The notes under the pieces were generated by a model. It saw only the letters and a program-made list of their open reading frames with translations, was not told the DNA's origin and ran no database searches. Below, one piece after another: positions 1 to 64,000 of a DNA stretch of 64,000 nucleotides (within the stretch, counting starts at the first letter, position 1; every line of letters starts with the position of its first letter). Source of the DNA: Escherichia phage VerenaGrendelmeier_Bas101. The DNA lies in the sequence record PQ850631.1; one strand, 5' to 3'. Made by a program: the position numbers and the translations under genes.

Positions 1-1
1 C

Positions 2-781
2 CCATCCAACGCTATTGCGATGGCCTATCGTCGTGAGATGAAAGGTCTTTGCTATGCGATGATTGACGACTATCAAGCAGGAATTGCTGAGTGGCTTGAA
101 AAGAAGCAGGTGAAAAAGTTCTTTGCGCAAGACTCTGCTGATTCAACTTTTCAGACCTTGATGAAGCGCCTTCAACTGAAATGGGCAAAAGCATTCGCCC
201 GTGTTGGGTCAAAGATTGCTGCAGATTTCATCAAGTCAGTTGAAAAGGGTGCGACTTCTGCTACATTCGCAAGTCTTAAATCTGCAGGAATAGAAGCGCC
301 AAAAGCCACATATAATAAATTCGTTGAGAACACTCTTAAAACAAGCGAGACGTTCAACACGACTCTAGTGACTAAGGTTGGCGAGGATATTCACAACAGG
401 GTGTACGAAGCGGTGATGCTTTCGCTGACTTCGCCAGACCCAGCGCAGCAAGGCACATCCGGCATTCAGGCGGCACTAAGGAATGTAAAACAATTCTCTG
501 CAAAACGCGTAGACCTTATCGCCAAAGACCAAACGAGCAAACTTTATTGCGTATTAAGTGATGAAAGGATGCGACAGAATGGCGTTGAGGAATTTGAGTG
601 GGCGCATTCAGGAGCAGGCAAAGAGCCGCGAATATCACATGAGCACGTCGACGGCATGAGATTCAAGCTTGATGACAAACGCTTATGGGAAGTAGGTGGA
701 GAACTTAAGTTCAAAAAGGGTGACATCGGTCCTCCTGGATGGGCAATACACTGCAAGTGCAGAAAAATACCAATTATCTGA
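2..781 (+). CDS. head morphogenesis protein, MuF/SPP1 gp7-like (5'-partial at window edge)
   Basis: Frame is open from the window start. C-terminal motif HSGAGKEPRISHEHVDGMRF...PPGWAIHCKCR is typical of the Mu F head morphogenesis domain. Confidence 0.65.
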   Translation, partial: PSNAIAMAYRREMKGLCYAMIDDYQAGIAEWLEKKQVKKFFAQDSADSTFQTLMKRLQLKWAKAFARVGSKIAADFIKSVEKGATSATFASLKSAGIEAPKATYNKFVENTLKTSETFNTTLVTKVGEDIHNRVYEAVMLSLTSPDPAQQGTSGIQAALRNVKQFSAKRVDLIAKDQTSKLYCVLSDERMRQNGVEEFEWAHSGAGKEPRISHEHVDGMRFKLDDKRLWEVGGELKFKKGDIGPPGWAIHCKCRKIPII

Positions 782-788
782 GGTCATT

Positions 789-1709
789 ATGACGATACCA
801 ATCAACACATTCCCTCTATCTGGACAAACTCCAGTCTTGCCTGCGGTGTATGCTAATGGCTTGGCAATTGTCTCAGAATTCACTTCTGATAAAAACTTGA
901 TTGTTCCACTGAGCCCGCCGCTTGCATCAGGGTATAACTCAGTAGGTCAATTCTTTATGATTGGCAATGATGGCGATTCGACCAGCAAGCCTAACCTGAC
1001 ATTGTCTGTGCCTAAGATGAACATCACAGACGTTCAAACTGGCTTGACTGCATCAACAATCACCATTGCTTTTGGTGAAGCAGTGATCATAGGTATGGAG
1101 TCTGGAGGGTCGAAAAACGCTGTCGCAGTCAAAGTTGTGAAAACCAGCGGCAACCAATACACGTTACCAGCGGCAACAGCTTCCGTTCTTGGTGGCGTCA
1201 AAATAGGCACCGGAATAAGCGTAGCAGGTGATGGTACAATCAGCGTCACCCAATACTCATTGCCGATTGCCTCAGCATCTACTTTAGGCGGCGTAAAGGT
1301 CGGTACAACTCTATCAATTGATGGGTCTGGTGTGCTTAATGCAGCAGCAAGTACCGTCCAGAATGCCACTAATAGCGTCAGCAATCCTCCAACAACTTTG
1401 GTCAATCTGGCAACCTTAAACCTTCCTGCAGGGAAATGGCTTGTAACAGCAAGTCAGTTGACTGTCGCGACAGCAGGCGTTCAAGCGAATACCGGAATTA
1501 CAGTCAAATTGTCAACAAGCAATTCAGATATTACGGATGATGCATTTGCCATGTCAGCTGGAATTCGGGCTGCAGGTCGCTTCGGCGGCAACATCCCAAC
1601 AAAAGTAATTACTCTTGCCGCGCCTGGTAATGTGTATTTAAACTATCAGTGCACCGACGCGTTGACATCTACCGTTTACGGACAGATCACCGCAATTAAG
1701 CTGAACTAA
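789..1709 (+). CDS. structural protein with tandem fiber-like repeats
   Basis: GAGG RBS 5 nt upstream of ATG. Internal ~32-aa repeats (PAATASVLGGVKIGTGISVAGDGTISV / PIASASTLGGVKVGTTLSIDGSGVL) resemble fiber-type repeats. Confidence 0.55.
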   Translation: MTIPINTFPLSGQTPVLPAVYANGLAIVSEFTSDKNLIVPLSPPLASGYNSVGQFFMIGNDGDSTSKPNLTLSVPKMNITDVQTGLTASTITIAFGEAVIIGMESGGSKNAVAVKVVKTSGNQYTLPAATASVLGGVKIGTGISVAGDGTISVTQYSLPIASASTLGGVKVGTTLSIDGSGVLNAAASTVQNATNSVSNPPTTLVNLATLNLPAGKWLVTASQLTVATAGVQANTGITVKLSTSNSDITDDAFAMSAGIRAAGRFGGNIPTKVITLAAPGNVYLNYQCTDALTSTVYGQITAIKLN

Positions 1710-1719
1710 AGAGGAAGTT

Positions 1720-1857
1720 ATGCAAAAGATTATTCAGTCACGTTATGTTAAAGTGCGAAATATTAATTGCAACTCTTTGCTTTCTTGGAAATGGGCTGTT
1801 TATGACTCGATGTTGATTGGCGTTTTAGTGGCAGGAGTGCTATTTAATATTCACTGA
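1720..1857 (+). CDS. small hydrophobic protein (45 aa)
   Basis: ATG preceded by GAGGAAG RBS; C-terminal hydrophobic stretch MLIGVLVAGVLF. Below the ORF-track size cut-off. Confidence 0.3.
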   Translation: MQKIIQSRYVKVRNINCNSLLSWKWAVYDSMLIGVLVAGVLFNIH

Positions 1858-1890
1858 ATTCATCGGCAAAGGATTGCCGCGAGTTTTATA

Positions 1891-2160
1891 CGTATAATGA
1901 CGTATCATCCGTATCAAGTAAGTTGTTGTTTTCAAAAGAATCTTACGGATGATACGCGTTGCCGCCGTACCATATAGGAATTCAAATAAATTAATTTAAA
2001 ATTATATATCTAATTTAATTTTATTTTTTTATAAACTCTTATATATGAAAAGTATCCGTATCATCCGTATCATCCGTAGCACACCAGTGATAGCGCGACT
2101 TATACACCGATACGGATAAAAATACGCCTCATTTTATCCGTATCATCCGTATCACACTAA
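1891..2160. repeat. iteron-like region: at least 8 copies of the 9-10-mer TCATCCGTA(TCA), both orientations, flanking an AT-rich tract (1981-2050)
   Basis: Copies at 1905-1916, 1943-1953 (rc), 2052-2078 (three tandem), 2109-2118 (rc), 2135-2154. Shares blocks with 54327-54615. Confidence 0.7.
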
Positions 2161-2211
2161 TAAAGGCGCGGCTATATCGGTTGTTATACATATTCAAACC
2201 ATAATTATTGT

Positions 2212-2240
2212 TTGCCTAAGTTTTTTTCATTAGATATAAT
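2212..2240 (+). promoter_or_regulatory. sigma70-like promoter TTGCCT-17-TATAAT for the structural operon
   Basis: -35 at 2212-2217, 17-bp spacer, -10 at 2235-2240, about 25 nt upstream of the 2264 start. Confidence 0.4.
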
Positions 2241-2263
2241 ACACAATACTTATTTGAGGGTGG

Positions 2264-3685
2264 ATGCGAATGCAAACGGCACGCGAAATTGACAAAAATG
2301 GATTCTTGACGATTATGGGTTGTCCAATTTCGTCATTTGGCATTTTTGATTATTCTGCTGGTCAAGTTGGTCTTGATGGTGATCCGAATCGCATCGTAAA
2401 AGTCTATCGCCCTGAGTCAGCGGTGAAAGACCCCGAAGCGATAGATTCATTCAAAAATATCCCTTTCATCGACAATCACGAAATGCTTTCTGGATTTGAA
2501 GGTGATGAGGATAACACGGCACCCGAAGAGTATGGTGTCGATGGCGTTCTAACTGGCAATGTTTATTATGACAAGCCATGGATGCGCGGCGACCTTAAAG
2601 TGTTCAGCCGTCGTCTTAAGAAGGCCATTGATTCTGGAAAGGTTGACTTGTCTTTGGGCTATGACTGTGAATTCATCATACAGTCTGGAGAGTTTGACGG
2701 GCAGCCGTATGAAGTGGTGCAGACAACTCTTCGCGGCAACCACATTGCTCTCGTGGACGTTGGTCGAGTACCAGGTGCACGGGTGCTGGATGGTCGTTGC
2801 TTTGACCATCTTTGTTTGACGACTGTAACACCATCCAACGAGGATTTAGACATGCCAAAACCGTTAAAAGGTAAAGCGCGTGATAATGCTGTTGAACAGC
2901 TGAAATCACTGATCCCTGCGCTCGAACAATTTCTGAATGAAGAGAGTGCTGAAGCTGCTCATCAGGACGAAGTTGAAGTGAAAGCAGAAGAGAAGGACTC
3001 AACCGAAAATCGTGAAGAAGTAATGGTTGATCCAGAAGTCAAGGCAGAAGCAGAAGAAACCCCAGAAGGTGAAGAGAAGTTTGAAGTTGAAACTGAATCT
3101 CACGCTGACGGCGAACTTCCGCAATTGATCAGCCAAATCGAAGCACTTATTGCAAAACTGAAAGGTGGCGCGGTAGGTGATGAAGAAGAAGTTGAAGCCG
3201 AAGTCAAAGACGAAGAAGAAGTTGAAGTCAAGGCTGAAGATGTATCACCTTGCGACAAAGCTGAAGATGTGGTTAGCGGCCTGCAAAACAGCAACGTAAA
3301 GGGGGCTTCGGTCGAAAAAGATGACAAACCGACAAAAGCGGCGAAAGCGTCGCCAGGTCCAGCAAAAGGGGAACACTCAATGGCATCTGATTCAGCAGTT
3401 GCTGCTTTCTACGCTGATTCTGCTCGTAAGAATAGCCTCTACCAGCGCCTGTCTAAAGTTGTTGGTGCCTTTGATCATGCAACTATGGACTCCAAGTCCG
3501 TAGCGAAATATGGCGCTAAAAAGTTAGGCTTGAAGTGCGTTGATGGTGCTGAGTTTGACGTGGTGGATAATTATCTGCGCGGCGTTGAGCACGGTCAAAA
3601 ACAGCGTGTAGTCGCAAAACAAAAGGCCGCTGCGGATTCTGCAGCAACTGACGAAGCATTTGAAGCTTGGTTGAAAGGGGAATAA
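2264..3685 (+). CDS. capsid maturation protease / scaffolding-like protein (DUF2213-like N-terminal domain, acidic repeat C-terminal half)
   Basis: N-terminal 200 aa resemble phage prohead protease-like domains. C-terminal half is highly acidic with tandem EEEVEAEVKDEEEVEVKAED repeats. An in-frame ATG at 2270 has better RBS spacing. Confidence 0.5.
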   Translation: MRMQTAREIDKNGFLTIMGCPISSFGIFDYSAGQVGLDGDPNRIVKVYRPESAVKDPEAIDSFKNIPFIDNHEMLSGFEGDEDNTAPEEYGVDGVLTGNVYYDKPWMRGDLKVFSRRLKKAIDSGKVDLSLGYDCEFIIQSGEFDGQPYEVVQTTLRGNHIALVDVGRVPGARVLDGRCFDHLCLTTVTPSNEDLDMPKPLKGKARDNAVEQLKSLIPALEQFLNEESAEAAHQDEVEVKAEEKDSTENREEVMVDPEVKAEAEETPEGEEKFEVETESHADGELPQLISQIEALIAKLKGGAVGDEEEVEAEVKDEEEVEVKAEDVSPCDKAEDVVSGLQNSNVKGASVEKDDKPTKAAKASPGPAKGEHSMASDSAVAAFYADSARKNSLYQRLSKVVGAFDHATMDSKSVAKYGAKKLGLKCVDGAEFDVVDNYLRGVEHGQKQRVVAKQKAAADSAATDEAFEAWLKGE

Positions 3686-3687
3686 AC

Positions 3688-4305
3688 ATGATTTTCCAAA
3701 CTAGTGTAGGCCGTCAATATACAACTGGCTTTCCTGGCGACATCGTTCGCGACGGCCCACAGCGTGGGAAGCCAGGCCGAATCGTTAGCGCCAACGACGG
3801 TGCAAACGTAAACGCCATCAGCCGTGTGTTTGGTTTTAAGGCTGACGTGTCATTAATGGGTACTGGCCAAACCAAAACCTTGGGCGCGCAGGACTTTGAA
3901 GTTGAACTGGGCGGCACCAATTACTATGGCATCCTTGGCAACAGCAAGCGTTACGCTCTGTATGGCAACTCTACTGGTCCTTTGGGTGCCAGCATGGTTC
4001 TGCCTCAATATAGCGAAGGCGAGTTCTATGATATGTGCACGGGCCTCGTAGTTGAAGTATTCAACCCAAGCACCAGTCCGCAGACGCTGAACTACGGCGA
4101 CCTGCTCGCTTATGTACCTAAAGGCATTTCCAGCGGTAACAACCCGAACAACTTGCCTATCGGTGCAATTATCGCCTATACTGGCTCACTGCCAACTGGC
4201 ATGGTTGCCATTCCAGGCGGTATCGTGATTGACCCGACTGCTATTGCCCTTTCCGGCCCAAGCGTCCAGTCTTCCACTTATACCATTGTACAATTGACTC
4301 GTTAA
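3688..4305 (+). CDS. head protein of unknown function (possible decoration/cement protein)
   Basis: AAGGGG RBS then ATG at 3688; lies between protease/scaffold and major capsid genes. Confidence 0.4.
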   Translation: MIFQTSVGRQYTTGFPGDIVRDGPQRGKPGRIVSANDGANVNAISRVFGFKADVSLMGTGQTKTLGAQDFEVELGGTNYYGILGNSKRYALYGNSTGPLGASMVLPQYSEGEFYDMCTGLVVEVFNPSTSPQTLNYGDLLAYVPKGISSGNNPNNLPIGAIIAYTGSLPTGMVAIPGGIVIDPTAIALSGPSVQSSTYTIVQLTR

Positions 4306-4319
4306 TAGGCAGGTGAATA

Positions 4320-5459
4320 ATGACTCGCATTAGCCAAACACACTCTCGCCTCCCAGCGAGCAAGGTGCGCCCTTTTGATATGCAATCCGTTACTGACGCG
4401 GCTGTTTCCCAGCTTGCTCGTATCGGTATTGTGTTTGATTCCGCGATTGTGCGTGATCAGATTGAGCACTTAAACCGTGCAGGCGCTTTCCGCGTAGGTG
4501 ACGCCGCGTTTACTGCGCCGCAGACTACTCCGTCAATCCCGACCCCGTTGCAATTCCTGCAGCAGTGGCTGCCTGGCTTCGTCAAAATCATGACCGCTGC
4601 TCGTAAAATCGACGAGCTGGTTGGTATTGATACCGTTGGTCAGTGGGAAGATGCAGAAATCGTTCAGGGCATCGTTGAACCAGCTGGCACCGCAGTTGAA
4701 TATGGTGATTTCACATCTATTCCTCTGGCAAGCTGGAACGTAAACTTTGAACGTCGTTCTATCGTTCGTGGCGAAATGGGCATGGCAGTTGGTATGCTGG
4801 AAGAAGGCCGCGCATCCGCTATGCGTCTGAACTCCGCAGAAACCAAGCGCCAGCAGGCTGCTGTATCTCTGGAAATCATGCGTAACGCAATCGGCTTCTA
4901 TGGTTGGTACAACGGGAACAACCGCACATTCGGCTTCCTGAATGATCCAAACCTGCCAGCAGCGATGACTTCCAACACCACTTCCGGCTGGGCTACTGCG
5001 ACTTTCCAACAGGTAACTGCAGACATCCGTTTGATGGTTCGTCAAATTCGTGTGAACTCTCAGGACCAGATTGATCCAGAGAAAGTTGACATGACTCTGG
5101 CGCTGCCGACTAACTCTATCGATTGGCTGTCCAACACCACTGACTTCGGTATTTCTGTACGTGACTGGATCACCCAGACTTATCCGAAGATGAAGATCAA
5201 ATCTGCACCGGAACTCAACGGCGCACTTGGCAGTGACCCGACTTTCTTGAACGTGGCATACCTGTACGCCGATCACATCGATTCCTCAATCGATGGTTCA
5301 AGCGATGATGGTTCCGTATTCAGTCAGCTGGTTCAAACCAAGTTCATGACTCTGGGCGTTGAAAAGCGTGCTAAGAGCTACGTTGAAGACTACGCAAACG
5401 CAACAGCAGGCGTTCTGCTCAAGCGTCCGTTCGCAGTCGTCCGTATGACTGGTATTTAA
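4320..5459 (+). CDS. major capsid protein
   Basis: 379 aa, position after scaffold, strongly optimised codon usage, followed by a hairpin; resembles the DUF2184-type capsid family. Confidence 0.7.
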
Positions 5460-5486
5460 TTGCTGTGATTACACAGTAAAACACAT

Positions 5487-5512
5487 GGGGCGTGGTCGAA
5501 AGGCTTCGCCCC
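5487..5512 (+). terminator. GC-rich hairpin after capsid gene (attenuator/terminator)
   Basis: GGGGCG...CGCCCC stem at 5487-5512; weak U-tract. Confidence 0.4.
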
Positions 5513-5574
5513 ATATCAATAGACCTCAAGGGCTGTAGGGGCTTATCTGAGGCTTATATAAATAGGACTACAAA

Positions 5575-6039
5575 ATGTCAAAATACATCGTTTCAACTAT
5601 GTCTATGTCAGTTAACTACACTTTCTATACGGAAGTGAAAGAAAACCCGAATGCAAAAGCTGGTTCAGGCGCTCTTCCAAATATTCGCAAACAGATTCTA
5701 ATCAAGGGCGGCGCTGGTCTTACTTCAGCAACTTCCGGCTTTGGTGAAATGGCAAAAGGCGCTGACGGTGCACCTTTGTGGACTCCTGAAGGAATCGTCA
5801 CCGTTGTAAGCGATGCAGATTTTGAGCATCTGAAAGATCATCACGTGTTTAAGCAGCATCTTGAAAAAGGTTTGGTGAAAGTCGTAAATCACGACATTGT
5901 TGGCAACCACAAAGCCGTCGCTAAAGAAGTTCGCAGCATGTCAGACGACCCGTTTGCGCCTATGACGCGCGAAACTGCTGACAAGCGCATCAAGGTAAAA
6001 TTGAGCGGCGACCAAGAAGATGATTTGTTCCGCGTTTAA
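5575..6039 (+). CDS. hypothetical structural protein
   Basis: ORF with ATG start in the structural operon. Confidence 0.45.
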   Translation: MSKYIVSTMSMSVNYTFYTEVKENPNAKAGSGALPNIRKQILIKGGAGLTSATSGFGEMAKGADGAPLWTPEGIVTVVSDADFEHLKDHHVFKQHLEKGLVKVVNHDIVGNHKAVAKEVRSMSDDPFAPMTRETADKRIKVKLSGDQEDDLFRV

Positions 6040-6053
6040 ATAAGGTGAATGCC

Positions 6054-6509
6054 ATGTCATTAGATTACGAAAAGTTCAGAATTAAATTTCCACAGTTTGC
6101 TGATCAGGTTAAATTCCCTGACACAACACTTCAAGTATTCTATGACATGGCATGTGAATTTATTGAATCACAAGACAGTCCTTGTCGTGTTTTAAATGGC
6201 AGTAAATTGGAGCTGGCATTGGAATATATGACGGCTCATCTTTTATGCATAGCCGCAGACCAACAAGTGTCTGTGTCTTCTGGTGACGGAGTTGAACAAG
6301 GCGGCTTCGTGACTGGCGCAACAATTGGTGACATCACAGTGAACAAAGTCGCGCCGCCTGCGAGTGATGGCTGGGAATACTGGCTATCAAGCACTCCATA
6401 TGGCATGGCGCTGTGGGCGCTTCTTCAAGCACTGGCCGTTGGCGGCTTGTCATTCGGCGGTCTTCCAGAGCGTGAAGGATTCCGTAAAATTGGTGGGGTA
6501 TTCTGGTGA
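6054..6509 (+). CDS. head-tail connector-like protein (DUF4054-like)
   Basis: AAGGTG RBS 6 nt before ATG at 6054; size and position fit. Confidence 0.4.
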   Translation: MSLDYEKFRIKFPQFADQVKFPDTTLQVFYDMACEFIESQDSPCRVLNGSKLELALEYMTAHLLCIAADQQVSVSSGDGVEQGGFVTGATIGDITVNKVAPPASDGWEYWLSSTPYGMALWALLQALAVGGLSFGGLPEREGFRKIGGVFW

Positions 6510-6892
6510 GGATTCCTGGCGTAAACTTATATCGAGTTGCGACAAAGGTTATCGGTCGCCAACCGATTCAATATTACATGTACAAGGGGCGCACCCTTGA
6601 TAAGATGCGCAACTATGTCACTACATATGAAGAACCAATCACTTTACTTGCTTCGGTGCAGGCTGTACTTCGAAACCAATACGTTGAGCTTGGATTAGAG
6701 CTTCAAAAGAACTATGTCAAAATCTGGGTGGACAAAGACATTGTTGACCTTGACCGCGACGCTTCCGGCGACTATTTTGTGTTTGGTGGCAAAACGTACA
6801 AGATGGAAGATGAAACGACATGGTTTGACCAAGATGGTTGGACGTCTTGCCTTGCCGTGGAAGTAAAACAAAGCTTTCCAGTGTCTACTTGA
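6506..6892 (+). CDS. hypothetical structural protein
   Basis: GTG start overlapping upstream stop (GTGA), suggesting translational coupling. Confidence 0.4.
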   Translation: MRIPGVNLYRVATKVIGRQPIQYYMYKGRTLDKMRNYVTTYEEPITLLASVQAVLRNQYVELGLELQKNYVKIWVDKDIVDLDRDASGDYFVFGGKTYKMEDETTWFDQDGWTSCLAVEVKQSFPVST

Positions 6893-6899
6893 GGTGTAT

Positions 6900-7475
6900 A
6901 TGACAGATGTCGACCTGATTGACATGCTGGCAACGCGAATTGAAGAAGGTCTGGCGGCGTATAGTCGTGCAGACCTTTCTGCTGTTCCGGTCCAGAAAAA
7001 ATACCAACCGACTCAACAGGGCATTCCGACTGGTGATCAGATTTGGTTTAACCTTTTATTCTCAGTTCCATTTGGTTGGTCGATGAGAAAGAATGAATTT
7101 GTCAATGATGAATCTCAATTCGTTAATGGCAAATTTAAAGATATTGAAGATCAGATATACGCAACACGTTTTCAAATTAGCGGTTTATTTCCAGAAGTCC
7201 CTGGCGATCCAGAAAAGCCTACGGCTAATGACGTTTTGACTTATTTAGCAAGATTCATAACCCACAAGGCTAATTTGAGAGATTGGTTTAAAAAGCATCA
7301 AGCTTCAGTATATAGAGTCGACATGAACAACAATGAAAAGTTCTATGACGACATGTCGCAATTTGAATCGTTTCCTTCTTTTGATTTGGTAATCCTTCAC
7401 AGAAACGCAATTTCAATTGACACGCCTGCTGTTGCAAGAGCTGTTAATAACGATTTAGGCGATATTCCGGTGTGA
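6900..7475 (+). CDS. hypothetical structural protein
   Basis: GAGG RBS then ATG at 6900. Confidence 0.45.
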   Translation: MTDVDLIDMLATRIEEGLAAYSRADLSAVPVQKKYQPTQQGIPTGDQIWFNLLFSVPFGWSMRKNEFVNDESQFVNGKFKDIEDQIYATRFQISGLFPEVPGDPEKPTANDVLTYLARFITHKANLRDWFKKHQASVYRVDMNNNEKFYDDMSQFESFPSFDLVILHRNAISIDTPAVARAVNNDLGDIPV

Positions 7476-7476
7476 T

Positions 7477-7962
7477 ATGACAAAATCAAAAATGATAGAA
7501 AAACAGATAAAGGCGCTTCAATCGATGAAGGGTCTTACTGTAGAGGCAGGATGGTTTGATTCTACCAGATACCCTTCAGAAACTGGTGGAGAAGGGATGT
7601 TGGTGTCAGAAGTCGCGCGGCTTAATGAATTTGGTCACATAGCCGTTTTGAACTTTGGACAAGGTCCAGTCAGGGTAGAAGTGCCACCCAGACCATTCAT
7701 GAGATATGCCTATGAATTATTCGTTAGTGAGCGCAGTGAAATAGAGAATAAAATTGCTAAAAAGATTTTTTCCGGTAAAATAGACGCTAGACAGGCATTA
7801 GGTCAGATTGGGCTTGCGATGGAAGCAAAGATTGTCGAATCAATTAAAAACGGACCGTGGCAGCCAAACGCCAGATATACTGTACGTGTGAAGGGATTCG
7901 ACAAACCTTTGATTCACACCAGCCTCATGTGGCAATCTGTCAGCAGCCAAGTCATTAAATAA
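7477..7962 (+). CDS. hypothetical structural protein (possible tail completion/neck)
   Basis: ATG start, tight packing. Confidence 0.4.
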   Translation: MTKSKMIEKQIKALQSMKGLTVEAGWFDSTRYPSETGGEGMLVSEVARLNEFGHIAVLNFGQGPVRVEVPPRPFMRYAYELFVSERSEIENKIAKKIFSGKIDARQALGQIGLAMEAKIVESIKNGPWQPNARYTVRVKGFDKPLIHTSLMWQSVSSQVIK

Positions 7963-7974
7963 GAGGACACCGAC

Positions 7975-9513
7975 GTGATCAGTCAATCTCGTTATATTAA
8001 AATTGTATCAGGGGTCGGAGCAGGCGCGGCTGTTGCAGTTCGCAAACTGTCGCTTCGCATCATGACTTCCAATACAGTCCTGCCGCCGGGCATTGTAGCA
8101 GAATTTTCAACTGCTGATGCCGTTGGATCATATTTCGGTTTTTCTTCCGAAGAATACAAGCGTGCAGCATTGTATTTTGGATTCATCAGCAAGCAAATCA
8201 ACTCGCCTGATTCAATCAGCTTTTCTCGCGTTGTATCCACGGCGATTCCTGCAATGGTTATCGGCGATACTGAGCCTAAAACGCTTGCTACTTTTCAGGC
8301 ATTCACTGGCGCTATCTTAAGCATCACTTATGACGGCACAGACTACCTGACTGACGCCATCAACCTTTCAGCGGCAACAAGCCTTGCCAACGTAGCGGAA
8401 CTTTTGGAAACGGCAATCAACACCAAGTTTGCAGCCGAAGGTGGCACGTCGGTGCCTGCACTTGCTGATGCAGAAGTGTATTGGAATGCCAACACCCAGC
8501 AGTTCACTTTGGAAGCCGCTACGTCGACCGCTGGTGCTGGAAACCTTTCGATTAACGTCACAGGTCAACCGACAGACCCATCTCAGGCGCTTGGTTGGAC
8601 GACTACTGGCACCGTTACGGTTGCTGGCCAGGGTGTAGCAAGTCCGGTAGAAGCCATCGCGGCATCTGTGGAGATTTCCAACAACTTTGGCTCATTCCTT
8701 TTCGCTGGAGCAGACCGAACGCTGGAAGAAATCACAGCCGTTGCAGCTTGGACTCACTCGCAGAACAATATGTACATGTATCTGTTCTCGACTGCATTCG
8801 CCAACATTGGCTCATACTATACCGCACTGAAAGGTTACTCAGGCGTTGGTATGATGATCCGTGCAACCAACCTTGCGAATGATTACATCGACCAGGCACC
8901 TGCTGAAATTCTCGCGGCGACAAACTATAATACTGTAAATGCAACTCAAAACTACATGTACTATCAGTTTGACACGCGAAATGTTACTGTATCGACTGAT
9001 TCACGCGCAGATACTGCTGATCAAAACCGTGCAAACTATATCGGCGCTACTCAGCAAGCTGGTCAAACGCTCGCGTTCTTCCAGCGTGGTGTTCTGATGG
9101 GCGGGTCTACCGCAGCAGTTGACATGAACACTTATGCCAACGAGATGTGGCTTAAATCTGCTATTACTTCTCAGCTGTTCAGCATGTTCTTGAATCTTGG
9201 TCGCGTGCCTGCAAACGAAGAAGGCAAAGCGACTGTCCAAGCCATGATTCAAGTTGCTGTTGACAATGCGAAGGTTAACGGCACCATCTCTGTCGGTAAG
9301 GCGCTGACGGAAATTCAGAAACAGTACATCACGCAAACCTCCGGTGACAACACTGCTTGGCGGCAGGTTGAGACTATCGGTTATTGGTTGACTGTCGATT
9401 TTGACACTGAAACCACTTCCGATAACCGCACCGAATACTATGCAACATACACGCTAATCTACTCTAAAGATGATGCTGTGCGTCGCGTTGAAGGTCGTGA
9501 CGTTCTTATTTAA
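7975..9513 (+). CDS. tail sheath-like protein (DUF3383-like)
   Basis: 512 aa, immediately upstream of tube-like gene; AAGAGGA RBS then GTG. Confidence 0.5.
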   Translation: MISQSRYIKIVSGVGAGAAVAVRKLSLRIMTSNTVLPPGIVAEFSTADAVGSYFGFSSEEYKRAALYFGFISKQINSPDSISFSRVVSTAIPAMVIGDTEPKTLATFQAFTGAILSITYDGTDYLTDAINLSAATSLANVAELLETAINTKFAAEGGTSVPALADAEVYWNANTQQFTLEAATSTAGAGNLSINVTGQPTDPSQALGWTTTGTVTVAGQGVASPVEAIAASVEISNNFGSFLFAGADRTLEEITAVAAWTHSQNNMYMYLFSTAFANIGSYYTALKGYSGVGMMIRATNLANDYIDQAPAEILAATNYNTVNATQNYMYYQFDTRNVTVSTDSRADTADQNRANYIGATQQAGQTLAFFQRGVLMGGSTAAVDMNTYANEMWLKSAITSQLFSMFLNLGRVPANEEGKATVQAMIQVAVDNAKVNGTISVGKALTEIQKQYITQTSGDNTAWRQVETIGYWLTVDFDTETTSDNRTEYYATYTLIYSKDDAVRRVEGRDVLI

Positions 9514-9560
9514 ATAATTGCCGCCGTAACTGGCGGCCATCTCTCTGAGAGGAATCTGTA

Positions 9561-10028
9561 ATGATTAACGTTTCCGGTTTTGGCGCTTCGATTCGTTTGG
9601 TAGCATCAAACACTTTCCCTAATGGTGTGACCCTTTCTGATTTTGCAGATGATGCTGATCCGATTGACGCGCCGGACCTGCAAATCTCTGAGGCTGCAAT
9701 GGGCCTTAACGGTGACTTAGTAGTGTGGAACCGTGCAAACCCGCTTGAAGTAGGTGTGAACATCATCCCTACTTCTGAAAGTGATGTTAACTTGGACGTT
9801 CTTGCAGCTGCAAACCGCGTAGGCAAGCGCAAGAACTCCGCAAAAGACGTGATCACACTTGTGCTGACTTATCCTTCTGGAATGGTTATCACGCTAAACA
9901 AAGGCACCTTGACAACTGGTTCAGTAATTCCTGGCATCCAGTCTCAAGGTCGTGTGAAAACACGTCAATATCGCTTCAAGTTTGAGAACGTAGTCAAAAC
10001 TGGCGTGAGCAACCAAGAGATTTTATAA
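9561..10028 (+). CDS. tail tube-like protein
   Basis: 155 aa directly after sheath-like gene; N-terminus MINVSGFGASIRLVA; paralog of 10979-11476. Confidence 0.5.
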   Translation: MINVSGFGASIRLVASNTFPNGVTLSDFADDADPIDAPDLQISEAAMGLNGDLVVWNRANPLEVGVNIIPTSESDVNLDVLAAANRVGKRKNSAKDVITLVLTYPSGMVITLNKGTLTTGSVIPGIQSQGRVKTRQYRFKFENVVKTGVSNQEIL

Positions 10029-10357
10029 TGTATCAAATACCACTTGACAGCGTACCTAACCAGAATATCAGCTTTAACGTTGACGGTGCATATTGGCAGT
10101 TGCACATTTTTGCCGCTATCGAGCATATGTGTGCCGACGTATATCGCAATGGTGAACTTTTGATTCAAGGGGTGCGCTGTTTTGGTGGTATCCCAATGGT
10201 GCCTTATAAGTATCTCATGATTGGGTACGGTAATTTCATTTTCGACAGCGTACCTGATTATGAAAGGTTTAACTCAGGCGGCTGTAATCTATATTACATG
10301 TCAGAATCTGAGTTGGCTGAATTCCAGGCCACTGCTGAAGCGGAGTTTGCAATTTGA
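10028..10357 (+). CDS. hypothetical protein
   Basis: ATG overlaps upstream stop (TAATG). Confidence 0.4.
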   Translation: MYQIPLDSVPNQNISFNVDGAYWQLHIFAAIEHMCADVYRNGELLIQGVRCFGGIPMVPYKYLMIGYGNFIFDSVPDYERFNSGGCNLYYMSESELAEFQATAEAEFAI

Positions 10358-10710
10358 CAACTCTAACCATTGAAGTGAACGAAAATAATGACCTTTTTCT
10401 ACCTGATGGAAGAAACTTAAATATTCTTTCAGGAGAAAAAGCGATGGTGCAAGTAATCAAGGCCGCGCATCAGATGCGACTTGGTGAAGACTTGTACGAT
10501 ATAGAAAACGGGGTCGATTATTTGGGGACCGTTTTCAAGTCGCCCGTTGACGAAGACGGTGCGCGAAAGTCGATTGCAGATGCTATTCTGAAGAAAGCAG
10601 ACGTTGCCGGAATCGACTCATTGACTGTCACCATCCAAAACGGTATCCTTGGATTCACTGCAGAAGTGGTGACTATTTATGGCGAACGTATAAAGGTGAG
10701 TAATCAATAA
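10354..10710 (+). CDS. hypothetical protein
   Basis: TTG start overlapping upstream stop; start uncertain. Confidence 0.35.
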   Translation: MTTLTIEVNENNDLFLPDGRNLNILSGEKAMVQVIKAAHQMRLGEDLYDIENGVDYLGTVFKSPVDEDGARKSIADAILKKADVAGIDSLTVTIQNGILGFTAEVVTIYGERIKVSNQ

Positions 10711-10976
10711 TGGCACAAGTAATTCATTTTGCAAATGGCGTCATGAAATTTGGCGAAAAATTTGAAGACGCATCAGAGCTGTTTAATAAGAAGGTTGAGC
10801 CTGTTACAGAAATCAAAGAGCAGGTCGAAGAAAAGTCCGTTGAACAAAAACTCGATTTTGATTCCATGAGCGTTTCAGAATTGAAGTCTTATGCCAAAGA
10901 AAATGGCATAGACATCAAGGGTCTTTCTTATAAGGATGAAATTCTTGCTGCAGTTAAATCTGCATCTGCGGAGTAA
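10710..10976 (+). CDS. hypothetical protein
   Basis: AAGGTGAG RBS then ATG at 10710. Confidence 0.4.
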   Translation: MAQVIHFANGVMKFGEKFEDASELFNKKVEPVTEIKEQVEEKSVEQKLDFDSMSVSELKSYAKENGIDIKGLSYKDEILAAVKSASAE

Positions 10977-10978
10977 AC

Positions 10979-11476
10979 ATGGTCAATATTAGTGGATTTG
11001 GCACAAGCATTAGAATTGTCGCTCTTCAATCTTTTCCTGTTGGGCTGAATATCAGTTCTTTGTCTGATGACCAGGATTCGCTAATTATTGAGGAAGTTGA
11101 ATCAGTAGGTTATCAACTTACTTACGACGGCGGCATTTGCATATACGACAAAGCCGCCGTCGTTCGCGTATCCATTGCGGTCATTCCAAACACTGAAGAT
11201 GACATAAATCTTAAGCTTTTATTATCTGCCCGTAAAGGTGGATTCAAGTGGTTGCCAATTCAGGATGTGACATCAATGCTTATTACATATCCTGACGGTG
11301 GAAGGGTGGCATTCTCTAACGGAACAATAATCAGCGGTCCGCTTGGTGACTCCATAGAGCAATCAGGCCGTCGCAAGACAAACCGATACACATTTGTGTT
11401 TGCCAGCTACGGCGGCGCGCAGAGCACGTCTCAAATTGCCAAGGGCGTGGTGCAGAGCATATTGGGGTCCATTTAA
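10979..11476 (+). CDS. tail tube-like protein, paralog
   Basis: N-terminus MVNISGFGTSIRIVALQSFP parallels MINVSGFGASIRLVASNTFP of 9561-10028; similarity continues along the protein. Confidence 0.45.
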   Translation: MVNISGFGTSIRIVALQSFPVGLNISSLSDDQDSLIIEEVESVGYQLTYDGGICIYDKAAVVRVSIAVIPNTEDDINLKLLLSARKGGFKWLPIQDVTSMLITYPDGGRVAFSNGTIISGPLGDSIEQSGRRKTNRYTFVFASYGGAQSTSQIAKGVVQSILGSI

Positions 11477-12009
11477 TGGCTATCGATTTACTGTCATATA
11501 GTCTATCAAACAGAAGCTTCACGATAAAGAGCTTCAACCTTGGAGAAGTATCCACGCTTGGATGGGCCATAGTCAACGTCAAAATAAGACTCCAAGCGAA
11601 GATATTCAAAAACCAAAGGGAAGACGGCAGCTATATTGTCGATGGCAGAGTAAAGATGCCGCGAATACTCACTGTCACCGTGATAGCGCAAACGAAAAGT
11701 GCATCAGATGCAATAGCTAAAATGCTGCAAAACAGGTCGACTATATACACAATTAATTCCCGTGGTCTAATATTCGAACGTATGGTGCTGCAAAATAACA
11801 ACTTCAGCCAGGACGCTGACAATATAACGTCTCAGCCCATACAATTGGTCTTCCATGAGATATTAACACAGCAGGATGTGTCTATTCAAACAGCGCAGGC
11901 AGGCGACTCAACAGTAATAGAGCGCGGCATTGCATACATAAAAGAAACTTCTGCCAGCGTCACTGGCGTCGCTACAAAGGTGATGAATGGTATCAAGGGG
12001 ATGTTCTGA
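11476..12009 (+). CDS. hypothetical tail protein
   Basis: ATG overlapping upstream stop. Confidence 0.4.
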   Translation: MAIDLLSYSLSNRSFTIKSFNLGEVSTLGWAIVNVKIRLQAKIFKNQREDGSYIVDGRVKMPRILTVTVIAQTKSASDAIAKMLQNRSTIYTINSRGLIFERMVLQNNNFSQDADNITSQPIQLVFHEILTQQDVSIQTAQAGDSTVIERGIAYIKETSASVTGVATKVMNGIKGMF

Positions 12010-12569
12010 TGGACTTCGTTTCGATTCTGCTTTCTGGTCAATCTTTGACCATAACGAATGAGTCAACAGGTCTTCCTGTCTGGACAAGGCTTTCACCTGT
12101 TTCTGCAGAAATAACATCCCCAGCAGAAACAACTCAATTCCCTCTTGCTGGTACAGCCATGCAGGTTGTCGAAGTATCAAGCACGTCATCAGTAAGCAAT
12201 TTACAGGCGGCAAAGGTTGTAATGCCAGCCCATATGGCGTTAAACGTAATTTGCAATGACCAGTCTACAATTGAAAATATCATAAATTCATTTGATGATG
12301 ACGAAGTCACATTTTCAATAACTTCACGAAGCATCATTGCCAGTAAAATGTCGATGTCCGACGTTGAAATAACCCAGTCAGAAGAAAACTTGAATGGAGT
12401 CTCAATAGTAATAACCTTCGAGCAAACGTCATTTAGCATTCAAGGAAGCTTCGACCCTAAACAATCTGCAGACGAATCATCAAATGGTGTTGCTATTAAA
12501 GAACCAGTCAGTTTGACTACAACTGTGAGTTCGTTATATAATAAAATAAAATCAACAGTAGGAATATAA
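12009..12569 (+). CDS. hypothetical tail protein
   Basis: ATG overlapping upstream stop. Confidence 0.4.
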   Translation: MDFVSILLSGQSLTITNESTGLPVWTRLSPVSAEITSPAETTQFPLAGTAMQVVEVSSTSSVSNLQAAKVVMPAHMALNVICNDQSTIENIINSFDDDEVTFSITSRSIIASKMSMSDVEITQSEENLNGVSIVITFEQTSFSIQGSFDPKQSADESSNGVAIKEPVSLTTTVSSLYNKIKSTVGI

Positions 12570-12570
12570 A

Positions 12571-12987
12571 ATGAAGATCACCAACAAACAAACTGGTCGT
12601 ACAGTAGAAATTAAAATCAGCAAAATGACTGCGATGGAAGGCTGGAATATTCAGCGTCGCTTTGTCGAATTTGCAATGTCGAAAGACCCTGCTTTTCGTT
12701 CAGAGTATACGATGGAAGTGTTGAGCTTCGCAAAAGTCGAGCTTGATGTGGGCCAAGAAATCCCATTAAGTACTGGTGCACTAATTGACAACCATCTTGG
12801 TGACTGGGAAAACCTTAAAGAAGTCTTCGAAGCAGTCCTCATGGAGAACGGTATAAACCCAGATACTCACGCCGAGCGTGAAGGCTACTGGGAACAAGCT
12901 GGCGGCGAAATGGCTGCAGCATTCATCGGCGAATCGATGCGATTAATCGCGCCATTCCTCAGCGGCGAGACTCCAAACAAGGGGTAA
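12571..12987 (+). CDS. putative tail assembly chaperone
   Basis: Small acidic protein immediately upstream of tape measure gene. Confidence 0.3.
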   Translation: MKITNKQTGRTVEIKISKMTAMEGWNIQRRFVEFAMSKDPAFRSEYTMEVLSFAKVELDVGQEIPLSTGALIDNHLGDWENLKEVFEAVLMENGINPDTHAEREGYWEQAGGEMAAAFIGESMRLIAPFLSGETPNKG

Positions 12988-12990
12988 ACT

Positions 12991-15171
12991 GTGTCTGACT
13001 CATTAGAAAAATTTGTGCTTCAATATACGGTGGACTTGAAAGAGTCCATCAATCGTCTTGAGCAATTGCAAGATAAGGTTGATCAGACAAACAAAAAGGC
13101 GAAATCCGCTGGCAAAGATTTCTCTGGAGCATTCAAAGATGTTTTTGGCGAGCTAAAGCCGCTTACTGGTGAGCTAGGGTCAATTGACGGAATACTTGCG
13201 CGGCTGACATATCGTTTTGCCGCGCTCGTTCCTGTTGTCGCAGGATTGGCCGTCGTCGTCAAATCCATCGTTGATGTTCGAAAAGAATACGAAGCGCAAA
13301 GAAAGCTTGGTTTTGAAGCCGGACTCTCTCCAATGGGCGTCGAACAACTACAACGACAGTTGAATGAAAGTTCAGGTGGCATCCTTGGCGCACAGGGGTC
13401 GCGCGATTTAATCAGCAAAGCTTCTAATCTGGCATTCAATGCATACACCAACCCCGATGTGATGAACAAGGACAACTTGTTGTTGAACAAGATGGGGACA
13501 AGTCCTTTCAACAGTAACGGCGGCATCAAAGACACGAATCAGCTGCTTGATGAAATTGGAACAAAGCTGAGAAGTGTGAATGAGCAAACCGCTCGTGCTA
13601 TTGGTGCTCTGGCAGGTTTTACCGCCGATGAAGTCCGCGCCCTTCGCGAGCGCAACCAGTCTGTGAAAGAAAGCACACGCATAAGCGATGAGGAAACGGC
13701 AAAGCTGCAGCGCCAACAAGCTGCTCTTGAGACTATACGAAATAGTATGGGGCAAATTCAAGAAGATTGGCGGCGTATTGAACTGGTTATCGGTGAAAAC
13801 GTTATGCCTGCATTCTCGACGCTTGTCAGCAAGACCGCCGATACAGTCGAAGGATTCCAGATGATGTTCCAAAGAATGTCTGACGGATGGAGCGAATTTG
13901 TCGACAATTTCATCGCTGACTTGAAACACCCGTTTGATAAACAGGCGGCTGTTAACGAGCGTCACGAGCGTGCCGTTGATAGATGGATCACGCAGATGGC
14001 CGAAGGCGATGTGAAACGCCAGAGGAACCAGGAGCAAAACGCTGCTGAACAACGCTCTGCACAGGCTCTTTTTACTCGCGATATCAACCTGTTTTCAAGT
14101 GCCGTTTCAACCTTTGCTGGCGTGATTGATGAGCGTCAAGCTTGGGCGGCATGGGCAGGTGAAATCGGGCGCAGCGCAGGGCAATCCGCGATGCCTGGAA
14201 CACCAGCATTGAATACTGGCGCGACCGTAGGGAATAATCTTGGGTCAGGGAATCCGACAGCATATGACTCAATATATGAGGAAGCTTCAAAACGCTATGG
14301 CATACCTGTAGCGATGATGAAGGCTGTAACTGAAGTCGAATCTGGATTCAATCCAAATGCTGTGAGCGGAGCAGGCGCGACTGGTTTGATGCAAATCATG
14401 CCTTCTAACTTCAAGGGTCTTGGAATAACAGATGGTAATGATCCTCGACAAAACATTATGGGCGGCGCTCAACTTTTGAAAGAGTATCTGAACGCCGCCA
14501 ACGGCGATTGGAATCTTGCGCTGACGATGTATCACGGCGGCTACGACCGAAGCGGCTGGGGCAAGAACACACGCGCGTATCCTGGAAAGGTGATGGCCGC
14601 TCTCGCCCGACAATCCAATGGCGAGTATGCCACGACAGCGCCGCAAGGTGCACCAGTTACTCCAGTACTTAGCGGTAGCGGAGCGGAAGCGCCAAAGGGC
14701 CGTTATGCACCAGTACAAGGTCAATCGCGCCAAACGGTGCAATACAGGCAATTGCAAGAAGCCATTGCAGGATACCTGAACGTACCAGTTGAGCAGTTGA
14801 TGCAGGGACAAGTCAACAAAGGTGATATTGACTTTGCTCAAACTTACCTTAAGCTTGGCACGCAAAGGGATTATATTAAAAACATGCAACTGGCTTCAAC
14901 TCCAGGTGTAAGACCGAACATTCAAGCCGAAGCTATGAAAAACGCTCGTCTTGCTGCATTCCAACTTGAAGCATTCCAGAAATACGGCGGCGACCTTTCC
15001 GCGAATAGTCGACCTGGTGGGCGTGATATTACTATGGGTCAGAAAAACGTTGTCATCAACATCAACGGCGCTCAAGACCCACGCAGCACGGCATTCGAAA
15101 CGAAACGAGTGCTTGAACAAGATGATATCAACGACATAAACAACCTTACTGCTACACCTTTGAAGTGGTGA
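12991..15171 (+). CDS. tape measure protein with C-terminal lytic transglycosylase (SLT) domain
   Basis: 726 aa; coiled-coil N-terminal part, hydrophobic segment, SLT signature EVESGFNPNAVSGAGATGLMQIM...YHGGYD. Confidence 0.7.
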   Translation: MSDSLEKFVLQYTVDLKESINRLEQLQDKVDQTNKKAKSAGKDFSGAFKDVFGELKPLTGELGSIDGILARLTYRFAALVPVVAGLAVVVKSIVDVRKEYEAQRKLGFEAGLSPMGVEQLQRQLNESSGGILGAQGSRDLISKASNLAFNAYTNPDVMNKDNLLLNKMGTSPFNSNGGIKDTNQLLDEIGTKLRSVNEQTARAIGALAGFTADEVRALRERNQSVKESTRISDEETAKLQRQQAALETIRNSMGQIQEDWRRIELVIGENVMPAFSTLVSKTADTVEGFQMMFQRMSDGWSEFVDNFIADLKHPFDKQAAVNERHERAVDRWITQMAEGDVKRQRNQEQNAAEQRSAQALFTRDINLFSSAVSTFAGVIDERQAWAAWAGEIGRSAGQSAMPGTPALNTGATVGNNLGSGNPTAYDSIYEEASKRYGIPVAMMKAVTEVESGFNPNAVSGAGATGLMQIMPSNFKGLGITDGNDPRQNIMGGAQLLKEYLNAANGDWNLALTMYHGGYDRSGWGKNTRAYPGKVMAALARQSNGEYATTAPQGAPVTPVLSGSGAEAPKGRYAPVQGQSRQTVQYRQLQEAIAGYLNVPVEQLMQGQVNKGDIDFAQTYLKLGTQRDYIKNMQLASTPGVRPNIQAEAMKNARLAAFQLEAFQKYGGDLSANSRPGGRDITMGQKNVVININGAQDPRSTAFETKRVLEQDDINDINNLTATPLKW

Positions 15172-15175
15172 TAAT

Positions 15176-16048
15176 TTGAAAAAGAGAATCCTTAAAGTCA
15201 CCTTATCTATGCCGGATGGCACAAGCCAAGTGCTTGATGAAGGATTGATGCTTAGATGCCGAATCAAAAAGGCAGCACTTTCCGTGCAAAATAAGGCCAC
15301 AATCGAAGTCGCAGGATTGACAGGGTACTTAAGAGAGTACCTGCTTTCCAACTTCACCGCATTCAACAAACGTCTGCGTGATCAAGGCCAATTGGCGGCG
15401 AATTATGTCAACGTAACAATTGAAGCTGGATATAGAGAAGGCAACGTTGTTAGTAGCAACTTAGTCTACAAGGGGCAAGTCACAACGGTCGAGATAACAG
15501 CGCCGCCGCCGAACATCGTCATACGCATCACTTGCTACACCAACCAGATAAACAGGACTAAGTTTATCACTCAAGCTGCACCGTCAAACCCAACATTCAA
15601 AGAGTTTGTGGAGTGGTCGGCAAAGCAAATGGATATTGATACTGTTATATGCGATACTTCGATTAACAATCAGCGCCTTGTTAACCCAGGCCGCACAACA
15701 TATGTTGCAGCCGCCTTGTTGCTTGAGATTCAGAACTATCAAAGGAACTCTATTGCGGCATATATCGATGATGATACGCTCATCGTCAAGGATAAAGACA
15801 AAATTCTGAATCCAGAACAGATAACGGTGATTGAGGAATTTGTCGGAATACCGATGTGGAACGAGTGGGGTGCTGACTTCACTTGCATGTATAACGCGGA
15901 TTTGAAGCTTGCCCAAGGTGTGAAATTCAAATCAGTCTTAAACCCAAGCTTGAACGACACCACATTTGTCATCATGCAACTTGAATATGATTTAGCAAGT
16001 CGTGATGATATATTTACGGTGACGGGCGGCGTTGCACCATCGGCCTAA
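15176..16048 (+). CDS. hypothetical tail/baseplate protein
   Basis: TTG start after RBS-like GTGGTG; position after tape measure. Confidence 0.4.
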   Translation: MKKRILKVTLSMPDGTSQVLDEGLMLRCRIKKAALSVQNKATIEVAGLTGYLREYLLSNFTAFNKRLRDQGQLAANYVNVTIEAGYREGNVVSSNLVYKGQVTTVEITAPPPNIVIRITCYTNQINRTKFITQAAPSNPTFKEFVEWSAKQMDIDTVICDTSINNQRLVNPGRTTYVAAALLLEIQNYQRNSIAAYIDDDTLIVKDKDKILNPEQITVIEEFVGIPMWNEWGADFTCMYNADLKLAQGVKFKSVLNPSLNDTTFVIMQLEYDLASRDDIFTVTGGVAPSA

Positions 16049-16050
16049 AT

Positions 16051-16572
16051 ATGAGAAAGAATAAAGTAATTGAGCTGTTTGGAGTTACTTATGAAATACA
16101 TCAATTCAGCGCAATAGACGCGTTTGAAATGGTTGATGCGATAAGCATATTAACTCCACTTGAATTATTAAGTGAATGTCATGTTATTAAATATGACGGA
16201 ACTAAAGTCAGATTAAACTCTGAGAAGGCCATCAGTGAAGAAGTGAAAAGTGTGCCAAATCACTTGCCGCCCAACCTTGTATTGAAAGTTCTAATGGAAG
16301 CGGTAAAGAAGCACAATTTTGGATTCCTCAGTGATTGGAAAGGCACTAAGATTCCAAATAGATTCTTGGCTGACGTCCCGACCGTAGAGCCTAATTATCT
16401 TGAGCCGATGGTTGCAAGCCTAATAAACAATGGTCTTGCTTCGTTAAAAGAATTGGAAGAATATTATTCATTGCGTGATGCATTCGCTATGTTTGATGGA
16501 CTAATAGCAAAATCACTTAATGAAGCCTACTCAAACGAAGCTGCCATTAAAGAATCAAAGTCAAATCGCTAA
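16051..16572 (+). CDS. hypothetical baseplate protein
   Basis: ATG start. Confidence 0.4.
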   Translation: MRKNKVIELFGVTYEIHQFSAIDAFEMVDAISILTPLELLSECHVIKYDGTKVRLNSEKAISEEVKSVPNHLPPNLVLKVLMEAVKKHNFGFLSDWKGTKIPNRFLADVPTVEPNYLEPMVASLINNGLASLKELEEYYSLRDAFAMFDGLIAKSLNEAYSNEAAIKESKSNR

Positions 16573-16582
16573 AATATTGCTT

Positions 16583-16631
16583 ATAGACTCCTTATAGATT
16601 ATAATTTGTTGATCAGATATAAGGAGTCTAT
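16583..16631 (+). repeat. perfect 14-bp inverted repeat (ATAGACTCCTTATA / TATAAGGAGTCTAT) enclosing the RBS of the spike gene
   Basis: Arms at 16583-16596 and 16618-16631, 21-nt loop; right arm contains AAGGAG and abuts the start codon. Confidence 0.6.
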
Positions 16632-16632
16632 G

Positions 16633-17358
16633 ATGGCAGAGAAGTTAACTCAACTTACAAGCCCCAACCAAACTGACAAATCAAGTATGTTTGCCGCGCT
16701 GCAGGGAATGCTGGATCGTGGCAAGTATACCACTGACGGCATGATTCCTGCACAAGTAATATCTTATGACCGCAAACAGAATTTAGCAGTCATAAAGCCT
16801 GTTATTCATTTCGTAAGTCTTGATGATAAACCAGTGGAGCGTCAACCTCTGGTGTCAATTCCTGTATTGGCAATCGGCGGCGGCGGCTTTGTAATCAACT
16901 TTCCTTTGAAAGAAGGTGATTTGGGCTGGATATTCGCTGGCGACCGCGAGTTGTCGACATTCCTTGAAGAATTGAAGCCGACCGCGCCTACCAATGGTCG
17001 CGTGAAAACTTTCGCTGATGGACTGTTCATACCGGATGTATTCCGAAAATACACCATAAGCGGAGAGGATGCAGGCTCAATGGTAATTCAGTCACTCAGC
17101 GGCGCTGTACGAATTGCATTAAGTGATGACTCGATAAACATAACCGCATCAGCTGGGGTAAACGTGAAAACACCAATCACCACTATCGACCAACAACTGA
17201 TAGTGAATGGAAAGGCAACATTCAATGGTGGTATAGAAGGGAAAGAAGGAACGACGGCAACGCTTCCGACTGGCACCACAATCGGCGGCACAAATGTATC
17301 CACTCACGGGCACATAGGTAACGGACCTGGAAACAGAACTGGGGACATGATAGAATGA
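16633..17358 (+). CDS. baseplate central spike protein (gpV / Mu gp45-like)
   Basis: OB-fold-like region PVLAIGGGGFVINFPLKEGDLGWIFAGD; C-terminal GTNVSTHGHIGNGPGNRTG. Start chosen at ATG with AAGGAG spacing. Confidence 0.55.
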   Translation: MAEKLTQLTSPNQTDKSSMFAALQGMLDRGKYTTDGMIPAQVISYDRKQNLAVIKPVIHFVSLDDKPVERQPLVSIPVLAIGGGGFVINFPLKEGDLGWIFAGDRELSTFLEELKPTAPTNGRVKTFADGLFIPDVFRKYTISGEDAGSMVIQSLSGAVRIALSDDSINITASAGVNVKTPITTIDQQLIVNGKATFNGGIEGKEGTTATLPTGTTIGGTNVSTHGHIGNGPGNRTGDMIE

Positions 17359-18626
17359 GTGCACAATATTCTTACATAGTAAGCACTGGTGTAATAACCA
17401 TCGACACAGCCGATTTGCTGGCTGACGTTCAGAATGAATGGATTGAGTCATTAGGGGTCGGGCTTGACGTTGATGCATCGACACCGCAAGGCACCCTAAT
17501 CGCGACAGAGACTTTGGCAAGAACTTCAGTCATGAAGAACAACGCCGAGCTGGGAAGTCTCATCAACCCTAATTATTCATATGGCGTATACCTTGATGCC
17601 ATCGCGGCACTGCTTGGTATTGAGCGAACGAAAAACATCAGCACGATGTTGAAAGGAATTACCGCAGAAGGAACGCCGCTGTTGGAAATTCCTGCTGGAA
17701 GTTTGCTGACGGATTCAAACGGCACATACTGGTATGTTCTTGAAGACGTTCAAATCACTTCGACTGGCAAGACAAGCAACATGACTCTTGCATCAAAAGA
17801 TTATGGCTCATTTACGGTTGCCCCTGATGAAGAGTTTACAGTGGTGCAAGGTTATGACGTCATCGGATGGTCAAGAACGTATTCAACATCAGCAACGACG
17901 ACTGTGCCAGGAACGCAATACATGGGCGACGGAGCGTTAAAGGCCGCTCGCGTTAAGCGTCTTTACCAGCAGGGCATTGCATCGCTTGGTGCCATTCGCG
18001 CTCGCGCCATGTCGGTCGACGGCGTGGAATCTGTGATGGTCGTGGAGAACGACACGGGATTGCCTGGAACGGTACGCGGCATCACCTTTTCAACGCCTAA
18101 CGGTGTTTGGGTGTGCGCAAGCGGAACTTTCGATAAGCAAGTTTTTGCTGAGACTATTTTCAAAGCGAAAATGGGCGGCCAGCCGTGGGACTTTGGTGCT
18201 GCCAACCAGGGCAATCCAGTCAACTCTCCTGATGGAATAGAAGTTGTCGACGAAGAATCACAACTGTCTTATTTCGTGAAGTTCAACACTGCAGTAATAT
18301 ATGACTTGTATGTCGATATTACTGTTTCAAGAGGCACCGCAACCGCCGATGCGGAATCTATTATTGCCGCTGTGTTGAATTACGGCAATGGCAATTTTAA
18401 CGGTGAGCAAGGGTATACAGTAGGTCAATCTCAATCTTCTTTTGAAATTGCTTCAGCAGTGTCTTGCGAGTATCCAGGCTTGTATATTAAAGATTGCAAA
18501 ATTGCAGCAGTTAAAAGCGGACAGGCAGCGCCAAATTATCCATCCGATTACGGCAGCGAGTGGATTGCCAATCCTTGGGATAAGGCGAATACTATGCGCG
18601 GCTTCATCAACGTTAAATTTGTGTGA
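17355..18626 (+). CDS. baseplate J-like protein
   Basis: 423 aa, position after spike; ATGA overlap with upstream gene. Confidence 0.55.
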   Translation: MSAQYSYIVSTGVITIDTADLLADVQNEWIESLGVGLDVDASTPQGTLIATETLARTSVMKNNAELGSLINPNYSYGVYLDAIAALLGIERTKNISTMLKGITAEGTPLLEIPAGSLLTDSNGTYWYVLEDVQITSTGKTSNMTLASKDYGSFTVAPDEEFTVVQGYDVIGWSRTYSTSATTTVPGTQYMGDGALKAARVKRLYQQGIASLGAIRARAMSVDGVESVMVVENDTGLPGTVRGITFSTPNGVWVCASGTFDKQVFAETIFKAKMGGQPWDFGAANQGNPVNSPDGIEVVDEESQLSYFVKFNTAVIYDLYVDITVSRGTATADAESIIAAVLNYGNGNFNGEQGYTVGQSQSSFEIASAVSCEYPGLYIKDCKIAAVKSGQAAPNYPSDYGSEWIANPWDKANTMRGFINVKFV

Positions 18627-18632
18627 GGAACT

Positions 18633-21371
18633 ATGCAAAAGTTTGACACAAACCTGTTGCAAAACCTTAAGTGGATGCAGAACAATGCACCAAACATTAC
18701 ATCTTTGGTGCAAAAGAAAAGTGACTGGTATGAAAGATACCAAGATCAGTTTTGGACTGACTGGTACAATAACATTTTTAACATTGACACTTGTGATGCA
18801 ATGGGCATTTATATTTGGTGCGACATTCTTTGCATACCAAGAGACTTTGTGGACTTAAGCAATTATGAGCACAACTGGGCGTTTGGACCGACGCGCGACA
18901 ACTTTGAAGGTGCGGACAACATCGGCGGCAACTTCTTTGGTGCTGGCGGGAAGGTTGTAAAGAATATCGAAGAAGCGCGCATACTTCTTAAGCTTCGTTA
19001 TCTGACGCTTACAAGTGATGGCCGCATCGAAAGTATCAACCGCATGCTTAAGTGGATTTTTAACCGTGGAGAGGCTTGGGATTACTCTTCATCACGCTAC
19101 GCATATGTGACCGACAATACTCAAGGTGCGGTGTCTTCATCTGAATCAACAAATGGCTCATTCCTTCTGTACGACTGGCAAGGGTCAACTGAGATTCAGC
19201 ATGATTATAAGCAGATACTTTTAAGCCATGGCAACAACGCCGGGCTGACCATCAGCGGAGTGTCAGGCGCCGTGTCACGGATGGCGCACCCAGATTGGTA
19301 CTCATGGGGGAATGGCTCCGGCACAGGTCTTGTCGGCGGCGACACCAGACAGTATGGCGGCCCTGATTACTATGGACAGTTGTGTGGTGATTACCCAGGC
19401 GAGGCCATAGAGAATTTTGCCAACGCAGTAAGGGTAGTCAAGACTGCTTCAAGCGGTGAGCCTGTGTATTCTTTGGCAAATAATCCAAGCGCCCAATCCA
19501 TTGCGCTTCCTTCGCAGGCTGGCGTTAACGTTTGTTATAGCTTCTACATAAAGGTGCTTTCTGAAAATGTCGCTTCTGTTTCGGTTACAGAGAATAGTGA
19601 TGCATCGAGTAATGGAAAGCTGTTTGACCCCGTCACTGGCCAGTTCAACTTGGACCCGTCATTGAGCTATTTCATCAAAGGCAAATTCGATGGAGTAAGA
19701 AGGGAATCAAACCGTGGTGGCATAAAAGCAATTGGCGGCGATTGGTATCGAATCTGGATTGTAGAGCAGACGGCAACCGCTGCTTCTGGAGTAAGTACCA
19801 GCTTTTCAATAGAGTTGAAGGCGACTGCCGCTGGATCAACTCAAACTCGTGAATTGCCTGAAGGGTCTGATGCTCTTTTGTTTGGATACTCGATTTGCGT
19901 CTGCGACCCTGTTCAGAATCCAAATGGACCTGAGCCTTATTTTTATGGAACGCAAAACCCTCCTTCTGACGGAACAGCAATCCTGTCTGTAACGGCGGGA
20001 ACACTCAATAACATCTCCTGTGCAAACGGACCGCTGACGACAAGAAACGGTGTAGTTGGCGAGTCATTCATGCAACCTGGCTCATCACTTGCATACTCTG
20101 GCTCAATCGGCGGCTACCCGTACCCAGGGAACGCCACGCTGATTGCAGAGACTGATGGAATCAGACGCTCATGGAACGTTAGCAGGCTGGATGGAGTACC
20201 GCCGCCGCCGACCGCCGACTATTACATGGAATACGTCATCGGACCTTATTTCGCCAACAACCTGTCTGACAACTTTAAGACGCTAGTTGGTGACAGGAAT
20301 GAAGGATTCTTGCCAGCAAATGCCGGAATACGCTGGCAGCTTTACCAAGAAGTCGCAGACTTATCTGATATTGATTTGACTGTCAGCGACATAACAGACA
20401 CGCGCGTAGGATTTGAAACGGAAGGTGTTGCGTGGATTAACACTGACGGTATCATCAGAGTTGGCGGCATCAACGAGTGGCCGCTGAACAACTTCAACGG
20501 TGTGATACGCCAGCTTGAATCTTTGAAAGGTGTAAACCAGGTCGTCGACGGCGCGCTTGTCAACGACTATTCAATCTCAAAAGCATCAAGAGATGACTTT
20601 GGTCGTGAAATACCACGCGCGGCAATCACTAACTATTGGCGCTACACACAGCCAAATGACGGTACATCTTTTGGCAATATCATTGAGGATGGCGCAAACA
20701 CTGTCACAGCGATGCCAATCAGCGGTGTGCCCAACCAGTTCCCATCATTCAAGCTTTCCGCTACAATAGGGACTGTGCCAACGTCCGGTTATGCACGCGC
20801 TGTACTTGCTACTAAATACACTGGCACCCTGACTGGCCCTTTGTCATTTATCGCAATAGTCAAAAACAACACGGTTAACGGTCAAAAACTTTTTGTAACT
20901 GTACCGGATGGGATGGGCGGCTATATCCCTAAATTCTACAACATAGGCGCAGGTGATTTGCAACGTATCGAAATTGACCTTGCCGCTGAGATTGTTGAAG
21001 GCGCTACCTGGGATGGATCAACAGGCGGCATCAGCATCGGTTTGATATCAGGGAAAGACTTGCCGACCGAAGTTGGTACTACTCTTGAACTTGATATTTT
21101 AAGCTTGATGCTTGTGTCTGGTAGTACGATGAATGCGCTTGCAATTTCAACAAGCGAAGATTTCGCAAAGAAAACTGCGACTTCTATATACATCAAAAAC
21201 CCAGGATCACTTGCCACTGGAGTTCAATTGATTGCTTCTAATGGTGATGTTGTAGCAACAGTAAACTTTCCGAGAAGTGCTGCTGGTGGTTATGTTTCAA
21301 GCATGAACATAACTGACTTAACTGGTGATTGGGCATCGACCCTTTTATCAAAAATTAAATACATCGTGTAG
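18633..21371 (+). CDS. large baseplate wedge / tail fiber-associated protein
   Basis: 912 aa, GAGGA RBS, position between baseplate J and fiber. Confidence 0.45.
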   Translation: MQKFDTNLLQNLKWMQNNAPNITSLVQKKSDWYERYQDQFWTDWYNNIFNIDTCDAMGIYIWCDILCIPRDFVDLSNYEHNWAFGPTRDNFEGADNIGGNFFGAGGKVVKNIEEARILLKLRYLTLTSDGRIESINRMLKWIFNRGEAWDYSSSRYAYVTDNTQGAVSSSESTNGSFLLYDWQGSTEIQHDYKQILLSHGNNAGLTISGVSGAVSRMAHPDWYSWGNGSGTGLVGGDTRQYGGPDYYGQLCGDYPGEAIENFANAVRVVKTASSGEPVYSLANNPSAQSIALPSQAGVNVCYSFYIKVLSENVASVSVTENSDASSNGKLFDPVTGQFNLDPSLSYFIKGKFDGVRRESNRGGIKAIGGDWYRIWIVEQTATAASGVSTSFSIELKATAAGSTQTRELPEGSDALLFGYSICVCDPVQNPNGPEPYFYGTQNPPSDGTAILSVTAGTLNNISCANGPLTTRNGVVGESFMQPGSSLAYSGSIGGYPYPGNATLIAETDGIRRSWNVSRLDGVPPPPTADYYMEYVIGPYFANNLSDNFKTLVGDRNEGFLPANAGIRWQLYQEVADLSDIDLTVSDITDTRVGFETEGVAWINTDGIIRVGGINEWPLNNFNGVIRQLESLKGVNQVVDGALVNDYSISKASRDDFGREIPRAAITNYWRYTQPNDGTSFGNIIEDGANTVTAMPISGVPNQFPSFKLSATIGTVPTSGYARAVLATKYTGTLTGPLSFIAIVKNNTVNGQKLFVTVPDGMGGYIPKFYNIGAGDLQRIEIDLAAEIVEGATWDGSTGGISIGLISGKDLPTEVGTTLELDILSLMLVSGSTMNALAISTSEDFAKKTATSIYIKNPGSLATGVQLIASNGDVVATVNFPRSAAGGYVSSMNITDLTGDWASTLLSKIKYIV

Positions 21372-21381
21372 AGGAACGGCA

Positions 21382-23169
21382 ATGCCAACACTTATTAACA
21401 GACCTTTCGCGCAAAGCGGTGATGTATCCGTGGTGCCGGATGCAAGTCCAAGCGGTTATGTGAACTTCCAGCGCGGCTACACCCCTGACTATGCACTTGC
21501 GCTGGAAGCCGGAAACGTAGCCGCGAAAGCAGTTGAACGTGAGTCGATGAACTGGTTGCTGAATCTGATCACCGACAACCTTATGTTCATACAGGACCAC
21601 GGCGCTCAACAGTATTTCTCGTCTGACTTGAAGCCAGATGGATACCCGAAAAATGCCATCGTTGTCAGCAACTCTGGCACCCCTTCAGCGCCTGAATGGC
21701 GCATTTTCCAGAGTGTGGTAGACGGCAACACCAGCGCAGTCCCAGCTAACGGCGAAACGGAATCTTGGCAGGAATTGACGCTGCCTAGCGAAGCGAGAAA
21801 ATATATTCCTATGCCTGCTGGCGGCGATGCGCAAAACCCGTATTTTGTTCGCGGACTGATTTCAAACTTTGTGGACTTTGATAATATCACGACTTCCACA
21901 ACTATTGTCATTCAATCTGATGCCGTTGCCGCTCTCTGCTCTAACATCCCGAATGCGGTTGGTGCGACGAAGGTTGCAGGACGTCTCCAGGTTTGCGCTT
22001 GGCAGGTTGATGCGCAGACTTTCGCCCTGCAACAATACACGTCAATGAACGGATATGTTTTCACCCGCTCTTATACGTCTGGTGCTTGGAGTGCTTGGAT
22101 TCAAAATGCAACTGTTCAAGACGTGCAAATCGGCACGCCGAATCTTGCATCAGGTAAAGGCGCACAAGATATAATCCTTACCGTTCCGGCAGGTTATGCA
22201 TGGCCGCCGTCAGCAGGTAGTCGCCTGACAATTGTCAATGATGTAACGACTACCGGACCTGTTACCGTGACCATTGGTGCAAACAAGGTTGCCGTCCTTG
22301 GATTCGACGGCGGCGAGTTGCCAGCAGGGTCCATCGTCGGTCTGCTGCCTTTCACCATTATTTATGACGGAACAGTCTGGCGTCTTCTTCAAGCATTCGG
22401 CGCGGCGCAAATCGGTGTTGATGCTAGTGAGCCGCAACAGTTTGTGACAAAGCGTCAACTCGATGATTTGGCTTCTAAGTTGATCACTATGGGTGATGTA
22501 TTCGAAGTCGGTGAGACTCGATTCTTGACTAATGGCACCAACCCAAACACCAAGCTTGGCGCTTATGGACAGGTGTGGACCAGATTGCCTGATAACATGG
22601 TCATCAGAACATCCGGCACGGCACGAAACGGTCTTGCCACTGGCGGCGCGGACTCCGTCACCCTTACCGCCGCCATGCTTCCTCTGCACAATCACAGCGT
22701 GAACATTACTACGCGACAAAGCGGTCCATGGTCAAATACCACTGGAGATGCGGGCAACCATAACCACACAGGCGATACCAGTCAAAACGGTGCTCACGTG
22801 CACGGAATGGATTCGGCAGGCAACCACCACCATGACAGTAGCTGGGGTGAGGCGAATACGAATGATGCGCGGTATGGCGTGTATGACAATACGCACAACA
22901 ACTTCGGCAGTCGAAAGGGCGGCGACTGGGATAACTACAAATACAACACCTCGACTAACGGCAACCACGTCCACAATATCCAATCTTCTGGGTCACACAC
23001 CCATGGGTTGAATATAAATTACGCTGGCAATCACAGCCATAGCTATACCCTTCCCGCTCACACTCACGATGTGGTCGGTAACACTGGCAACGCAGGGCAG
23101 TCTGTTCCAACGGCTGTCTCAACCCTGCCGCGATATGTCGTCTTGAACGGCTGGTACAGAAGCGCATAA
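21382..23169 (+). CDS. tail fiber protein with C-terminal His-rich HxH repeats
   Basis: GAGGA RBS; C-terminal GNHNHTGDT...AHVHGMD...NHHHD...NHVHNIQ...SHTHGL...NHSHSY...AHTHDV. Confidence 0.65.
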   Translation: MPTLINRPFAQSGDVSVVPDASPSGYVNFQRGYTPDYALALEAGNVAAKAVERESMNWLLNLITDNLMFIQDHGAQQYFSSDLKPDGYPKNAIVVSNSGTPSAPEWRIFQSVVDGNTSAVPANGETESWQELTLPSEARKYIPMPAGGDAQNPYFVRGLISNFVDFDNITTSTTIVIQSDAVAALCSNIPNAVGATKVAGRLQVCAWQVDAQTFALQQYTSMNGYVFTRSYTSGAWSAWIQNATVQDVQIGTPNLASGKGAQDIILTVPAGYAWPPSAGSRLTIVNDVTTTGPVTVTIGANKVAVLGFDGGELPAGSIVGLLPFTIIYDGTVWRLLQAFGAAQIGVDASEPQQFVTKRQLDDLASKLITMGDVFEVGETRFLTNGTNPNTKLGAYGQVWTRLPDNMVIRTSGTARNGLATGGADSVTLTAAMLPLHNHSVNITTRQSGPWSNTTGDAGNHNHTGDTSQNGAHVHGMDSAGNHHHDSSWGEANTNDARYGVYDNTHNNFGSRKGGDWDNYKYNTSTNGNHVHNIQSSGSHTHGLNINYAGNHSHSYTLPAHTHDVVGNTGNAGQSVPTAVSTLPRYVVLNGWYRSA

Positions 23170-23177
23170 GGTGATTT

Positions 23178-23822
23178 ATGATTAATGCAAACGTGATATC
23201 TAAAGGGACCGGATGCAGCATGGATGTCGCAGAGAAATGGGTGGACCCTTTCAAGCAGGCTTGTGAGCACTACGGAATCAAAAGCAAGAACGCCATCGCG
23301 GCGTTGCTTGCAAACGTAGGAGTGGAAACAGGCAGTCTGAAGACATTTGTGGAAAACTTGAATTATTCCGCTCAAGGTCTTGCTAATACATGGCCTAGCC
23401 GTTACAGCGCCAGCGGTCGTTTCGGCGGTGCACCCAACTCCTTGGCATTGTCGATTGCCCGTAAACCAATGGAAATCGCCAATAATACATATGCAAACCG
23501 CATGGGCAACGGTTCGGTAGCATCGGGAGACGGTTGGAAGTACCGTGGCCGTGGTGCCATTCAGCTGACTGGAAAGGATAACTATGCAGATTATTCAAAG
23601 CAATCAGGCTATGACGCATTGAACAATCCTGATATTCTGACTGAACCAAAATACATCGCTGACAGCGCGGCATGGTTCTTTAAGAATAGCGGCTGTATTC
23701 CTCTTGCCGATGCGGGTGCATTTGATTCGACTGTTAAGCGGATTAACGGGGCCGCGCCGAATACGGCTAACCATGGGGATTTGCGACGGAAGCGTTACAA
23801 GGATGCACTAGCAGTTATGTAA
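23178..23822 (+). CDS. endolysin, glycoside hydrolase family 19-like
   Basis: Motif YRGRGAIQLTGKDNYADY and AAWFFKNSG consistent with GH19. Confidence 0.75.
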   Translation: MINANVISKGTGCSMDVAEKWVDPFKQACEHYGIKSKNAIAALLANVGVETGSLKTFVENLNYSAQGLANTWPSRYSASGRFGGAPNSLALSIARKPMEIANNTYANRMGNGSVASGDGWKYRGRGAIQLTGKDNYADYSKQSGYDALNNPDILTEPKYIADSAAWFFKNSGCIPLADAGAFDSTVKRINGAAPNTANHGDLRRKRYKDALAVM

Positions 23823-23823
23823 G

Positions 23824-23854
23824 AAAAAGGCCCATATGGGCCTTTGTTTATTTT
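23824..23854. terminator. bidirectional rho-independent terminator
   Basis: Palindrome GGCCCATATGGGCC flanked by A-tract upstream and T-tract downstream, between convergent genes. Confidence 0.7.
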
Positions 23855-24078
23855 ACGGCTTCAACCTGGACGGGCGGCGCGGAGCTTGTATCAATGTCTG
23901 GCAAGTCGAAGTAATACCCCGCCATGCCAATCACGCCAACAATCGCGGCCCGTGCCACCTTGTTGCTAATTGACTCCCCAATAAGCTTTACCAACAGGGA
24001 CAAGATTTGAGACGTCAAAGCCTTTTTCAGCCTTTTGTTTTCTTCCAAATCTTTCTGCATAACTACCACCCATGTCAA
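23848..24078 (-). CDS. small membrane protein (one TM)
   Basis: Hydrophobic segment AAIVGVIGMAGYYF. Confidence 0.4.
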   Translation of the reverse strand: MTWVVVMQKDLEENKRLKKALTSQILSLLVKLIGESISNKVARAAIVGVIGMAGYYFDLPDIDTSSAPPVQVEAVK

Positions 24079-24617
24079 CGCACATCCTGTGTCTTAACAT
24101 TACCTGAAGCATCTCTTAAGGGCAGTGGATAGTAGGCCATTTGGTAGTCTGATACGCCTTCAACATGATAAAACACGATTACGTCTTTGCTGTTGATGAG
24201 CATGTTAACGACATCTGATTTATCTTCTGGAGTAAGTATGAGTGCGCCGCCTGTCCTGCTGTCTACTGCAACAGGGTATGTCTTGTCGACAAGGCCGCTG
24301 TCCAATGTATTATACCTGACAACGATTTCAGGGGCATCAACTTTTGCAATTGACATTCCGAACACAAACGACACGACTTGGCGACCGCGATCATTCATTA
24401 CGCACATCTTTTCCTTGTCAAACCTTTCCTTTATCACATCGTATTTGTTCCAGCAAAATTCGAACGATTGGCCGTTGTTAAAATATCGAGTTAATACTTT
24501 TGCATTGCTGTTTGGCGGCGTAAACATACTTTCAGCCGCAGCACTTTTGGTGAAGAACAAAACTGTCAGCATAGCCATGATGATGATCAAAACAATCTTT
24601 AAATTTTTTGATTTCAT
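24075..24617 (-). CDS. secreted protein with N-terminal signal peptide
   Basis: MKSKNLKIVLIIIMAMLTVLFFTKSAAAES resembles a Sec signal peptide. Confidence 0.5.
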   Translation of the reverse strand: MKSKNLKIVLIIIMAMLTVLFFTKSAAAESMFTPPNSNAKVLTRYFNNGQSFEFCWNKYDVIKERFDKEKMCVMNDRGRQVVSFVFGMSIAKVDAPEIVVRYNTLDSGLVDKTYPVAVDSRTGGALILTPEDKSDVVNMLINSKDVIVFYHVEGVSDYQMAYYPLPLRDASGNVKTQDVR

Positions 24618-24793
24618 TATAATTCACCTTTTGATTACGAATATTAATAGTATAGGCCGAAGGTTTTGAAAGTAAATAAGGCGAAAGGTAAATAAAAGAA
24701 AAGCCGGAGATTTCCGGCTTTATGTATACACTGCAGATTTAATTCTATAAAACGGCGCGATAGATTATCCGCACCAATTATTTATCCAGTGTC

Positions 24794-25771
24794 TTAAAAA
24801 TACTCCATATCGGTAATATCACGGAAGCATTTATACAAAGCAGAGCGCGGCACATCGACAATGCCAAAGTTAAAGAATTTATATGTAAGATACTTGTTGC
24901 GATAATTCTCGCGATTCTCCCAAAGCATTTTTCTCTCTGCCATAGGCATTGAACCAGCGGAGACGCGGAAAGGAATCATTTCGCCTTTCTCATCAACATA
25001 TTTTGGATTGACGACTACGAATGAGCCAAGGTATCCTTTTGCGACTAATCCTTCAGCCTCTTTTGAACGCTTAGTGCGACCCAACTCATCAATGAATGCT
25101 TCGTTGTTGTTCTCCATCATCTCAACGAAGTCTATGATCAGTCCTTCTTCATCGGTCCACGGCTTGTCCTTCCACACATCACGTGACTTTGGCGTCGCGC
25201 GGCCATGCTTGTATTTACCCGTCCAAGACTTGCCATACAAGCCTTCATAGCCAAGCTGGTCTGCTTCGATTTGCATTGCCGCGTACTGCTCCATATTTTC
25301 GATGTTGCGATATTCGAGAGCGCGAAGGAATGGGCGTCGACCATGGTTGATGAGGTGCTGATTGACTTCAGCAACTCTAGCGCGATAGTTTGCATAACGC
25401 TTTTCAAAAGGCAAATCAGGGTCGCTGAAATCATCAAACACCCACCATGTAAAGTTAGTGATTGCATCAGTATTCATGCATGCAGTATAGGCCTGTTGCA
25501 TGACGTTCTTATCATTTGGATTGCCGTCGATTAGCTCTCCATCAAGTCCGTGAATTAATTCACCCAAGAAGAGGAACTCTTTTTTGATTTGAATGTTTCG
25601 CAGTGCCATGCCGGACGTGCCCATTGGCAAGTTGTCATACGCCATTGCGCGTATGCCATCGACCTTGAATGACAATCCGCAAGGCAGCGGCACGTCTTCG
25701 CCGCGCTCGATTATTTGCTTACGCTGGCAACCCTTCATTGGTTTTAATGCTTTGATTTCTCCTGCCATCAC
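24794..25771 (-). CDS. ATP-dependent DNA ligase
   Basis: Nucleotidyltransferase motif I KVDGIRA; also GELIDG and EGLVAKG. Confidence 0.65.
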   Translation of the reverse strand: MMAGEIKALKPMKGCQRKQIIERGEDVPLPCGLSFKVDGIRAMAYDNLPMGTSGMALRNIQIKKEFLFLGELIHGLDGELIDGNPNDKNVMQQAYTACMNTDAITNFTWWVFDDFSDPDLPFEKRYANYRARVAEVNQHLINHGRRPFLRALEYRNIENMEQYAAMQIEADQLGYEGLYGKSWTGKYKHGRATPKSRDVWKDKPWTDEEGLIIDFVEMMENNNEAFIDELGRTKRSKEAEGLVAKGYLGSFVVVNPKYVDEKGEMIPFRVSAGSMPMAERKMLWENRENYRNKYLTYKFFNFGIVDVPRSALYKCFRDITDMEYF

Positions 25772-26361
25772 TCAAACTCCTTATTCATCACTTGTTCCAG
25801 CGCATAGGCGTAAGCCTGATCAGTCGATTTGATGAATGTGCCGTTGTACATGACACCTTTTCGGTCTTTAATGTCTTCGTAGGCCGCTTGCGCACAGTCG
25901 GATAAGCGAAGGCCATAATCATGAGCTACGCCGGAAAGGTAATCGGATGCGGCCATGATGGTCACGTCAATATCCATGGTCTGATTCTTAGCGATTGCAT
26001 CACCAAGTCGTCCAAGGGTCTTTGCCAGGCGAAGGATAAATGAATGAGGGTGAGCACCTTTATCAGCGCAACCGCCGCCATTAATGTTTTCGATTTCAGT
26101 ACCGTTTTGCGCTGCCAGGATGGTCAACACAACAAGGCAATCGCCGATGTCGTCCTTAATTGCTGCCTGCAAGTCACAGATGGCTTGCTCTGTATATCCA
26201 ATTTCAGGGTCGAAGAACACAAGGTCATGGAGTTGATCAACGTGGTCGGTTAACTCCCCGAACTCGCTGATAAGCTTCGGGTATTGGTCCTTAAGGTCGC
26301 AACCTTGGATGATGTTACGGTCAGAAGCCCACTGGCGAATGTTTGCATAAATCTGTTTCAT
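25768..26361 (-). CDS. MazG-like nucleotide pyrophosphohydrolase
   Basis: IRQWASDRNI, LISEFGELTDHV and IGDCLVVLTILAAQNG match the MazG-type EExxE helical pattern. Confidence 0.5.
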   Translation of the reverse strand: MKQIYANIRQWASDRNIIQGCDLKDQYPKLISEFGELTDHVDQLHDLVFFDPEIGYTEQAICDLQAAIKDDIGDCLVVLTILAAQNGTEIENINGGGCADKGAHPHSFILRLAKTLGRLGDAIAKNQTMDIDVTIMAASDYLSGVAHDYGLRLSDCAQAAYEDIKDRKGVMYNGTFIKSTDQAYAYALEQVMNKEFE

Positions 26362-26876
26362 TTATTTTCCTTTGATGCATTGAATTGATCGATTTTTATT
26401 TTAGCCTGATTATAAGTATCAATCAAGCTATTAACTTTCTCTTTTAATCGATTTGTTTCTGCGGCGAACTGAACAAGAAAACTGACATCTTCTTCTGATA
26501 GTCCACAGTTTCCTTCTGGGATAGAGAGGCGTCCAGTGGTCGCAGAGTCGGGCATACTCCTGAGTAACTCACGGGAGCAGCTGAGTTGCGCGCGCAACTT
26601 GATATTCCCAGACTTGTAACGAGCAATAGTGTCATCAGCAACCAGTTGCGCTTCCTGGCGACCCTTCTCATATGCCGATGCCGATTCAACCTGTAAAGAT
26701 GCAATTTGCTCTTCGAGTGCATTTATCTTGTCCTTACGCTCATTAAGCGATGTCAGATATTGATTATCCTTGACCAGTGATGCGTTGGTTTGCTGCAGGT
26801 CTTCAACGTATGATCCAGCGGCAAACGCGCCAACAAGGGCCAGAATCTTCAGGAGCGGTACAATTCTTTCTATCAT
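26358..26876 (-). CDS. Rz: i-spanin (Rz-like)
   Basis: N-terminal TM (ILALVGAFAAGSYV) followed by coiled-coil periplasmic domain; contains an embedded lipoprotein ORF. Confidence 0.65.
   Translation of the reverse strand: MIERIVPLLKILALVGAFAAGSYVEDLQQTNASLVKDNQYLTSLNERKDKINALEEQIASLQVESASAYEKGRQEAQLVADDTIARYKSGNIKLRAQLSCSRELLRSMPDSATTGRLSIPEGNCGLSEEDVSFLVQFAAETNRLKEKVNSLIDTYNQAKIKIDQFNASKENK
26444..26671 (-). CDS. Rz1: o-spanin (Rz1-like) lipoprotein, embedded in the Rz frame
   Basis: Alternative frame inside 26358-26876: MRRVARKRNWLLMTLLLVTSLGISSC with lipobox Cys; Pro-containing mature part. Confidence 0.55.
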   Translation of the reverse strand: MRRVARKRNWLLMTLLLVTSLGISSCARNSAAPVSYSGVCPTLRPLDASLSQKETVDYQKKMSVFLFSSPQKQID

Positions 26877-26894
26877 GATGCACCAGATAAATAA

Positions 26895-26916
26895 AAGGCC
26901 GCCAATCGGCAGCCTT
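26895..26916 (-). terminator. rho-independent terminator (minus strand)
   Basis: 9-bp stem with one mismatch; minus-strand transcript followed by UUUUAUUUAU. Confidence 0.5.
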
Positions 26917-26933
26917 GTTGATTTGATTGTCGA

Positions 26934-27794
26934 TTAAAACTCTTCTGCGTCGGTCGGAGTTTCATTGACAGGACCAGCGGCACCGCTTGCTTCTTCCTGC
27001 TTGCTGCGGTCAATGTTAACGTTGCCGCCAACTACGTCATTGTGGAATGCCTTGGCGACTTCGTACAGACCTTTATCCTGCACCAGACCTTCCAGCTCAA
27101 ACTTAAGAACTGACCAGGTGTTGCCGTCTTTGGACTGAGATGCAGTGCCCATGCGAACAATGTTCATAAAGGTCGGCGGCGTTTTCAGACCCTGCGGAGT
27201 CTGAACTTTCTTCTGCTGCAGAGCGGTCATCAGCATGCGAGACGGCTTGATCATGGAAGAAGTCAGAGACAGCATTGCGCTACCAAATTCACCAGTTTCT
27301 TCGTTCAACAGAATTACGAAGTGGTTGCGTGTATCTGCGTAGTAAGGCGATTTCTTCTCGTGCACCTTGCCGTTTTCGTCCGGCACGAATACCTTACCGT
27401 TGATCTCAACAGCGCGGCCTGCCGCGACTTCTGCATCAACGTGCTCTTTGGTGAATTCACCTTTAAAGCCTTTATCATCGGACTCGCGACCGCCCCAAAG
27501 GATGAAGGTGCGTTTGAATGCGCAAGGGATGATCTGCACGCCTTTCTTGCCGTCATACAACTCACCAGTAACGGTGTTGTAAAGCATGCCAGCTTTTGCG
27601 CCAGGAACGTGTTTTGGATCATCTTCGTCGACCATAGGAGACATCTTCTGCAGTACGACGATAAAAGGAATGGCATACGCATCGGCATCGGCACCTTCAA
27701 AACCAGCGCCAAAATCGGTCATGTCGACAAAATCAGCCATAGCGGACATCTGGGTGTTTTTCACTGCAACTTCGGTGGTTTCTTTCTTAGACAT
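26934..27794 (-). CDS. putative single-stranded DNA-binding protein (acidic C-terminal tail ending in Phe)
   Basis: 286 aa; C-terminus ...NETPTDAEEF resembles the T7 gp2.5-type acidic tail with terminal aromatic residue. Confidence 0.4.
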   Translation of the reverse strand: MSKKETTEVAVKNTQMSAMADFVDMTDFGAGFEGADADAYAIPFIVVLQKMSPMVDEDDPKHVPGAKAGMLYNTVTGELYDGKKGVQIIPCAFKRTFILWGGRESDDKGFKGEFTKEHVDAEVAAGRAVEINGKVFVPDENGKVHEKKSPYYADTRNHFVILLNEETGEFGSAMLSLTSSMIKPSRMLMTALQQKKVQTPQGLKTPPTFMNIVRMGTASQSKDGNTWSVLKFELEGLVQDKGLYEVAKAFHNDVVGGNVNIDRSKQEEASGAAGPVNETPTDAEEF

Positions 27795-27853
27795 TTGATA
27801 TTTTCCTATAGTATCAAGTTTCGTGGCAACCTGATTTCAAGATAAAGGTTAAA

Positions 27854-28411
27854 TTACTTTTTGCTTTTAGGCAAGGTTATTTTAGCTTCTTTGTATTCAA
27901 AAACGCTAATATCTTCACTAACTGGATTGCCCGCTTCCAGCTGTTCTTTTACAAACGACTTCAGTGTAGCAGAATGAACGCCTTGTTTCAACGTGGCTTC
28001 AACACCATCTTCACGCAGTGCGGCAACAATCTCTTGCGCCTGTTCGATTTCTTCGCGACCGAACTCAGCCGTGACGCTGGACTTGATCAAGCCGCCGTAA
28101 CCGTTGTTGACAAGCCAATCGAAAACTTTTAATTCGTTTTCTTTCTTGATTGAAGCATTCACCTTGGACTCGACTTTGATTTTGGTCTTGTCCTCAAGCT
28201 TGATTTCAGACACACCAAGCTCATCCATTACGCCAGGAAGCAGAACAGTTTTGATTTCACTGATGCGCTGCTTTTGCATATCAGCTTCATCTTCAAGCTC
28301 TGTCAAAGCTTCTTGGCGTTCTGCCAGTTCAGATACTAAGCGCGCAAGGCGCTCTTGAATGCTCTCAGGAGCGACCTGCGGCAAATCATCTTCCCAATTA
28401 ATATTGCTCAT
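27854..28411 (-). CDS. hypothetical protein with N-terminal coiled coil
   Basis: 185 aa, acidic, coiled-coil N-terminus. Confidence 0.4.
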   Translation of the reverse strand: MSNINWEDDLPQVAPESIQERLARLVSELAERQEALTELEDEADMQKQRISEIKTVLLPGVMDELGVSEIKLEDKTKIKVESKVNASIKKENELKVFDWLVNNGYGGLIKSSVTAEFGREEIEQAQEIVAALREDGVEATLKQGVHSATLKSFVKEQLEAGNPVSEDISVFEYKEAKITLPKSKK

Positions 28412-28671
28412 ATTTTACCTTCTTGCATTAGCCCTTCAACACGGGTCATTTGATAACGTTCAGGTTTCCAAGCCGCCAAAGCCTTCTCAGCGCCTTTTAA
28501 GGTTTTATATGCCTTGATGCCAGGCATAATAACGGTATTCACCCCAGCACCGTTGCCATAATCAAACTCTTTAACAACGCGGAACATTCCGTCAATTTCT
28601 TTGACCAAAAGACGTTTGAAAGCGATTGCGCCAGTAGCTTCATTTTTGTAACGTTCAAGGATGCGTACCAT
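28408..28671 (-). CDS. hypothetical protein
   Basis: 87 aa ORF, overlapping stop/start with neighbour. Confidence 0.4.
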   Translation of the reverse strand: MVRILERYKNEATGAIAFKRLLVKEIDGMFRVVKEFDYGNGAGVNTVIMPGIKAYKTLKGAEKALAAWKPERYQMTRVEGLMQEGKI

Positions 28672-28747
28672 TTTGTATTCCTCTGTTTCGTTTCTATGAA
28701 TTAATTATGACTCATCTTCCGTGACAAGTCAAATTATTTTTTTGATA

Positions 28748-30271
28748 TTAATTCATCTTTTTGCCGTCGAGGATGTGATCAGCAAGCATAGACTTCATAC
28801 TTAGTGATCGCTGAATTTCTTCGTCGATGGTATCAACACCAATAAAATCAACATACAACACGCTTGATTTGGTGCCGATGCGGTGATTTCGGTCTTCGGA
28901 TTGCTTGCGCAGCTCGTTGTCATAGTTGCAAGAATAATAGATTGCCAAGTCGGCAGCGGTAAGCGTGATTCCGATGCCTGCCGCTGCAGCGTGGCAAACC
29001 AACACCTGTGTTCCACCATTCGCGACTGTGTTCTTCTGGAAGTCATCAATTAAGAACTCGCGCTGCTCTTTGGACGTTTCACCGTTGTATACACCAGTGA
29101 CCACGCCTTCAGACCCAAGCCAGTCCTTAATCTGGTTCATCTCTTCCTTAAAGATGGCCCAAACGATGAATTTGCGCTCTGGGTCGTCTTCCAGCACCCC
29201 TTCCACATAGTCCTTAAAGGCCGTGAATCGTGGGTTGTCTTCCATGTAGACCATCTCATCATACACCTTAACAAAGCCTGATGTCACCTGCTTCATCTTA
29301 GTGCGAGATGCGATCATCTCAAACTTAACGTTTTCTTCTTCGCCTTTGTACTCCATCAGATAGTTGTACTCATTCTTGAGTTCATCGTATACATCGCGCT
29401 GCTTAGGAGACAACTCGAAGTCGATAAACTTGTACACCTTCTCTGGAAGGTCCGGCAAGTATTCCGCTTTTGTCGCACGGAAATAGTGCGGCTCCATCAG
29501 CCGGATAAGCTTGTCAAGGTTTTTATACATCGGTCGGCCAAACTGGTCTTTGCGCGGCACTTGCGGAATGCCATAACCGTTGCCGCCGATTTTCTTGAGA
29601 ATGGCCTGCATCTCTGGGTCGTGCGCTTCAAGCAGCACTGTGAATTCAGAGTTGAATGCACGGAACGATTTGGTGCCGAGCAAGCCAGCTTCAAGGAAGT
29701 GATACTGCATGTAAATATCAGCAGGCGAGCGCGGCAGCGGCGTGCCGGAAAGTATGCGACGGGCCTTTGCCAGCCGTCCCAATTCTACAACCTTGATGGA
29801 GCGTTTGGCTGTGTTATTTTTGATACGCGTCGATTCGTCAATGATCATCAAACAGCGGTACTTCTTCAGGACAGACTCGATGTGTTGATAACCGACTGGT
29901 GTGTTGACAGTATCGATGTTGAATGAGAAGATGCGCGCAGGCACTTCACCTTCAGGATAGTGATCAGCAAACATCTTCTCCCAAATGGCTTTACCCTTTT
30001 TAGTTTTCATCTTGTCATTTCCGCGCCAGTAATGACCAATCCATTTAATGGAAAGGTGTTCTGGTGCTTCACGACGAATCCAGTTCGAGTGGACACCGTT
30101 AGGAGCGATGACAACCATGGCATCAAATGCGCCAGCGGCGAAGTGTTTTTCAAACTCTGCCAAAGCAGTCCAGGTTTTACCAAGACCCTGTTCCATAAAA
30201 TAAGCAAAGTATTTTCTGCGGCCTGCTTTATCAAGCGCCAATAATTGGTGGCGCATCCCTTGTGTTTTCAT
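28748..30271 (-). CDS. SNF2-family helicase
   Basis: Walker A QGLGKT, DExx-like IIDESTRIKN, LSGTPLP, motif VI EDRNHRIG. Confidence 0.7.
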   Translation of the reverse strand: MKTQGMRHQLLALDKAGRRKYFAYFMEQGLGKTWTALAEFEKHFAAGAFDAMVVIAPNGVHSNWIRREAPEHLSIKWIGHYWRGNDKMKTKKGKAIWEKMFADHYPEGEVPARIFSFNIDTVNTPVGYQHIESVLKKYRCLMIIDESTRIKNNTAKRSIKVVELGRLAKARRILSGTPLPRSPADIYMQYHFLEAGLLGTKSFRAFNSEFTVLLEAHDPEMQAILKKIGGNGYGIPQVPRKDQFGRPMYKNLDKLIRLMEPHYFRATKAEYLPDLPEKVYKFIDFELSPKQRDVYDELKNEYNYLMEYKGEEENVKFEMIASRTKMKQVTSGFVKVYDEMVYMEDNPRFTAFKDYVEGVLEDDPERKFIVWAIFKEEMNQIKDWLGSEGVVTGVYNGETSKEQREFLIDDFQKNTVANGGTQVLVCHAAAAGIGITLTAADLAIYYSCNYDNELRKQSEDRNHRIGTKSSVLYVDFIGVDTIDEEIQRSLSMKSMLADHILDGKKMN

Positions 30272-30690
30272 GACAATTCCTCTAAATACTTGATGATGTG
30301 ATGAATAGTTCCCTTCACGATTATCTCACGTTGAACGTCTGCAATATTATAACGCTTTAATTCAATAGAAGGGTGGACTAAATAAAACATCTTCTCAGAA
30401 TCAACCTTAAGCAGAACAAATGATGGGTATTTCCAATCATTCCACGAAGAAAGAAAGCTGCATTGGCCTTTCTCAAATGCATTTCTGAAAGGTGCAGTGG
30501 TGGCCCTTGCAGGCCACGATTCAAAGAACTTCATTTCAAGCCAAAAGCCGCGCCCTTTCCGGTTTGTGCCGATTACGTCCGGCACGCCATCACCAGTCAT
30601 CGACTCGATTCTTTGAAGCTTCAATACCGATTCTGAATGCTTCTTCAAAGGCACGAATATGTATTTCTGCTCACGGTTATTTGTTGCCAT
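30268..30690 (-). CDS. VRR-NUC domain nuclease
   Basis: GVPDVIG...GFWLEMKF matches the PD-(D/E)xK VRR-NUC pattern. Confidence 0.6.
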   Translation of the reverse strand: MATNNREQKYIFVPLKKHSESVLKLQRIESMTGDGVPDVIGTNRKGRGFWLEMKFFESWPARATTAPFRNAFEKGQCSFLSSWNDWKYPSFVLLKVDSEKMFYLVHPSIELKRYNIADVQREIIVKGTIHHIIKYLEELS

Positions 30691-33574
30691 CTGGATACAC
30701 CTGTTTGATCACATCAACGATGAACATGTCAATGCCTTCAAGCTTACGACCTTTCATCAGGAAGAATGCGCCGTTCCCGACGTTTTCAGCAATGTACTTC
30801 CCGTACTTCTGGAACTTCTCTGGACGAATCCTGAAGCGCATTGGCGAGTCGGTCGAGTCGTCTTTGCACATAAGGTCGATGAACTGAGTCTCAAGCTTGT
30901 TCCCGTACTGGTCAAACTCTGCGTAGCGGCCATCAGCTTGAAGACCCTTTTTAAGCTTTCCGTGCTTTGTATAAATGCCGCGCTCAAGACGTTTACGGAT
31001 GCGTGTTGCTTCGTTCTCGTCTGCAAGCACTTTCTTTGTCAACTTGCCGATTACTATTGCGCGCTCGTCATCACCGACTTCCTTCATCTGGCGTATTGAA
31101 GCACCGGAAGTAACGCCAATCAGATAGGGGTCATTATACGCCCAGCCGAACTTGGTGTGCATCTCTGTAAGGTCGCCGTATTTAACTTCAGCATTGGCCA
31201 ATGCACCCTTTTGCTTTTGCGTTAAGGTTCCGGCTTCACGTGCTTCGATATACTTCATCGCCTTCACCATTCCGTACCCTTTCGCGTTCATGATGCCGCC
31301 GATTAGCTTTCCGTTCGCGATGGTCCAGTTCATCGAAGAGTGATCAGGGTCGATTGGAACGTAATCCACGCCTTCCTTCGCAAGTTCACGTAATATCGCA
31401 ATCGTCTGGTCTTCGTCCTTAGCAGCGCGTAAGCAGGCAGCGGCAAATTCCAACGGGTAGTGTCGCTTAAGCCACAAGGTCCAGTAGGTCACGACCGCGT
31501 ATGACACGGAGTGTGACTTGTTAAAGCCCCATGACCCGAACGTAGCCATCGCTTGCCAAAGCTTTCTTGCATCCGCTTCCGGTACGCCGTTATTGATTGC
31601 GCCTGCAACAAAGTCCTCGCCAAGCTTGTTAAAGTATTCTTCACCCTTACGGCCTGACATCGCCTTACGTACAGCGGACGTTTTCGCCCAGTCAAATGAA
31701 CCAATCTCTTTAACAACGGCCATGATTTGCTCTTGGTAAAGAAACACGCCGTAAGTCTCTTTTAAGTATGGCTCAAGCTGCGGCACGTCGTATTCAATCG
31801 GCGCACGCCCTGCCGCGCGTTCAATGTATTTCTGGGCCATACCGGATGACAACGGGCCAGGTCGACCCAAAGCTGTCAGGTTGTCGATTTTGTTAAAGTT
31901 ATCGACGTGAACAAAGTTTGTTACTGAACGTACAGCATCACCTTCAAACTGGAAGATGCCTGACATCTTGTTTTCGTTAAGAATGTCAAGGACGCTTTGA
32001 TCATCAAGCTTGATTCCGTAGAGCGTTTCAGCATCAATAACGCCTGTATCAGAAATAATGCCGAGAGTACGAAGGCCCAACGCATCAAGCTTCAAAAGGT
32101 TAAGGTATTCGCTGTCAGGCTTATCGATTTGCGCAATCCCTTCTGCAGTTACAGTACAGTAATCAGAGATTGGGTCATTACACACAATGATTCCCGCTGC
32201 GTGAACACCTGTGTGAGACGGGTGAATCTCAAGGTCACCCATGCAACGCGCGGCGTCAGGATATTTCGCCACGAACTCTTGACCCGTGGTCGTTGTTGCA
32301 AAGGTATCCTCCAGGCCGTGACCATAACGGGCGTCACCGGATGAGTATTCAAGCAGTGCGTTTTTAATGTTGGCCGTTTCGTGGTATCCAATGTTGAACT
32401 TCTTACCAACCTGCGCCATTACTGAGTTGGCCTTAAGCGTGTTGATGTTGCCAAGCTTTGCAACGTTCATTTCGCCGTATTTCTCTTTAAGATAATCAAA
32501 CACCATATAGCGTTTGGTATCTTCAAAGTCGATGTCGATGTCAGGAAGGTCGGCGCGGCTTACGTCGATGAATCGGGCAAACAGTAGCTTATACGGGATT
32601 GGGTCCACTTCCGTGATGCCGAGGCAATAGCAAACAAGTGAACCAGCCGATGAGCCGCGCGCAGGACCGACGAGCATTTTTGTTTTTGCGAATCGCACAA
32701 GGTCCGCTACCACCAGAAAGTATGAGTCGAAATCTTTCAGCTGAATCTGGTGAATCTCTTCGTTGAAGCGGTCCTCATATTCCTGAGTCCATTCTTTGAT
32801 GTGACCTGCTTTTAGACGGTACTCCATCCCCTCACGAGCAAGCTTTACCATGTCACCAGCAAGGTGAATAATCGGTGCCTTACGCAATTTCAAGTCAAGT
32901 CCGACTATGCCGTTTGCTATGTCAACAGCATTGGCCGTTGCCTGATCAAGTTCATCTTCAGTCAAGATGCCTTTAAGCTGTTTGCGCAAGTCTTCCGCGT
33001 CAACGATGCAATGCGGCTTGACCGTGTCGCGCACTTCCCAAGCATAAGCAAAGTCAACGTGCTCAGGTGAAGGCATGTGGTTGTATCCGGTTAAAACCAG
33101 CGGCCTTCCACCGCTACGATGAGCCAATGCCTGGCGCTTTGCCAAAAGGAACGATGATGGGTTGACGTCTATATAGTCGTAGTCCTCTGGCCGCAGCAAC
33201 TCCACGGCACCGCCACAGAATTTAACGACGCCATCGAGCGCACCGAACTCTGCACGGGTAAGCCCACCGCGCTGCGTTGAAAGTGTTGTAGCATTGTAAA
33301 AAGATTTTAAGTCAAGGGCCAATATCCAAGCCTTCGGTTTGAATCCCTTTTTAGGGTCCGCATCAGGGTCGATGATTGGAATCTCCATCCCAAACATAGG
33401 CTTAATATCATTTTTCTGGCATTCCTTTTCCCAGCGAACGTGACCCCATGTGTTGTTATCAACTAATGCCGCGACTTCGCAGCCCAACTCTTTGAGCCGT
33501 GCTATAATTTCAGGATGCCGTCCATAAACTTCTTTGAACGTGTAACCGCTGCGAACTCTCAATTGTGGAAACAT
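30677..33574 (-). CDS. dnaE: DNA polymerase III alpha subunit-like (DnaE family)
   Basis: 965 aa; PHP-like N-terminus; catalytic block GPARGSSAGSLVCYCLGITEVDP...DLPDIDIDFE parallels E. coli DnaE. Confidence 0.8.
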   Translation of the reverse strand: MFPQLRVRSGYTFKEVYGRHPEIIARLKELGCEVAALVDNNTWGHVRWEKECQKNDIKPMFGMEIPIIDPDADPKKGFKPKAWILALDLKSFYNATTLSTQRGGLTRAEFGALDGVVKFCGGAVELLRPEDYDYIDVNPSSFLLAKRQALAHRSGGRPLVLTGYNHMPSPEHVDFAYAWEVRDTVKPHCIVDAEDLRKQLKGILTEDELDQATANAVDIANGIVGLDLKLRKAPIIHLAGDMVKLAREGMEYRLKAGHIKEWTQEYEDRFNEEIHQIQLKDFDSYFLVVADLVRFAKTKMLVGPARGSSAGSLVCYCLGITEVDPIPYKLLFARFIDVSRADLPDIDIDFEDTKRYMVFDYLKEKYGEMNVAKLGNINTLKANSVMAQVGKKFNIGYHETANIKNALLEYSSGDARYGHGLEDTFATTTTGQEFVAKYPDAARCMGDLEIHPSHTGVHAAGIIVCNDPISDYCTVTAEGIAQIDKPDSEYLNLLKLDALGLRTLGIISDTGVIDAETLYGIKLDDQSVLDILNENKMSGIFQFEGDAVRSVTNFVHVDNFNKIDNLTALGRPGPLSSGMAQKYIERAAGRAPIEYDVPQLEPYLKETYGVFLYQEQIMAVVKEIGSFDWAKTSAVRKAMSGRKGEEYFNKLGEDFVAGAINNGVPEADARKLWQAMATFGSWGFNKSHSVSYAVVTYWTLWLKRHYPLEFAAACLRAAKDEDQTIAILRELAKEGVDYVPIDPDHSSMNWTIANGKLIGGIMNAKGYGMVKAMKYIEAREAGTLTQKQKGALANAEVKYGDLTEMHTKFGWAYNDPYLIGVTSGASIRQMKEVGDDERAIVIGKLTKKVLADENEATRIRKRLERGIYTKHGKLKKGLQADGRYAEFDQYGNKLETQFIDLMCKDDSTDSPMRFRIRPEKFQKYGKYIAENVGNGAFFLMKGRKLEGIDMFIVDVIKQVYPDGNK

Positions 33575-34116
33575 TATTTACTCCAGATGTCATATACGCC
33601 AATTTGTTGGCAGACTTTGTGCAGTAATATTACGTCGTCTAATGCACGGTGTTTCTGTTCATATTTTCCGAAATATAATTCATACAGCTCTTGAAGCTTA
33701 ACTCTTCGGCCAAAAATAGGCAAGGTTTGCTCAACTGTACAAATGTTTATTTCTGGAAAATTAACATCATCAAGCGTAAGTCCTTCGCGCTGTAGTGCAT
33801 AATCAAGAATGTTTTTATCGAACGCATGGTTGTGCGCGATAGTGGCATCCGTCTTCTTGAAGATTTCTTTTAGCTGCGGGACAAAATTGATGAATGGTGG
33901 ATTGCACTCAAGGTCTTCATTTGTTAATCCGGTAATCTTTGTGATAATTTCTTCAATCACGATTTCAGGATTAATTATGAATTCAAACGTTTCAAGAATC
34001 TCTTTGCCGTCTGTCAACAGACCTGCAAATTCAATAGGGCGCGGCTGCATCCCAAGCGGCGCTTTCGGGTGCACGGTCAATCCGGTTGTTTCGAAGTCAT
34101 AAGGGAGAAATAACAC
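33574..34116 (-). CDS. dnaQ: DnaQ-like 3'-5' proofreading exonuclease
   Basis: Exo motifs DFETTGL, AHNHAFD, HRALDD. Confidence 0.75.
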   Translation of the reverse strand: MLFLPYDFETTGLTVHPKAPLGMQPRPIEFAGLLTDGKEILETFEFIINPEIVIEEIITKITGLTNEDLECNPPFINFVPQLKEIFKKTDATIAHNHAFDKNILDYALQREGLTLDDVNFPEINICTVEQTLPIFGRRVKLQELYELYFGKYEQKHRALDDVILLHKVCQQIGVYDIWSK

Positions 34117-34139
34117 ATTAGCCTCCTACAAAAAGGCCG

Positions 34140-34159
34140 CCCATTAGGACGGCCACATA
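34140..34159 (-). terminator. rho-independent terminator (minus strand)
   Basis: 8-bp stem with one GU wobble; minus-strand transcript followed by UUUUUG, then AGGAGG RBS of the exonuclease gene. Confidence 0.55.
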
Positions 34160-34170
34160 TTCACGATTTG

Positions 34171-34722
34171 TTATACAGTGTACGGAGTACCGTCTTGATT
34201 CAACCGCACGATGAACTTAAGGTCAACACCAATGATTTCACGCGTATCAAAGATCACATAGTTGTAACGACGCTGACCAGCAATGTTTGGGTTGGTGTGA
34301 GAGTCGGTCACAACTTCCTGTGCAACCTGAATGCCTTCTTCGCTAAAGAACTTACGCCATTCAGCAAGTTCAGCGGCAGTCACGTGCATGCCAAGGTGGC
34401 TGACCTGATTGTCATGCGCATCGATATATTCGATGTTTTCGTTAATCCAGTTGCAGCCCATTGTGTAGTCAAGGATTTCAAGCTCAAGAGGCTTACCAGC
34501 GCCGCCATCAGTACCGTTGCCAGCCTGATAGTTGAAGCGCAAGTCAGCTTCATTGGTACAATCGTCGCGACGACCTTTAAAGTCATCAGCTTCAAATACG
34601 CGACCAGTAGCAACAACATGATCATGGAACCATTCTGTCAGGCCGATTTTAGCCAAGAAATCCTGTGCGCGCTGAGCATCTGGAATTGACAGGGCGATTT
34701 GTTCAATTTTAAAATGTGGCAT
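34171..34722 (-). CDS. VOC (glyoxalase/bleomycin-resistance)-like protein
   Basis: 183 aa; N-terminal HFKIEQIALSIPDAQRAQDFLAKIGL resembles VOC beta-alpha-beta modules. Confidence 0.3.
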   Translation of the reverse strand: MPHFKIEQIALSIPDAQRAQDFLAKIGLTEWFHDHVVATGRVFEADDFKGRRDDCTNEADLRFNYQAGNGTDGGAGKPLELEILDYTMGCNWINENIEYIDAHDNQVSHLGMHVTAAELAEWRKFFSEEGIQVAQEVVTDSHTNPNIAGQRRYNYVIFDTREIIGVDLKFIVRLNQDGTPYTV

Positions 34723-34818
34723 TTTGTTTCCTTAATTAAATATTATTGATTAATTACTGTGTTGTCTTCGTCCTGTTTCTTTTCAGGAGCGGGTGTGACA
34801 ACTTCAAATGTTCGTGAT

Positions 34819-35502
34819 TTATTTACCGAATGGAATATCAGTACCAGACATAAAGCGCCATGCGCCCGTAATTAAGATATGGCGAATGAAGTCAGCAATT
34901 ACTTGCGGCTCAGTCTCCAATCCGTTCATCAATGCCTTTTTCTGGTATTCAGCAGCATACTCAGGAGTCCAGCCGCGAGTCGCGCAAACAGCATCTTCAA
35001 TCTGTTTGGACATGCCAGTACCACGTAGCTTGTTAGGACTAATAGAAAATACCGTGATCCCGTATTTAGGCGTAAGCTCGTGAGCCATCTGCTTGCTAAT
35101 CATAAGCGCAGCGGCCTTGGAAGCATTATAACACAAGCTGGACGTCATAGGAATATGCGCAGCGTTGGAAACGATATTGATCACAAAACCTTTGTTGTCG
35201 ATAAGACTTTTCAGCGCGGCTTGAGTCGTGTTGACGAAAGAGAAGGCGTTGGTGTGCATAACGCGATTGAACTCTTCGTAGTTAACATCTTCAAACCAGT
35301 TGTTGGAGTTGACGCCAGCACAGTTGATCAAGCCTTCTACATCATATGGGCTTAAAATTTCTTTCATCTGTTTCGCGTCGCGGACGTCATATCCGTATGC
35401 TGAATCGATTCCAAGCACGTTATGACCGTAAGCGCCAAGGGTGTCAAAAATAGATTTACCAAGACCGGAATTGGAACCTGTTACAACAATTACTTTTTTC
35501 AT
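34819..35502 (-). CDS. short-chain dehydrogenase/reductase (SDR)
   Basis: Cofactor motif VTGSNSGLGKS and catalytic YNASK. Confidence 0.7.
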   Translation of the reverse strand: MKKVIVVTGSNSGLGKSIFDTLGAYGHNVLGIDSAYGYDVRDAKQMKEILSPYDVEGLINCAGVNSNNWFEDVNYEEFNRVMHTNAFSFVNTTQAALKSLIDNKGFVINIVSNAAHIPMTSSLCYNASKAAALMISKQMAHELTPKYGITVFSISPNKLRGTGMSKQIEDAVCATRGWTPEYAAEYQKKALMNGLETEPQVIADFIRHILITGAWRFMSGTDIPFGK

Positions 35503-35567
35503 TTATTTATCCTTTTTGGACTTCATTTCGATGAGATAAATATAACTCATCGAAACGCACAAGTAAA

Positions 35568-36440
35568 CTATTTATTGAAATTAATATTGTGGGTGTTGAC
35601 GAGACGTTCACACATGGCGCTGTAAACACCATCATCGTGTATAGAGTCTTCGTGCTTCAGGCCGCTGATTGCAAAGCGTGTAAGCTTGACAATCTTAAGC
35701 TCGAACAGATGCCACATGTGGTAGTCTTCCGGCGTTTTCAACGTTACGCCATTAGGGAAAAGCACCTGCATAACCTGGCCTACCATCACAGCGTTATCGC
35801 CATAGACAGCGTTACGCTCACGGAAAGTCGCGGCCATCGCATCAAGAATATCGGCGGCGGTTGCCGGAGATTGTTTGATTTCCACTGCTTTAGTCTCTTC
35901 TTGCCCCGTTGCGCTTGGATCAACTGCTAATCGTTGCACTACTTCACCTGCCTTGCAAAGATTAAATGTAAAAGCGATTTTATTTTGAGCAACGGAATTA
36001 TAATCCATAGCTTCTTTACGCATCGCCGCGAGTACGTCTTGTCTGTCGTCAAACACATTAATGATTCGATAATCGCCGTGACGCAATGCGTAATATAGCC
36101 ATTCAGACTTCATAATAGTTGATGGACGTTTGTCGCCATAGTCTCTCATCTTGATTGTAAATTCATCAAAAGGGAAAACATTGTCCAGACGTTCAAAAGT
36201 CACTTGTCTGTATTTTTCTGGCCTTGCAGTCCAATATTCAACCGCCTCACCGCGAAGAGATGCCGACTCTACTGCTGATGCAATGTGAGGATAGAACTGA
36301 TCATAACCAATACCGCTGTAATAATCATCATAGTCTGACAACGGACCTGCCACCTTGATGCGGTCTAAGCGCCAACGGTCATCAAACAGCGTTCCGTCAA
36401 GGTCGAATACGTTTAAAATTTCGCTGTTTTTAATGCTCAT
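35568..36440 (-). CDS. HAD-family phosphatase fused to a C-terminal domain of unknown function
   Basis: Motif I FDLDGTLFDD, later NVFDDRQDV; ~140-aa C-terminal extension. Confidence 0.55.
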   Translation of the reverse strand: MSIKNSEILNVFDLDGTLFDDRWRLDRIKVAGPLSDYDDYYSGIGYDQFYPHIASAVESASLRGEAVEYWTARPEKYRQVTFERLDNVFPFDEFTIKMRDYGDKRPSTIMKSEWLYYALRHGDYRIINVFDDRQDVLAAMRKEAMDYNSVAQNKIAFTFNLCKAGEVVQRLAVDPSATGQEETKAVEIKQSPATAADILDAMAATFRERNAVYGDNAVMVGQVMQVLFPNGVTLKTPEDYHMWHLFELKIVKLTRFAISGLKHEDSIHDDGVYSAMCERLVNTHNINFNK

Positions 36441-37240
36441 CCTTTTGATACTCCATCTTTAGCAACTGGATTGTTGGTGATTGGCATCGCACTCCAAAAC
36501 TGGATGCGTAACTCTTCTTGCTGTGCCGTGGTATCCATCCAATCACGATACCAAGGGCAATGGGCTTTGCCATGACGAGGAAACGCGCATTTACCCATAC
36601 CGATGCATTGCGGCTGTAATAATGGATTTGCCCACGGGTGCACCTTGAGGACTTCCGCAACCATTGCTCGGAATACTTCTTGATACTCGCCTTGTGTGCG
36701 CGTGCACAAGCGGTTGGAAGCCATCTGTTGCAGCGTTCGCAAGTTGAACTTTGCCATGATATGCGTTTGCATATTAGAAGGCAACACGGCACGTGCATCT
36801 TGAATCTCTGCGCCAGCCGCGCGAAGCTCTTGATACAAAGCATCGATAGTCGCCATCGCATCATCCCACTTCTCTGCCAGTTCAGCGGCCTTCTCGTCAT
36901 GACGAGTCCATCCCTTTGGATCATCCTCTGGGTAAGTAAACTTAGCAGGGCGAATCGCATCAAATGCAGACGACTCCTGAGCGCGGCTGGTGCGTTCTTG
37001 ATATGCGCCTGTGCGTGTGCGCACCATCTGATGGGTCATATTCTTTGATACATCAGTGATGTCAAAGATATAGTCCACAAAGTCAAAAGGCGACTTGATT
37101 GTATCAAGCATGTAGCGCCAGTGCTCTTGCTTCTCTGATTCTGTCATCTCAGAGACTGGCTTACCAGTCATGCGCGTGTTCTTTGTTTCCAGCAAAAGGT
37201 CAAGTGCATCTTGGGTGTATCGAATTAATTCAACTTTCAT
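36437..37240 (-). CDS. thyX: ThyX-like flavin-dependent thymidylate synthase (variant RTR motif, C-terminal Cys/His extension)
   Basis: RTRTGAYQERTSR aligns with the ThyX RHR-X7-8-S motif; ARAVLPSNMQTHIMAKFNLRTLQQM aligns with the ThyX LP/N.R.L block; extra C-terminus QCIGMGKCAFPRHGKAHC. Confidence 0.55.
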   Translation of the reverse strand: MKVELIRYTQDALDLLLETKNTRMTGKPVSEMTESEKQEHWRYMLDTIKSPFDFVDYIFDITDVSKNMTHQMVRTRTGAYQERTSRAQESSAFDAIRPAKFTYPEDDPKGWTRHDEKAAELAEKWDDAMATIDALYQELRAAGAEIQDARAVLPSNMQTHIMAKFNLRTLQQMASNRLCTRTQGEYQEVFRAMVAEVLKVHPWANPLLQPQCIGMGKCAFPRHGKAHCPWYRDWMDTTAQQEELRIQFWSAMPITNNPVAKDGVSKG

Positions 37241-37253
37241 TTTAATTATCCTA

Positions 37254-37700
37254 TTAACGGTAATTCACTAGTTGCTGATCACCAGAGAAGGTGCAATGAT
37301 AAACGAATTGTGCGTTATAAAGCAACTGAAAACTTTTCTTTGGTTCATTATTAGAACTCATTGATGTAAAGATTTCTGCACCAGAACGGTTTTCACCAAT
37401 CAGGTTAATAAAGCCGCCAGTTGAACGAGGCTGAACGAAAGTGAAACGCTGCATCCACGGAGTCCGGTTGGCACCTTTTCCGGTGAATCCCTGAATCTGA
37501 ATATTCAGACCTTCTTGCTCGTTCACACCGATGTAAGTGGTAATTGTTGCGCCAGTCGTCGCTGCGGTCTTGCCGTCCATCGCTTCGCAATCGTAAACAG
37601 CGATTGAATCGGAAGTACGGACAGCGGCTTCAGTCGCTTCCATATACATGGTTCCGAGAATAGCAGTCGCGGCAAGCGCGATTCCAGTGATGCGTTTCAT
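37254..37700 (-). CDS. secreted protein with signal peptide, unknown function
   Basis: MKRITGIALAATAILGTMYMEATEAA signal-like N-terminus; two Cys. Confidence 0.5.
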   Translation of the reverse strand: MKRITGIALAATAILGTMYMEATEAAVRTSDSIAVYDCEAMDGKTAATTGATITTYIGVNEQEGLNIQIQGFTGKGANRTPWMQRFTFVQPRSTGGFINLIGENRSGAEIFTSMSSNNEPKKSFQLLYNAQFVYHCTFSGDQQLVNYR

Positions 37701-37720
37701 TTTCGTTTCCTCTATGAGTT

Positions 37721-37757
37721 CTGCTTCAATGATTAAAGTATACGCCCATTGAAGCAG
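37721..37757. promoter_or_regulatory. 11-bp-stem hairpin in intergenic region
   Basis: CTGCTTCAATG ... CATTGAAGCAG, 15-nt loop, directly upstream of the RBS of the 37254-37700 gene on the minus strand. Confidence 0.5.
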
Positions 37758-37765
37758 AAAGCAAA

Positions 37766-38761
37766 TTATTTATTAGCAATATAAGCAAATTTTTGATAGT
37801 TATTTGCTTTGATGAGTTTTTCAACTTCAGCAAGGTCATGAGCGACGTCATCAAGCAAAATGTTTCGCCAAGTAGCGAATCGACCGACACTGAATACGTT
37901 CAAATCCATAGTCAACTGGAGCAGTAAGGCGTGGCGCAAGTCTTTCGGAATGTCGACAATTTTGCCATACTTCTGGTCAACCTTTTCAACTTCTTCCAAA
38001 GAGATGTCATTCCATGAAAGACCAAAAGCGGTAAGAACTTCATCCACTTCTGCACGCAGCTTCATGTCGCGATAACGTGTAATGCCGCCAGCGGCTTCAA
38101 CTGCTGCCGCGCTGACGCTTACCAATGGAATTGTTTCAATGATCAGCGTGTCACCAGTGATTGATGCGCGGTAAGTCCTTACAGAATAGTCAGGGAAGTA
38201 AATTGTTTGATACAACTCACACTTGCGCTTAATCTTAAAACGATAAACGCGAATATTTGCCTTATCAAACGAGAAGTCGAGCTTTTGATCAATACCAGCA
38301 AGCTTCATCATGACTGGCAGCGGCGATGTGTTGATGATTGGCGTCTCGCTATAGCCGCAAAGCGTGTCGACCGGAGTATTAAAGAATATACGGTCACCCA
38401 GTTTATCGACAAGTTGATCATAAAAGTCATCCGGCGCTATGTAGCGCGTAGCAGTTTGAAGCTTCATGATTGAGCGGCTGCCAAACTGGTTGGTGACTTT
38501 CATAGAGTACATATTGGCAAGGTTGATTGGGCAATGGTCGTGATAGTAGTTACCGCGAAAATACACGGCCTTGTCAACTGTCACTGCCTTAAAAGGGATT
38601 CCGGTAATACGGCTTACTTCTTCGCCGCGAAAGCGTAGCAGCGCCTTGTGCTGTGGCGCTCGCTCCCCTGCTTCGTACACAATAGAGTTCGGGAAGTGAC
38701 ACGCGGTAATAAGTCCTGCCAAACCGCCGCCGATAATCATTACAGGTTGTTTCATGTTCAT
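37766..38761 (-). CDS. FAD/NAD(P)-binding flavoprotein, UDP-galactopyranose mutase-like
   Basis: Rossmann motif IIGGGLAGL then acidic residue; C-terminal VGRFATWRNILLDDVAHD resembles the Glf-type C-terminus. Confidence 0.4.
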   Translation of the reverse strand: MNMKQPVMIIGGGLAGLITACHFPNSIVYEAGERAPQHKALLRFRGEEVSRITGIPFKAVTVDKAVYFRGNYYHDHCPINLANMYSMKVTNQFGSRSIMKLQTATRYIAPDDFYDQLVDKLGDRIFFNTPVDTLCGYSETPIINTSPLPVMMKLAGIDQKLDFSFDKANIRVYRFKIKRKCELYQTIYFPDYSVRTYRASITGDTLIIETIPLVSVSAAAVEAAGGITRYRDMKLRAEVDEVLTAFGLSWNDISLEEVEKVDQKYGKIVDIPKDLRHALLLQLTMDLNVFSVGRFATWRNILLDDVAHDLAEVEKLIKANNYQKFAYIANK

Positions 38762-38840
38762 TTGTCCTTTGTGGGTGATATGAGAAGTATAATAGCTAAA
38801 TTATTTTACAGCAACAAGTCATTTCTATTTAGTACAGACG

Positions 38841-38868
38841 AAAAAAAGACCCACAACAAGTGTGGGTC
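38841..38868 (-). terminator. rho-independent terminator (minus strand)
   Basis: GACCCACA...TGTGGGTC stem; minus-strand transcript followed by seven U. Confidence 0.65.
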
Positions 38869-38896
38869 AATTACCGCTATATAACCGTCCTACAGG

Positions 38897-39742
38897 TTAT
38901 TCCGCTTGATCACCGTCTTCAGCATCGTCGTTGGATTCAACATCGACAAACTCGATGTGGCCCATCTCTTCCAGCTTGCTCAGGTAGGAGCGAACGGAAG
39001 CGCCAAACAGTTGATCTTTAACTTTCTCGCCCAGCTCATCGATAGACTGTGCCACGCCAACTTCGCCTTCTTTGATCGCAGCCAGAACGCGTCCACGGGT
39101 GGAATGCTCTTGCGGCTGGCTCAGGCCATTACCAGTGTAGATGAAGTGAGTAGCTTTTGCACGACGCTGACCGTTTGCCTTTTTAGCAGCCTTACGTTCT
39201 GCGATGGCTTTGCGACGTTCTTCAGCTTCTTTCTTACGCTGTTCTTTCTGCTGTTCTGCAGCTTCTTTCGCCGCAATCTTAGCAGCTTCACGCTCTGCCT
39301 TGCGTTTCGCTTTAGCTTCTTCTTTGGCCTTCTCTTTTTCGGCCTTCGCTGCAGCACGGGCTTGATCACGCTCTGCTTTCTTAGCAGCAGCTTGTTCAGC
39401 TTTCAGGCGCTTGGCTTCTTCTTTAGCCTTTGCCTTTTCGATTTCTTTCGCTGCTTTAGCGGCTTCACGCTCTGCTTTCTTAGCAGCGGCCTTTTCTGCA
39501 CGCTCTTTAGCTTTCTTGGCTGCTTCTTCAGCACGCTTCTGAGCCTTCTCATCAGCAGCCTGCTTGCGTTTCAGCGCAGCTTCTTCACGCTTGGCTTGTT
39601 TTTCCTGCTCACGCTTCTGGCGTTTTTCTTCGGCTTCTTTCTTTTTAGCCAGGCGTTTTTCTTCAGCCACGCGACGACGTTCTGCTGCAGCTGCTTGTTT
39701 TTCTTCTTTAGATAATACTTTGATTGCTTCGGCCATGTTCAC
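38897..39742 (-). CDS. Lys/Glu/Ala-rich protein (long predicted single alpha-helix) with small C-terminal globular domain
   Basis: About 200 aa of KEEKQAAAAERRRVAEEKRLAKKKEAEEKR-type low complexity, then an ~80-aa C-terminal domain. Confidence 0.5.
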   Translation of the reverse strand: MNMAEAIKVLSKEEKQAAAAERRRVAEEKRLAKKKEAEEKRQKREQEKQAKREEAALKRKQAADEKAQKRAEEAAKKAKERAEKAAAKKAEREAAKAAKEIEKAKAKEEAKRLKAEQAAAKKAERDQARAAAKAEKEKAKEEAKAKRKAEREAAKIAAKEAAEQQKEQRKKEAEERRKAIAERKAAKKANGQRRAKATHFIYTGNGLSQPQEHSTRGRVLAAIKEGEVGVAQSIDELGEKVKDQLFGASVRSYLSKLEEMGHIEFVDVESNDDAEDGDQAE

Positions 39743-39895
39743 AGTCCTTAAATAAATTAGTTTATTTTATATTCCCCGTTTGGGATAACTTAATTATGCC
39801 TTCAGTCGCCGCCAGTAGCAACTAAAAACTATGGCGGCGATGCCACTTTAATTAAACTGATTTTCAGTTTTATTTTTCGTAAATTTACGTCAACA

Positions 39896-41080
39896 TTAAC
39901 GCGCTTTCAAATCACGGTACACGGTCAGATTCTTCTTAGCACGGGTGATTGCGGTGTACATCATCTTGGAGTACGGAACGCCGCGCAAGATTTCTTCCAG
40001 CACGCACACATTATCCCACTCGCTGCCTTGCGATTTGTGCACCGTGATGACATAGCCATAGTCCATCCCGCCAACAGCGCGTTGCGCTTCTTTGCGCACT
40101 TCCTGATCAGTAGAGAAGGAAAGAGGATTAATCTTAACCTTTATATCTTTACCATCAGTCAATGAACGCAAGTTGACATACATTATTTCATTCGACTCAT
40201 CTTCATCCCTTTCAAAGTCCGGCACTGGCTCATAGCCAATAACAATCCCTTGCTCGCCATTACAGAATCCTGGCCCGTGTTGGTTGAAGGTGCAAATAAC
40301 CTTCTCGCCGATTCCTGGCATTGGTGTTATACGTCCGCTCACTTGCCGTAATAATGAATTCCATTTATCTTTGGTGCTATTATAGGAGCAAATAATTTGA
40401 TCATCTTCGCCCATGAATTTCTTCAATGCAGTAACGCGCGGCGATTCTGCCAATACTTTGACGTCATCGTATTCACGCGGAGGAAGGCGGTTGCCTTGGC
40501 GAACGAAGAAGGAAGCACGGATGATGTTGGACTCTTTCCCTTGCCGCATGATTTCTGTTAACAGTACGTCAACGGCTTCTTCGGTAAAGTAGGCGGCGGC
40601 TTTTACCGGAGGGACTTGTCCAATGTCGCCTAATGCCAGCACAGGGATGCGGTGATCAAGAAGGCGCTCTGTGTCCCACTCGCCAACCATTGAAGCTTCA
40701 TCAAGGACTACAAGATGCGGCTTTTCGTCCAGCTTTGACTTTCTCGAGAATATTGGCTCATTGTCGTCATTTACGCCGCGCACGTTATAGATGAACTGGT
40801 GAAGGGTCTTAGCGCCACGACAACCTTTTTGCTTTAATCTGCTTGCAGCCTTTCCGGTCGGCGCAATATAGATAGCGCCGTACTCACCGACACAACGGCG
40901 CACAATCTCGCGAGCAATAGAGGTTTTACCAGTCCCTGCATAGCCAGCGATGAAAAACACGCGCTTCGTCGTTTTACCGTCTTGCAATCGCTTGTACCAT
41001 GCAACGGCCTTTTCGATGGCGTCAATTTGTTGCGCGTTAAACTGAATCACTGGCTCATCATTAAATTCTGGAATGTTCAT
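39896..41080 (-). CDS. SF1 helicase, Dda/RecD-like
   Basis: Walker A GYAGTGKTS, Walker B VVLDEASMV, C-terminal VITVHKSQGSEWDNV and YTAITRAKKNL. Confidence 0.7.
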   Translation of the reverse strand: MNIPEFNDEPVIQFNAQQIDAIEKAVAWYKRLQDGKTTKRVFFIAGYAGTGKTSIAREIVRRCVGEYGAIYIAPTGKAASRLKQKGCRGAKTLHQFIYNVRGVNDDNEPIFSRKSKLDEKPHLVVLDEASMVGEWDTERLLDHRIPVLALGDIGQVPPVKAAAYFTEEAVDVLLTEIMRQGKESNIIRASFFVRQGNRLPPREYDDVKVLAESPRVTALKKFMGEDDQIICSYNSTKDKWNSLLRQVSGRITPMPGIGEKVICTFNQHGPGFCNGEQGIVIGYEPVPDFERDEDESNEIMYVNLRSLTDGKDIKVKINPLSFSTDQEVRKEAQRAVGGMDYGYVITVHKSQGSEWDNVCVLEEILRGVPYSKMMYTAITRAKKNLTVYRDLKAR

Positions 41081-41406
41081 TATAACTCCACTACGCTGTC
41101 AAGGTCCAGATATACTGGAATAAAATGGCAATCTTCTTTTCGTTCAAACATCTCACCATCAACATGGCTGAAGAAAACAGTTGTATTTGGTATCTTCCAT
41201 CCTTTCTCGTCGCGCACTAAGTACGCCATGGATTCAACAGGGATGTGCAGCGATACCGGATTTGCGGCAAAAATAAATTTGATTCTGTCTGGTTGACCCA
41301 GGAATCGCATGATTGTTAGGCTTGAATTCAATCTTGTATTAAGGAAGGACTCAACGATTCCGACGTGTGTTGCACGTTCGCGTTGCTTCGTCTCTTTTTC
41401 GTTCAT
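41080..41406 (-). CDS. hypothetical protein
   Basis: First gene of the leftward block; ATGA overlap with helicase gene. Confidence 0.4.
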   Translation of the reverse strand: MNEKETKQRERATHVGIVESFLNTRLNSSLTIMRFLGQPDRIKFIFAANPVSLHIPVESMAYLVRDEKGWKIPNTTVFFSHVDGEMFERKEDCHFIPVYLDLDSVVEL

Positions 41407-41444
41407 TTCAGGCGACCTTTGTTAGTGCGGAAATATTTTCTGAT

Positions 41445-41473
41445 AGTATAATTGCAGATATAGTATAAAGCAA
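41445..41473 (-). promoter_or_regulatory. sigma70-like promoter for the leftward block (TTGCTT-17-TATACT on minus strand)
   Basis: -10 complement at 41445-41450, -35 complement at 41468-41473. Confidence 0.4.
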
Positions 41474-41509
41474 AGTAAATCGAAATTGTGAACTAAATGG
41501 TAAATATTG

Positions 41510-41537
41510 TTGACTTTGTATCACTCAATATTATACT
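41510..41537 (+). promoter_or_regulatory. sigma70-like promoter for the rightward early block (TTGACT-16-TATACT)
   Basis: -35 at 41510-41515, -10 at 41532-41537, about 30 nt upstream of the primase gene. Confidence 0.45.
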
Positions 41538-41566
41538 GCAGGTATTGATCACCGAAGGAAAGAAAG

Positions 41567-42649
41567 ATGGCTAGTTTAAGAGAAGAAGCAAAAATAATTG
41601 AAGAGTTTTTAACAGAACTCCAAAGAGGCATCCCAGAAGATGAGCGCGTCATGACGGTGTTTGCTCCTGAAGCAACGGTACAGACCGACGAGCGCGGCAA
41701 GAAGATCAACAGCAGCTTCTGGCCTAAGCCTTGGAAGTTGGGCAAGCCGCTCATGCAGCACCAAAACGGCTATGCTTGCATCAGTTCAATGCGTAAGTCT
41801 CCCAACCCAAAGACGGGTGAGATGCGATACTGGCGTACAGAGTCGGCCTTTGGTCACGGCATGGCGATGATGGTCGACGACATCGGTCACGGTAAAGGGT
41901 CCAAAGGCGATTTAGATTTGGAGTTCTTTTTCGAGCGACTGAAGCCGACTGTCATAGTCGAGACGTCACCGAACAACCACCAGCTTTGGTACTTCTTTAA
42001 AGAACCGATTGACCATCTTATTCAGTTCAAAGCATTTCTTGGGTCTTTCGTTAACATGGTACTCAAGAAGGGCGGCGACAACACGATTAAAGACGTAACG
42101 CGCGTTGGCCGTGTTCCTGGGTGCATCAACAACAAGCGTGTGACTCACGACGGCCCCTATAAATATGTCGATGAGAACGGCGACCCGTTCCGCTGCCGAC
42201 TTGTCCATGCAGACTACTCCTTGCGCTACACCATCGAAGACATCTGTCAGGCATTCGGCTTTCACGTCGTTATGCCGCAAAAGCGTGAGATTCAAATTGA
42301 CGTAGATGAATACAAGTACGATGCTGTTTGGTATAAAATAGCCCAGCAGATTCTAGCGCGCAACAAGATGGGTGAAGGGTCTGATGGCGACGTCATCGAG
42401 AATATGTCAGGCAAGTGCCGCATAATCTGCCCTTGGGGTGAAGAACACACCAACGGCGACCCGTATGGCGCTTACTTTCGCGGCCCTATCCCTGGTGCAG
42501 AACATGAGTTTGTGTTCGGTTGCGCCCACGACTGTCACCGGAAAGGGGAAGGCAAGAAAGGTTGGACTGCTTTTGTTGAAGCAATCGTCATGCCTTATAT
42601 TGAGAATCAACTTGACATGATAAATCGTCGTGCAGGTGGCATAAAATAG
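41567..42649 (+). CDS. AEP-family primase-polymerase with C-terminal zinc-binding motif
   Basis: AEP motifs MMVDDIG, SPNNHQLWYFF and RVGRVPGCINNK (R.PG..N.K); C-terminal CPWGEEH...CAHDCH. Confidence 0.55.
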   Translation: MASLREEAKIIEEFLTELQRGIPEDERVMTVFAPEATVQTDERGKKINSSFWPKPWKLGKPLMQHQNGYACISSMRKSPNPKTGEMRYWRTESAFGHGMAMMVDDIGHGKGSKGDLDLEFFFERLKPTVIVETSPNNHQLWYFFKEPIDHLIQFKAFLGSFVNMVLKKGGDNTIKDVTRVGRVPGCINNKRVTHDGPYKYVDENGDPFRCRLVHADYSLRYTIEDICQAFGFHVVMPQKREIQIDVDEYKYDAVWYKIAQQILARNKMGEGSDGDVIENMSGKCRIICPWGEEHTNGDPYGAYFRGPIPGAEHEFVFGCAHDCHRKGEGKKGWTAFVEAIVMPYIENQLDMINRRAGGIK

Positions 42650-42707
42650 TTTGCTTTTATTTTCATAGCAACTATAATCATTTTATGAACTGAAGCAGAG
42701 GTGATTC

Positions 42708-42854
42708 ATGCAAAGCGAAGAATTGAACATCGAGGTTGAATGTCTGTTAAAGTCGTTAGAACCTAAACCAGCAGAGCTTCCGACCCTTCAAGGAGTCACG
42801 GCTCACCATCAAGCGGCTGCGGCCAAACACTACTCTGAATTTGTTAAGGAATAA
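42708..42854 (+). CDS. small hypothetical protein (48 aa)
   Basis: GAGGTG RBS, ATG at 42708, fills the gap between flanking genes. Confidence 0.3.
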   Translation: MQSEELNIEVECLLKSLEPKPAELPTLQGVTAHHQAAAAKHYSEFVKE

Positions 42855-42856
42855 AA

Positions 42857-43147
42857 ATGAACGAACCAAAAATGATGACCGTTGAAGAAGCACAAAAGCT
42901 TCGTGTTGAAAACGAGCTTAAGCTTGTCAACCAGATTCTCCCCTTGTTTGCAGGCTACGCAGTGGAGGAAGTTGTTGGTGCAATCCTTAACGTATCAACG
43001 CATGTCGCTATGAATCTTCAGGCCGAACGATTCAATACGCTGCTGACTATTAAAAACCTTACGGTCAGTGCAACGTTCACCGTTGAGCCAGTCAATTTTG
43101 ACGAAGCTTCAGCCGCAATTCAACAGCAAAGAGATCAAGAGGTGTAG
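42857..43147 (+). CDS. hypothetical protein
   Basis: ATG start. Confidence 0.4.
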   Translation: MNEPKMMTVEEAQKLRVENELKLVNQILPLFAGYAVEEVVGAILNVSTHVAMNLQAERFNTLLTIKNLTVSATFTVEPVNFDEASAAIQQQRDQEV

Positions 43148-43148
43148 C

Positions 43149-43412
43149 ATGGGTGCTTTCCGTAATGAGTTCACCTGGAACGTTACCAGCAATCTCTCGA
43201 CTTGTCCTAACTGTGCAAGCGATGTTATCAAGGTGCGGCAGCATCGCAACGCGGAGGAAGGTGCCTGGGAGGATGGCGACCTTGTAGAATGCCAGTGCTG
43301 CTCTCATGAAGGTGTTGTGGAGCTTTACGCTGGCGAAGGTTGCCCACCAGCAGAACGCACAGCACGCGTTGAATGGGATGCAACAGACTCCATTGGTGAT
43401 CCTCAACAGTAA
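43149..43412 (+). CDS. small zinc-ribbon-like protein
   Basis: CPNC...CQCC cysteine pairs; start at ATG after the upstream stop. Confidence 0.4.
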   Translation: MGAFRNEFTWNVTSNLSTCPNCASDVIKVRQHRNAEEGAWEDGDLVECQCCSHEGVVELYAGEGCPPAERTARVEWDATDSIGDPQQ

Positions 43413-43430
43413 ATTTAGGTATAGATACTT

Positions 43431-43535
43431 ATGAAAGCCGTAAAGAAATACACATTAATCATTTCCCTTGTTATCATCCTGGGGCTATTATATGTATTGG
43501 ATATGGCATATTATTTGGCAGGGGTGAGTAAATGA
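43431..43535 (+). CDS. very small membrane peptide (34 aa)
   Basis: MKAVKKYTLIISLVIILGLLYVLDMAYYLAGVSK; ATGA overlap with next gene. Confidence 0.25.
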   Translation: MKAVKKYTLIISLVIILGLLYVLDMAYYLAGVSK

Positions 43536-43822
43536 ATATTGTAATTCTTTATGGTGAAAATATCAGCGATGACGACATCGAAGTTGCCGTTGATGTTTAC
43601 GGTATCGATGAGGTGAAACGTGTTGAAGAAATTAGTGGCGCAAATCTCAATGAGATTGTCAAAGAAGCTGGTTGCCCTTCGGAAGAGATTCTGGTGGTTA
43701 CTAACGATGACCTGTCTTCTATGGATCATTTGCGCCGCATCTTCACCGATTGCCAATACCTTCATGCTGTTCAATCAGTAAACAAATTGAGAAAGGCATA
43801 CGCCAACCAATTTCCTTGCTGA
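43532..43822 (+). CDS. hypothetical protein
   Basis: ATG start. Confidence 0.4.
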   Translation: MNIVILYGENISDDDIEVAVDVYGIDEVKRVEEISGANLNEIVKEAGCPSEEILVVTNDDLSSMDHLRRIFTDCQYLHAVQSVNKLRKAYANQFPC

Positions 43823-43872
43823 TAGTTCACCAGTTATATTGCTTTAAATTGAGTTTTACTATATTAATATAC

Positions 43873-43897
43873 AACGCCAGATTTCTGGCGTTTATTT
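43873..43897 (+). terminator. rho-independent terminator
   Basis: CGCCAG...CTGGCG stem followed by TTTATTT. Confidence 0.6.
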
Positions 43898-43958
43898 ACC
43901 GCACCCTGAAAGGATATATCCATGCAACAATATAACAAAGCCGTATCAGGAGGATTAA

Positions 43959-45629
43959 ATGTCAATTAATAATGACAATCTTCCAGAGGATACAGGTGAT
44001 GAATTTGGTGCAATCTTTGACGAAATTCAAGATGCAGGCGTTTCGGAAGAAATGCAGGCAGCAGAGCAGCAAGGCACCAGAGCTAAAATCAGCCTTCAAC
44101 ACAAAGCCGTTGAAAAAGATTCAGAGCGCATGGAGTGTTACGGTGAAGAAGACTTGGTTGAAAGAGCACGCTTGCTCGCCTCACTTCAGGTAATCAAGTT
44201 CCCTCACTACAAGCCGACCAAAGATGACTTCGTTCTACAGGCAGACCGGACGAGTGACATGAACCGCTATGCGGTGTTCGACGCGTTGTTTGATAAGGGA
44301 AGTGGCATTGTTCCATTCCCTCACAAAGATACTTTTCGTGGGCGCTTAGTCGACCATCGCGGCGAAACATTCACTGACCGTACCTTGGAAGTCACAGAGA
44401 TAGTTGCCGCTGTCGACGCAGCAGGGCTGTCTAACCCAAACTCACGTCAGGTTGCTCAATCCTATAAGGAATGGGCCATGCGTTATCAGCGCGACGACCT
44501 GATGGACTTCTTCTACAAGAAGCTGCCTGAATGGGACGGTACTGCGCGCATCGAGAAATACCTTATCGAGCTATTCCGACCGTTCGATACAGAGTTAAAC
44601 CGACAAATCGGTGTGTATTTTTGGCTATCGCTCTACAACCGCCTGACCAACCCTGGCTGTCAAGCGCCAATCTCCATCGCGCTCATCGGCGGCCAGAACG
44701 CAGGGAAGAGTTATTTTAGCAAGCTGCTTTGCGAAGCTATTATGAACGACCGCCACGCAACACCGATTCCGTTGAACTTAGCCGCGCAAAACTTCAACCC
44801 GTTCTTGCGAGCTATTACGGGTCGCTCGATTATCGCGAACGTCGGCGAGATGACAGGCTTTAAAAAGGCCGACATCGAAAACATGAAAGCATTCCTGACT
44901 AAGACGGAAGATGACCTGGACTTCAAATTTGAAGATACGCAGGTTAAACCACGCCAGTGGATTGCTATCATGGACGGCAACGAATACGCAGGCATGCAGC
45001 GTGATGACACGGGCAACCGTCGTGTGTATCCTATCTTTGTTGGCCAACTCGCCGACAAGGACGGGCAACCGAACTGGTCGAAAGATTTCCAAGCTGACCT
45101 TTCCACTTTGAAAGAAGACGTTTGGCAGCTTATGGCTGAGTGCGCTGCGTGGATGGAGAAGCACGGCGAAGCAGGCTATAACGCGTTTGTTGGTGAAACA
45201 TCTCGCATGCTTACTGAGTTCAGTAAAAACGAGATGGAACGCGCTCGCGGCGTTATCCGTGATGAGATGGTTGACAACGACCTTGTTGAAGTCGTCATCA
45301 CCGCGCCTTATGATCGACATCACAGCGGACGCTGGCACATCACCAGTGGTGCTATTGCTATGGGATTCAGAGCGAAGTGCGGCAAGTCGCCTTTCTCTCG
45401 TACCCTTGCGCCGCACATGTCGAAGCTTGGTTTTGAGCCTGCAACCTATCGCAACCAGCGCGGTTACTTTACGCCGCTGATTAAGAATGAAGCAGGGGAA
45501 TACATTTCTGATTTGATGACCATCTTAGCGTATCTTATCCGCGATGAGTCTGACCCTGAAGATATTGAATTCTTGAAGAAGGTTATCGAGCGTAAACGTT
45601 CTTTGGGAAGAGATAAGGATGAATTCTGA
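43959..45629 (+). CDS. P-loop NTPase, VirE/D5-like primase-associated helicase
   Basis: 556 aa; Walker A IALIGGQNAGKSY; AGGAGGA RBS. Confidence 0.5.
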   Translation: MSINNDNLPEDTGDEFGAIFDEIQDAGVSEEMQAAEQQGTRAKISLQHKAVEKDSERMECYGEEDLVERARLLASLQVIKFPHYKPTKDDFVLQADRTSDMNRYAVFDALFDKGSGIVPFPHKDTFRGRLVDHRGETFTDRTLEVTEIVAAVDAAGLSNPNSRQVAQSYKEWAMRYQRDDLMDFFYKKLPEWDGTARIEKYLIELFRPFDTELNRQIGVYFWLSLYNRLTNPGCQAPISIALIGGQNAGKSYFSKLLCEAIMNDRHATPIPLNLAAQNFNPFLRAITGRSIIANVGEMTGFKKADIENMKAFLTKTEDDLDFKFEDTQVKPRQWIAIMDGNEYAGMQRDDTGNRRVYPIFVGQLADKDGQPNWSKDFQADLSTLKEDVWQLMAECAAWMEKHGEAGYNAFVGETSRMLTEFSKNEMERARGVIRDEMVDNDLVEVVITAPYDRHHSGRWHITSGAIAMGFRAKCGKSPFSRTLAPHMSKLGFEPATYRNQRGYFTPLIKNEAGEYISDLMTILAYLIRDESDPEDIEFLKKVIERKRSLGRDKDEF

Positions 45630-46276
45630 TGAATAAAGCAATCAACATCGCTAAATTCTTTCAACATCTTGGTGAACTGAACAAAGAAAGTGACGTTCAC
45701 GGCGAAGAAATGAACCGGATGATCTCAACCGTGTTGCGTGGCTTTGGTTATGATAAGGACTCAATCACTTGCAAGCGTACAAAGCTTGTTGATGAGTCTT
45801 ATCTTTACTACGTAGAGTTGCGCATCGGGAAAGATGTGATGATCATTGACCCTAAACTGGAAGGGGCGCACTGTTTTGGCGCTCACCCTCGTGCGAGTGA
45901 ATTCAAGGGTCGCGGTCGCAACCGAATCCAGAAGCTTGATGACGCAGGTGACTTGAACATTGCCATGTTCCTTAAAGAGTTCCTTGCGCTACCGAAGGTT
46001 GCATCATCCACTGGTCGTGATGACCCTTGCAAGATTGGATTCCGAACTAAAGATTTGCGCAATGCGCTACGCAAGAAGGGATTTGTGCCTTCTTATGACA
46101 ACGTCGCCGCGCTGATGGCTTCAATGGAGGAAGCTGAAGCGATGGACAAGGTGCGCGGCTATTTCCTGAATACAGGCTTCACCATGTATGAATGGCACAC
46201 GAAGGGATTGACTGTCGCCGACTTCATCTATTCATTAGAGCAGAAGTATGTACGCAATATGCAGGCCACAGGATAA
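45629..46276 (+). CDS. hypothetical protein
   Basis: ATGA overlap with upstream gene. Confidence 0.45.
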   Translation: MNKAINIAKFFQHLGELNKESDVHGEEMNRMISTVLRGFGYDKDSITCKRTKLVDESYLYYVELRIGKDVMIIDPKLEGAHCFGAHPRASEFKGRGRNRIQKLDDAGDLNIAMFLKEFLALPKVASSTGRDDPCKIGFRTKDLRNALRKKGFVPSYDNVAALMASMEEAEAMDKVRGYFLNTGFTMYEWHTKGLTVADFIYSLEQKYVRNMQATG

Positions 46277-46315
46277 TTATCATCAAAATATTTGCTTTTC
46301 TGACGAGGTGATATT

Positions 46316-46540
46316 ATGATTAATTTAGACAGGATTGAGTTAGCACTTAGTACCTTAATCAAATATTACCAGTTTGCTTTTAAGGCTAGTTTGTTCGGCT
46401 TGTTCAATCCTCATCAAGCAGCAAAGGCGCGAAGCAATGCTAACCGCCTGCGCTGTACTGGTATAGTTATCCACGACCGGATATTGACAGAGGGTAGATT
46501 CAGCCATGAATACACAAGGGAGAATAACAAAGCAACGTAG
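46316..46540 (+). CDS. hypothetical protein
   Basis: GAGGTG RBS, ATG start. Confidence 0.4.
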   Translation: MINLDRIELALSTLIKYYQFAFKASLFGLFNPHQAAKARSNANRLRCTGIVIHDRILTEGRFSHEYTRENNKAT

Positions 46541-46715
46541 GGCTTTACAAGTCCTCATCCACTACCTGTCACGCCTTTATCCAACGGCGCACGAGCAGAA
46601 TCCATCAACGGGTCACCTGTTTAAGCGCCGTAACCTTTCGTTGAAAACATTCGCTTTAATCCAATACGACCGCTACCTGGACGGGCGCTACTGCGGCCCG
46701 AAGGATTCTCTATGA
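46506..46715 (+). CDS. hypothetical protein
   Basis: Fills the gap; overlaps neighbours at both ends. Confidence 0.3.
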   Translation: MNTQGRITKQRRALQVLIHYLSRLYPTAHEQNPSTGHLFKRRNLSLKTFALIQYDRYLDGRYCGPKDSL

Positions 46716-46990
46716 TTACTACATACAAAGTATTCTTTGTCAAGTGCACATCATCTATTGATGACCAATTTACTGCTGACAAGAATTATCCCGTGATTTC
46801 TGAGTCAAGGCTAGATATAATCTTGAATGATCATGAGATCTATGAGCCGATGCCAGCGACTGCGTTTGATGTTATCGGTCACGTTCGGATTAAGACGAAT
46901 GTTGAGACGATGCATGACCCGTTGTTCAAGAAGCAAATCAAGAATGCTATGCAAGACTTTTGCGCGGCTATGTTTAAATATTATAAGTGA
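46712..46990 (+). CDS. hypothetical protein
   Basis: ATG start. Confidence 0.4.
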   Translation: MITTYKVFFVKCTSSIDDQFTADKNYPVISESRLDIILNDHEIYEPMPATAFDVIGHVRIKTNVETMHDPLFKKQIKNAMQDFCAAMFKYYK

Positions 46991-46997
46991 GTTGAAG

Positions 46998-47219
46998 ATG
47001 AGCAAGAAAACCCTTAAGGCTGGCGACCGTATCCGTTGGGTATCAGGACAACATGTGCGAGCAGGAACCATCCTTGAGCTGGATGAATACCTTACCGATT
47101 CTCGCGGTCGCAATCATTACCGTGTAAGAATCGATACAGTAAAAGAAGATGACAAATCAATGGTTGGTGAAGTGGTCATCGTTACTCCACGTCAAATTAA
47201 GGCGGCTTGTGAAGCATGA
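46998..47219 (+). CDS. hypothetical protein
   Basis: ATG at 46998. Confidence 0.4.
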   Translation: MSKKTLKAGDRIRWVSGQHVRAGTILELDEYLTDSRGRNHYRVRIDTVKEDDKSMVGEVVIVTPRQIKAACEA

Positions 47220-47371
47220 ATAAATATCAATTTAGCGATAATAAAATCAGTAAGGCAGATGCAATCAAGCAGCTTCGCCGCGTACTTGAAGCCAGCGGAC
47301 ATACGAAAGAGCGTGCACGCGTCCTGGCCAAAGAGCATTATAAACGTTTTGTGTCACAAATCAGAGGTTAA
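47216..47371 (+). CDS. small hypothetical protein (51 aa)
   Basis: ATG overlapping upstream stop; fills the gap to 47374. Confidence 0.35.
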   Translation: MNKYQFSDNKISKADAIKQLRRVLEASGHTKERARVLAKEHYKRFVSQIRG

Positions 47372-47373
47372 TT

Positions 47374-47865
47374 ATGATCATTCATCGCCCTTTAATGTTA
47401 AACAAAGAAGAGTGTGAAGAAATTTTACACGCATTGAGACGTGCAGAGGCAGATGTCAACATTCGTGTAAAGGTAAGAAACTTTATCATGAATGAGTTTA
47501 AAGGTTATGATGTTGACTATGCCATCGATAAATTACTGAATCGAAACGTCAAGGGTGCAACAAGACCTATTCACCATCAATCACGTTGCGTAAGAGTTCC
47601 TATTAAAACTTATGTTGATAAAAAGCCGCGCCTTAAGCCAATTGACATATTTGACATAAAGAACGGCTACTCAATCATAAGCAAGGACGCGGAAGAGGGT
47701 GCAATTCCTGTCAATGGCCGAGTGATTCACGTGTCGCACGATGCTGATCAGACTTTAATTCAATGGGTAAGGTTTGATAACACTGGCGGCGGCAAATATC
47801 GCTACTATGGCGACGAGCGATTCACCACTAAATTCTATAAGGTACTCGACCATGGCTCATGTTAA
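47374..47865 (+). CDS. hypothetical protein
   Basis: ATG start. Confidence 0.45.
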   Translation: MIIHRPLMLNKEECEEILHALRRAEADVNIRVKVRNFIMNEFKGYDVDYAIDKLLNRNVKGATRPIHHQSRCVRVPIKTYVDKKPRLKPIDIFDIKNGYSIISKDAEEGAIPVNGRVIHVSHDADQTLIQWVRFDNTGGGKYRYYGDERFTTKFYKVLDHGSC

Positions 47866-48199
47866 AGACGAAGTGCTGTTTGGCGCAGAGATTAAGAAAC
47901 GTGTCAGAGAAATGGCAGGAGAAGAAAGAATGAAGTCGCTGCGAAAAGGTTTTGATCACATCAATGGCGTATCCGGCACGAAGGAGATGGGCGTGTTGGT
48001 AAAAGACATTCGCATTGGCGATGTCATGGTCATCGACCGACAAGCGCGCGTCGTTATCCAGGTACAGCCGAACGATGATGAAGGTTGTGTCCTATTGAAG
48101 CTGAAGAAGCTTTCATCCAGCCCAGCGAAAGCCGTCATCAAGAAGGTATGGCCCGAAGGATTACGCAAACTCATTCGTCGACCCGTGGAGAATGTTTAA
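47852..48199 (+). CDS. hypothetical protein
   Basis: Internal ATG chosen to minimise overlap with upstream gene. Confidence 0.4.
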   Translation: MAHVKDEVLFGAEIKKRVREMAGEERMKSLRKGFDHINGVSGTKEMGVLVKDIRIGDVMVIDRQARVVIQVQPNDDEGCVLLKLKKLSSSPAKAVIKKVWPEGLRKLIRRPVENV

Positions 48200-48435
48200 T
48201 GGAAGATTATATCAACGCTATGTATATGGCATTCTATGTCGTGCAACTTCCCAATGGCGCGGTATTTTATGGCGAGTATACCTTTGACGTTCAATATGAC
48301 GTTTCAGAGCGTACAGTGTTAACAAGGGAGTTGATTGCGGACCTTAAGGACGACATCAAACGCGTCGCGCGGCAGCAGTTCAATTTGGATGACACAGTCA
48401 TCGTTCGAATTACCGGAATAACAGAGGTGCAGTGA
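48199..48435 (+). CDS. hypothetical protein
   Basis: TAATG overlap. Confidence 0.4.
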   Translation: MEDYINAMYMAFYVVQLPNGAVFYGEYTFDVQYDVSERTVLTRELIADLKDDIKRVARQQFNLDDTVIVRITGITEVQ

Positions 48436-48764
48436 TGACCCGTGATCAGATACTCGCCGCGCATGAGCGTGGACTGATAAAGGAAGTGTGGAAGAAGGCC
48501 AATGCATTTGCTGATTCTTATTACTTCTTAAAGAAGTGCATAAAAGAAAATGCAAGAATGGGCAACACAGTATTGACTTTCAATCTTCTGTCTTATGGCG
48601 AAAGGCTTAATGCAATATATGCTTGTAGACTAGCCAGCATGAAGTTTGATAGAGGAAATGACGGAGAGTTGACCATCTATCGATTCTCTCACCGGACGGG
48701 TGATACAAAGATAACAAGGACACGTGAACAGATAGAGATTGACCTACTCCACTATGTAAAATGA
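48435..48764 (+). CDS. hypothetical protein
   Basis: AGAGGTG RBS, ATG at 48435. Confidence 0.4.
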   Translation: MTRDQILAAHERGLIKEVWKKANAFADSYYFLKKCIKENARMGNTVLTFNLLSYGERLNAIYACRLASMKFDRGNDGELTIYRFSHRTGDTKITRTREQIEIDLLHYVK

Positions 48765-48769
48765 ATATC

Positions 48770-48849
48770 AAAAAGGTGAGCTAAATGCTTGCCTTTTCTT
48801 TTATCAATACCTATACTCTTTTCATCAAGACGAACAATTGAGGTGAATT
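48770..48849 (+). promoter_or_regulatory. terminator-promoter cassette, copy A (hairpin overlapping -35, TTGCCT-17-TATACT)
   Basis: AAAAGGTGAGCTAAATGCTTGCCTTTT hairpin plus T-tract; -35 at 48789-48794, -10 at 48812-48817; homologous to 50021-50097. Confidence 0.5.
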
Positions 48850-49167
48850 ATGATTTACTTAGGAATGGACCAGGAACAAAACGAGTTGCTAGGAAGCGTG
48901 TTAAACGTAGACTTGAACACAGCTGTACACATCAAGCCTTGGCCAGAGGACCACGGCGACGTAGTTGTACCCGTTGCGCCTTGGACGCGTTACGTGGCCA
49001 TTGACAATGACGGCCTCGTACATTGTTATTCAGAAAAGCCGACTTACTTCGAAAAGTATCACCAATGGCTGATGACTGGATGGGCAAAGGTGCGCTGTTG
49101 CGGCGAAGTCAGTCTGGAAGGCTGGAGCTTCGAGGCTAGTGAATCGTGTGTCGAGGTGAAATTATGA
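48850..49167 (+). CDS. hypothetical protein (shares a domain with 52644-53135)
   Basis: RYVAIDNDGLVHCYSEKPTYFEKYHQWL parallels RFVARDSNGTIWAYEEKPVWEERRGQWL. Confidence 0.45.
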   Translation: MIYLGMDQEQNELLGSVLNVDLNTAVHIKPWPEDHGDVVVPVAPWTRYVAIDNDGLVHCYSEKPTYFEKYHQWLMTGWAKVRCCGEVSLEGWSFEASESCVEVKL

Positions 49168-49382
49168 ATGCCGCGCTGGGTAAGTTGTCGTTCAATAAGC
49201 GTAACGAATTGCGCATGGTGTCGCGCTTTCAACAAACGCATTTATCACTAATCAAGATTGCAAACAAGGCCTACTCTCTAAATTGTCCTGAAGAAGAATG
49301 GAAAGAATTGAATGAGCGTCATAAACAATTACAAAAGGCTGCATTTAAGCTGCAGCAATATGCTATGGAGTATGCAAAATGA
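49164..49382 (+). CDS. hypothetical protein
   Basis: ATGA overlap. Confidence 0.4.
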   Translation: MNAALGKLSFNKRNELRMVSRFQQTHLSLIKIANKAYSLNCPEEEWKELNERHKQLQKAAFKLQQYAMEYAK

Positions 49383-49762
49383 GAATGAAGCGTTGCCCTT
49401 ACTGCCACGATGTGATGCATCTTCCACACGAAGAGTTTGTGCAGCACATGACTAACTGTGATAAGAATCCTAAGAGCGAAAGCCAACTTGAAGAAAGAAT
49501 GTTCTTGGTGTCATTCAAAGCTTCTGCTTATGAAGTGCAACGTTCTTACGGCGCACCAAGTACGATTTACTGTCCAACAACGTTGAGAAGCGACATCGAC
49601 TCAATTCAGCTTTCGACTTGGATTAACGTTAAGGAAGGAGTCACGCCTCACTTTATTGCGCGCATTCAATCTCAGATTCTACAAATCAAGCGCGAATACA
49701 ACCGTGACATCACTGAAGTGAAGGTGTTGTCTATCACGCCGATGAATAAGGAGATGCCGTGA
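49379..49762 (+). CDS. hypothetical protein with N-terminal Cys/His motif
   Basis: CPYCH...H...C near the N-terminus. Confidence 0.4.
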   Translation: MRMKRCPYCHDVMHLPHEEFVQHMTNCDKNPKSESQLEERMFLVSFKASAYEVQRSYGAPSTIYCPTTLRSDIDSIQLSTWINVKEGVTPHFIARIQSQILQIKREYNRDITEVKVLSITPMNKEMP

Positions 49763-50019
49763 ACAAGGGTCCGATGACGAAGTTGGCCGTTGCCGCGCGG
49801 AAGCTTCGACAAGCCGTTAATGGGTCGCGGCCCGTGGCATTAACACTCGACGACGCAAAGGCACTGGTAGAGCTACTCGACGAGCACAACCGACGCAAGA
49901 ATCTGGAGAACACATTACGCTGGCGCGTTACTCCGAAAGGGCGGGAGAGTGAAAAGAAAGCTTACTTGCGACGCAAACTAAGGTCAGTCGGCCTCCACGA
50001 AGAAGCAAAGAATATTTAA
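49759..50019 (+). CDS. hypothetical protein
   Basis: GTG start after AAGGAG. Confidence 0.35.
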   Translation: MNKGPMTKLAVAARKLRQAVNGSRPVALTLDDAKALVELLDEHNRRKNLENTLRWRVTPKGRESEKKAYLRRKLRSVGLHEEAKNI

Positions 50020-50020
50020 T

Positions 50021-50097
50021 TCAAAAAGGTGAGCTATATGCTTGCCTTTTTATTTGACTGTATTATACTTAGTTCATCAAGCAAAGGAGATTTGATT
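50021..50097 (+). promoter_or_regulatory. terminator-promoter cassette, copy B (TTGCCT-17-TATACT)
   Basis: AAAAGGTGAGCTATATGCTTGCCTTTTT; -35 at 50044-50049, -10 at 50067-50072; then AAGGAGA RBS of next gene. Confidence 0.5.
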
Positions 50098-50349
50098 ATG
50101 CGTATCAAACCAGCAACCCATCGAGTCCAAGACCTAAGTGGCTTTCTTGAGAAGCAAATTAACATTAATGAATTGAAAGGTGATATTTCAGCGTATTTTT
50201 CAATTAAGCAGATGCAGTTGGATGCGCAAGAAGATGGTGATATGGAAATGGCTGCTGCATTTGGATCAAGTATGAGACAGATTCGTGAGAAGTATGACGA
50301 AAGAGTTTGGAAAAAAGAGATTGGATTGATTCAAGCAAAGGAGAAATGA
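50098..50349 (+). CDS. hypothetical protein
   Basis: AAGGAGA RBS, ATG at 50098. Confidence 0.45.
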   Translation: MRIKPATHRVQDLSGFLEKQININELKGDISAYFSIKQMQLDAQEDGDMEMAAAFGSSMRQIREKYDERVWKKEIGLIQAKEK

Positions 50350-50657
50350 TTATGAGTTACGACGAAAGGTTTGGCAGAAGCGTATTGTTTCATGATGCTG
50401 TTTGGATGGACAGCCAAGATGTTGTCTGCGTAGCGTTGAATGAATCTTATAACGGTGTGCTCAAGCCGTTCAAAATCGGTGAGACATACGAGCTGTTTCA
50501 CGGATGGTTGACGCGTCGCAACAACCTTCCTGATATGGAAGTCTGGTGGATAGAATACAAGGGTCAGGCTCATCGGTGCAAGGTTGTAGAGATGCACGGC
50601 GTCAAATACTATCAATCGATTATCAGCGGCTTTGTTTTTAAAGAGGGTGAGATATGA
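50346..50657 (+). CDS. hypothetical protein
   Basis: ATG overlapping upstream stop. Confidence 0.4.
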   Translation: MIMSYDERFGRSVLFHDAVWMDSQDVVCVALNESYNGVLKPFKIGETYELFHGWLTRRNNLPDMEVWWIEYKGQAHRCKVVEMHGVKYYQSIISGFVFKEGEI

Positions 50658-50959
50658 GCACCGAAGCGATGAAGAGCAAGTTGTTGAAGGTGATGCAGGC
50701 CGCTGTCGAGTGCGGCGCTATTCAGGATTTCAAAGAGACGCAAGAAGGCGGTGAGCCAGTATTCTTCTTCAAGAACAAGAAAGGTGCGGCGGCTGCGGTG
50801 ATGCTCTTGAAGAACAGCGACACGACCTTTATCCTTTGCGCAGGCGGTTATGACCTTGTTGCCGATGACTCTTACATCACCTGCGCGACGGGTATTAATC
50901 CTATGTTAACGTTCGAGCGTCGCGGTATTCGTGTTGCGACATTTGGAGGCTGTTTATGA
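50654..50959 (+). CDS. hypothetical protein
   Basis: ATG start with RBS. Confidence 0.4.
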   Translation: MSTEAMKSKLLKVMQAAVECGAIQDFKETQEGGEPVFFFKNKKGAAAAVMLLKNSDTTFILCAGGYDLVADDSYITCATGINPMLTFERRGIRVATFGGCL

Positions 50960-51252
50960 AACTAAGTTTAGCACAAGTCCAAACATTATACCGTATGGAA
51001 GACGGGACGCGATATATGTTGCGTGGCGATTGCAAGAAGGCTCATGAGAAGCGCCCATCGCTGTTTCATGACGTCAATGCACCATCAATCCCTGTCTTGT
51101 TTCGCCTTGGGCTTGTTGATTGGGCGGTTCAAGGAGAAAAAGACCCAAGGCTATATTCATTTGTGGTGATGACAAAGAAGGGTCGCGAGGCATTACAAGG
51201 AATTAAAGAGAATATGAGAAGAGGAAAATACTATTATGACATCCAACCTTAA
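50956..51252 (+). CDS. hypothetical protein
   Basis: ATG start with GGAGG RBS. Confidence 0.4.
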   Translation: MKLSLAQVQTLYRMEDGTRYMLRGDCKKAHEKRPSLFHDVNAPSIPVLFRLGLVDWAVQGEKDPRLYSFVVMTKKGREALQGIKENMRRGKYYYDIQP

Positions 51253-51472
51253 AGCCCGTTTATTATTCATCAAGCCGCATGTGCCGTATAAGATTAGTAA
51301 GCGCACCTGGCTTAACATTTACAACCGCAGCGGCAACCGTTGTTTGTACAAGGCAAAGCGGCGCAAGAAGGTATATTTAAAGGCTGTGATGTCGCAACCC
51401 GTTGATGCATTCAACATCGGCGAAAATGAATTGTCAATCGGCTATCAAATTGAACTAGGAGTAAAGAAATGA
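51236..51472 (+). CDS. hypothetical basic protein
   Basis: ATG start; Lys/Arg-rich. Confidence 0.35.
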   Translation: MTSNLKARLLFIKPHVPYKISKRTWLNIYNRSGNRCLYKAKRRKKVYLKAVMSQPVDAFNIGENELSIGYQIELGVKK

Positions 51473-51978
51473 AAATCGAACAACTCGAAGCAGTATTGGC
51501 AATGGCTGTTAAAGCAGGCGCAATCAAAAGCTGGCATCGCGAGAAGTCGGATGATGGCGCGCATTTTTGTCGCAACTTCTATATCGTCGGCAACCTTAAC
51601 GACCACTACACCATCGAGTGGTATATTAACATGATGACGCTTAAGTCGCGCACCATGGAGCTTTGGTTTGATGACGTTTGCCTTTCTCATAGCCACCCGT
51701 GCTACGACGTTGCGCTTGGATTCTTTTACAAAAGCAACCAACCAATCGCCCACATCGGTGAGAAGCATGAGCATTTGAAGGATAAGCAAAAGACTGCTGA
51801 CGGCTGGATTGATTGGGACGGCAGCGACTCGAATCCAGTACCAGGTAAGAAAGTTATGTATAAGCTTCGAGACGGTTATGAATCAAGAAGGCCTGTACTT
51901 TCGGATAGTATGACATGGGAAATTGTCGGTAGACCTTTTGGCGACGACATCATCGCTTATCGCGTCGTGGAGGAATAA
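51469..51978 (+). CDS. hypothetical protein (C-terminal domain shared with 53132-53551)
   Basis: C-terminus NPVPGKKVMYKLRDG...DIIAYRVVEE parallels NPVPGEIVEYKLRNG...DIIAYRVVKEG. Confidence 0.45.
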   Translation: MKIEQLEAVLAMAVKAGAIKSWHREKSDDGAHFCRNFYIVGNLNDHYTIEWYINMMTLKSRTMELWFDDVCLSHSHPCYDVALGFFYKSNQPIAHIGEKHEHLKDKQKTADGWIDWDGSDSNPVPGKKVMYKLRDGYESRRPVLSDSMTWEIVGRPFGDDIIAYRVVEE

Positions 51979-52319
51979 TGGAAGAGCAAGAAGGACGTGA
52001 GCTAACGTTCGACGAGCAGATGCAAGAGCTTCAGCGCACATCGCCGCTGCGCGGTAAGGTTGTTGACATCGAGGCGAGCAAGTCCAATCTCACTCAGTGG
52101 CGGCTCAAGTGCACCAGCACAAGCAAAGAACTGTCGAGCTTCAAAGTCGGTCAGACCTATTTGCTTTATGAGGCAAAAGGACTTATTATTGATGGAAGGC
52201 AAATTGTCTTCACGGTAGTCAGCGGAATGCGTTGGTTCGTGAAGCGTGATGTCGAGGGCCGTGACATGTTTGTCGCAGGCTTTCCAGAAACAAGATTCCA
52301 ATTGGAGAAGGTTAAATGA
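51978..52319 (+). CDS. hypothetical protein
   Basis: ATG start. Confidence 0.4.
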   Translation: MEEQEGRELTFDEQMQELQRTSPLRGKVVDIEASKSNLTQWRLKCTSTSKELSSFKVGQTYLLYEAKGLIIDGRQIVFTVVSGMRWFVKRDVEGRDMFVAGFPETRFQLEKVK

Positions 52320-52651
52320 AATTGAAATGGTACGTGGACCCTGAGCCGACAGGCTCATACAGGTCATTCCAACGTCGCGGCTGGCCGATTTGTTACAGCG
52401 GTAATCCCGATAAAGAAGACTGCGAGATGCTCGCCGCGATAGTAAGTCTTAATCATGACGGCTATGAAGGCCACTACGCGAGAGCAACCAACCTTCGGCT
52501 CAAGGTGCGCATCCATTTCAAGGTCGCAGGCGAGGACCGCACAGGACTCTCCAAGGAAGAGTTCAGCAGCATTGCCGAAGCAAAGGCATGGCTCAAGGCA
52601 TTCTATAAGAACAACCTAAATTTTATCCAACTAAGGACGCATCATGACTAA
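52316..52651 (+). CDS. hypothetical protein
   Basis: ATG start. Confidence 0.4.
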   Translation: MKLKWYVDPEPTGSYRSFQRRGWPICYSGNPDKEDCEMLAAIVSLNHDGYEGHYARATNLRLKVRIHFKVAGEDRTGLSKEEFSSIAEAKAWLKAFYKNNLNFIQLRTHHD

Positions 52652-53135
52652 CAAAACGCAACGCATCAATTTTGAAGGTAAAGAATACGAAATAGACGCT
52701 CGTGCAAGATTCGTCGCGCGTGACTCTAACGGAACCATCTGGGCGTACGAGGAAAAACCTGTATGGGAAGAGCGGCGCGGCCAGTGGTTGTATGAAACAT
52801 GCGGTTCAGTTTGGTGCGAGCGCATCGACCAAGTGAAGACGTTTGAAAAGAACAGGCCATCATCACGTGATTCATTGAAGGAAGTCGAATCAATCAAAAT
52901 CAAAGACCCAGCGCCGTCGACCGATAAACAATACGCAGTCGGGCAACGTGACATCGAGCAACTCGACGAGGGCGGCTATTATACGCGCCACATCCATGCC
53001 ATGACTCAAGAAGGACTTTACAGCAAGTCGGACATCGCCGCTGAACTGGCCCATCGTGACTTACAAATCGACCTTCTCAAGATAGAAGTGCAGAACTTAC
53101 GAAACACCCTGTTAAATACTTGGAGCTTAAAATGA
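52644..53135 (+). CDS. hypothetical protein (shares a domain with 48850-49167)
   Basis: See 48850-49167. Confidence 0.45.
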   Translation: MTNKTQRINFEGKEYEIDARARFVARDSNGTIWAYEEKPVWEERRGQWLYETCGSVWCERIDQVKTFEKNRPSSRDSLKEVESIKIKDPAPSTDKQYAVGQRDIEQLDEGGYYTRHIHAMTQEGLYSKSDIAAELAHRDLQIDLLKIEVQNLRNTLLNTWSLK

Positions 53136-53551
53136 TACAGCGTTACGATGTTGATTATTGCACGCAGCACGCTTGCACTTGTGAAGTTGTAAAGGATGAT
53201 GAAGGCGGCTATGTTGAATATGAGGACTATGAATCACTACTCAAGCTTAATGAGTCGCTAACAAAAGAGATTGAGCAATACCGCGAGCGCATCAAAGTCG
53301 CTGAAGATATTATCAAGCTTTTTAGCGAGGCTGTTGAGAAATACAAGGAGCGCAACGTACCGATTAAGGAGGAAGCGTGGACCGTGTGGCGTGGTGGCGA
53401 TAATCCGGTGCCTGGTGAGATTGTTGAATACAAGCTGCGCAATGGAGGTGATAAAGTTCTGTCGAGACTTTCTGATCATCTTCACTGGGGTCATATAGGC
53501 GCGTTAAAGGGCAGCGACATCATTGCTTATCGGGTCGTTAAGGAGGGGTGA
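53132..53551 (+). CDS. hypothetical protein (C-terminal domain shared with 51469-51978)
   Basis: ATGA overlap; Cys-rich N-terminus CTQHACTC. Confidence 0.45.
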   Translation: MIQRYDVDYCTQHACTCEVVKDDEGGYVEYEDYESLLKLNESLTKEIEQYRERIKVAEDIIKLFSEAVEKYKERNVPIKEEAWTVWRGGDNPVPGEIVEYKLRNGGDKVLSRLSDHLHWGHIGALKGSDIIAYRVVKEG

Positions 53552-54000
53552 TGGGCAAACGGCTTATCGCCGCTGGTTGGGCCATACCGAAGTGGGGCCA
53601 TCGTGCGCATTACTTTGACGAAGGAGAAGGGCAAAGCCTTTGTGGTCGCGCAACATATTTCGGTGATGAGCGCGTCAGCGGCGATTATATCGATTCGCTT
53701 TTAGGTAAAGGTGATTGCAAGAAGTGCCAAAATATATTAAGAGATATTCTTACGCAAAAAGGATTGCTTGAGCTTGATGAATCGGAAGAAGTAATTGATC
53801 TTAAGCTGGAAGCCAATCACCTTATTAATATGTTCAAGAATTATTACTTAACTAATATGCGCTCAAAGATGCGTAAGGAAGTAATAGAAGAGGTACTCAC
53901 TTACAATCCTTTAAGGATGAATAAAACTAAATTGAAGAAGTTTAATATAATGATAAGGAAGGAATTTAAAAGGCTTGGAGTGAAGAATTTTATATTTTAA
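53551..54000 (+). CDS. hypothetical protein
   Basis: AGGAGG RBS; CxxC...CxxC-like cysteines; last gene before terminator. Confidence 0.4.
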   Translation: MGKRLIAAGWAIPKWGHRAHYFDEGEGQSLCGRATYFGDERVSGDYIDSLLGKGDCKKCQNILRDILTQKGLLELDESEEVIDLKLEANHLINMFKNYYLTNMRSKMRKEVIEEVLTYNPLRMNKTKLKKFNIMIRKEFKRLGVKNFIF

Positions 54001-54016
54001 TAGTGATTAATGTTAA

Positions 54017-54038
54017 GAGGGCCGATTGGCCCTTTTTG
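54017..54038 (+). terminator. rho-independent terminator ending the early block
   Basis: GGGCCGATTGGCCC followed by TTTTT. Confidence 0.65.
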
Positions 54039-54039
54039 T

Positions 54040-54290
54040 TTGCCTGTGGTATGTGAGGATTTATTATCGGATAAAGCGATTGATTTGTGCAAATCTATTA
54101 GAGGGTCATGGGTAGTGAGGATTGTGACGTGAATTTTGTGTCTTGAATATGTGTGCGAATCTGGAAGATTATTGTACTGTGGTGCTGTGGGATTGTAGAG
54201 GGAATCACTAGGAATTGGAGCGTGTACCGTGGTGTGTGGTCCTGTAGGCTGCGCCGTCTATGGGATTGTCGCTTGAAATTAAAAAGGAGA
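54040..54290. repeat. non-coding GT-rich tract with GGGATTGT / GAGGATTGT repeats
   Basis: Strong G+T skew on plus strand; no ORF; repeats near 54118, 54192, 54262. Confidence 0.5.
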
Positions 54291-54326
54291 TATAGTTAGC
54301 TGGCTAACCTTACGCATAGAATTTAA

Positions 54327-54615
54327 GCGTATAATGACGTAAGATTTGGACCTATCCGTAGTTCACTCCACACACTTCTATGGTGCGCCGCGACTGGGTT
54401 CAGTGGTACATCTTACGGATGATACGGATGATACGCGTCGCCGCTATACTTTATACAACTTTGAAAAAAACAATTAACTCCATTTTGAATTAATTTAAAT
54501 TAATTTTTTTCTACATCCTCATACTTATACTAAACTTATATTTATACGTATTATCCGTAAGATATAAGTAAAAACAAAGACTTGCGGCAATACGGATGAT
54601 ACGTCACGATACGCT
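54327..54615. repeat. second iteron-like region homologous to 1891-2160
   Basis: Shared blocks GCGTATAATGACGTA, ATCTTACGGATGATACG...GCCGC, AT-rich AATTAATTTAAA tract, TATCCGTA copies. Confidence 0.65.
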
Positions 54616-54778
54616 TCAACCAGCCAGCAGCGGCTAAGTCATTGATTTGCATAACAAGCGACGAAAGGGATGGATTTCTTTTATACGTATCAAACAGTAC
54701 ACCACGCACCACGGTCCGTTATCCATCCAGCACTATGATTTGTGTACGTTTATAGCCATAATGAACATCAATCTGCAC

Positions 54779-54807
54779 TTGAATATAATGTCCATCCATT
54801 GTATAAT
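54779..54807 (+). promoter_or_regulatory. sigma70-like promoter TTGAAT-17-TATAAT
   Basis: -35 at 54779-54784, -10 at 54802-54807, upstream of the TerS-like ORF. Confidence 0.35.
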
Positions 54808-54817
54808 TCACACTATT

Positions 54818-56298
54818 AATTTGCACTATGGGATTTTGCACTATGAGTCAAGATTATGTAGCGATGCCTGAAGACTTTGAAGACCCGCGATTCGCAGAGC
54901 ACAATCAGGCTTTATTCGATGAGTTCATTGACCTTGTTATTCAGGGCCATGACATGCGCGCAGCTTTTGCACTAGTATTTGGAATGGAAGTTGCAACGGA
55001 TAACTACACTGGCCAGCGAATCCTTTGCACGCAACGCAATCCATACTACAAGATGCGCTTCAAAAAGCGTATGGAAGAGATGCCACTCAAGGATTTGTGG
55101 AGCGTAAAAGGTGCAATTCACAATTTGGTCAAGCTTGTGCGTGATCCAGAAGTCGCGGCGTCAGCCAAGCTTAATGCTATTCGTGAACTGAATATCATCT
55201 ATGGCATCACGATGATTGATGAAAACGGCAATAGTAAAATGGGCCGTTCTATGGACGATTTCTACAAGGATTTTGGAGAGGCGGCCAAAGAAGGCGAGCA
55301 ATTCTCCCGCCACTAGCCAATTTGCACTATAAAACGGCCCTAGAACACATTGTCTCCACTTCTAGGGCCATCGGTAATACGACGGGGAAGGTTGCAACCG
55401 TAAACGCGTTAGAAAGTGTATTATTATAAGTCATCTTTTAGTCACCTTACGTAACAATTTACGACCTTCAACCGTCCAATCGAACGACTCCACCAGCAGA
55501 TTCGCACTATAACCTAAGATGATGCGCCCTTTCTCGTTATCGACCCGCCAACAAGTCTCGAATAGCATTCGATTTGCACTATTAACTATCGCCGCAACGC
55601 GCGTTGGGTAAACGCAATTTGCACTATGGTCGTAAAGGGATAAGGTGCGACCACTTCCGATGGACAATGTAGCGATGAGAATAAGCGTATTCATAAGCCA
55701 CCAATTTGCACTATGAAAAGCGACCCCGAAGGGCCGCCATTCGATTAGATAATCTGGAATGTGTAGGACTTGTTGCCGAACTCAAAGTTCAAGCGTCCAG
55801 CTTCTTTAAGCTTCATGCGGAAGCGAATGTGCTTACTATCCGGTAAGCCCAGCGCGGCGAACGCCACGCGGACCGATTTGAACTCGCCTACACCCTCGAC
55901 CATAACGCCGTTACGCGTGAGACGCTTTTGCGCCACTTCCTTGTTATCCCAACTTTTTGCAATACCTTCGCTATTCGAACGGCGATGGGAAGGAGTTCCA
56001 TTTTGCACTACGCAATTTGCACTATCGTTTAGGCCGCTTTTAACGAAGGCTTCATACTCTTCGTCGGTCATCGCGTCGAGTTCTTCCTGGGTCGGCTCGG
56101 CCTTTTTAACGACCGCACGCGCCTTATGCGTTTTTACATCGCTGGACACTTCCTCGCGCGGCTTCGCGTCGGGAATGGGCGATTCGTTGGACGGCTCATC
56201 GAGCGCGTTTAAGGACTCGATTAACGCGATTACGCGAGTCTCGGCGGTACGGCGGTCCGCAAATTTCTTAATCGGCTTCGAACCGGAATTTGCATTAT
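54818..56298 (+). repeat. strand-specific array of about 10 copies of the 12-mer AATTTGCACTAT (and one-mismatch variants)
   Basis: Copies at 54818, 54833, 55319, 55499, 55571, 55616, 55703, 55999, 56014, 56287, all in the same orientation, irregular spacing, crossing coding and non-coding DNA. Confidence 0.75.
54828..55316 (+). CDS. terminase small subunit-like DNA-binding protein (orphan; start ambiguous 54828/54843)
   Basis: HTH-like GHDMRAAFALVFG followed by LKDLWSVKGAIHNLVKLVRDPEVAASAKLNAIRELNIIYGIT; no large terminase gene adjacent. Confidence 0.35.
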   Translation: MGFCTMSQDYVAMPEDFEDPRFAEHNQALFDEFIDLVIQGHDMRAAFALVFGMEVATDNYTGQRILCTQRNPYYKMRFKKRMEEMPLKDLWSVKGAIHNLVKLVRDPEVAASAKLNAIRELNIIYGITMIDENGNSKMGRSMDDFYKDFGEAAKEGEQFSRH

Positions 56299-56371
56299 AA
56301 AATGCAACGAGGTCGGCGGTCTTAGTTGCGATAACGTCGCCGCTAGTCGAGAAACGATTTAAGCTAACCAT
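55745..56371 (-). CDS. hypothetical protein (208 aa)
   Basis: Long ORF with codon usage distinct from the structural genes (AAG, CGC, TCG-rich); contains embedded 12-mer copies. Confidence 0.4.
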   Translation of the reverse strand: MVSLNRFSTSGDVIATKTADLVAFYNANSGSKPIKKFADRRTAETRVIALIESLNALDEPSNESPIPDAKPREEVSSDVKTHKARAVVKKAEPTQEELDAMTDEEYEAFVKSGLNDSANCVVQNGTPSHRRSNSEGIAKSWDNKEVAQKRLTRNGVMVEGVGEFKSVRVAFAALGLPDSKHIRFRMKLKEAGRLNFEFGNKSYTFQII

Positions 56372-56451
56372 AATGAACTCCTATTTGTTAGGGCGCTAGG
56401 CGCGAAAGAATTTTATTAAAGCGCCGCGCGCGACGCTCTAAAAATCCTCTC

Positions 56452-56766
56452 TTACTCTTCGTCGTCTTCGATTAATTCGAGGGCGAAGGCGTAAGCTTTG
56501 CTATCGTAATTAACTAAAACGGCGAGTTCGAACTCGTTAATAAACGCCGTTTTACCGCATAAATTTAATTCCGCATCGACTTCGAAGAATCCGTTTTCGT
56601 CGCGCTCTAAGCGAGAAGCAGCGAGTTGCTCGATTACCGTCGCGTCGTTAATTTCTTCGCCTAAGCGAACGCCGGAGAATTTCGCGAGAATTTCGCCGTA
56701 AGTAAGCGTAACGCCCTGGACTTCGGCGGTTGCGTTTTCGAGGGTAAAGCGGGTAACGATAGCCAT
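56452..56766 (-). CDS. small acidic protein (104 aa)
   Basis: Strongly acidic, ends ...LIEDDEE. Confidence 0.45.
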   Translation of the reverse strand: MAIVTRFTLENATAEVQGVTLTYGEILAKFSGVRLGEEINDATVIEQLAASRLERDENGFFEVDAELNLCGKTAFINEFELAVLVNYDSKAYAFALELIEDDEE

Positions 56767-56906
56767 AATAAACTCCTAGTTGGGAGAGGCGTTAACGACC
56801 TATTCGTTAACTCATCCCGTCCCGATATGAGTACATTATAATATAGTGTAGAAAAAAGTAAAGCACTTTTTCGATAAAAATGCGATAAATTATTTTATCT
56901 TTTTTC

Positions 56907-56934
56907 TTTACTTCTTCGTACACTCGCGTATACT
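56907..56934 (+). promoter_or_regulatory. sigma70-like promoter TTTACT-16-TATACT with conserved GTACACT spacer and TTGTTTATATCGAGA leader
   Basis: Near-identical architecture to 57305-57333. Confidence 0.45.
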
Positions 56935-56988
56935 TGTTTATATCGAGACGGGCGATGGCCCTTCCTTCTACTAGCATCGGGAGTTTTA

Positions 56989-57293
56989 TTATGACCACTT
57001 TAATCTCTTCTATCCTTACTTACGACGAAGACCGTTTAACCGTTCGCTCTCTTATCGCCGCCGTTAACGCGGAACTAGAATCCACCATTATTAAGGTCCG
57101 CGCGGTCGCTTTCGTCGGCCTTTCCTTCGACGATATTAAGTACGCCGAACGTAGCGCCATCCGCTTCGCGAAGACCGACGACGAAGCCGTTACCCTTATC
57201 GAGACGGTTACGCCGCGCGGCGAAGCGTTAATTATCGTCGAGTATATCGACGTAGAAGGCGATAAGGCTTATAAATATTTTATTGCAGAATAA
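56989..57293 (+). CDS. small acidic protein (101 aa)
   Basis: ATG at 56989; acidic. Confidence 0.45.
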
Positions 57294-57304
57294 CGAAAAA
57301 GTGC

Positions 57305-57333
57305 TTTACTTCTTCGTACACTAAGACTATAAT
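57305..57333 (+). promoter_or_regulatory. sigma70-like promoter TTTACT-17-TATAAT, paralog of 56907-56934
   Basis: Shares CTTTACTTCTTCGTACACT and the GTTTTATATCGAGAG leader. Confidence 0.45.
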
Positions 57334-57400
57334 GTTTTATATCGAGAGGGGATGAGGTAGCGAATAGGTCGCTACCCGCCCGACCAACTAGGAGATTATT

Positions 57401-57691
57401 ATGATTACTTTAGCCGCTATCCGTTCCGCTCGCGTCGAGACTTCCGAAAACTCTAACGTATTTGGCGAAACCTTAGAGAGCGTTTATCTCTCTAACGTAG
57501 ACGCAACTATCGAACCTATTTATGAGCCGATCAACTTCCTCGACCTTTACAAGTATCGCGACGAGGACATCGTATCATCCCGCGTAACGATTAACGGCTT
57601 CGTCTATACGATTACCGAAATCGGCGGCGAATATCTCGCTGTACCGCAACTCGGCGGCGAAGTAACTTATTTTAAAATTGTCTCCTTATAA
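57401..57691 (+). CDS. small acidic protein (96 aa)
   Basis: GGAG RBS, ATG at 57401. Confidence 0.45.
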   Translation: MITLAAIRSARVETSENSNVFGETLESVYLSNVDATIEPIYEPINFLDLYKYRDEDIVSSRVTINGFVYTITEIGGEYLAVPQLGGEVTYFKIVSL

Positions 57692-57710
57692 TATCCTTCC
57701 GTTACTAATA

Positions 57711-57736
57711 GGCCGCGCTTAGTCGCGGCTTTTCTT
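57711..57736 (+). terminator. rho-independent terminator
   Basis: GCCGCG...CGCGGC stem followed by TTTTCTT. Confidence 0.6.
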
Positions 57737-57854
57737 CGTCCCTATCTCGATGCGCTTCTCCGCGAAAACTCCTTTATCCTTCCCTTCGTCGTCGCATAAT
57801 CTTCGTCGAGATGCGCCTTAGTTCGCATAACAGGTATTACGTTAAATGGAGAAC

Positions 57855-57931
57855 ATCGCGTAAGTCCTTGTTTTATATAGACACCTATATCGGACCGTTA
57901 GGGCGGGTCGCGTAAGTCGTTGTTTTATAAA
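57855..57931 (+). repeat. direct repeat pair TCGCGTAAGTC(C/G)TTGTTTTATA
   Basis: Copies at 57855-57879 and 57907-57931; shares TTGTTTTATA with the leaders of the two promoters upstream. Confidence 0.55.
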
Positions 57932-58055
57932 GGCGCAAAACTTTCCCTTCGTTCCGAACTAAAACGAGGAATATGCCGACCCTTCGCCCGAAAATAGTAC
58001 GCATGCGAAATCACATGCATCTCGAATAATCCCCACCGATATTATCCTACACGCA

Positions 58056-58118
58056 ATCATTCGCTTTCGAATCATTATGCTTCATATTATTATGCGTCGA
58101 ATCATTCGCTTTCGAATT
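58056..58118 (+). repeat. direct repeat pair AATCATTCGCTTTCGAAT
   Basis: Copies at 58056-58073 and 58101-58118, each with a TTCGAA palindrome. Confidence 0.55.
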
Positions 58119-58205
58119 GTAACGCTGGAAACTGTAACGGCGATTGATTATTGCGTTCGTGTGGTTTTTAGGGCATGGGTCTTTTGGTGCGTTTTGGTGC
58201 TTGAT

Positions 58206-58318
58206 GGAATTTGCGGTACACTAATCAAAATACGACACATTTGGTCCACTAACTTTTCAAAGAAAAAGTCCTAGACAGTACCGTACTATTTTGTACCCAC
58301 AGGAATTTGCAGTACACT
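58206..58318 (+). repeat. direct repeat pair GGAATTTGC(G/A)GTACACT
   Basis: Copies at 58206-58222 and 58302-58318; combines the AATTTGC core with the GTACACT promoter-spacer motif. Confidence 0.5.
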
Positions 58319-58388
58319 CCTGCGCGGCAGGCAAAATAAAGGGCCGCCCTAAGCGACCCACGATTCATGGTTAAATCAGCAACACCCA

Positions 58389-58769
58389 CTATTCACTCTT
58401 ATGGGCATCACCAAATCCATCAGCAATCTGGCTGATCAACGACTCAATGGACACAGTTTTACCAATTGATCGAGCGGTTATGGCGAGCATATTATCAATC
58501 AAACCACGATTGGCTTCACATGTTCCAGGCTTTAATTCATCTTTAGGACCACCAAAAAGCTGGTCGCGCAGACTTTCAAGAGAACGCTCAATATTTTCCA
58601 ACTTCTCTTCTAAATCGGATTGGCGACGTAAAACCCACGTCAAGTCACGGTTGCCAACTTCCAATCCATCAGAATAGCAAGGTGGAGCGTCAATTTTGAT
58701 GCTGGAACCAAAAGCAGTGCCGCTGCCTTTAGTATAAGTATGGCTCATAGAATCATTTTTATTTGACAT
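58389..58769 (-). CDS. hypothetical protein (126 aa)
   Basis: Start set at internal ATG with AAAGG RBS; the longer ORF-track N-terminus reads through a terminator hairpin. Confidence 0.4.
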   Translation of the reverse strand: MSNKNDSMSHTYTKGSGTAFGSSIKIDAPPCYSDGLEVGNRDLTWVLRRQSDLEEKLENIERSLESLRDQLFGGPKDELKPGTCEANRGLIDNMLAITARSIGKTVSIESLISQIADGFGDAHKSE

Positions 58770-58814
58770 ATCATTACCTTTAATATTTGGGTGATTAACA
58801 ATAACTATAATAAA

Positions 58815-58829
58815 GCCGCATAGCGCGGC
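58815..58829 (-). terminator. small GC hairpin plus U-tract (minus strand)
   Basis: GCCGC...GCGGC; minus-strand transcript followed by UUUAUUAU. Confidence 0.35.
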
Positions 58830-58831
58830 AT

Positions 58832-59092
58832 TCAAATCGATTTATTAATTGTGACGATTGGATTCATCAATCGATACCAATTGCGCAGGGTCGCCGGATA
58901 CCGTTGAGCCGATGATACCCATCTGAGAGAAAATTCTGAATAAACTTCTTTCCAGTACTTGCGCGCAGCTTTCTGGGCTTGCCCTTTGCGCTTATAACTT
59001 TTGCCTTGAAAGATGAAGCGGTCTTTTGGAGCGTAATACTCCACCACACCTTCCAGCCATTGTAAGAATGCTACTGATTCATTTTGATTCAT
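58832..59092 (-). CDS. hypothetical protein (86 aa)
   Basis: GAGGT RBS upstream of ATG on minus strand. Confidence 0.4.
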   Translation of the reverse strand: MNQNESVAFLQWLEGVVEYYAPKDRFIFQGKSYKRKGQAQKAARKYWKEVYSEFSLRWVSSAQRYPATLRNWYRLMNPIVTINKSI

Positions 59093-59099
59093 GTTAACC

Positions 59100-59495
59100 T
59101 CAATATTTTAATAAGAAAGCACCCAACCAACTTTCCTCGACCTCGCGGCCAGTAGCCACACGGTCGGTCTTGGCTATGGGTCTGGATTCGCCGCAGGGCA
59201 ACCCGTCCTGTAGATGTGTACTATTGCCAATTCTCACCATGACCTTTCCATCAGGGTCGATATAAGCGCGACAACCCATGATTTCGAGTCGTTGTAGACA
59301 CTGGCGAATCGTTTTCAGCTTCTCACCGGACCGGATAGAGCGCGGTCGCGACCGCTGACCGTTTTTATTCACTGTACGCTTGACGACCGGAATCTCATTG
59401 GTGCGTTGCGGCTTGGGTCGGTAATAAGCCTCTTCGCCAGGAGTCGCACCTGGCGTTAATTCGCGCTTGAGAGCCTTTTCAATATCGATGATCAT
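59100..59495 (-). CDS. hypothetical basic protein (131 aa)
   Basis: Arg/Lys-rich ORF. Confidence 0.4.
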   Translation of the reverse strand: MIIDIEKALKRELTPGATPGEEAYYRPKPQRTNEIPVVKRTVNKNGQRSRPRSIRSGEKLKTIRQCLQRLEIMGCRAYIDPDGKVMVRIGNSTHLQDGLPCGESRPIAKTDRVATGREVEESWLGAFLLKY

Positions 59496-59589
59496 AATTC
59501 ATGCCGCAGCAGCGTGGATGATTGCGTAAACGATTCCAAACAGGGCGACAATACAAACCGTGCCCCAAAATGCAAAGCGTCGCGCCTCT

Positions 59590-59877
59590 TTATCCATTAG
59601 AGCCTTCTCCGCTGTTAATGTTGTCCAAAATCAAGGTTGGAATTTCATCTTGAGTCCTGACTTTGTAATGCGAAGGCATTTTGCTTTCTAACAATGCCTG
59701 TTCAGCTTCTCCCTTTGTCTCAAAGAGCGGGATGCACCAATCAACTGCATTGCCGTGTTCATCACCCTTGACGGCCTTCAAAAAGACAAGGCGCTTGTCC
59801 GCAGGGTCGATGCCGCAAATTAAGTATTTTGGAAGAGATTTTGCTTTCTGAGCTTTATCAATATCTTCAAATTTCAT
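59590..59877 (-). CDS. hypothetical protein (95 aa)
   Basis: Start at ATG with GAGGTG RBS. Confidence 0.4.
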   Translation of the reverse strand: MKFEDIDKAQKAKSLPKYLICGIDPADKRLVFLKAVKGDEHGNAVDWCIPLFETKGEAEQALLESKMPSHYKVRTQDEIPTLILDNINSGEGSNG

Positions 59878-59958
59878 AAAACACCTCACTTGTTAACGTA
59901 TAATGAGTATAACTTAATAGCGCATAAAGTAAAGGCGCTTTTCAGCGCCTTGAGTGAA

Positions 59959-62292
59959 TTATTTCGCTGCTTTTAGCGCGGCTATCTCTGCCTCTAGTGA
60001 CTCGACCTTTTTCATCAACTCCTGTACCACGTGCATCGTATCCAAAAGCATAGGTGTCGTATCAAGTTGTTTTTGTTCAACTTCGACACCTTCACTCGGA
60101 TAGAATTTAATCGTCTTAACATACAAAGGATCAATAATCTCTGCCTGTTGAGCGATAATACCCCTTCTTATCCTTTCCTTTTCATCATTGTTGTATATGA
60201 ACGTTACATACTCCAGCGATGAAAGGTTGCTCCATGCTTTTTCAACCGTTCCTGGTTTTATGTCATGCTTCAAATTCTCATCAGAGATGGCATTCTTCTG
60301 AAGCGTGTAAAAACTATCTGATCCAAGAATTGACACAGAGAAGAATACATCATGAGAGTTTGGCTGGATGTTCATCCTTGTTTGGTATTGCGCGTTATCG
60401 TCACCTACGACAAGCCAAGTCCCCTGAGCAAAACTTCCATTATTATTGTGGATCAAACCGTGATGAAGAGTGGTCGCATAGCCTGTATCTACTTGTTGAC
60501 CGCCGCTAAAAAGGCTGTTGAATGCATAGTTTTGACCTATTGACTGTCTCACCGTTGCATAAGTGCCGATTCTTGTGCCAGTCTCATTCCAAGACATGAG
60601 ACTTCCGTATCTTGCTGCGTATCGGTCGCTACTCAGGGTTCCTGAATCATCAAACGCAAGGTCTTTTGTAACTCCTTTTGTTTTGTTATATACAGATAAA
60701 ATTGCATAATAAAAGCCATCCATGTATGCATCGCACCGAAGCCCAGCATCAGCCTCAACGACGGTTCCGATTTTGTATTGAGCCCTTATCTGACCAGATG
60801 ATGCCTTGACTCCAGAACCTGGGCGAACGGAGTCAGCATTGATGACCTGCCATTGCGTATCCGCGGCAACGAATCCACCCGATGCACGAATCACCCAAAC
60901 TCCGACGAAGTTGCGCGGAACAATTTCCGCTGCTGAACGACCATAAACAGGACTGCAGCGAGAAGCGTCAAAGTTTGTTTGTATGAATCTTGACCCAGAG
61001 CCTGCTGCCGCAGGAGAGTCACCCGAAGTTATTGACTGAAAAGCACCATTAGTTGCCACCTGGCTTGGTGCAGAAGCCAGCGTCACCATTGTGTGCGGCG
61101 CTGAGTAAATTATATTTGGAGCGCCTGATTCAGACACAACCCCGTTGGATGATGAATTCCCACCGTCACCCCTGCCAAATAAGGCCTGTATGGAACCAGT
61201 TTGAACACCGTTCCTGTCAGGCACTCGAAACGTCGTCGTTCCGTTGCCCAGAGAATATTTGCCGCGTTTTGCTGGGTCTGCTAACCAATCTGCATCAGCA
61301 ATAGGTGAAAGCATTTGCGCATACGCCCAAAGCTCAGGCCAATCAGCACGATTGAGTAGTTGACCGTCAGCGACGACTTCATAAGGTTGAATATAAGCGC
61401 GGCTGTCGCGTAAGTGGAAGTCGCCGACGCCATAGTTCATCACGCCGTTCATACTTGGGCCAACGGTGCCTGTGTTCACCAAGTTCTCAACCCAACGCTT
61501 CGTAGTAGCATCATAGTCGTTAACTGGGTCGCCAGCGAGCGGCGTTGATCCTTGAGGGCGTATGTTCAACCAAGCCTGAGCATTATCTGCAGAGCCTGTG
61601 CCGCCCATGGAAGTTGGCACGATGTCTTGATCAGCGACTGCGCCAAATCCAAAGGCCGACTTCACACCATCAATAGTTGTCTGGCCTGTGCCGCCGTTAG
61701 CTACTGGGATTACGGTTGACTCGGAATAAATCATGACCCAAGAAGACCATGATTGAGTTTCCATGGTGAATCTTCTTTGATATGTATTGTTGGAATCGAA
61801 TGTCGTATATCGTTGAATGCAACTTTCTGATATAACGCCTGTCTGCAATACTTCTAATACTCCTGCTTGCTGCGCAGGGTAATTCAAAGCTGAAGATGCA
61901 CCACCGTTTGAATTTTGGAAGTACTGCCCAAACCAAGTCCCTGTAAGCGCATTAAGATTCATGCCGGATGGAACAATCCCAAAGTTTCGGACAGTGCCCG
62001 TCAAAGTCGCGGCAGTAGTTCGAATGGAAAGCATATCGCCCGCCGCCCATGCACGAGCTGCAGTACCTTCCTGCGCACGCTGCACGGTTAGAACGTTTCC
62101 AACAACGGCTGTTACTGTGACGATTTCGAACTGGAGGCCTGTTGCAGCGTCGACGATTGTCGCCACTACACGCTCGTTTGCGCCCAAGGTCGGAAAGCCC
62201 GACCCTGAGCGGATTGTGATTGTGGTGCCTGAAGTCGTCGTTGGCTGAGCGAGCGCGACCTCAAAGTTGTTTTTGAATATTAGCCTTGGCAT
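59959..62292 (-). CDS. tail fiber / tailspike protein with C-terminal intramolecular chaperone (peptidase S74-like) domain
   Basis: 777 aa; C-terminal SDENLKHDIKP...LEYVTFIYNND...RRGIIAQQAEIIDPLYV and terminal coiled coil. Confidence 0.65.
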   Translation of the reverse strand: MPRLIFKNNFEVALAQPTTTSGTTITIRSGSGFPTLGANERVVATIVDAATGLQFEIVTVTAVVGNVLTVQRAQEGTAARAWAAGDMLSIRTTAATLTGTVRNFGIVPSGMNLNALTGTWFGQYFQNSNGGASSALNYPAQQAGVLEVLQTGVISESCIQRYTTFDSNNTYQRRFTMETQSWSSWVMIYSESTVIPVANGGTGQTTIDGVKSAFGFGAVADQDIVPTSMGGTGSADNAQAWLNIRPQGSTPLAGDPVNDYDATTKRWVENLVNTGTVGPSMNGVMNYGVGDFHLRDSRAYIQPYEVVADGQLLNRADWPELWAYAQMLSPIADADWLADPAKRGKYSLGNGTTTFRVPDRNGVQTGSIQALFGRGDGGNSSSNGVVSESGAPNIIYSAPHTMVTLASAPSQVATNGAFQSITSGDSPAAAGSGSRFIQTNFDASRCSPVYGRSAAEIVPRNFVGVWVIRASGGFVAADTQWQVINADSVRPGSGVKASSGQIRAQYKIGTVVEADAGLRCDAYMDGFYYAILSVYNKTKGVTKDLAFDDSGTLSSDRYAARYGSLMSWNETGTRIGTYATVRQSIGQNYAFNSLFSGGQQVDTGYATTLHHGLIHNNNGSFAQGTWLVVGDDNAQYQTRMNIQPNSHDVFFSVSILGSDSFYTLQKNAISDENLKHDIKPGTVEKAWSNLSSLEYVTFIYNNDEKERIRRGIIAQQAEIIDPLYVKTIKFYPSEGVEVEQKQLDTTPMLLDTMHVVQELMKKVESLEAEIAALKAAK

Positions 62293-62330
62293 TTTACGGT
62301 CCTCGTTTTGTCGACAACCGTATTATAACC

Positions 62331-62672
62331 TTAATTTCTTTTGAGAGGAATATGACGGTGGCTGCCATTATTTGGTTTAATAATGAGCATAAAAACGATT
62401 AGAAAGATGATGGCTGATATACTTAATTCAATCAGCGCGGCTTGAGATATAGATTGATCTTCATGATACTGCTTTTGCATTTCTGCTTTCTTCTGAGCGC
62501 AAACTTCAGGTGATATGTAATCACCTTTTGAGTTGCCATAATAAATTTCGCCGTTTTCAGAAATCAGTCTGCCGCAAATATCCGTTTCAGCCTTTGCGCT
62601 CGACATCATAATAACGGTGCCGATGATAGCGGCGATAGTCCAGATTAACAGTTGTGATAAAGTGTTGTTCAT
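62331..62672 (-). CDS. membrane protein with N-terminal signal peptide and C-terminal TM anchor
   Basis: Start at ATG with AGAGG RBS; MNNTLSQLLIWTIAAIIGTVIMMSSAKA; C-terminal LIELSISAIIFLIVFMLII. Confidence 0.45.
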   Translation of the reverse strand: MNNTLSQLLIWTIAAIIGTVIMMSSAKAETDICGRLISENGEIYYGNSKGDYISPEVCAQKKAEMQKQYHEDQSISQAALIELSISAIIFLIVFMLIIKPNNGSHRHIPLKRN

Positions 62673-62868
62673 GATAACCTCTTTAAATTCCCTTCCCATA
62701 TCGGGAAGGGTGAATATTATTCTACTCGAAAGAACAGGCGCGTACCACACAGCGAGTCCCAACGGCCTTCACCATCCCATACCGACCCAACGCCAGCGGT
62801 GATAACCCCAGCAGAATTGGCGGCATTGGCCCAGGCGAGACGTTTCAGCTTCCAACTGCACCAACGAT

Positions 62869-63105
62869 TCACAGGTCATCTCCTAACTGTAAAATAGAGC
62901 CTGCATAAATGATCGCTAGAGCTAAAGGCGCACCGCTTCCAACTTCTCTATTCTCTTTAATTTGAAGAGTATCCTTAAGGAATTGAAGTTGCACGTTAAA
63001 TTCACTTTCGACTCCAAGAGATACGGCCAATCCCCTTATGGACTCAGCAAAAACTTTTGTCAAGACTTCTTGGGGGATATCAACTGTAATTTTTTCACTT
63101 GCCAT
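62869..63105 (-). CDS. hypothetical protein
   Basis: Start at ATG (alternative TTG at 63123). Confidence 0.35.
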   Translation of the reverse strand: MASEKITVDIPQEVLTKVFAESIRGLAVSLGVESEFNVQLQFLKDTLQIKENREVGSGAPLALAIIYAGSILQLGDDL

Positions 63106-63316
63106 TTTCTTTCCACTCCACAAATGTGCTATCGCTTGTTTCTCTATTTAGCAGGTATCTGCCGCGCATTCCATGAAGGCTAAACTCAACCGTCGATGGA
63201 TTAGATTTTGAAAGCCATATAGGTTGCCCGTCGAATGGACCGCCTATGCACGTGTATTTAGCTTTTGGCTCACTCCTTTTGGGCCGTTTCGCCCGCTCTT
63301 TGATTGATAGTCTCAT
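63095..63316 (-). CDS. hypothetical basic protein
   Basis: 73 aa ORF. Confidence 0.35.
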   Translation of the reverse strand: MRLSIKERAKRPKRSEPKAKYTCIGGPFDGQPIWLSKSNPSTVEFSLHGMRGRYLLNRETSDSTFVEWKENGK

Positions 63317-63531
63317 CAGTCTTCACCTTGAGATTCCAGACAAGTAAGGACAAGCCAAGTCATCGGAAGAATCAAAACCAGAGAAATGAGGGACCAGATA
63401 GACCAGCACAGGATGACAGACTTGAATGTGTGAACGTCGCCAAACGCAGCAGTAAAACAGAATCCCATTACAAATGCAATAGCTGTGGAATGGTTATCTA
63501 TGGCTTTGATGGCGCGGTCGATGAGTTTCAT
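63316..63531 (-). CDS. small two-TM membrane protein (holin-like candidate)
   Basis: 71 aa, two hydrophobic segments (AIAFVMGFCFTAAFG; ILCWSIWSLISLVLILPMTWLVL), charged C-terminus. Confidence 0.4.
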   Translation of the reverse strand: MKLIDRAIKAIDNHSTAIAFVMGFCFTAAFGDVHTFKSVILCWSIWSLISLVLILPMTWLVLTCLESQGED

Positions 63532-63619
63532 ATTACCTCCGATTTTGAGTTAATATGATTATAACGCAGAGTTTCAGAAAGGCAAACTTTTTGTGAATTA
63601 TGCCGTCCATGGCATCGTA

Positions 63620-63850
63620 TCAGTGTGAAGACGCAATTAATGTGCCACTTCCCTTTGCGAAAATCTCAACGCCTGGCGGGATTGTGACTGTACCAACAAC
63701 TGCGATTCCGATCAAATTGTCATCGGCCTTTTCCCCAAAACAAATCTCAGCGGCACCGCCGCGAACTTGAATAAGTGCTCCTGATACGTTTTCAGCAACA
63801 GAGATTACGGAAGTATAAGAGGGAGTGAGTTGAATGTTGACTAGGGCCAT
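63620..63850 (-). CDS. hypothetical protein
   Basis: AGGAG RBS upstream of ATG on minus strand. Confidence 0.4.
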   Translation of the reverse strand: MALVNIQLTPSYTSVISVAENVSGALIQVRGGAAEICFGEKADDNLIGIAVVGTVTIPPGVEIFAKGSGTLIASSH

Positions 63851-63871
63851 GGTTTACTCCTGATAAAAAAA

Positions 63872-63891
63872 TGGCCAGAAAGAATCTGGCC
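63872..63891 (-). terminator. hairpin plus U-tract immediately upstream of the 63850 gene (minus strand)
   Basis: GGCCAGA...TCTGGCC; minus-strand transcript followed by seven U. Confidence 0.45.
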
Positions 63892-64000
63892 GAAAGATCA
63901 CCCTTTATCCACTACTAAGCTGGAATCATAATTTTACTTGATATAGCTTGCACAAGCAAACTATAATATGAATAAAATATCAACACATAATTGGAAAGTC

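What the first reader, a model, noticed from the sequence alone, without database searches (positions are those of the whole stretch)
55400..58380. Accessory island of small acidic proteins with duplicated promoters and distinct codon usage
Between the TerS-like gene and the leftward fiber block lie four ORFs (55745-56371, 56452-56766, 56989-57293, 57401-57691), three of them small (96-104 aa) and strongly acidic. Their codon usage (AAG, CGC, TCG, CTT rather than AAA, CGT, CTG) differs from the structural genes. The two plus-strand genes each carry a near-identical sigma70-like promoter (CTTTACTTCTTCGTACACT...TATA(C/A)T...GTTT(T)ATATCGAGA), and the leader motif TTGTTTTATA recurs twice more in the downstream non-coding DNA. 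Small acidic early proteins under strong individual promoters are the typical form of DNA-mimic or anti-defence proteins (Ocr/ArdA-like), so this may be a host-takeover or anti-restriction island, possibly acquired horizontally.
Basis: partly seen in the sequence, partly recalled or inferred. Interest (0 to 1): 0.75.

Follow-up and report, generated by a model that had tools for sequence, protein, structure and literature searches.

The report
TG/CA-free early gene cassette in phage terminal repeat
The region is the first-expressed gene cassette of a Wifcevirus coliphage, sitting inside its 3.7-kb terminal repeat, and its DNA is kept almost free of the dinucleotides TG and CA, an actively maintained constraint I found described nowhere in the papers I searched.

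Summary
The window is a Wifcevirus, an E. coli myophage 94-97% identical to WFC, Mansfield and Bas98. The four ORFs exist. Three are small and acidic (pI 4.1-4.6); the 208-aa one is basic and is an ancient core gene. The promoter is present three times, not twice.

The whole "island" lies inside the direct terminal repeat (window ~54482-58184/58265). Its layout is a miniature of the phage T5 pre-early region.

The "distinct codon usage" is really a dinucleotide rule. From ~56030 to ~58000, TG/CA is 3-8 times depleted (o/e 0.13-0.5; elsewhere 1.18 ± 0.14). CG and TA are raised and GC% is unchanged. The rule holds in all codon phases, on both strands and in non-coding DNA. His, Gln, Cys, Trp and Met make up 1.3% of residues, against 10.2% in the reference genes.

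The same tract, promoter type and a covarying 5'UTR hairpin recur in the terminal repeats of Serratia (Myosmarvirus) phages. Pantoea phage Kyle has the tract and promoters in the same place. Substitution simulations show the depletion is maintained now.

The small proteins evolve fast and are swapped between isolates. None matches Ocr, ArdA or any known family. An anti-defence role is plausible but unproven. A DNA-mimic role is unsupported. Why TG/CA is avoided is unexplained.

The parts
54482..58184 (.). Direct terminal repeat (one collapsed copy). The right limit is 58184 by Mansfield PhageTerm or 58265 by the end of the WFC record.
   Evidence: The Mansfield record annotates a DTR at 1-3673, and the WFC paper reports a ~3.7-kb repeat. 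The record starts and ends were mapped onto the window. This is inferred by homology and was not measured for this isolate.
54843..55316 (+). TerS-like gene in the left part of the DTR. Its composition is normal.
   Evidence: phrog_4783 at 1.9e-75. Mansfield annotates it as terminase small subunit by HHpred. dN/dS 0.04.
54814..56301 (+). Array of same-strand repeats (C/A)AATTTGCACTAT: 9 exact TTTGCACTA plus near copies. One copy carries the prefix CCACCAGC, which is the complement of Chi.
   Evidence: All exact copies in the 64 kb lie here, on one strand. The array is conserved in 7 other Wifcevirus loci. Kyle and MTx have CCACCAGC 9 and 4 times in the same zone.
55745..56371 (-). g208: a conserved basic two-domain protein, probably DNA-binding. 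Its N-terminal half lies in the TG/CA-depleted tract.
56452..56766 (-). g104: acidic (net -15) orphan protein in a variable slot.
   Evidence: Present in only 10 of 28 Wifcevirus records. 12 records carry a g96 paralogue there instead. Two of the loci examined have nothing there. No family match.
56835..56862 (-). Promoter P3 (TTTACT-16-TATAAT) for the leftward unit.
   Evidence: inverted copy of P2, 88%.
56791..56811 (-). 5'UTR hairpin of the P3 leader (GUUAACG-AAUAGGU-CGUUAAC).
   Evidence: 98% of cells paired, 5 of 7 pairs with compensatory changes, loop invariant.
56907..56934 (+). Promoter P1 (TTTACT-16-TATACT) for g100.
56991..57293 (+). g100: acidic (net -7) orphan protein.
   Evidence: Present in all 28 Wifcevirus records and nowhere else. 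dN/dS 0.29.
57305..57333 (+). Promoter P2 (TTTACT-17-TATAAT) for g96.
57356..57376 (+). 5'UTR hairpin of the P2 leader (GGUAGCG-AAUAGGU-CGCUACC).
   Evidence: The same loop with a different stem occurs in Serratia phages MTx and WR01.
57401..57691 (+). g96: acidic (net -8) protein and founder of a small family.
   Evidence: The family comprises Wifcevirus g96 (two allele classes, 65% identical), the 94-aa paralogue and the Serratia 101-aa protein. The fold also matches Erwinia TropicalSun and Pantoea Kyle proteins. AF2 pLDDT 81. No PDB fold match. dN/dS 0.39.
57710..57731 (+). Intrinsic terminator ending the rightward unit.
   Evidence: Annotated as a terminator in Mansfield and WFC.
57732..58184 (.). 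Highly conserved non-coding stretch at the inner end of the DTR, with direct repeats (57856/57908 and 58039/58084) and an inverted repeat (57806-57828 / 58003-58025).
   Evidence: It is about 97-99% conserved (my estimate from the alignment), while g96 diverges to 65%. It occupies the same position as the T5 injection stop signal.
56030..58000 (.). TG/CA-depleted, CG- and TA-enriched tract (the real 'island').

Best explanation
This is the pre-early gene cassette of a Wifcevirus, that is, the genes expressed first after infection. It occupies the inner ~2 kb of the ~3.7-kb direct terminal repeat and is built like a miniature of the T5 first-step-transfer region.

Proposed mechanism:
1. When the DNA end enters the cell, unmodified host sigma-70 RNA polymerase fires three near-identical promoters (CTTTACT-N16/17-TATAAT followed by a conserved start region TATCGRGA).
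2. Two of the leaders carry a conserved 5' hairpin.
3. The transcripts encode small, acidic, fast-evolving, exchangeable effector proteins (g104, g100, g96). The leftward unit continues into g208, a conserved protein that is probably DNA-binding.
4. A terminator and a conserved repeat-rich non-coding stretch close the cassette at the inner edge of the repeat.
5. The DNA of the cassette is kept nearly free of TG/CA steps by a constraint that is operating now.

My inference for step 5: the first-exposed DNA is kept free of most motifs read by sequence-specific nucleases. These could be host type I/III restriction enzymes, or the phage's own host-shutoff activity. The protection would last until the effectors have acted, much as T5 depends on a restriction-site-free first-step-transfer DNA.

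Shown here: the anatomy, the composition, its conservation and its maintenance. The position in the repeat rests on homology to annotated relatives. Inferred only: the timing of expression, the roles of the effectors, and the reason for TG/CA avoidance.
For: Identity and position.
- 94-97% identical to Wifcevirus genomes.
- The repeat is annotated in Mansfield (1-3673) and reported for WFC and WFH. The mapping puts it at window 54482-58184/58265.

Promoters, leaders and terminator.

Hairpin covariation: 98% of cells paired, 5 of 7 pairs compensatory, 0 of 500 shuffles reach the observed score.

T5 comparison: in T5 the repeat is the first-step-transfer DNA. It has divergent sigma-70 units, a terminator, and then the injection stop signal at its inner end.

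Composition.
- TG/CA 0.13-0.51 in the tract, against 1.18 +/- 0.14 elsewhere.
- Present in all three codon phases, on both strands and in non-coding DNA.
- H+Q+C+W+M make up 1.3% of residues, against 10.2% in the reference genes (p = 2e-9).
- Even the -35 element is TTTACT rather than TTGACA.

Maintenance.
- The 86 differences between the two g96 allele classes should raise TG/CA counts from 11 to 28 +/- 4. The observed count is 6 (0 of 5000 simulations).
- Control genes show no such effect.

Recurrence.
- Serratia MTx and WR01 have the same tract in the inner 2 kb of their repeat. MTx's repeat is 1-3566 and its tract 1500-3350. They share the promoter type, the leader and the hairpin loop, although the proteins are about 30% identical or unrelated.
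- Pantoea phage Kyle has the tract and promoters at 1800-3300.
- The tract is absent from the Pbunavirus regions examined (14-1, Ab27), the T5 repeat and the T7 early region.

Effector-like behaviour.
- dN/dS is 0.29-0.39, against 0.04-0.07 for neighbours.
- The left slot is filled by g104, by a g96 paralogue, or is empty. ECML-117 has an extra gene.

Fit with restriction phenotypes.
- Wifceviruses resist EcoKI, EcoCFT_I, EcoRI (36 site counts), EcoRV and EcoCFT_II, but are very sensitive to EcoP1_I (PMC11990801).
- In the window and in the 7 related repeats examined there are 0 EcoRI, 0 EcoRV, 0 EcoAI and 0-1 EcoKI sites.
- EcoP1 AGACC sites are present in both orientations in every one of them.
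Against: - There are no expression data for this phage group, so the promoters are consensus matches only.
- Which genome end enters first, and whether entry happens in two steps, is unknown.
- The left 1.5 kb of the repeat has normal composition.
- The absence of EcoRI and EcoRV sites from a 3.7-kb repeat is not significant on its own (about 1 and 0.3 expected).
- Many enteric type II sites contain no TG/CA (from memory), and the Serratia tract is full of GAATTC. General restriction-site avoidance therefore does not obviously demand this particular dinucleotide rule.
- I do not know the EcoCFT_II recognition site, so that part of the pattern could not be tested.
- No small protein matches a known anti-defence family.
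- The T5 repeat shows no TG/CA depletion, only a mild CpG rise.
Confidence: 0.55

Rival explanations
1. Self-immunity to the phage's own host-shutoff factor. A virion-borne or pre-early phage activity (a nuclease, or a blocker of transcription or RNA) acts on short motifs containing TG/CA, which means on essentially all normal DNA or RNA. Only the TG/CA-free cassette stays functional during a T5-like pause, while the rest of the genome is still in the capsid.
For: - The layout resembles the T5 repeat, including a repeat-rich non-coding stretch where T5 has its injection stop signal.
- The depletion stops where the cassette stops, while the rest of the genome has host-like TG/CA (1.18).
- The life cycle is reported as very fast (PMC7048862, PMC11990801).
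- From general knowledge: T5 degrades host DNA during the first-step-transfer stage, and how its own DNA is spared is not known.
Against: - No nuclease-like gene was recognised in the cassette.
- The left 1.5 kb of the repeat is not depleted.
- T5 itself shows no TG/CA depletion.
- Two-step entry has not been shown for these phages.
Confidence: 0.2
2. A constraint at the RNA or translation level. Removing TG/CA deletes every bacterial start codon (ATG, GTG, TTG) and TGA on both strands, or removes targets of an endoribonuclease (for example MazF, which cuts ACA). The very abundant early transcripts would then be translated only from the intended starts, or would survive host mRNA interferases.
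For: - Start-codon triplets on both strands number 34 per kb in the tract, against 112 per kb elsewhere.
- ACA/TGT is at 0.31 and TCA/TGA at 0.13 of the rest-of-genome frequency.
- The mechanical ORF listing shows few spurious ORFs in the tract.
Against: - TG and CA are depleted about equally on the sense strand, with no consistent asymmetry.
- The depletion continues a few hundred bases past the terminators and into non-transcribed spacers in the window, MTx and WR01.
- The transcribed C-terminal half of g208 is hardly depleted (0.85-0.92).
Confidence: 0.1
3. Avoidance of host DNA-binding or silencing proteins. CA/TG is the kinkable step used by Fis, IHF and CRP and occurs in the -35 and extended -10 promoter elements. 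A tract without it would bind few host proteins and carry no spurious promoters.
For: - The effect is at the DNA level and symmetric between strands.
- Only the pyrimidine-purine steps are redistributed. All other dinucleotides are unchanged.
Against: - The T7 and T5 early regions show nothing similar.
- TA, the step preferred by H-NS, is raised rather than lowered.
- The cost is large (five amino acids almost lost) for a diffuse benefit.
Confidence: 0.07
4. A foreign origin or a local mutation bias, with no function. The tract would be a recent horizontal acquisition from a donor with odd composition, or the product of context-specific mutation tied to the terminal repeat.
For: - The composition differs sharply from the rest of the genome, and CTAG is not avoided (8-10 times the rest).
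- The small genes have no homologues outside this phage group.
Against: - The same bias is kept in three genera whose cassette proteins are about 30% identical or unrelated.
- Substitutions within the genus avoid creating TG/CA (0 of 5000 simulations).
- Only part of the repeat is affected.
- No cellular genome known to me has TG/CA near 0.2-0.4 (from memory).
Confidence: 0.08

Closest known systems
Phage T5 pre-early (first-step-transfer) region in the 10.2-kb terminal repeat
   Same: - The genes sit inside a long direct terminal repeat.
- Transcription units diverge from strong host sigma-70 promoters.
- Most products are small proteins of unknown function.
- A terminator is followed by a repeat-rich non-coding stretch at the inner end of the repeat.
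- Both phages resist restriction without DNA modification (PMC8594841; PMC11990801).
   Different: - The cassette is about 5 times smaller.
- No family matches were found that would link it to A1, A2 or dmp.
- Two-step DNA entry is not demonstrated.
- T5 has no TG/CA depletion, only CpG o/e of 1.0-1.5 in the repeat against 0.5-0.9 next to it.
Bacillus phage SPO1 host-takeover module in the terminal redundancy
   Same: Many small genes, each with its own strong early promoter, located in the terminal repeat (from general knowledge; not tested here).
   Different: - The host is Gram-positive and the phage DNA contains hydroxymethyluracil.
- I know of no dinucleotide constraint there.
- Homology was not tested.
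T7 gene 0.3 (Ocr) and class I early genes; ArdA-type DNA mimics
   Same: Small acidic proteins made first, from strong host promoters at the leading end.
   Different: - No sequence match.
- The g96 model is alpha/beta with no PDB match.
- Charge is -7 to -15, against -28 for Ocr.
- The T7 early DNA has normal TG/CA.
Anti-defence islands in the leading region of conjugative plasmids
   Same: The first DNA to enter carries variable sets of small counter-defence genes with dedicated early promoters (from general knowledge).
   Different: - Those regions enter as single-stranded DNA and use different promoters.
- No homology.
- I know of no comparable composition rule.
CpG suppression in the cytomegalovirus immediate-early gene to evade ZAP (PMC7498042)
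   Same: A dinucleotide-level composition rule limited to the first-expressed genes. There it is explained as evasion of a host sensor before countermeasures exist.
   Different: - A eukaryotic virus, an RNA sensor, and CpG depleted rather than enriched.
- This is an analogy only.

Membership tests
Ocr / ArdA-type DNA-mimic anti-restriction proteins | Sequence membership (Pfam or NCBIfam models for Ocr, ArdA and related families) | tested here: not met
   No Pfam, NCBIfam or PHROG hit to any such family for g104, g100 or g96.
Ocr / ArdA-type DNA-mimic anti-restriction proteins | A fold that displays carboxylates in a DNA-like array, with similarity to solved mimics | tested here: not met
Ocr / ArdA-type DNA-mimic anti-restriction proteins | Very high net negative charge | tested here: inconclusive
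   g104 is -15 over 104 aa (21% D+E), g100 is -7 and g96 is -8. Ocr is -28 over 117 aa (29% D+E).
Ocr / ArdA-type DNA-mimic anti-restriction proteins | Inhibition of type I restriction in vivo or in vitro | not testable with these tools
   Needs cloning and plating assays.
T5-like pre-early / first-step-transfer module | Location inside a long direct terminal repeat | tested here: met
   By homology to Mansfield (PhageTerm DTR 1-3673), WFC (~3.7 kb) and MTx (1-3566). Not measured for this isolate.
T5-like pre-early / first-step-transfer module | Divergent units under strong host sigma-70 promoters, then a terminator and a repeat-rich non-coding stretch at the inner end of the repeat | tested here: met
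   compared with the T5 annotation. These are sequence-level matches only.
T5-like pre-early / first-step-transfer module | Homologues of T5 A1, A2 or dmp | tested here: not met
   The Pfam, PHROG and NCBIfam scans of the repeat-borne proteins gave no named family beyond phrog_4730 and phrog_4783, both of unknown function. No direct comparison with the T5 proteins was run.
T5-like pre-early / first-step-transfer module | Two-step DNA entry that depends on pre-early proteins | not testable with these tools
   Needs an interrupted-infection experiment.
phrog_4730 family (g208) | Full-length match to the family profile | tested here: met
   E = 1.9e-89 over residues 4-208. 832 clusters in the exhaustive search. 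The function of the family is unknown.

The most novel reading that the evidence does not exclude
TG/CA content acts as a self/non-self code during the first minute of infection. A factor, either the phage's own shutoff activity or a widespread enterobacterial defence, destroys or silences any DNA or RNA that carries TG/CA-containing motifs. The terminal-repeat cassette has been driven to near-zero TG/CA so that it alone stays active. This has happened at the cost of five amino acids and of consensus promoter elements. It would be the bacterial counterpart of dinucleotide-based sensing such as ZAP with CpG.
Probability: 0.25. Interest if true: 0.9.

Novelty: new variant of a known kind. Interest (0 to 1): 0.78.

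Why it matters
1. [quoted passage not shown] This cassette is the obvious place to look, and it makes the question directly testable. Its small proteins are candidate new anti-defence factors. The EcoP1 sites inside it offer a simple explanation for the one system that still works.

2. A 3-8-fold, actively maintained depletion of a single dinucleotide step is confined to ~2 kb and conserved across three genera. Two full-text searches for composition bias in phage early genes and for these phage groups found no description of it. It implies that some unknown reader of TG/CA-containing motifs acts very early in infection of Enterobacterales.

3. The rule distorts protein composition (almost no His, Gln, Cys, Trp or Met). 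It therefore shows how a DNA-level constraint can shape which proteins can evolve in a locus.

4. A simple composition scan could find similar cassettes in other phages.

Tried and rejected
Family scans.
- Pfam, PHROGs and NCBIfam on all repeat-borne proteins gave nothing beyond two unknown-function PHROGs.
- Rfam on 54300-58500 gave nothing.

Homology searches for the small proteins.
- tblastn against 50,697 phage records found homologues only in Wifcevirus.
- Word-indexed searches of 5.8 billion proteins for g96, alone and as a profile, returned only 20 proteins: Wifcevirus-like ones plus one 101-aa protein of the Serratia type.
- hhalign of g104 and g100 against the g96 family showed no relation.

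g208.
The exhaustive search recovered the diversity.
- I tested whether g208 is a chimera of an island copy and an ancestral copy. Both halves are about equally close to both Serratia paralogues, so the idea was dropped.

Looking for the cassette elsewhere.
- The promoter-leader motif TTTATATCGARACGGG was searched in IMG/VR. Of 23 stretches, only the Wifcevirus and MTx contigs carry the tract; the others look like chance matches.
- No TG/CA depletion was found in the T5 repeat, the T7 early region, Pbunavirus 14-1 and Ab27, or the fetched region of Salmonella phage PCSE1.

Restriction sites.
- I guessed CACAG as the EcoCFT_II site. I withdrew the guess, because the BASEL supplement says only that the site is "similar" to EcoP1's.

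Literature.
- Two searches, on composition bias in phage early genes and on these phage groups, found no prior description.

Full report
WHAT THE WINDOW IS

The 3.1 kb around the finding is 94-97% identical to 28 records of the genus Wifcevirus. These are E. coli and Shigella myophages such as WFC, WFH, Mansfield, ECML-117 and Bas98-100.

The Mansfield record annotates bases 1-3673 as a direct terminal repeat predicted by PhageTerm. The paper describing WFC and WFH reports a repeat of about 3.7 kb (PMC6563267). I mapped the starts and ends of those records onto the window. This puts the repeat at about 54482 to 58184 (Mansfield) or 58265 (WFC).

CHECK OF THE OBSERVATION

The four ORFs exist:
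- 55745-56371(-), 208 aa.
- 56452-56766(-), 104 aa.
- 56991-57293(+), 100 aa.
- 57401-57691(+), 96 aa.

The three small proteins are acidic: pI 4.07, 4.55 and 4.23, with net charge -15, -7 and -8. The 208-aa protein is basic, pI 8.9. T7 Ocr is -28 over 117 residues, so only g104 approaches that range.

The two plus-strand promoters are real consensus matches: TTTACT-16-TATACT at 56907-56934 and TTTACT-17-TATAAT at 57305-57333. There is a third copy on the minus strand (56862 to 56835) that drives the leftward genes. That promoter and its whole 65-nt leader are an inverted copy of the g96 promoter and leader (88% and 82%). TTGTTTTATA does recur, inside two 25-nt direct repeats at 57856 and 57908.

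THE REAL SIGNAL BEHIND 'DISTINCT CODON USAGE'

GC content is unremarkable, but one dinucleotide step is nearly missing. Over 55745-58000, the observed/expected values are as follows:

| Dinucleotide | This stretch | Rest of the window |
|---|---|---|
| CA/TG | 0.37 | 1.17 |
| CG | 2.03 | 1.09 |
| TA | 1.19 | 0.67 |

The other dinucleotides are essentially unchanged.

In 300-nt windows the tract from about 56030 to 58000 scores 0.13-0.51. The 610 windows elsewhere in the 64 kb have mean 1.18, sd 0.14 and minimum 0.72.

The depletion has these properties:
- It is seen in all three codon phases.
- It affects both TG and CA on the sense strand.
- It holds in genes of both orientations and in non-coding DNA.
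- All eight TG/CA-containing trinucleotide pairs are depleted. CAG/CTG (0.11) and TCA/TGA (0.13) are the most depleted.
- CTAG, normally avoided, is 8-10 times more frequent than in the rest of the genome. GATC is depleted.

AAA:AAG is 50:50, as in the reference genes. TCG is never used as a codon. CTT is lower than in the reference. The rule is that codons containing TG or CA are not used: CTG, TTG, GTG, ACA and CCA each occur 0 times.

The constraint reaches the proteins. His, Gln, Cys, Trp and non-initiator Met together make up 1.3% of the three small proteins, against 10.2% in 28 long reference ORFs (Fisher p = 1.7e-9). Even the -35 elements are TTTACT rather than TTGACA.

IS IT A FADING FOREIGN SIGNATURE OR A LIVE CONSTRAINT?

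Two lines of evidence say the constraint is live.

First, the same tract occurs in other genera at the same place.
- Serratia phage MTx (Myosmarvirus) has a PhageTerm repeat at 1-3566 and a tract at 1500-3350, with TG/CA 0.12-0.29 and CG 1.65-2.43 over most of it (0.42 and 1.27 at its edge).
- Serratia phage WR01 shows the same.
- Pantoea phage Kyle (Kylevirus) has the Wifcevirus gene layout and a tract at 1800-3300, with TG/CA 0.20-0.44.
- These cassettes share the promoter type (GCTTTACT-N17-TATAAT) and the start of the transcript (TATCGRRA). Their proteins are either about 30% identical to the Wifcevirus ones or unrelated.

A passive foreign signature would not survive that much divergence.

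Second, substitutions within Wifcevirus avoid creating TG/CA. The two allele classes of g96 differ at 86 of 291 positions. Random substitutions of the same number and type would raise the TG/CA count from 11 to 28 +/- 4. The observed count is 6 (0 of 5000 simulations). The control genes terS and g208 behave as expected under randomness.

The tract is absent from the following regions that I examined:
- the corresponding regions of Pbunavirus 14-1 and Ab27;
- the fetched region of Salmonella phage PCSE1;
- the T5 terminal repeat;
- the T7 early region.

A search of IMG/VR with the promoter-leader motif found the tract only in Wifcevirus and MTx contigs.

THE GENES

g208 is not accessory.
- It matches phrog_4730 at 1.9e-89.
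- It has homologues in 355 phage records, including Pbunavirus, Xanthomonas, Xylella and Luteibacter phages, and in 832 clusters of the 1.84-billion-protein library.
- Its dN/dS is 0.07.
- Its AlphaFold model (pLDDT 85.5) has two confident domains joined by a disordered acidic linker.
- A 23.0-kDa protein was detected by mass spectrometry in a phage lysate. By gene order and mass I identify it as the vB_Eco4M-7 orthologue of g208. The small acidic proteins are not in the part of that table I read (PMC7048862).

g96 founds a small family.
- The family has two Wifcevirus allele classes (65% identical), a 94-aa paralogue and a Serratia 101-aa protein.
- Its model (pLDDT 81, pTM 0.69) is a mixed alpha/beta fold.
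- It does match predicted structures of small acidic proteins from Erwinia phage TropicalSun and Pantoea phage Kyle (TM 0.64-0.65).

g100 is in all 28 Wifcevirus records and nowhere else.

g104 is in 10 of 28 records. In 12 others the slot holds the g96 paralogue. In two of the loci examined (ECML-117 and RCIP0319) the slot is empty.

ECML-117 has an extra 69-aa basic ORF after g96. MTx and WR01 differ in one cassette gene although their neighbouring gene is 97% identical.

dN/dS is 0.29 for g100 and 0.39 for g96, against 0.04 for terS. These are therefore real proteins that evolve fast and are exchangeable.

None of them hits any family in Pfam, NCBIfam or PHROGs. g104 and g100 are not related to the g96 family.

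RNA ELEMENT

The leaders of P2 and P3, and the leader of the Serratia g96 homologue, carry a 7-bp hairpin with an invariant loop AAUAGGU.
- 98% of cells pair.
- 5 of 7 pairs show compensatory changes.
- No shuffle out of 500 reaches the observed covariation score.

Rfam has nothing here. A 5' hairpin of this kind would be expected to stabilise the mRNA or bind a regulator. Which of these applies is not known.

HOW IT MOST LIKELY WORKS

The anatomy is a small version of the T5 terminal repeat. In both there are:
- divergent units under strong host promoters;
- small proteins;
- a terminator (57710-57731 here);
- a repeat-rich non-coding stretch at the inner edge of the repeat (57732-58184 here).

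That non-coding stretch is more conserved among Wifceviruses than the genes are.

I therefore read the region as the pre-early host-takeover cassette. The timing of expression is inferred from promoter consensus and position. It has not been shown.

[quoted passage not shown] In the window and in the seven related repeats examined:
- there are no EcoRI, EcoRV or EcoAI sites and at most one EcoKI site;
- EcoP1 AGACC sites are present in both orientations.

This fits the T5 precedent, recalled from the literature on T5 'ris' mutants. In T5, restriction protection comes from pre-early functions, and a site in the first-entering DNA makes the phage sensitive. The zero counts are not statistically strong, however.

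My preferred reading of the TG/CA rule is that the first-exposed DNA avoids motifs read by nucleases until the effectors act. I hold it at moderate confidence. The rivals are:
- self-immunity to the phage's own shutoff factor;
- removal of all start codons, or of RNase targets;
- avoidance of host DNA-bending proteins;
- mutation bias.

The symmetric depletion and its extension past the terminators favour a DNA-level cause over an RNA-level one.

COMPARISON WITH WHAT IS KNOWN, AND NOVELTY

The kind of module is known: early host-takeover genes in a long terminal repeat, as in T5 and SPO1. The small proteins are not members of any known anti-defence family. The claim of DNA mimicry is not supported.

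What I could not find described in two full-text searches is the actively maintained, near-complete avoidance of one dinucleotide step. It is confined to the cassette and conserved across three genera.

I classify the finding as a new variant of a known kind, with an unexplained feature that deserves experiments.

Noticed in passing
window 54814-56301 (+); also 58206-58222 and 58302-58318: An array of same-strand repeats (C/A)AATTTGCACTAT. There are 9 exact TTTGCACTA copies, all on the + strand and all within 54820-56024, plus near copies. None occurs elsewhere in the 64 kb. Some lie inside the terS-like gene and, antisense, inside g208. The array is conserved in 7 other Wifcevirus loci. It may be a terminase or replication recognition array, or binding sites for g208.
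   Followed up: partly
NC_048796 (L036) 255-1972; NC_048759 (L005) 179-1276; window 55490: CCACCAGC, the complement of the Chi site GCTGGTGG, occurs 9 times on one strand in the left 2 kb of the Pantoea phage Kyle record and 4 times in MTx. It occurs once exactly in the window's repeat. By my reading of Chi polarity, the orientation is the active one for RecBCD entering from the left genome end. This suggests a Chi barrier protecting the cassette and hints that the left end is the exposed one.
   Followed up: partly
window 57732-58184: The non-coding stretch after the terminator is about 97-99% conserved among Wifceviruses (my estimate from the alignment), more than the adjacent genes. It holds direct repeats (57856/57908, 25 nt; 58039/58084, 43 nt) and an inverted repeat (57806-57828 / 58003-58025). 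It occupies the same position as the T5 injection stop signal.
   Followed up: partly
window 54407-54429 / 54544-54566; 54413, 54422, 54590: A 23-nt inverted repeat (87%) brackets the inferred left limit of the terminal repeat (~54482). ATACGGATGATACG occurs three times around it. This is a candidate terminase cutting or recognition site.
   Followed up: no
window 56791-56811 (-) and 57356-57376 (+); L003 ~10212-10230; L005: A conserved 5'UTR hairpin with an invariant loop AAUAGGU and covarying stems, found in front of g96-family genes in Wifcevirus and Myosmarvirus. No Rfam family matches it.
   Followed up: yes
T5 NC_005859 (L007) 1-16000: The T5 terminal repeat (first-step-transfer DNA) has CpG o/e of 1.0-1.5, against 0.5-0.9 in the next 6 kb. 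This is a milder composition shift in another first-entering DNA.
   Followed up: no
window 57029, 57172 (+), 56318 (-), 54881 (+): EcoP1 (AGACC) sites lie in the early cassette in both orientations, here and in all 7 related repeats. EcoRI, EcoRV and EcoAI sites are absent from the repeat. This matches the published sensitivity to EcoP1_I alone.
   Followed up: partly
ECML-117 NC_025441 (L009) 3210-3419: An extra 69-aa basic ORF, annotated as a transcriptional regulator, is inserted between g96 and the terminator in ECML-117. It is absent from the window, Mansfield and Bas98.
   Followed up: partly
window 54762-54807 (+): Two overlapping strong sigma-70-like promoters (10 of 12 matches each) lie just upstream of the terS-like gene in the left part of the repeat. 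That would be an unusual place and timing for a terminase subunit.
   Followed up: no

What the first reader, a model, noticed from the sequence alone, without database searches (positions are those of the whole stretch)
54828..55316. Orphan TerS-like gene without an adjacent large terminase
The protein has the layout of small terminase subunits (N-terminal HTH-like segment, then an oligomerisation-like helical region), but no TerL or portal gene follows, and the head genes at the window start lie about 10 kb downstream in circular order. It is embedded in the 12-mer array and preceded by the second iteron region, so it could be a packaging-specificity factor acting on these repeats or a repurposed DNA-binding regulator.
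Basis: inference. Interest (0 to 1): 0.5.

Follow-up and report, generated by a model that had tools for sequence, protein, structure and literature searches.

The report
Unannotated small terminase at genome end
The gene is a genuine small terminase subunit, the DNA-recognition part of the phage packaging motor. It is a clear relative of the solved E217 protein, and its position far from the large subunit, just inside the genome's terminal repeat, is normal for this phage lineage.

Summary
The window is a Wifcevirus, an E. coli myovirus 95-97% identical to WFH, WFC and Bas98. The flagged ORF is real, but its conserved start is probably ATG 54843 (157 aa), not 54828.

"Orphan" is a lineage trait. 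The large-terminase (TerL) ATG is the first base after the window, 8.7 kb downstream, with no TerS-like neighbour. E217 TerS is likewise remote from TerL.

Unreported in the papers I could search: terS is the first gene inside the ~3.7 kb direct terminal repeat. The left genome end lies 356-387 nt upstream of terS in three genera, in an AT-rich block flanked by lineage-specific iterons. A putative pac site lies 601 nt upstream in Pbunavirus JG024.

The "12-mer" (TTYGCACTAY) is a real array in a single orientation, and it is written over genes on both strands. Five lineages conserve it, and relatives carry oriented Chi clusters beside it. What binds it is unknown.

Verdict: new member of a known kind.

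The parts
54843..55316 (+). terS coding sequence: 157 aa, 18.2 kDa, pI 5.2.
54779..54807 (+). sigma-70-like promoter TTGAAT-17-TATAAT just upstream of terS. Its -10 element is conserved in the divergent relative L005.
   Evidence: Consensus scan, 10 of 12 positions matched. GTATAAT is invariant in the four-way alignment. This is a consensus match only, not shown to be active.
54470..54545 (.). AT-rich block containing the inferred left genome terminus (cut between 54481 and 54482, TTAACTCC|ATTTTGAA), 361 nt upstream of the terS ATG.
   Evidence: The linear records of WFH, WFC and SP13 all start at this base. Korf 2019 reports ~3.7 kb terminal repeats. The boundary 16-mer is conserved in L005. 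The AT-richest 60-mer is centred at -363. The Kyle terminus has a similar sequence context.
54407..54435 (.). Left iteron arm (TTACGGATGATACGGATGATACG), about 60 nt outside the terminus and inverted relative to the right arm.
   Evidence: the repeat finder family D10 and inverted pair I3. The pair is centred on 54486. Analogous lineage-specific iterons occur in six other lineages.
54544..54603 (.). Right iteron arm (TATTATCCGTAAGATA at 54544-54566) plus a further direct copy, ATACGGATGATACG, at 54590-54603. Both lie inside the repeat.
   Evidence: The L011 iteron TTATCCGCAAGATAT is the visibly related version.
54819..56299 (+). Array of TTYGCACTAY (ATTTGCACTAT) in a single orientation. Copies start at 54819, 54834, 54966 (inside terS), 55320, 55500, 55572, 55617, 55704, 56002, 56015 and 56288.
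   Evidence: Copies are intergenic, or lie inside minus-strand genes in both stop-free frames, or lie inside terS. The array is conserved in L005, L011, L012/Kyle and L013, always on the terS strand.
55336..55369 (.). GC-rich hairpin (GGCCCTAGAA...TTCTAGGGCC) between the converging terS and minus-strand genes. WFH annotates it as a minus-strand terminator.
   Evidence: Sequence read. WFH feature at locus 7335-7370.
54482..58184 (.). Region homologous to the 3,701-bp direct terminal repeat of WFH. terS is its first gene.
   Evidence: WFH 1-3701 is identical to WFH 67583-71283 and maps to window 54482-58184. The repeat is inferred for this phage by 94% identity. It was not measured here.
55490..55497 (+). 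Single exact CCACCAGC, which is Chi (GCTGGTGG) on the minus strand, abutting an 11-mer copy. It looks like a relic of the Chi clusters seen at this place in relatives.

Best explanation
The gene at 54843-55316 encodes the small terminase subunit (TerS) of this Wifcevirus. It is an orthologue of Pseudomonas phage E217 TerS.

By homology it should form a ring (a decamer in E217). Each subunit would have an N-terminal helical DNA-binding domain, a helical-hairpin oligomerisation core and a short beta stalk. Its role would be to mark phage DNA for the large terminase (TerL), whose gene starts at the first base after the window.

The gene sits 361 nt inside the left boundary of the ~3.7 kb direct terminal repeat, directly downstream of the site where the genome end is made. 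The most likely mechanism has four steps. TerS binds around that site. It recruits TerL to cut in the AT-rich block at 54481/54482. Packaging then runs rightwards through terS. Transcription of terS starts from its own sigma-70-like promoter.

What is shown: homology and fold, gene order, the position of termini in related records, and the existence and conservation of the repeats.

What is inferred: ring assembly, DNA binding, which repeat is bound, direction of packaging, and the presence of the terminal repeat in this particular isolate.

My sub-estimates: TerS orthologue about 0.9. Acts at the adjacent terminus about 0.55. Iterons are the bound sites about 0.35. The 11-mers are the bound sites about 0.25.
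For: Identity of the protein:
- Sequence: 7uxe_A 'Small terminase', E = 6e-34 over query residues 7-152.
- 7UXE is the decameric E217 TerS. Its gene is reported ~58 kb from terL (PMC9611059).
- Fold: Foldseek puts 7uxe_A top (probability 1.0) and PaP3 TerS second.
- Family breadth: 358 phage records carry a homologue, from Pseudomonas, Escherichia, Serratia, Burkholderia, Xanthomonas and Pantoea phages. One is annotated 'small terminase subunit'.
- There are 190 representatives at 50% identity, mostly 150-190 aa.

No rival TerS:
- Bas98 and WFH annotate none. The ORFs flanking TerL have no TerS hit.

Position at the packaging cut:
- WFH, WFC and SP13 records start 360 nt upstream of terS.
- Kyle starts 356 nt upstream and carries a second copy near its right end.
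- The PhageTerm-predicted repeat boundary of MyoSmar is 387 nt upstream.
- In JG024, 36 of 161 long reads start at 59,376, which is 601 nt upstream of terS at 59,977.
- In seven lineages an 80-87% AT block lies at -325 to -376 (-527 in JG024), flanked by lineage-specific iterons in both orientations.
Against: - No curated family covers the protein. Pfam gave 0 hits and NCBIfam nothing relevant. The only named-TerS profile hit is weak (phrog_1595, E = 0.099).
- E217 TerS showed no appreciable DNA binding in vitro. The only functional evidence for it that the review I could read reports is reduced phage infectivity when it is overexpressed. The functional label of the whole family therefore rests mainly on structure.
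- The protein is acidic (pI 5.2), with only one basic patch, at residues 58-75.
- The terminal repeat and its ends are taken from related records, not measured for this isolate.
- Pbunavirus packaging is disputed. It has been described as headful or permuted and as having fixed ends.
- Iterons plus an AT-rich block also fit a replication origin.
Confidence: 0.85

Rival explanations
1. TerS recognises the conserved 11-mer array (TTYGCACTAY). The array would be the packaging-specificity site, wrapped around or read by the ten DNA-binding domains of the ring.
For: The array is tightly clustered around terS, and every copy is on the terS strand. It is conserved in five lineages whose TerS proteins are 43-100% identical. 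Every locus fetched here with at least 7 copies also encodes a TerS homologue, and none of the other viral-contig pattern hits has more than 4. In Wifcevirus and L005, two or three copies overlap the terS start codon and the 5' leader.
Against: Spacing is irregular (15 to 486 nt). Copies are written over coding sequence on both strands. That pattern resembles polar signals such as Chi more than a cooperative binding site. The bulk of the array lies 0.8-1.8 kb from the cut. The motif stays constant while TerS diverges to 43% identity. MyoSmar and JG024 have TerS but no such motif. E217 TerS did not bind DNA appreciably in vitro.
Confidence: 0.25
2. The 11-mer array is a polar DNA signal unrelated to TerS binding. 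A machine travelling in from the left genome end would read it, for example a nuclease-helicase in the way RecBCD reads Chi. It would serve end protection or recombination of the terminal repeats. On this reading terS merely lies inside that zone.
For: All copies share one orientation regardless of gene strand, and they occur in both stop-free reading frames. In the relatives L011, L012/Kyle and L013 the same zone, and in MyoSmar the corresponding zone, carries 4-9 exact copies of CCACCAGC. That is Chi on the minus strand. About 0.03 copies are expected and none occur in the opposite orientation. They are often directly adjacent to the 11-mer. From general knowledge of RecBCD, this is the orientation that would be active for an enzyme entering at the left end.
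Against: No enzyme is known to recognise TTYGCACTAY. The window itself keeps only one exact Chi. The upstream copies that overlap the terS start suggest a local regulatory or binding role.
Confidence: 0.3
3. The protein is a TerS-fold protein repurposed as a transcriptional or replication regulator of the terminal-repeat genes. The iterons plus AT-rich block would be a replication origin rather than a packaging site.
For: Iterons flanking an AT-rich block are classic origin anatomy. Motif copies overlap the terS promoter-proximal leader, which is an operator-like position. E217 TerS lacks demonstrated DNA-packaging biochemistry in the sources I could read.
Against: No regulator-family hit. No other TerS exists in these genomes, although TerL is present. 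Physical genome ends map to the AT-rich block in three genera. The cumulative GC skew has its minimum near 41 kb and its maximum at 54-56 kb, which does not favour an origin here, although the skew also tracks gene orientation.
Confidence: 0.07

Closest known systems
Small terminase of Pseudomonas phage E217 (Pbunavirus), PDB 7UXE, Lokareddy et al. 2022
   Same: Clear sequence homology (about 41% identity, E = 6e-34) and the same predicted fold. The gene lies downstream of the primase module and remote from terL on the linear map, and is followed by minus-strand small genes.
   Different: The protein here is 157 aa against 189 aa, so the C-terminal tail is shorter. The host is E. coli. Wifcevirus records show a ~3.7 kb direct terminal repeat containing the gene, whereas Pbunavirus genomes are mostly described as headful or permuted. 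Oligomeric state and TerL binding were not tested here.
SPP1/SF6 G1P and P22 gp3 type pac systems, where the TerS gene lies next to or contains its own pac site (general knowledge, plus review PMC9611059)
   Different: There is no detectable sequence homology. In those phages terS is followed directly by terL. They package by headful, not with a long exact terminal repeat.
Chi (GCTGGTGG), the polar signal read by RecBCD (general knowledge)
   Same: The 11-mer array shares Chi's hallmarks: a single orientation, irregular spacing and overlay on coding sequence of either strand. In relatives it is interleaved with real Chi sites in one orientation.
   Different: The sequence is different, no reader enzyme is known, and it is confined to about 1.5 kb beside terS.

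Membership tests
E217-type small terminase (PDB 7UXE; PHROG 4783) | Significant full-length sequence similarity to E217 TerS | tested here: met
   phmmer E = 6e-34, query 7-152 on chain 6-150. PHROG 4783: 1.9e-75. tblastn to about 295 Pseudomonas phage records at 41% identity.
E217-type small terminase (PDB 7UXE; PHROG 4783) | TerS protomer fold: N-terminal helical (HTH) domain, helical-hairpin oligomerisation core and stalk | tested here: met
E217-type small terminase (PDB 7UXE; PHROG 4783) | Ring oligomer (decamer in E217) | not testable with these tools
   No multimer prediction or experiment was available. Inferred from homology only.
E217-type small terminase (PDB 7UXE; PHROG 4783) | Conserved genome context: downstream of the primase module, remote from terL, followed by minus-strand small genes | tested here: met
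   The same order is seen in WFH, Bas98, L005, L011, L012/Kyle, L013, MyoSmar and JG024.
Small terminase in the functional sense | Binds TerL and is required for packaging initiation | not testable with these tools
   No assay was possible. For E217, the only functional result the held review reports is reduced infectivity on overexpression.
Small terminase in the functional sense | Recognises a specific site at or near the packaging cut | tested here: inconclusive
   The gene lies 356-387 nt from mapped or recorded termini in three genera and 601 nt from a putative pac site in JG024. Candidate sites exist. Binding is untested, and E217 TerS bound DNA poorly in vitro.
Curated TerS families in Pfam and NCBIfam (for example Terminase_2, Terminase_4, Nu1) | Score above the family threshold | tested here: not met
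   Pfam: 0 families even at E <= 10. NCBIfam: only a spurious sub-threshold hit. phrog_1595 'terminase small subunit': E = 0.099.
HTH transcriptional regulators | Match to a regulator HTH family | tested here: not met
   No Pfam or NCBIfam HTH hit. Regulators in the fold searches appear only at noise level.

The most novel reading that the evidence does not exclude
The single-orientation TTYGCACTAY array is a previously undescribed polar DNA signal at the genome end. It is conserved across at least four genus-level lineages beside terS, inside the terminal repeat. In relatives it is interleaved with Chi clusters of one orientation. A translocating enzyme would read it: either the terminase motor, as a direction or termination cue for making exact terminal repeats, or a RecBCD-like nuclease, as a phage-specific Chi analogue.
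Probability: 0.25. Interest if true: 0.65.

Novelty: new member of a known kind. Interest (0 to 1): 0.33.

Why it matters
For annotation, Wifcevirus, Kylevirus and Myosmarvirus genomes currently list only TerL for packaging. This gene can now be named, and PHROG 4783 can be given a function.

For biology, the E217-type TerS has had no known DNA target. The comparison made here places its gene beside mapped genome ends in three genera, and 601 nt from a putative pac site in a fourth (JG024). It also defines short, testable candidate sites: lineage-specific iterons around an AT-rich cut, and a conserved polar 11-mer.

That makes the recognition step of this family directly testable in an E. coli phage. 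It also matters to people who assemble or reboot these therapeutic-type phages and need the true genome ends.

Tried and rejected
- Pfam and NCBIfam scans of the protein gave nothing useful.
- Rfam found nothing credible in 53900-58700; the only hit was mcrA at E = 0.72.
- PHROG, Pfam and PDB sequence scans of the other terminal-repeat genes, looking for an alternative DNA binder, gave no informative hit.
- The primary E217 paper (PMC10026623) is not held. E217 facts therefore come from the authors' review.
- The 162-aa (54828) and 210-aa (WFH annotation) forms were rejected as the product. The upstream ATG is out of frame in WFH, and the WFH extension translates non-coding repeat DNA.
- A scan of viral contigs for two spaced motif copies was too permissive. 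It returned 120 mostly chance hits. It was useful only as a control: true arrays occurred only where terS is present.
- The 11-mer as a sigma-70 promoter was rejected. It has no consistent -10/-35 geometry, and most copies would drive antisense transcripts.
- The 11-mer as a peptide repeat was rejected. Copies are also intergenic and occur in two reading frames.
- The 11-mer is absent from MyoSmar and JG024.
- A literature search for the motif found nothing relevant.

Full report
**What the window is.** The region 54000-57000 is 95-97% identical to Wifcevirus genomes such as WFH, WFC, FEC19, ECML-117 and Bas98. These are E. coli and Shigella myoviruses of 66-72 kb, and they are distant relatives of Pseudomonas Pbunavirus. 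Window position 1 corresponds to Bas98 position 4695, inside a head-morphogenesis gene. The window's last bases...cataattggaaagtc, are exactly the bases that precede the TerL ATG in WFH. TerL therefore begins at the first base after the window. TerL, two small ORFs, the portal gene and the first ~70 nt of the head-morphogenesis gene are the ~4.7 kb (Bas98 1-4694) not included.

**The observation.** The ORF 54828-55316 (+) exists. Two ATGs lie at its 5' end, at 54828 and 54843. In WFH a 1-nt deletion between them puts the first ATG out of frame. The 210-aa product annotated in WFH is an artefactual extension through non-coding repeats. WFC, SP13 and Bas98 annotate the 157-aa form, and all distant homologues align from that methionine. 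The 157-aa product is identical to WFC QBQ77393.1. Every source that names it or its cluster members calls it a hypothetical or uncharacterized protein. Downstream lie three minus-strand and two plus-strand small genes, with no TerL or portal.

**What the protein is.** Pfam gives no hit even at E <= 10, and NCBIfam gives nothing relevant. PHROGs places the protein in phrog_4783, 'unknown function' (1.9e-75). Only a marginal hit links it to a family named TerS (phrog_1595, E = 0.099).

A sequence search of the PDB is decisive. Chain 7uxe_A, 'Small terminase', matches with E = 6e-34 over query residues 7-152. 7UXE is the cryo-EM structure of the decameric TerS of Pseudomonas phage E217 (review PMC9611059).

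The family is small and restricted to phages. It has 190 representatives at 50% identity, mostly 150-190 aa. There are 358 phage records with a homologue, nearly all labelled hypothetical and one labelled 'small terminase subunit'. Published Wifcevirus genome descriptions list only TerL for packaging.

**Is it really an orphan?** In Bas98 and WFH no other gene is annotated as TerS. TerL is the first gene of its plus-strand operon and is preceded by minus-strand genes. The small ORFs flanking TerL have no TerS hits. The E217 authors themselves noted that its terS is ~58 kb from terL on the linear map. The gene order is conserved in every relative examined: primase module, a ~0.7-1 kb gene-free gap, terS, minus-strand small genes, two plus-strand small genes. 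Separation from TerL, 8.7 kb here, is a trait of the lineage and not an anomaly of this genome.

**Position relative to the genome ends.** Korf et al. reported terminal repeats of ~3.7 kb for WFC and WFH. In the WFH record, bases 1-3701 equal bases 67583-71283, and they map to window 54482-58184. WFH, WFC and SP13 all begin ATTTT(G/A)A..., directly after the conserved TTAACTCC. All three place terS 360 nt from the left end. The boundary 16-mer is intact in the 69%-identity relative L005.

Pantoea phage Kyle (Kylevirus) is a linear record whose gene 1 is the TerS homologue, 356 nt from the left end. A second copy lies near the right end, which implies a repeat of ~3.6 kb. Serratia phage MyoSmar has a PhageTerm-predicted 3,559-bp repeat whose boundary is 387 nt upstream of its homologue. 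In Pbunavirus JG024, 36 of 161 long reads start at 59,376. The authors proposed this as a pac site, and it lies 601 nt upstream of terS at 59,977.

So in three genera the recorded or predicted genome end lies a few hundred bases upstream of terS, and in a fourth (JG024) a putative packaging start does. For this window the repeat is inferred from 94% identity and was not measured.

**The cut-site module.** In all seven lineages compared, the AT-richest 60-mer (80-87% AT) of the upstream gap is centred at -325 to -376 from the terS ATG, or -527 in JG024. In Wifcevirus and Kyle the recorded terminus falls at that centre (-361 against -363, and -356 against -350). In MyoSmar and JG024 the predicted boundary and the putative pac site lie 60-75 nt upstream of it (-387 against -325, and -601 against -527). 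The block is flanked by short repeats in both orientations, and these differ between lineages:
- TACGGATGA / TATCCGTAAGA in the window
- AACGTATCA, 7 copies, in L005
- TATCCGCAA, 9 copies, in L011
- GAATATCCG in Kyle
- TAACCGTTT in L013
- GTAATTTGG in JG024

In the window, the nearest arms (54407-54429 and 54544-54566) form an inverted pair centred on 54486, which is at the terminus.

Its layout, with repeats on both sides of a cut just upstream of terS, recalls the pacL-pacC-pacR organisation of SPP1 (general knowledge). Because these repeats change as TerS changes, I consider them the better candidates for TerS recognition. This is inference. Iterons plus an AT-rich block also fit a replication origin. 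However, the cumulative GC skew has its minimum near 41 kb and its maximum here.

**The '12-mer' array.** ATTTGCACTAT with at most 1 mismatch occurs 9 times between 54819 and 56298, all on the + strand. Shuffles give 1.95 on average, and none of 100 reached 9. All 9 plus-strand GCACTAT sites in the window lie in 54730-56019, and 9 of its 10 TTGCACTA sites lie in 54821-56017.

The degenerate form T[TC][TC]GCA[CT]TA is conserved at 8-12 copies, always on the terS strand and mostly at +440 to +1450 from the ATG. It is present in L005, L011, L012/Kyle and L013, whose TerS proteins are 43-69% identical to the window's.

Copies are intergenic, lie inside three different minus-strand genes in both stop-free frames (read as S-A-N or V-V-Q), and lie inside terS itself. 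This is therefore a DNA-level signal and not a protein repeat. Window and L005 share perfectly conserved islands around the copies within otherwise ~60%-identical sequence.

Among 120 viral contigs that matched a loose two-copy pattern, only those with a TerS homologue had a true array. MyoSmar and JG024 lack the motif.

Irregular spacing, a single orientation and overlay on genes of either strand are the hallmarks of polar signals such as Chi. They are not typical of a cooperative binding site. I cannot tell whether TerS reads the array.

**A related observation.** In L011, Kyle and L013 the same zone, and in MyoSmar the corresponding zone, carries 4-9 exact copies of CCACCAGC. This is Chi on the minus strand. 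No copy occurs in the opposite orientation, about 0.03 copies are expected by chance, and the sites are often directly adjacent to an 11-mer. From general knowledge of RecBCD, this orientation would stop an enzyme entering at the left genome end. The window keeps one exact copy (55490) and three one-mismatch relics.

**Mechanism, stated plainly.**
- Shown: the protein is a homologue of a solved TerS. It is the only TerS candidate in the genome. Its gene is the first gene inside the region homologous to the terminal repeat. Related phages have their genome ends, or in JG024 a putative packaging start, just upstream of it. Two kinds of conserved repeats surround it.
- Inferred: the protein forms a ring. 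It binds near the AT-rich block. It recruits TerL to cut at 54481/54482. Packaging then proceeds rightwards. This direction fits the drop in JG024 read coverage just upstream of the proposed pac site.
- Caveats: E217 TerS showed no appreciable DNA binding in vitro, and the only functional evidence the held review reports is an overexpression effect. The protein here is acidic overall, with a single basic patch at residues 58-75.

**Novelty and verdict.** The gene is a new, currently unannotated member of a known kind, the E217-type TerS. Its separation from TerL is already described for E217. The papers I could search do not report its conserved placement at the left edge of a long terminal repeat, the lineage-specific iteron and AT-rich cut module, or the conserved polar 11-mer with Chi clusters. 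These are modestly interesting and make the DNA-recognition step of this family testable.

Noticed in passing
L011 3857-5060; L012 3899-5616; L013 3861-5433; L006 4653-4993 (window 55490 is the only exact copy in the repeat): Relatives carry 4-9 exact copies of CCACCAGC, which is Chi (GCTGGTGG) on the minus strand. All are in one orientation and lie within -144 to +1615 of terS, inside or at the edge of the terminal repeat, often directly abutting a TTYGCACTAY copy. This is the orientation active for RecBCD entering at the left genome end. Wifcevirus has almost lost them.
   Followed up: partly
window 54377-54398; L006 (MyoSmar) 3452-3473 and inverted copy 3737-3762: A 22-nt block (TCTATGGTGCGCCGCGACTGGG; the core 21-mer starts at 54378) is identical between this E. 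coli phage and Serratia phage MyoSmar, although their TerS proteins share only 36% identity. In both it lies about 80-105 nt outside the repeat boundary. MyoSmar has an inverted copy 263 nt away, inside the repeat. The block is absent from L005 and has no Rfam match.
   Followed up: partly
window 58039-58126 and 58206-58222 / 58302-58318: Just inside the inferred right repeat boundary (58184) lies a 45-bp unit repeated twice in tandem. Just outside it lie two copies of GGAATTTGCRGTACACT, which share AATTTGC with the 11-mer.
   Followed up: no
window 56764-57412: There are long inverted repeats (56764-56828 / 57339-57403, 65 nt, 82%; and 56844-56876 / 57291-57323). There are also ~100-bp direct duplications spaced ~400 nt apart, each with a sigma-70-like promoter (TTTACT...TATAAT or TATACT). 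They sit around the divergent start region of the minus-strand gene 56452-56766 and the plus-strand genes 56991-57293 and 57401-57691.
   Followed up: no
window 55431-55694 (-): This 87-aa ORF has a signal-peptide-like N-terminus. It contains three 11-mer copies on its antisense strand, each read as S-A-N. The pair 45 nt apart is conserved in L005, L011 and L013.
   Followed up: partly
L008 (JG024) 3118-3657 and 3981-3996: Pbunavirus JG024 has its own repeat, GTAATTTGG, in five direct copies plus inverted copies. It brackets the published putative pac position. Two inverted copies overlap the terS start codon, which parallels the 11-mer copies that overlap the start codon in Wifcevirus.
   Followed up: partly
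window 63864-64000: The window stops exactly one base before the TerL start codon. The last ~140 nt hold a hairpin and a TTGATA...TATAAT-like promoter for the late operon.
   Followed up: partly
L001 (WFH) 6684-7316 and L004 202-834: The WFH GenBank annotation gives a 210-aa product. The cause is a 1-nt deletion that fuses non-coding upstream repeat DNA in frame. Some database cluster members of 162 and 210 aa reflect the same start-codon ambiguity.
   Followed up: yes

What the first reader, a model, noticed from the sequence alone, without database searches (positions are those of the whole stretch)
57700..58388. 680-bp non-coding region with three pairs of direct repeats
No convincing ORF, but three direct-repeat pairs: TCGCGTAAGTC(C/G)TTGTTTTATA (57855, 57907), AATCATTCGCTTTCGAAT (58056, 58101) and GGAATTTGC(G/A)GTACACT (58206, 58302). 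The first reuses the leader motif of the two island promoters; the third fuses the AATTTGC core of the 12-mer array with the GTACACT promoter-spacer motif. This may encode small RNAs or be a cluster of regulator sites linking the island to the array.
Basis: seen in the sequence. Interest (0 to 1): 0.55.

Follow-up and report, generated by a model that had tools for sequence, protein, structure and literature searches.

The report
Right end of phage terminal repeat
This conserved non-coding stretch is where the 3.7-kb repeat at both ends of a Wifcevirus (E. coli phage) genome stops, so it holds the physical right end of the packaged DNA and most likely the signal for cutting it, not small-RNA genes.

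Summary
The three repeat pairs are real and the 697-bp gap (57692-58388) has no conserved ORF. The window is a Wifcevirus. Record ends of four relatives (Mansfield by PhageTerm, WFH, Ro157lw, SP13) map to one point, T58184|T58185, inside the finding. All starts map to 54482. The direct terminal repeat (DTR) is therefore 54482-58184.

R1 and R2 lie in the repeated subterminal leader and R3 lies just outside the repeat. The gap sits between convergent terminators. Its diversity (pi 0.043) is 2-7 times lower than third-codon sites of flanking genes (0.09-0.31).

The 38 bp outside the cut (TGGTGCG...R3a GTACACT) aligns without gaps, in register with the independently mapped DTR end of Serratia Myosmarviruses. 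The match is 24/38, with AGTGTAC at -38 and CGCACCA at -7..-1 in both genera. R3 is therefore best read as part of a terminus-cutting signal. R2 is a dispensable 45-bp tandem duplication, because Bas100 has one unit. R1 is conserved but unexplained.

I found no support for small RNAs, an origin or DnaA boxes. The layout parallels T5 Repeat Region 3 (iss).

In passing: about 1.9 kb abutting this end is almost free of CA/TG dinucleotides in both genera. This is unexplained.

The parts
57710..57740 (+). Intrinsic terminator ending the outward-pointing early genes (100-aa and 96-aa). It keeps transcription out of the terminal leader.
   Evidence: Stem-loop AGGCCGCG-CTTAGT-CGCGGCTT followed by TTCTTCG. 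Annotated as a terminator in Mansfield, WFC and WFH. Diversity pi 0.004, the lowest in the region.
57856..57880 (+). R1a, the first copy of the 25-nt direct repeat. It lies inside the DTR, in the CA/TG-poor part.
   Evidence: Conserved in 19 genomes apart from one C/G position. pi 0.026. No counterpart in Myosmarvirus.
57908..57932 (+). R1b, the second copy, 52 bp (about 5 helical turns) after R1a.
   Evidence: pi 0.008. Each copy carries a 1-mismatch IHF-like match on the minus strand, which is weak.
58039..58126 (+). R2, a 45-bp tandem duplication (58039-58081 and 58084-58126). Each unit holds the palindrome ATTCG-N4-CGAAT.
   Evidence: Phage Bas100 lacks exactly one unit, 58055-58099. The palindrome is broken by uncompensated substitutions in several relatives. 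pi 0.057-0.079, the least conserved part.
58127..58184 (+). Last 58 bp of the DTR, with a G+T-rich top strand. It contains GGGCATGGG, 5 nt from the end.
   Evidence: pi 0.021. Over 58125-58205 the composition is G27 T33 A11 C10. CCCWTGCCC is also found just inside the Myosmarvirus end.
58184..58185 (.). Right boundary of the direct terminal repeat, which is the physical right end of virion DNA (cut between T58184 and T58185).
   Evidence: The last bases of the WFH, Ro157lw and SP13 records and the PhageTerm DTR end of Mansfield (3673) all map to 58184. All record starts map to 54482. WFC is an outlier at 58265.
58185..58224 (+). Conserved module flanking the cut, outside the DTR: TGGTGCG (58185-58191) through R3a (58206-58222), whose core is GTACACTAA (58216-58224).
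   Evidence: It aligns without gaps, anchored on the cut, to Serratia phage SMP/MyoSmar at 24/38 identity. The background is 9.45 +/- 2.76. Offset 0 is the best of 201 offsets, and 24 is the maximum over 131,044 pairs of 38-mers. A five-genome alignment agrees. There are no indels here in 19 Wifcevirus genomes.
58277..58318 (+). Distal part of the GTAC cluster: the palindrome AGTACCGTACT (58277-58287), GTAC at 58293, and R3b (58302-58318).
   Evidence: Five GTAC within 100 bp (58216-58315) is the densest cluster in a window where GTAC is under-represented (138 found, 247 expected). P is about 3e-6 per 100-bp stretch. R3b pi is 0.019. Myosmarvirus also has a second AGTGTAC further out.
58341..58359 (-). 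Intrinsic terminator of the leftward operon (126-aa gene ... tail fibre), convergent with the first terminator.
   Evidence: GGGTCGCTTAGGGCGGCCC followed by TTTATTTTGC. Annotated in WFC and WFH. Mansfield carries an expansion of a 7-bp unit here.

Best explanation
**What is shown**

The gap is the junction between the 3.7-kb direct terminal repeat (DTR, window 54482-58184) and unique DNA of a Wifcevirus. In replicating concatemers this junction is where the packaging nuclease makes the cut that creates the right end of the virion chromosome, after T58184. The gap is shielded from transcription by two convergent terminators. It evolves several times more slowly than synonymous sites next to it.

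**What is inferred**

- The roughly 40 bp just outside the repeat (TGGTGCG ... R3a GTACACTAA) is the sequence read by the terminase complex to place this cut. R3b is a second copy of the element. The GGGCATGGG box lies on the inner side.
- The 12-mer array AATTTGCACTAT in the left half of the DTR, of which R3 is a 10/12 variant in the same orientation, may belong to the same recognition system.
- R1 and R2 sit in the repeated subterminal leader. R2 is a dispensable slippage duplication.
- R1 is a conserved pair of sites spaced about five helical turns apart, for an unidentified DNA-binding or bending factor.
For: - **End position.** The DTR is annotated by PhageTerm in phage Mansfield. Four of five relatives that define ends agree on 58184, and all agree on 54482. 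A terminal repeat of about 3.7 kb is reported for WFC and WFH (PMC6563267).
- **Insulation.** Convergent terminators flank the gap.
- **Constraint.** pi is 0.043, against 0.089-0.315 at third codon positions of ten flanking genes. The neighbouring 96-aa protein is only 66% identical in WFC, while the gap is 95% identical.
- **Cross-genus register.** Myosmarvirus has the same DTR architecture when the Wifcevirus map is flipped. Its independently mapped end falls at the same CGCACCA| with AGTGTAC at -38, a 24/38 match and z about 5.
- **Local signal.** The GTAC cluster is unique in the window.
- **Packaging gene in the DTR.** The DTR encodes a genuine small terminase (PDB 7UXE, E = 7e-34).
- **R3 and the array.** R3 matches the 12-mer family, whose eight leftmost copies are nearly invariant.
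- **R2 is dispensable.** Bas100 carries a single R2 unit.
Against: - No reads or virion DNA of this isolate were examined. The end is transferred from relatives.
- WFC's record ends 81 bp further on, and the MTx boundary is 17 nt from MyoSmar's. The precision is therefore tens of bases at worst.
- The other boundary (54482) shows no matching motif in Wifcevirus and no cross-genus block. One recognition element cannot explain both cuts.
- The homologous TerS of phage E217 did not bind DNA in vitro (PMC9611059).
- Within-genus divergence is only 3-5%, so conservation cannot resolve single motifs.
- GTACACT also lies in two early-promoter spacers. That would fit a regulator equally well.
Confidence: 0.6

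Rival explanations
1. A T5-like DNA-entry control region (an 'injection stop signal'). The DTR would enter first, and entry would pause at the repeat-rich untranslated stretch at its inner boundary while DTR genes are expressed.
For: The layout is the same as in T5: plus-strand genes, a terminator, an untranslated repeat region, the end of the long terminal repeat, more non-coding DNA, then convergent genes (T5 RefSeq annotation). T5 Repeat Region 3 lies mostly in the terminal repeat, overruns into unique DNA, and is more conserved than the ORFs of the repeat (bioRxiv 10.1101/866236). The DTR carries three near-consensus sigma-70 promoters driving small acidic proteins. Wifceviruses resist the tested restriction systems without a known protection mechanism (PMC11990801).
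Against: There are no DnaA boxes, even allowing one mismatch. There is no sequence similarity to any phage outside Wifcevirus. Two-step entry has never been reported for these phages. This idea does not explain why R3 is in register with the cut in two genera. It is compatible with the main explanation rather than exclusive of it.
Confidence: 0.15
2. Operator sites for a phage regulator of the early promoters. A protein recognising GTACACT would bind the P2 and P3 spacers and the two R3 sites.
For: GTACACT occurs four times on the plus strand of the 64-kb window, all within 56918-58312. Two copies lie in promoter spacers and two in R3. The GTAC cluster supports a local binding region. Some relatives carry an extra 69-aa ORF nearby that RefSeq names 'transcriptional regulator'.
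Against: Nothing is transcribed from the R3 region: there is no promoter, and terminators lie on both sides. In Myosmarvirus the motif sits at the DTR boundaries, not in the promoter spacers. The fixed 38-nt distance to the cut is not expected for an operator.
Confidence: 0.1
3. The region encodes one or more small RNAs.
For: The plus strand of 57740-58030 folds somewhat better than shuffles, z = -2.3. Weak promoter-like sites (9/12) lie on the minus strand inside each R2 unit, and a minus-strand hairpin with a T-run lies at 58020-57999.
Against: The other three folds have z of -0.3, +0.9 and -0.7. The hairpin and the long-range pairing are disrupted without compensation in most relatives. There is no Rfam hit. 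R2 is variable and half of it is absent in Bas100.
Confidence: 0.05
4. An origin of replication, or functionless relic duplications.
For: Direct repeats and an A+T-rich stretch could recall iterons. R2 behaves like a neutral slippage product.
Against: Each repeat has only two copies. There are no DnaA boxes. There is no local skew switch. Diversity is 2-7 times lower than at synonymous sites, which argues against filler.
Confidence: 0.05

Closest known systems
Untranslated Repeat Region 3 / injection stop signal (iss) at the inner end of the phage T5 left terminal repeat
   Same: It occupies the same position: after the last plus-strand gene of the terminal repeat and its terminator, mostly inside the repeat and overrunning into unique DNA, facing convergent genes. 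It is rich in direct repeats and palindromes. It is more conserved than the ORFs of the repeat. It has elements spaced 52 bp apart.
   Different: There is no sequence similarity and there are no DnaA boxes. This region is 0.7 kb against 1.2 kb in T5, and the repeat is 3.7 kb against 10 kb. Two-step injection is unknown here. The function of the T5 region is itself still hypothetical.
DTR boundary of Myosmarvirus (Serratia phages MyoSmar, MTx, SMP)
   Same: It is homologous at the cut: TTAGTGTAC-N24-CGCACCA| followed by CCCWTGCCC, with a second AGTGTAC further out. The DTR architecture is the same: a C+A-rich end, a CA/TG-free early island with GCTTTACTT...TATAAT promoters and CGAATAGGTCG leader hairpins, then TerS near the A+T-rich end.
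   Different: Myosmarvirus has only about 250 bp between this end and the first promoter, and no R1 or R2. Wifcevirus has inserted two outward-pointing genes, a terminator and the R1/R2 leader. The AGTGTAC copies are 34 bp apart, against 96 bp here.
Terminase recognition sites next to the cut in cos and short-DTR phages (lambda cosQ/cosN/cosB; sequences flanking the T7 concatemer junction). Recalled from my own knowledge and not tested here.
   Same: Short conserved elements lie within tens of bp of a sequence-specific terminase cut. Repeated sites in one orientation lie near the terminase genes.
   Different: No protein binding has been shown here. The two DTR boundaries do not share a motif in Wifcevirus. 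The homologous E217 TerS showed no DNA binding in vitro.

Membership tests
Boundary of a long direct terminal repeat (fixed-end, T5-type packaging class of PhageTerm) | The sequence left of the boundary is present at both ends of virion DNA. | tested here: met
   The records of WFC, WFH, SP13 and Ro157lw carry the 3.5-3.9 kb segment at both ends. The Mansfield DTR is annotated by PhageTerm. This was shown for relatives that are 91-97% identical, not for this isolate's own reads.
Boundary of a long direct terminal repeat (fixed-end, T5-type packaging class of PhageTerm) | Ends are fixed and sequence-specific, and are the same in independent isolates. | tested here: met
   Four of five right ends map to 58184 and five of five left ends map to 54482. 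The WFC right end is 81 bp further on.
Terminase recognition or cut signal | Conserved sequence in fixed register with the cut across related phages. | tested here: met
   24/38 ungapped identity, anchored on independently mapped ends of two genera. Offset 0 is the best.
Terminase recognition or cut signal | Bound or cleaved by the terminase, and required for packaging. | not testable with these tools
   This needs EMSA or footprinting and packaging assays. The related E217 TerS did not bind DNA in vitro.
T5 Repeat Region 3 / injection stop signal | An untranslated, repeat-rich region at the inner end of the terminal repeat that overruns into unique DNA and is more conserved than the ORFs of the repeat. 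| tested here: met
.
T5 Repeat Region 3 / injection stop signal | Paired DnaA boxes inside inverted repeats. | tested here: not met
   No match to TTWTNCACA with up to one mismatch in 57600-58450.
T5 Repeat Region 3 / injection stop signal | DNA entry pauses here (two-step transfer). | not testable with these tools
   No experimental data were found for Wifcevirus.
Small regulatory RNA gene | Its own promoter and terminator on one strand, with a conserved structure or a known family. | tested here: not met
Iteron-type replication origin | Three or more iterons, initiator or DnaA boxes, and an A+T-rich unwinding element. | tested here: not met
   Each repeat has only two copies. There are no DnaA boxes.

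The most novel reading that the evidence does not exclude
The finding may be the outer part of a conserved 'terminal module' shared by Wifcevirus and Myosmarvirus. The module would consist of a sequence-specific end (AGTGTAC-N24-CGCACCA|CCCWTGCCC), followed by about 2 kb of DNA from which the CA:TG base step has been almost eliminated, in genes, promoters and non-coding leader alike.

This stretch carries the strongest early promoters and small acidic proteins. It could be a 'stealth' leading segment built to escape a host or phage DNA-targeting activity during the first moments of infection. It could also underlie the unexplained broad resistance of these phages to restriction.
Probability: 0.2. 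Interest if true: 0.75.

Novelty: new member of a known kind. Interest (0 to 1): 0.42.

Why it matters
It corrects the reading of this locus. The region is a genome end, not an RNA or regulatory cluster. That matters for annotating and re-opening Wifcevirus assemblies, most of which are deposited as arbitrarily opened circles.

It also gives a concrete candidate cut signal of about 40 bp for a group of long-DTR myophages whose packaging recognition is unknown, even though the small terminase structure has been solved. Wifceviruses and their Pbunavirus relatives are of interest for therapy. Knowing the end signal helps genome engineering, packaging of synthetic genomes, and prediction of transduction risk.

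The adjoining CA/TG-free island, if it is functional, would be a new kind of sequence-level adaptation of first-expressed phage DNA.

Tried and rejected
- **RNA families and tRNAs.** Rfam at a permissive threshold and a tRNA scan found nothing.
- **ORFs.** ORF conservation across 19 genomes showed no conserved ORF.
- **RNA folding.** Folding of both strands gave no convincing signal.
- **Host-factor sites.** The DnaA-box scan found none. The IHF scan found only a 1-mismatch hit in each R1 copy.
- **Left and right ends compared.** Local alignment of the two terminus flanks scored below the shuffle mean. CATGGGT and the 21-mer at the end do not recur.
- **Chi sites.** Counts are at chance level.
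- **Boundary B across genera.** There is no conserved block.
- **Non-coding DNA compared with MyoSmar.** The Wifcevirus leader and the MyoSmar internal non-coding DNA show no significant similarity.
- **Pbunavirus PS44 as a third genus.** Its duplicated 573 bp is an internal or assembly overlap, not a DTR, so it was uninformative.
- **Searches for more distant carriers.** Blastn in 'distant' mode, two IMG/VR pattern scans and one metagenome scan returned only Wifcevirus and MyoSmar. One further IMG/VR scan was wasted on a miscounted spacer.
- **DTR proteins.** PHROGs, Pfam and NCBIfam gave no functions. A PDB search with the 208-aa protein gave nothing significant. The PDB search with TerS was positive.
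- **Literature.** A search for CA/TG depletion in phages found nothing relevant. The E217 terminase paper is not held.

Full report
**1. The observation**

The sequence shows all three repeat pairs.

- **R1** (TCGCGTAAGTCSTTGTTTTATA) lies at 57856 and 57908. It extends to 25 nt at 23/25 identity. No shuffle of 100 contained a match.
- **R2** (AATCATTCGCTTTCGAAT) is exact at 58055 and 58100. It is the core of a 45-bp tandem duplication, 58039-58081 and 58084-58126.
- **R3** (GGAATTTGCRGTACACT) lies at 58206 and 58302, 16/17 identical.

The gap between the two convergent stop codons is 57692-58388, 697 bp. Twelve ORFs of 25-65 aa can be drawn in it. Eleven are broken in at least one of 19 relatives that differ by only 3-5%. 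Rfam at a permissive threshold and a tRNA scan find nothing.

**2. What the window is**

Megablast places the window in Wifcevirus, a genus of E. coli myophages that includes ECML-117, WFC, WFH and Mansfield. There are 28 GenBank relatives at 91-97% identity. A sensitive blastn of the gap finds it only in those 28 records.

The genus is reported to have a terminal repeat of about 3.7 kb (PMC6563267). Phage Mansfield carries a PhageTerm-predicted direct terminal repeat (DTR) at 1-3673.

**3. The gap contains the physical genome end**

Mansfield position 3673 aligns to window 58184. The last bases of the records of SP13, Ro157lw and WFH, which include both repeat copies, also map to 58184 (...GGGCATGGGTCTTT|TGGTGCG...). 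All five record starts map to 54482. WFC alone ends 81 bp further on, at 58265.

The DTR is therefore 54482-58184, 3703 bp.

- R1 and R2 lie inside it, so they are present twice in virion DNA.
- A 10-mer doublet, TTTTGGTGCG, straddles the end in this isolate only.
- R3a and R3b lie 22 and 118 bp outside the DTR.

A terminator at 57710-57731 (+) and another at 58359-58341 (-) close the two convergent transcription units on either side.

**4. The gap is constrained**

I aligned 18 genomes over 53.5-60 kb. Nucleotide diversity in the finding region is 0.043. Third codon positions of the ten flanking genes give 0.089-0.315.

- The most conserved pieces are the (+) terminator (0.004), R1b (0.008), R3b (0.019), the last 58 bp of the DTR (0.021) and the stretch between the R3 copies (0.023).
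- R2 (0.057-0.079) and 57933-58038 (0.057) are the least conserved.
- Phage Bas100 lacks exactly one 45-bp R2 unit.
- The ATTCG-N4-CGAAT palindrome in R2 is broken without compensation in several phages.

R2 therefore looks like a dispensable slippage duplication.

**5. Cross-genus evidence that R3 belongs to the end signal**

TerS (54843-55316) and the 208-aa protein have homologues in Pbunavirus and in Serratia Myosmarviruses. MyoSmar and MTx have PhageTerm DTRs of 3559 and 3566 bp.

When the Wifcevirus DTR is flipped, the two genera share an architecture:

- a C+A-rich end;
- an early island with GCTTTACTT...TATAAT promoters and leader hairpins carrying the 11-mer CGAATAGGTCG;
- TerS pointing inward from an A+T-rich end.

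The MyoSmar left end corresponds to the Wifcevirus right end. I anchored both sequences on the independently determined cuts. The 38 nt outside the repeat then align without gaps:

- Wifcevirus: AGTGTACCGCAAATTCCATCAAGCACCAAAACGCACCA|AAAGACCCATGCCC
- SMP/MyoSmar: AGTGTACGTGCCAATCCATTTTGTGTGAAATCGCACCA|GCCCTTGCCCAGAC

Identity is 24/38. All 38-mer pairs between the two 400-nt segments average 9.45 +/- 2.76, and their maximum is 24. Offset 0 is the best of 201 offsets. A MAFFT alignment with four Myosmarviruses keeps the same blocks: TTAGTGTAC, TCCAT, AAA-CGCACCA and CCCWTGCCC.

AGTGTAC is the reverse complement of the GTACACT core of R3a (58216-58222). CGCACCA is the reverse complement of TGGTGCG (58185-58191). 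Both genera have a second AGTGTAC further out, which is R3b in this window.

In the window, five GTAC tetramers fall within 58216-58315. This is the densest cluster in a genome where GTAC is under-represented.

In MyoSmar and MTx an AGTGTACGC also lies 15-29 nt before the other boundary. Wifcevirus has no such motif at 54482. No cross-genus block exists there.

**6. Relation to the 12-mer array and the promoters**

R3 reads AATTTGCAGTAC in most genomes. That is a 10/12 match to AATTTGCACTAT. This 12-mer occurs about ten times, always on the plus strand, between 54818 and 56298, around and after the TerS gene. Its eight leftmost copies are nearly invariant.

The GTACACT heptamer also lies in the spacers of promoters P2 and P3.

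By contrast, R1 shares only the 10-mer TGTTTTATAT with one promoter leader, and that 10-mer occurs at chance frequency.

The TerS assignment is solid: it matches PDB 7UXE, the E217 small terminase, at E = 7e-34. However, that protein showed no appreciable DNA binding in vitro (PMC9611059). Which protein reads these sites remains open.

**7. Mechanism**

Shown:

- The gap is the junction between the DTR and unique DNA.
- It contains the virion right end.
- It is insulated from transcription and is under purifying selection.

Inferred, at about 0.55-0.6:

- The outer 40 bp (TGGTGCG ... GTACACTAA) and the inner GGGCATGGG box form the signal that positions the terminase cut at this boundary of the concatemer.
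- R3b is an auxiliary copy.
- R1, spaced 52 bp or about five helical turns, is a pair of sites for an unidentified architectural or regulatory factor. It is specific to Wifcevirus, because Myosmarvirus has no counterpart.

Packaging direction, and which end enters the cell first, cannot be decided from sequence.

**8. Rivals**

- **A T5-like entry-pause region.** This fits the layout closely. The T5 RefSeq annotation shows genes, a terminator at 9275-9296, iss at 9140-10149, the end of the terminal repeat at 10219, and a convergent gene at 10936. The description of Repeat Region 3 agrees. However, the defining DnaA boxes are absent, there is no homology, and there are no entry data. This idea may coexist with the main explanation.
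- **An operator role for GTACACT.** This is possible, but it does not explain the fixed register with the cut, and it is not seen in Myosmarvirus promoters.
- **Small RNAs.** These lack promoters, conserved structure and family matches.
- **An origin.** This lacks iteron multiplicity and DnaA boxes.

**9. Known or new**

The Wifcevirus DTR and its boundary are already in the databases and the literature. The repeat anatomy of the junction, the cross-genus cut-site module and the assignment of R3 to it appear not to have been described, in the papers I could search. I file it as a new member of a known kind: a DTR-boundary cis region, closest in layout to T5 Repeat Region 3.

**10. The most striking thing seen on the way**

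From about 56150 to 58000, which includes the left 300 bp of the finding, the dinucleotides CA and TG are almost absent.

- There are 12-20 per 500 bp, against 70.9 +/- 11.6 for the window as a whole.
- Observed/expected ratios are 0.29 for CA and 0.29 for TG. CG rises to 2.16 and TA to 1.25.
- The non-coding stretch 57692-58000 has 12, where 44 are expected. The stretch 58001-58388 is normal at 55 against 55.
- Both strands and both coding orientations are affected. The proteins encoded there lack His, Cys, Trp and internal Met, and Gln is rare.
- The remaining CA and TG sit in start codons, promoter boxes and ribosome-binding regions. Even the -35 boxes read TTTACT.
- The same kind of island, unrelated in sequence, abuts the homologous DTR end in MyoSmar and SMP. 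It is present in all Wifcevirus contigs examined.
- T5 shows only a mild CpG excess in its terminal repeat.

I have no tested explanation. BASEL reports that wifceviruses resist the tested restriction systems without a known protection mechanism, which may or may not be related.

Noticed in passing
window 56150-58000; also L031 (MyoSmar) about 150-1950 and L028 (SMP) about 10000-11700: An island of about 1.9 kb is almost free of CA/TG dinucleotides (observed/expected 0.29; CG 2.16; TA 1.25). It covers genes on both strands, promoters and non-coding DNA, and it ends about 185 bp from the DTR end. The encoded proteins lack His, Cys, Trp and internal Met, and Gln is rare. An analogous island with unrelated sequence abuts the homologous DTR end in Myosmarvirus. 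T5 shows only a mild CpG excess. The cause is unknown.
   Followed up: partly
window 56870-56780 (-), 56900-56990 (+), 57298-57400 (+); the 11-mer at 56796 (-) and 57361 (+); L028 10722: There are three paralogous early promoter-leader cassettes (GTGCTTTACTT ... TACACT ... TATAAT). Two leaders form hairpins around the 11-mer CGAATAGGTCG. The same 11-mer, with different stem sequences, occurs once in every Myosmarvirus DTR examined. This suggests a conserved 5'-leader element.
   Followed up: partly
window 54818-56298: About ten copies of the 12-mer AATTTGCACTAT occur, all on the plus strand, around and after the TerS gene and inside genes of both orientations. The eight leftmost copies are nearly invariant in 18 genomes. 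R3 is a 10/12 variant in the same orientation. This is a candidate polar recognition array.
   Followed up: partly
window 54354-54603 and 1532-2154; 54547-54613 against 1891-1956: Clusters of ATCCGTA/TACGGATGA motifs flank the left DTR boundary and recur about 11.5 kb away (going rightwards round the circular map), in an intergenic region upstream of the head protease gene. These include 9-bp tandem repeats. A 67-bp inverted similarity of 76-79% links the two places.
   Followed up: no
between window 57681 and 57686 (L025 3978-4187): ECML-117, Eco4M-7, SP13, Ro157lw and FEC19 carry an extra segment of about 231 bp with a 69-aa ORF after the 96-aa gene. RefSeq names it 'transcriptional regulator'. 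The window and most other relatives lack it.
   Followed up: partly
window 53500-54481: The unique DNA just left of the DTR is hypervariable or poorly alignable among wifceviruses (pi 0.21-0.46 with many gaps). Conservation starts abruptly at the DTR boundary, 54482. The top strand of 54000-54300 is G+T-rich.
   Followed up: no
window 56452-56766: The 104-aa acidic gene downstream of promoter P1 exists as divergent or replaced alleles among relatives (pi about 0.23 at all codon positions, with gaps in 30% of genomes). All alleles seen remain CA/TG-poor.
   Followed up: no
window 55490-55497 (-); L031 2106, 2164, 2338 (+): One Chi site lies in the Wifcevirus DTR, oriented to be read by RecBCD entering from the left end. 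Three Chi sites in one orientation lie inside the MyoSmar DTR, next to its island. Counts in the window are at chance level. The annotators of phage WR01 call the first island gene 'Gam-like'.
   Followed up: partly
window 58350-58360 (L001 about 3840-3880): Mansfield has an expansion of a 7-bp unit (CGACCCA, about five copies) inside the minus-strand terminator region. SP13 and Bas99 have one extra unit.
   Followed up: no
window 58265: The WFC GenBank record ends its terminal repeat 81 bp beyond the point shared by WFH, Ro157lw, SP13 and Mansfield. This is probably a less precise end call.
   Followed up: partly
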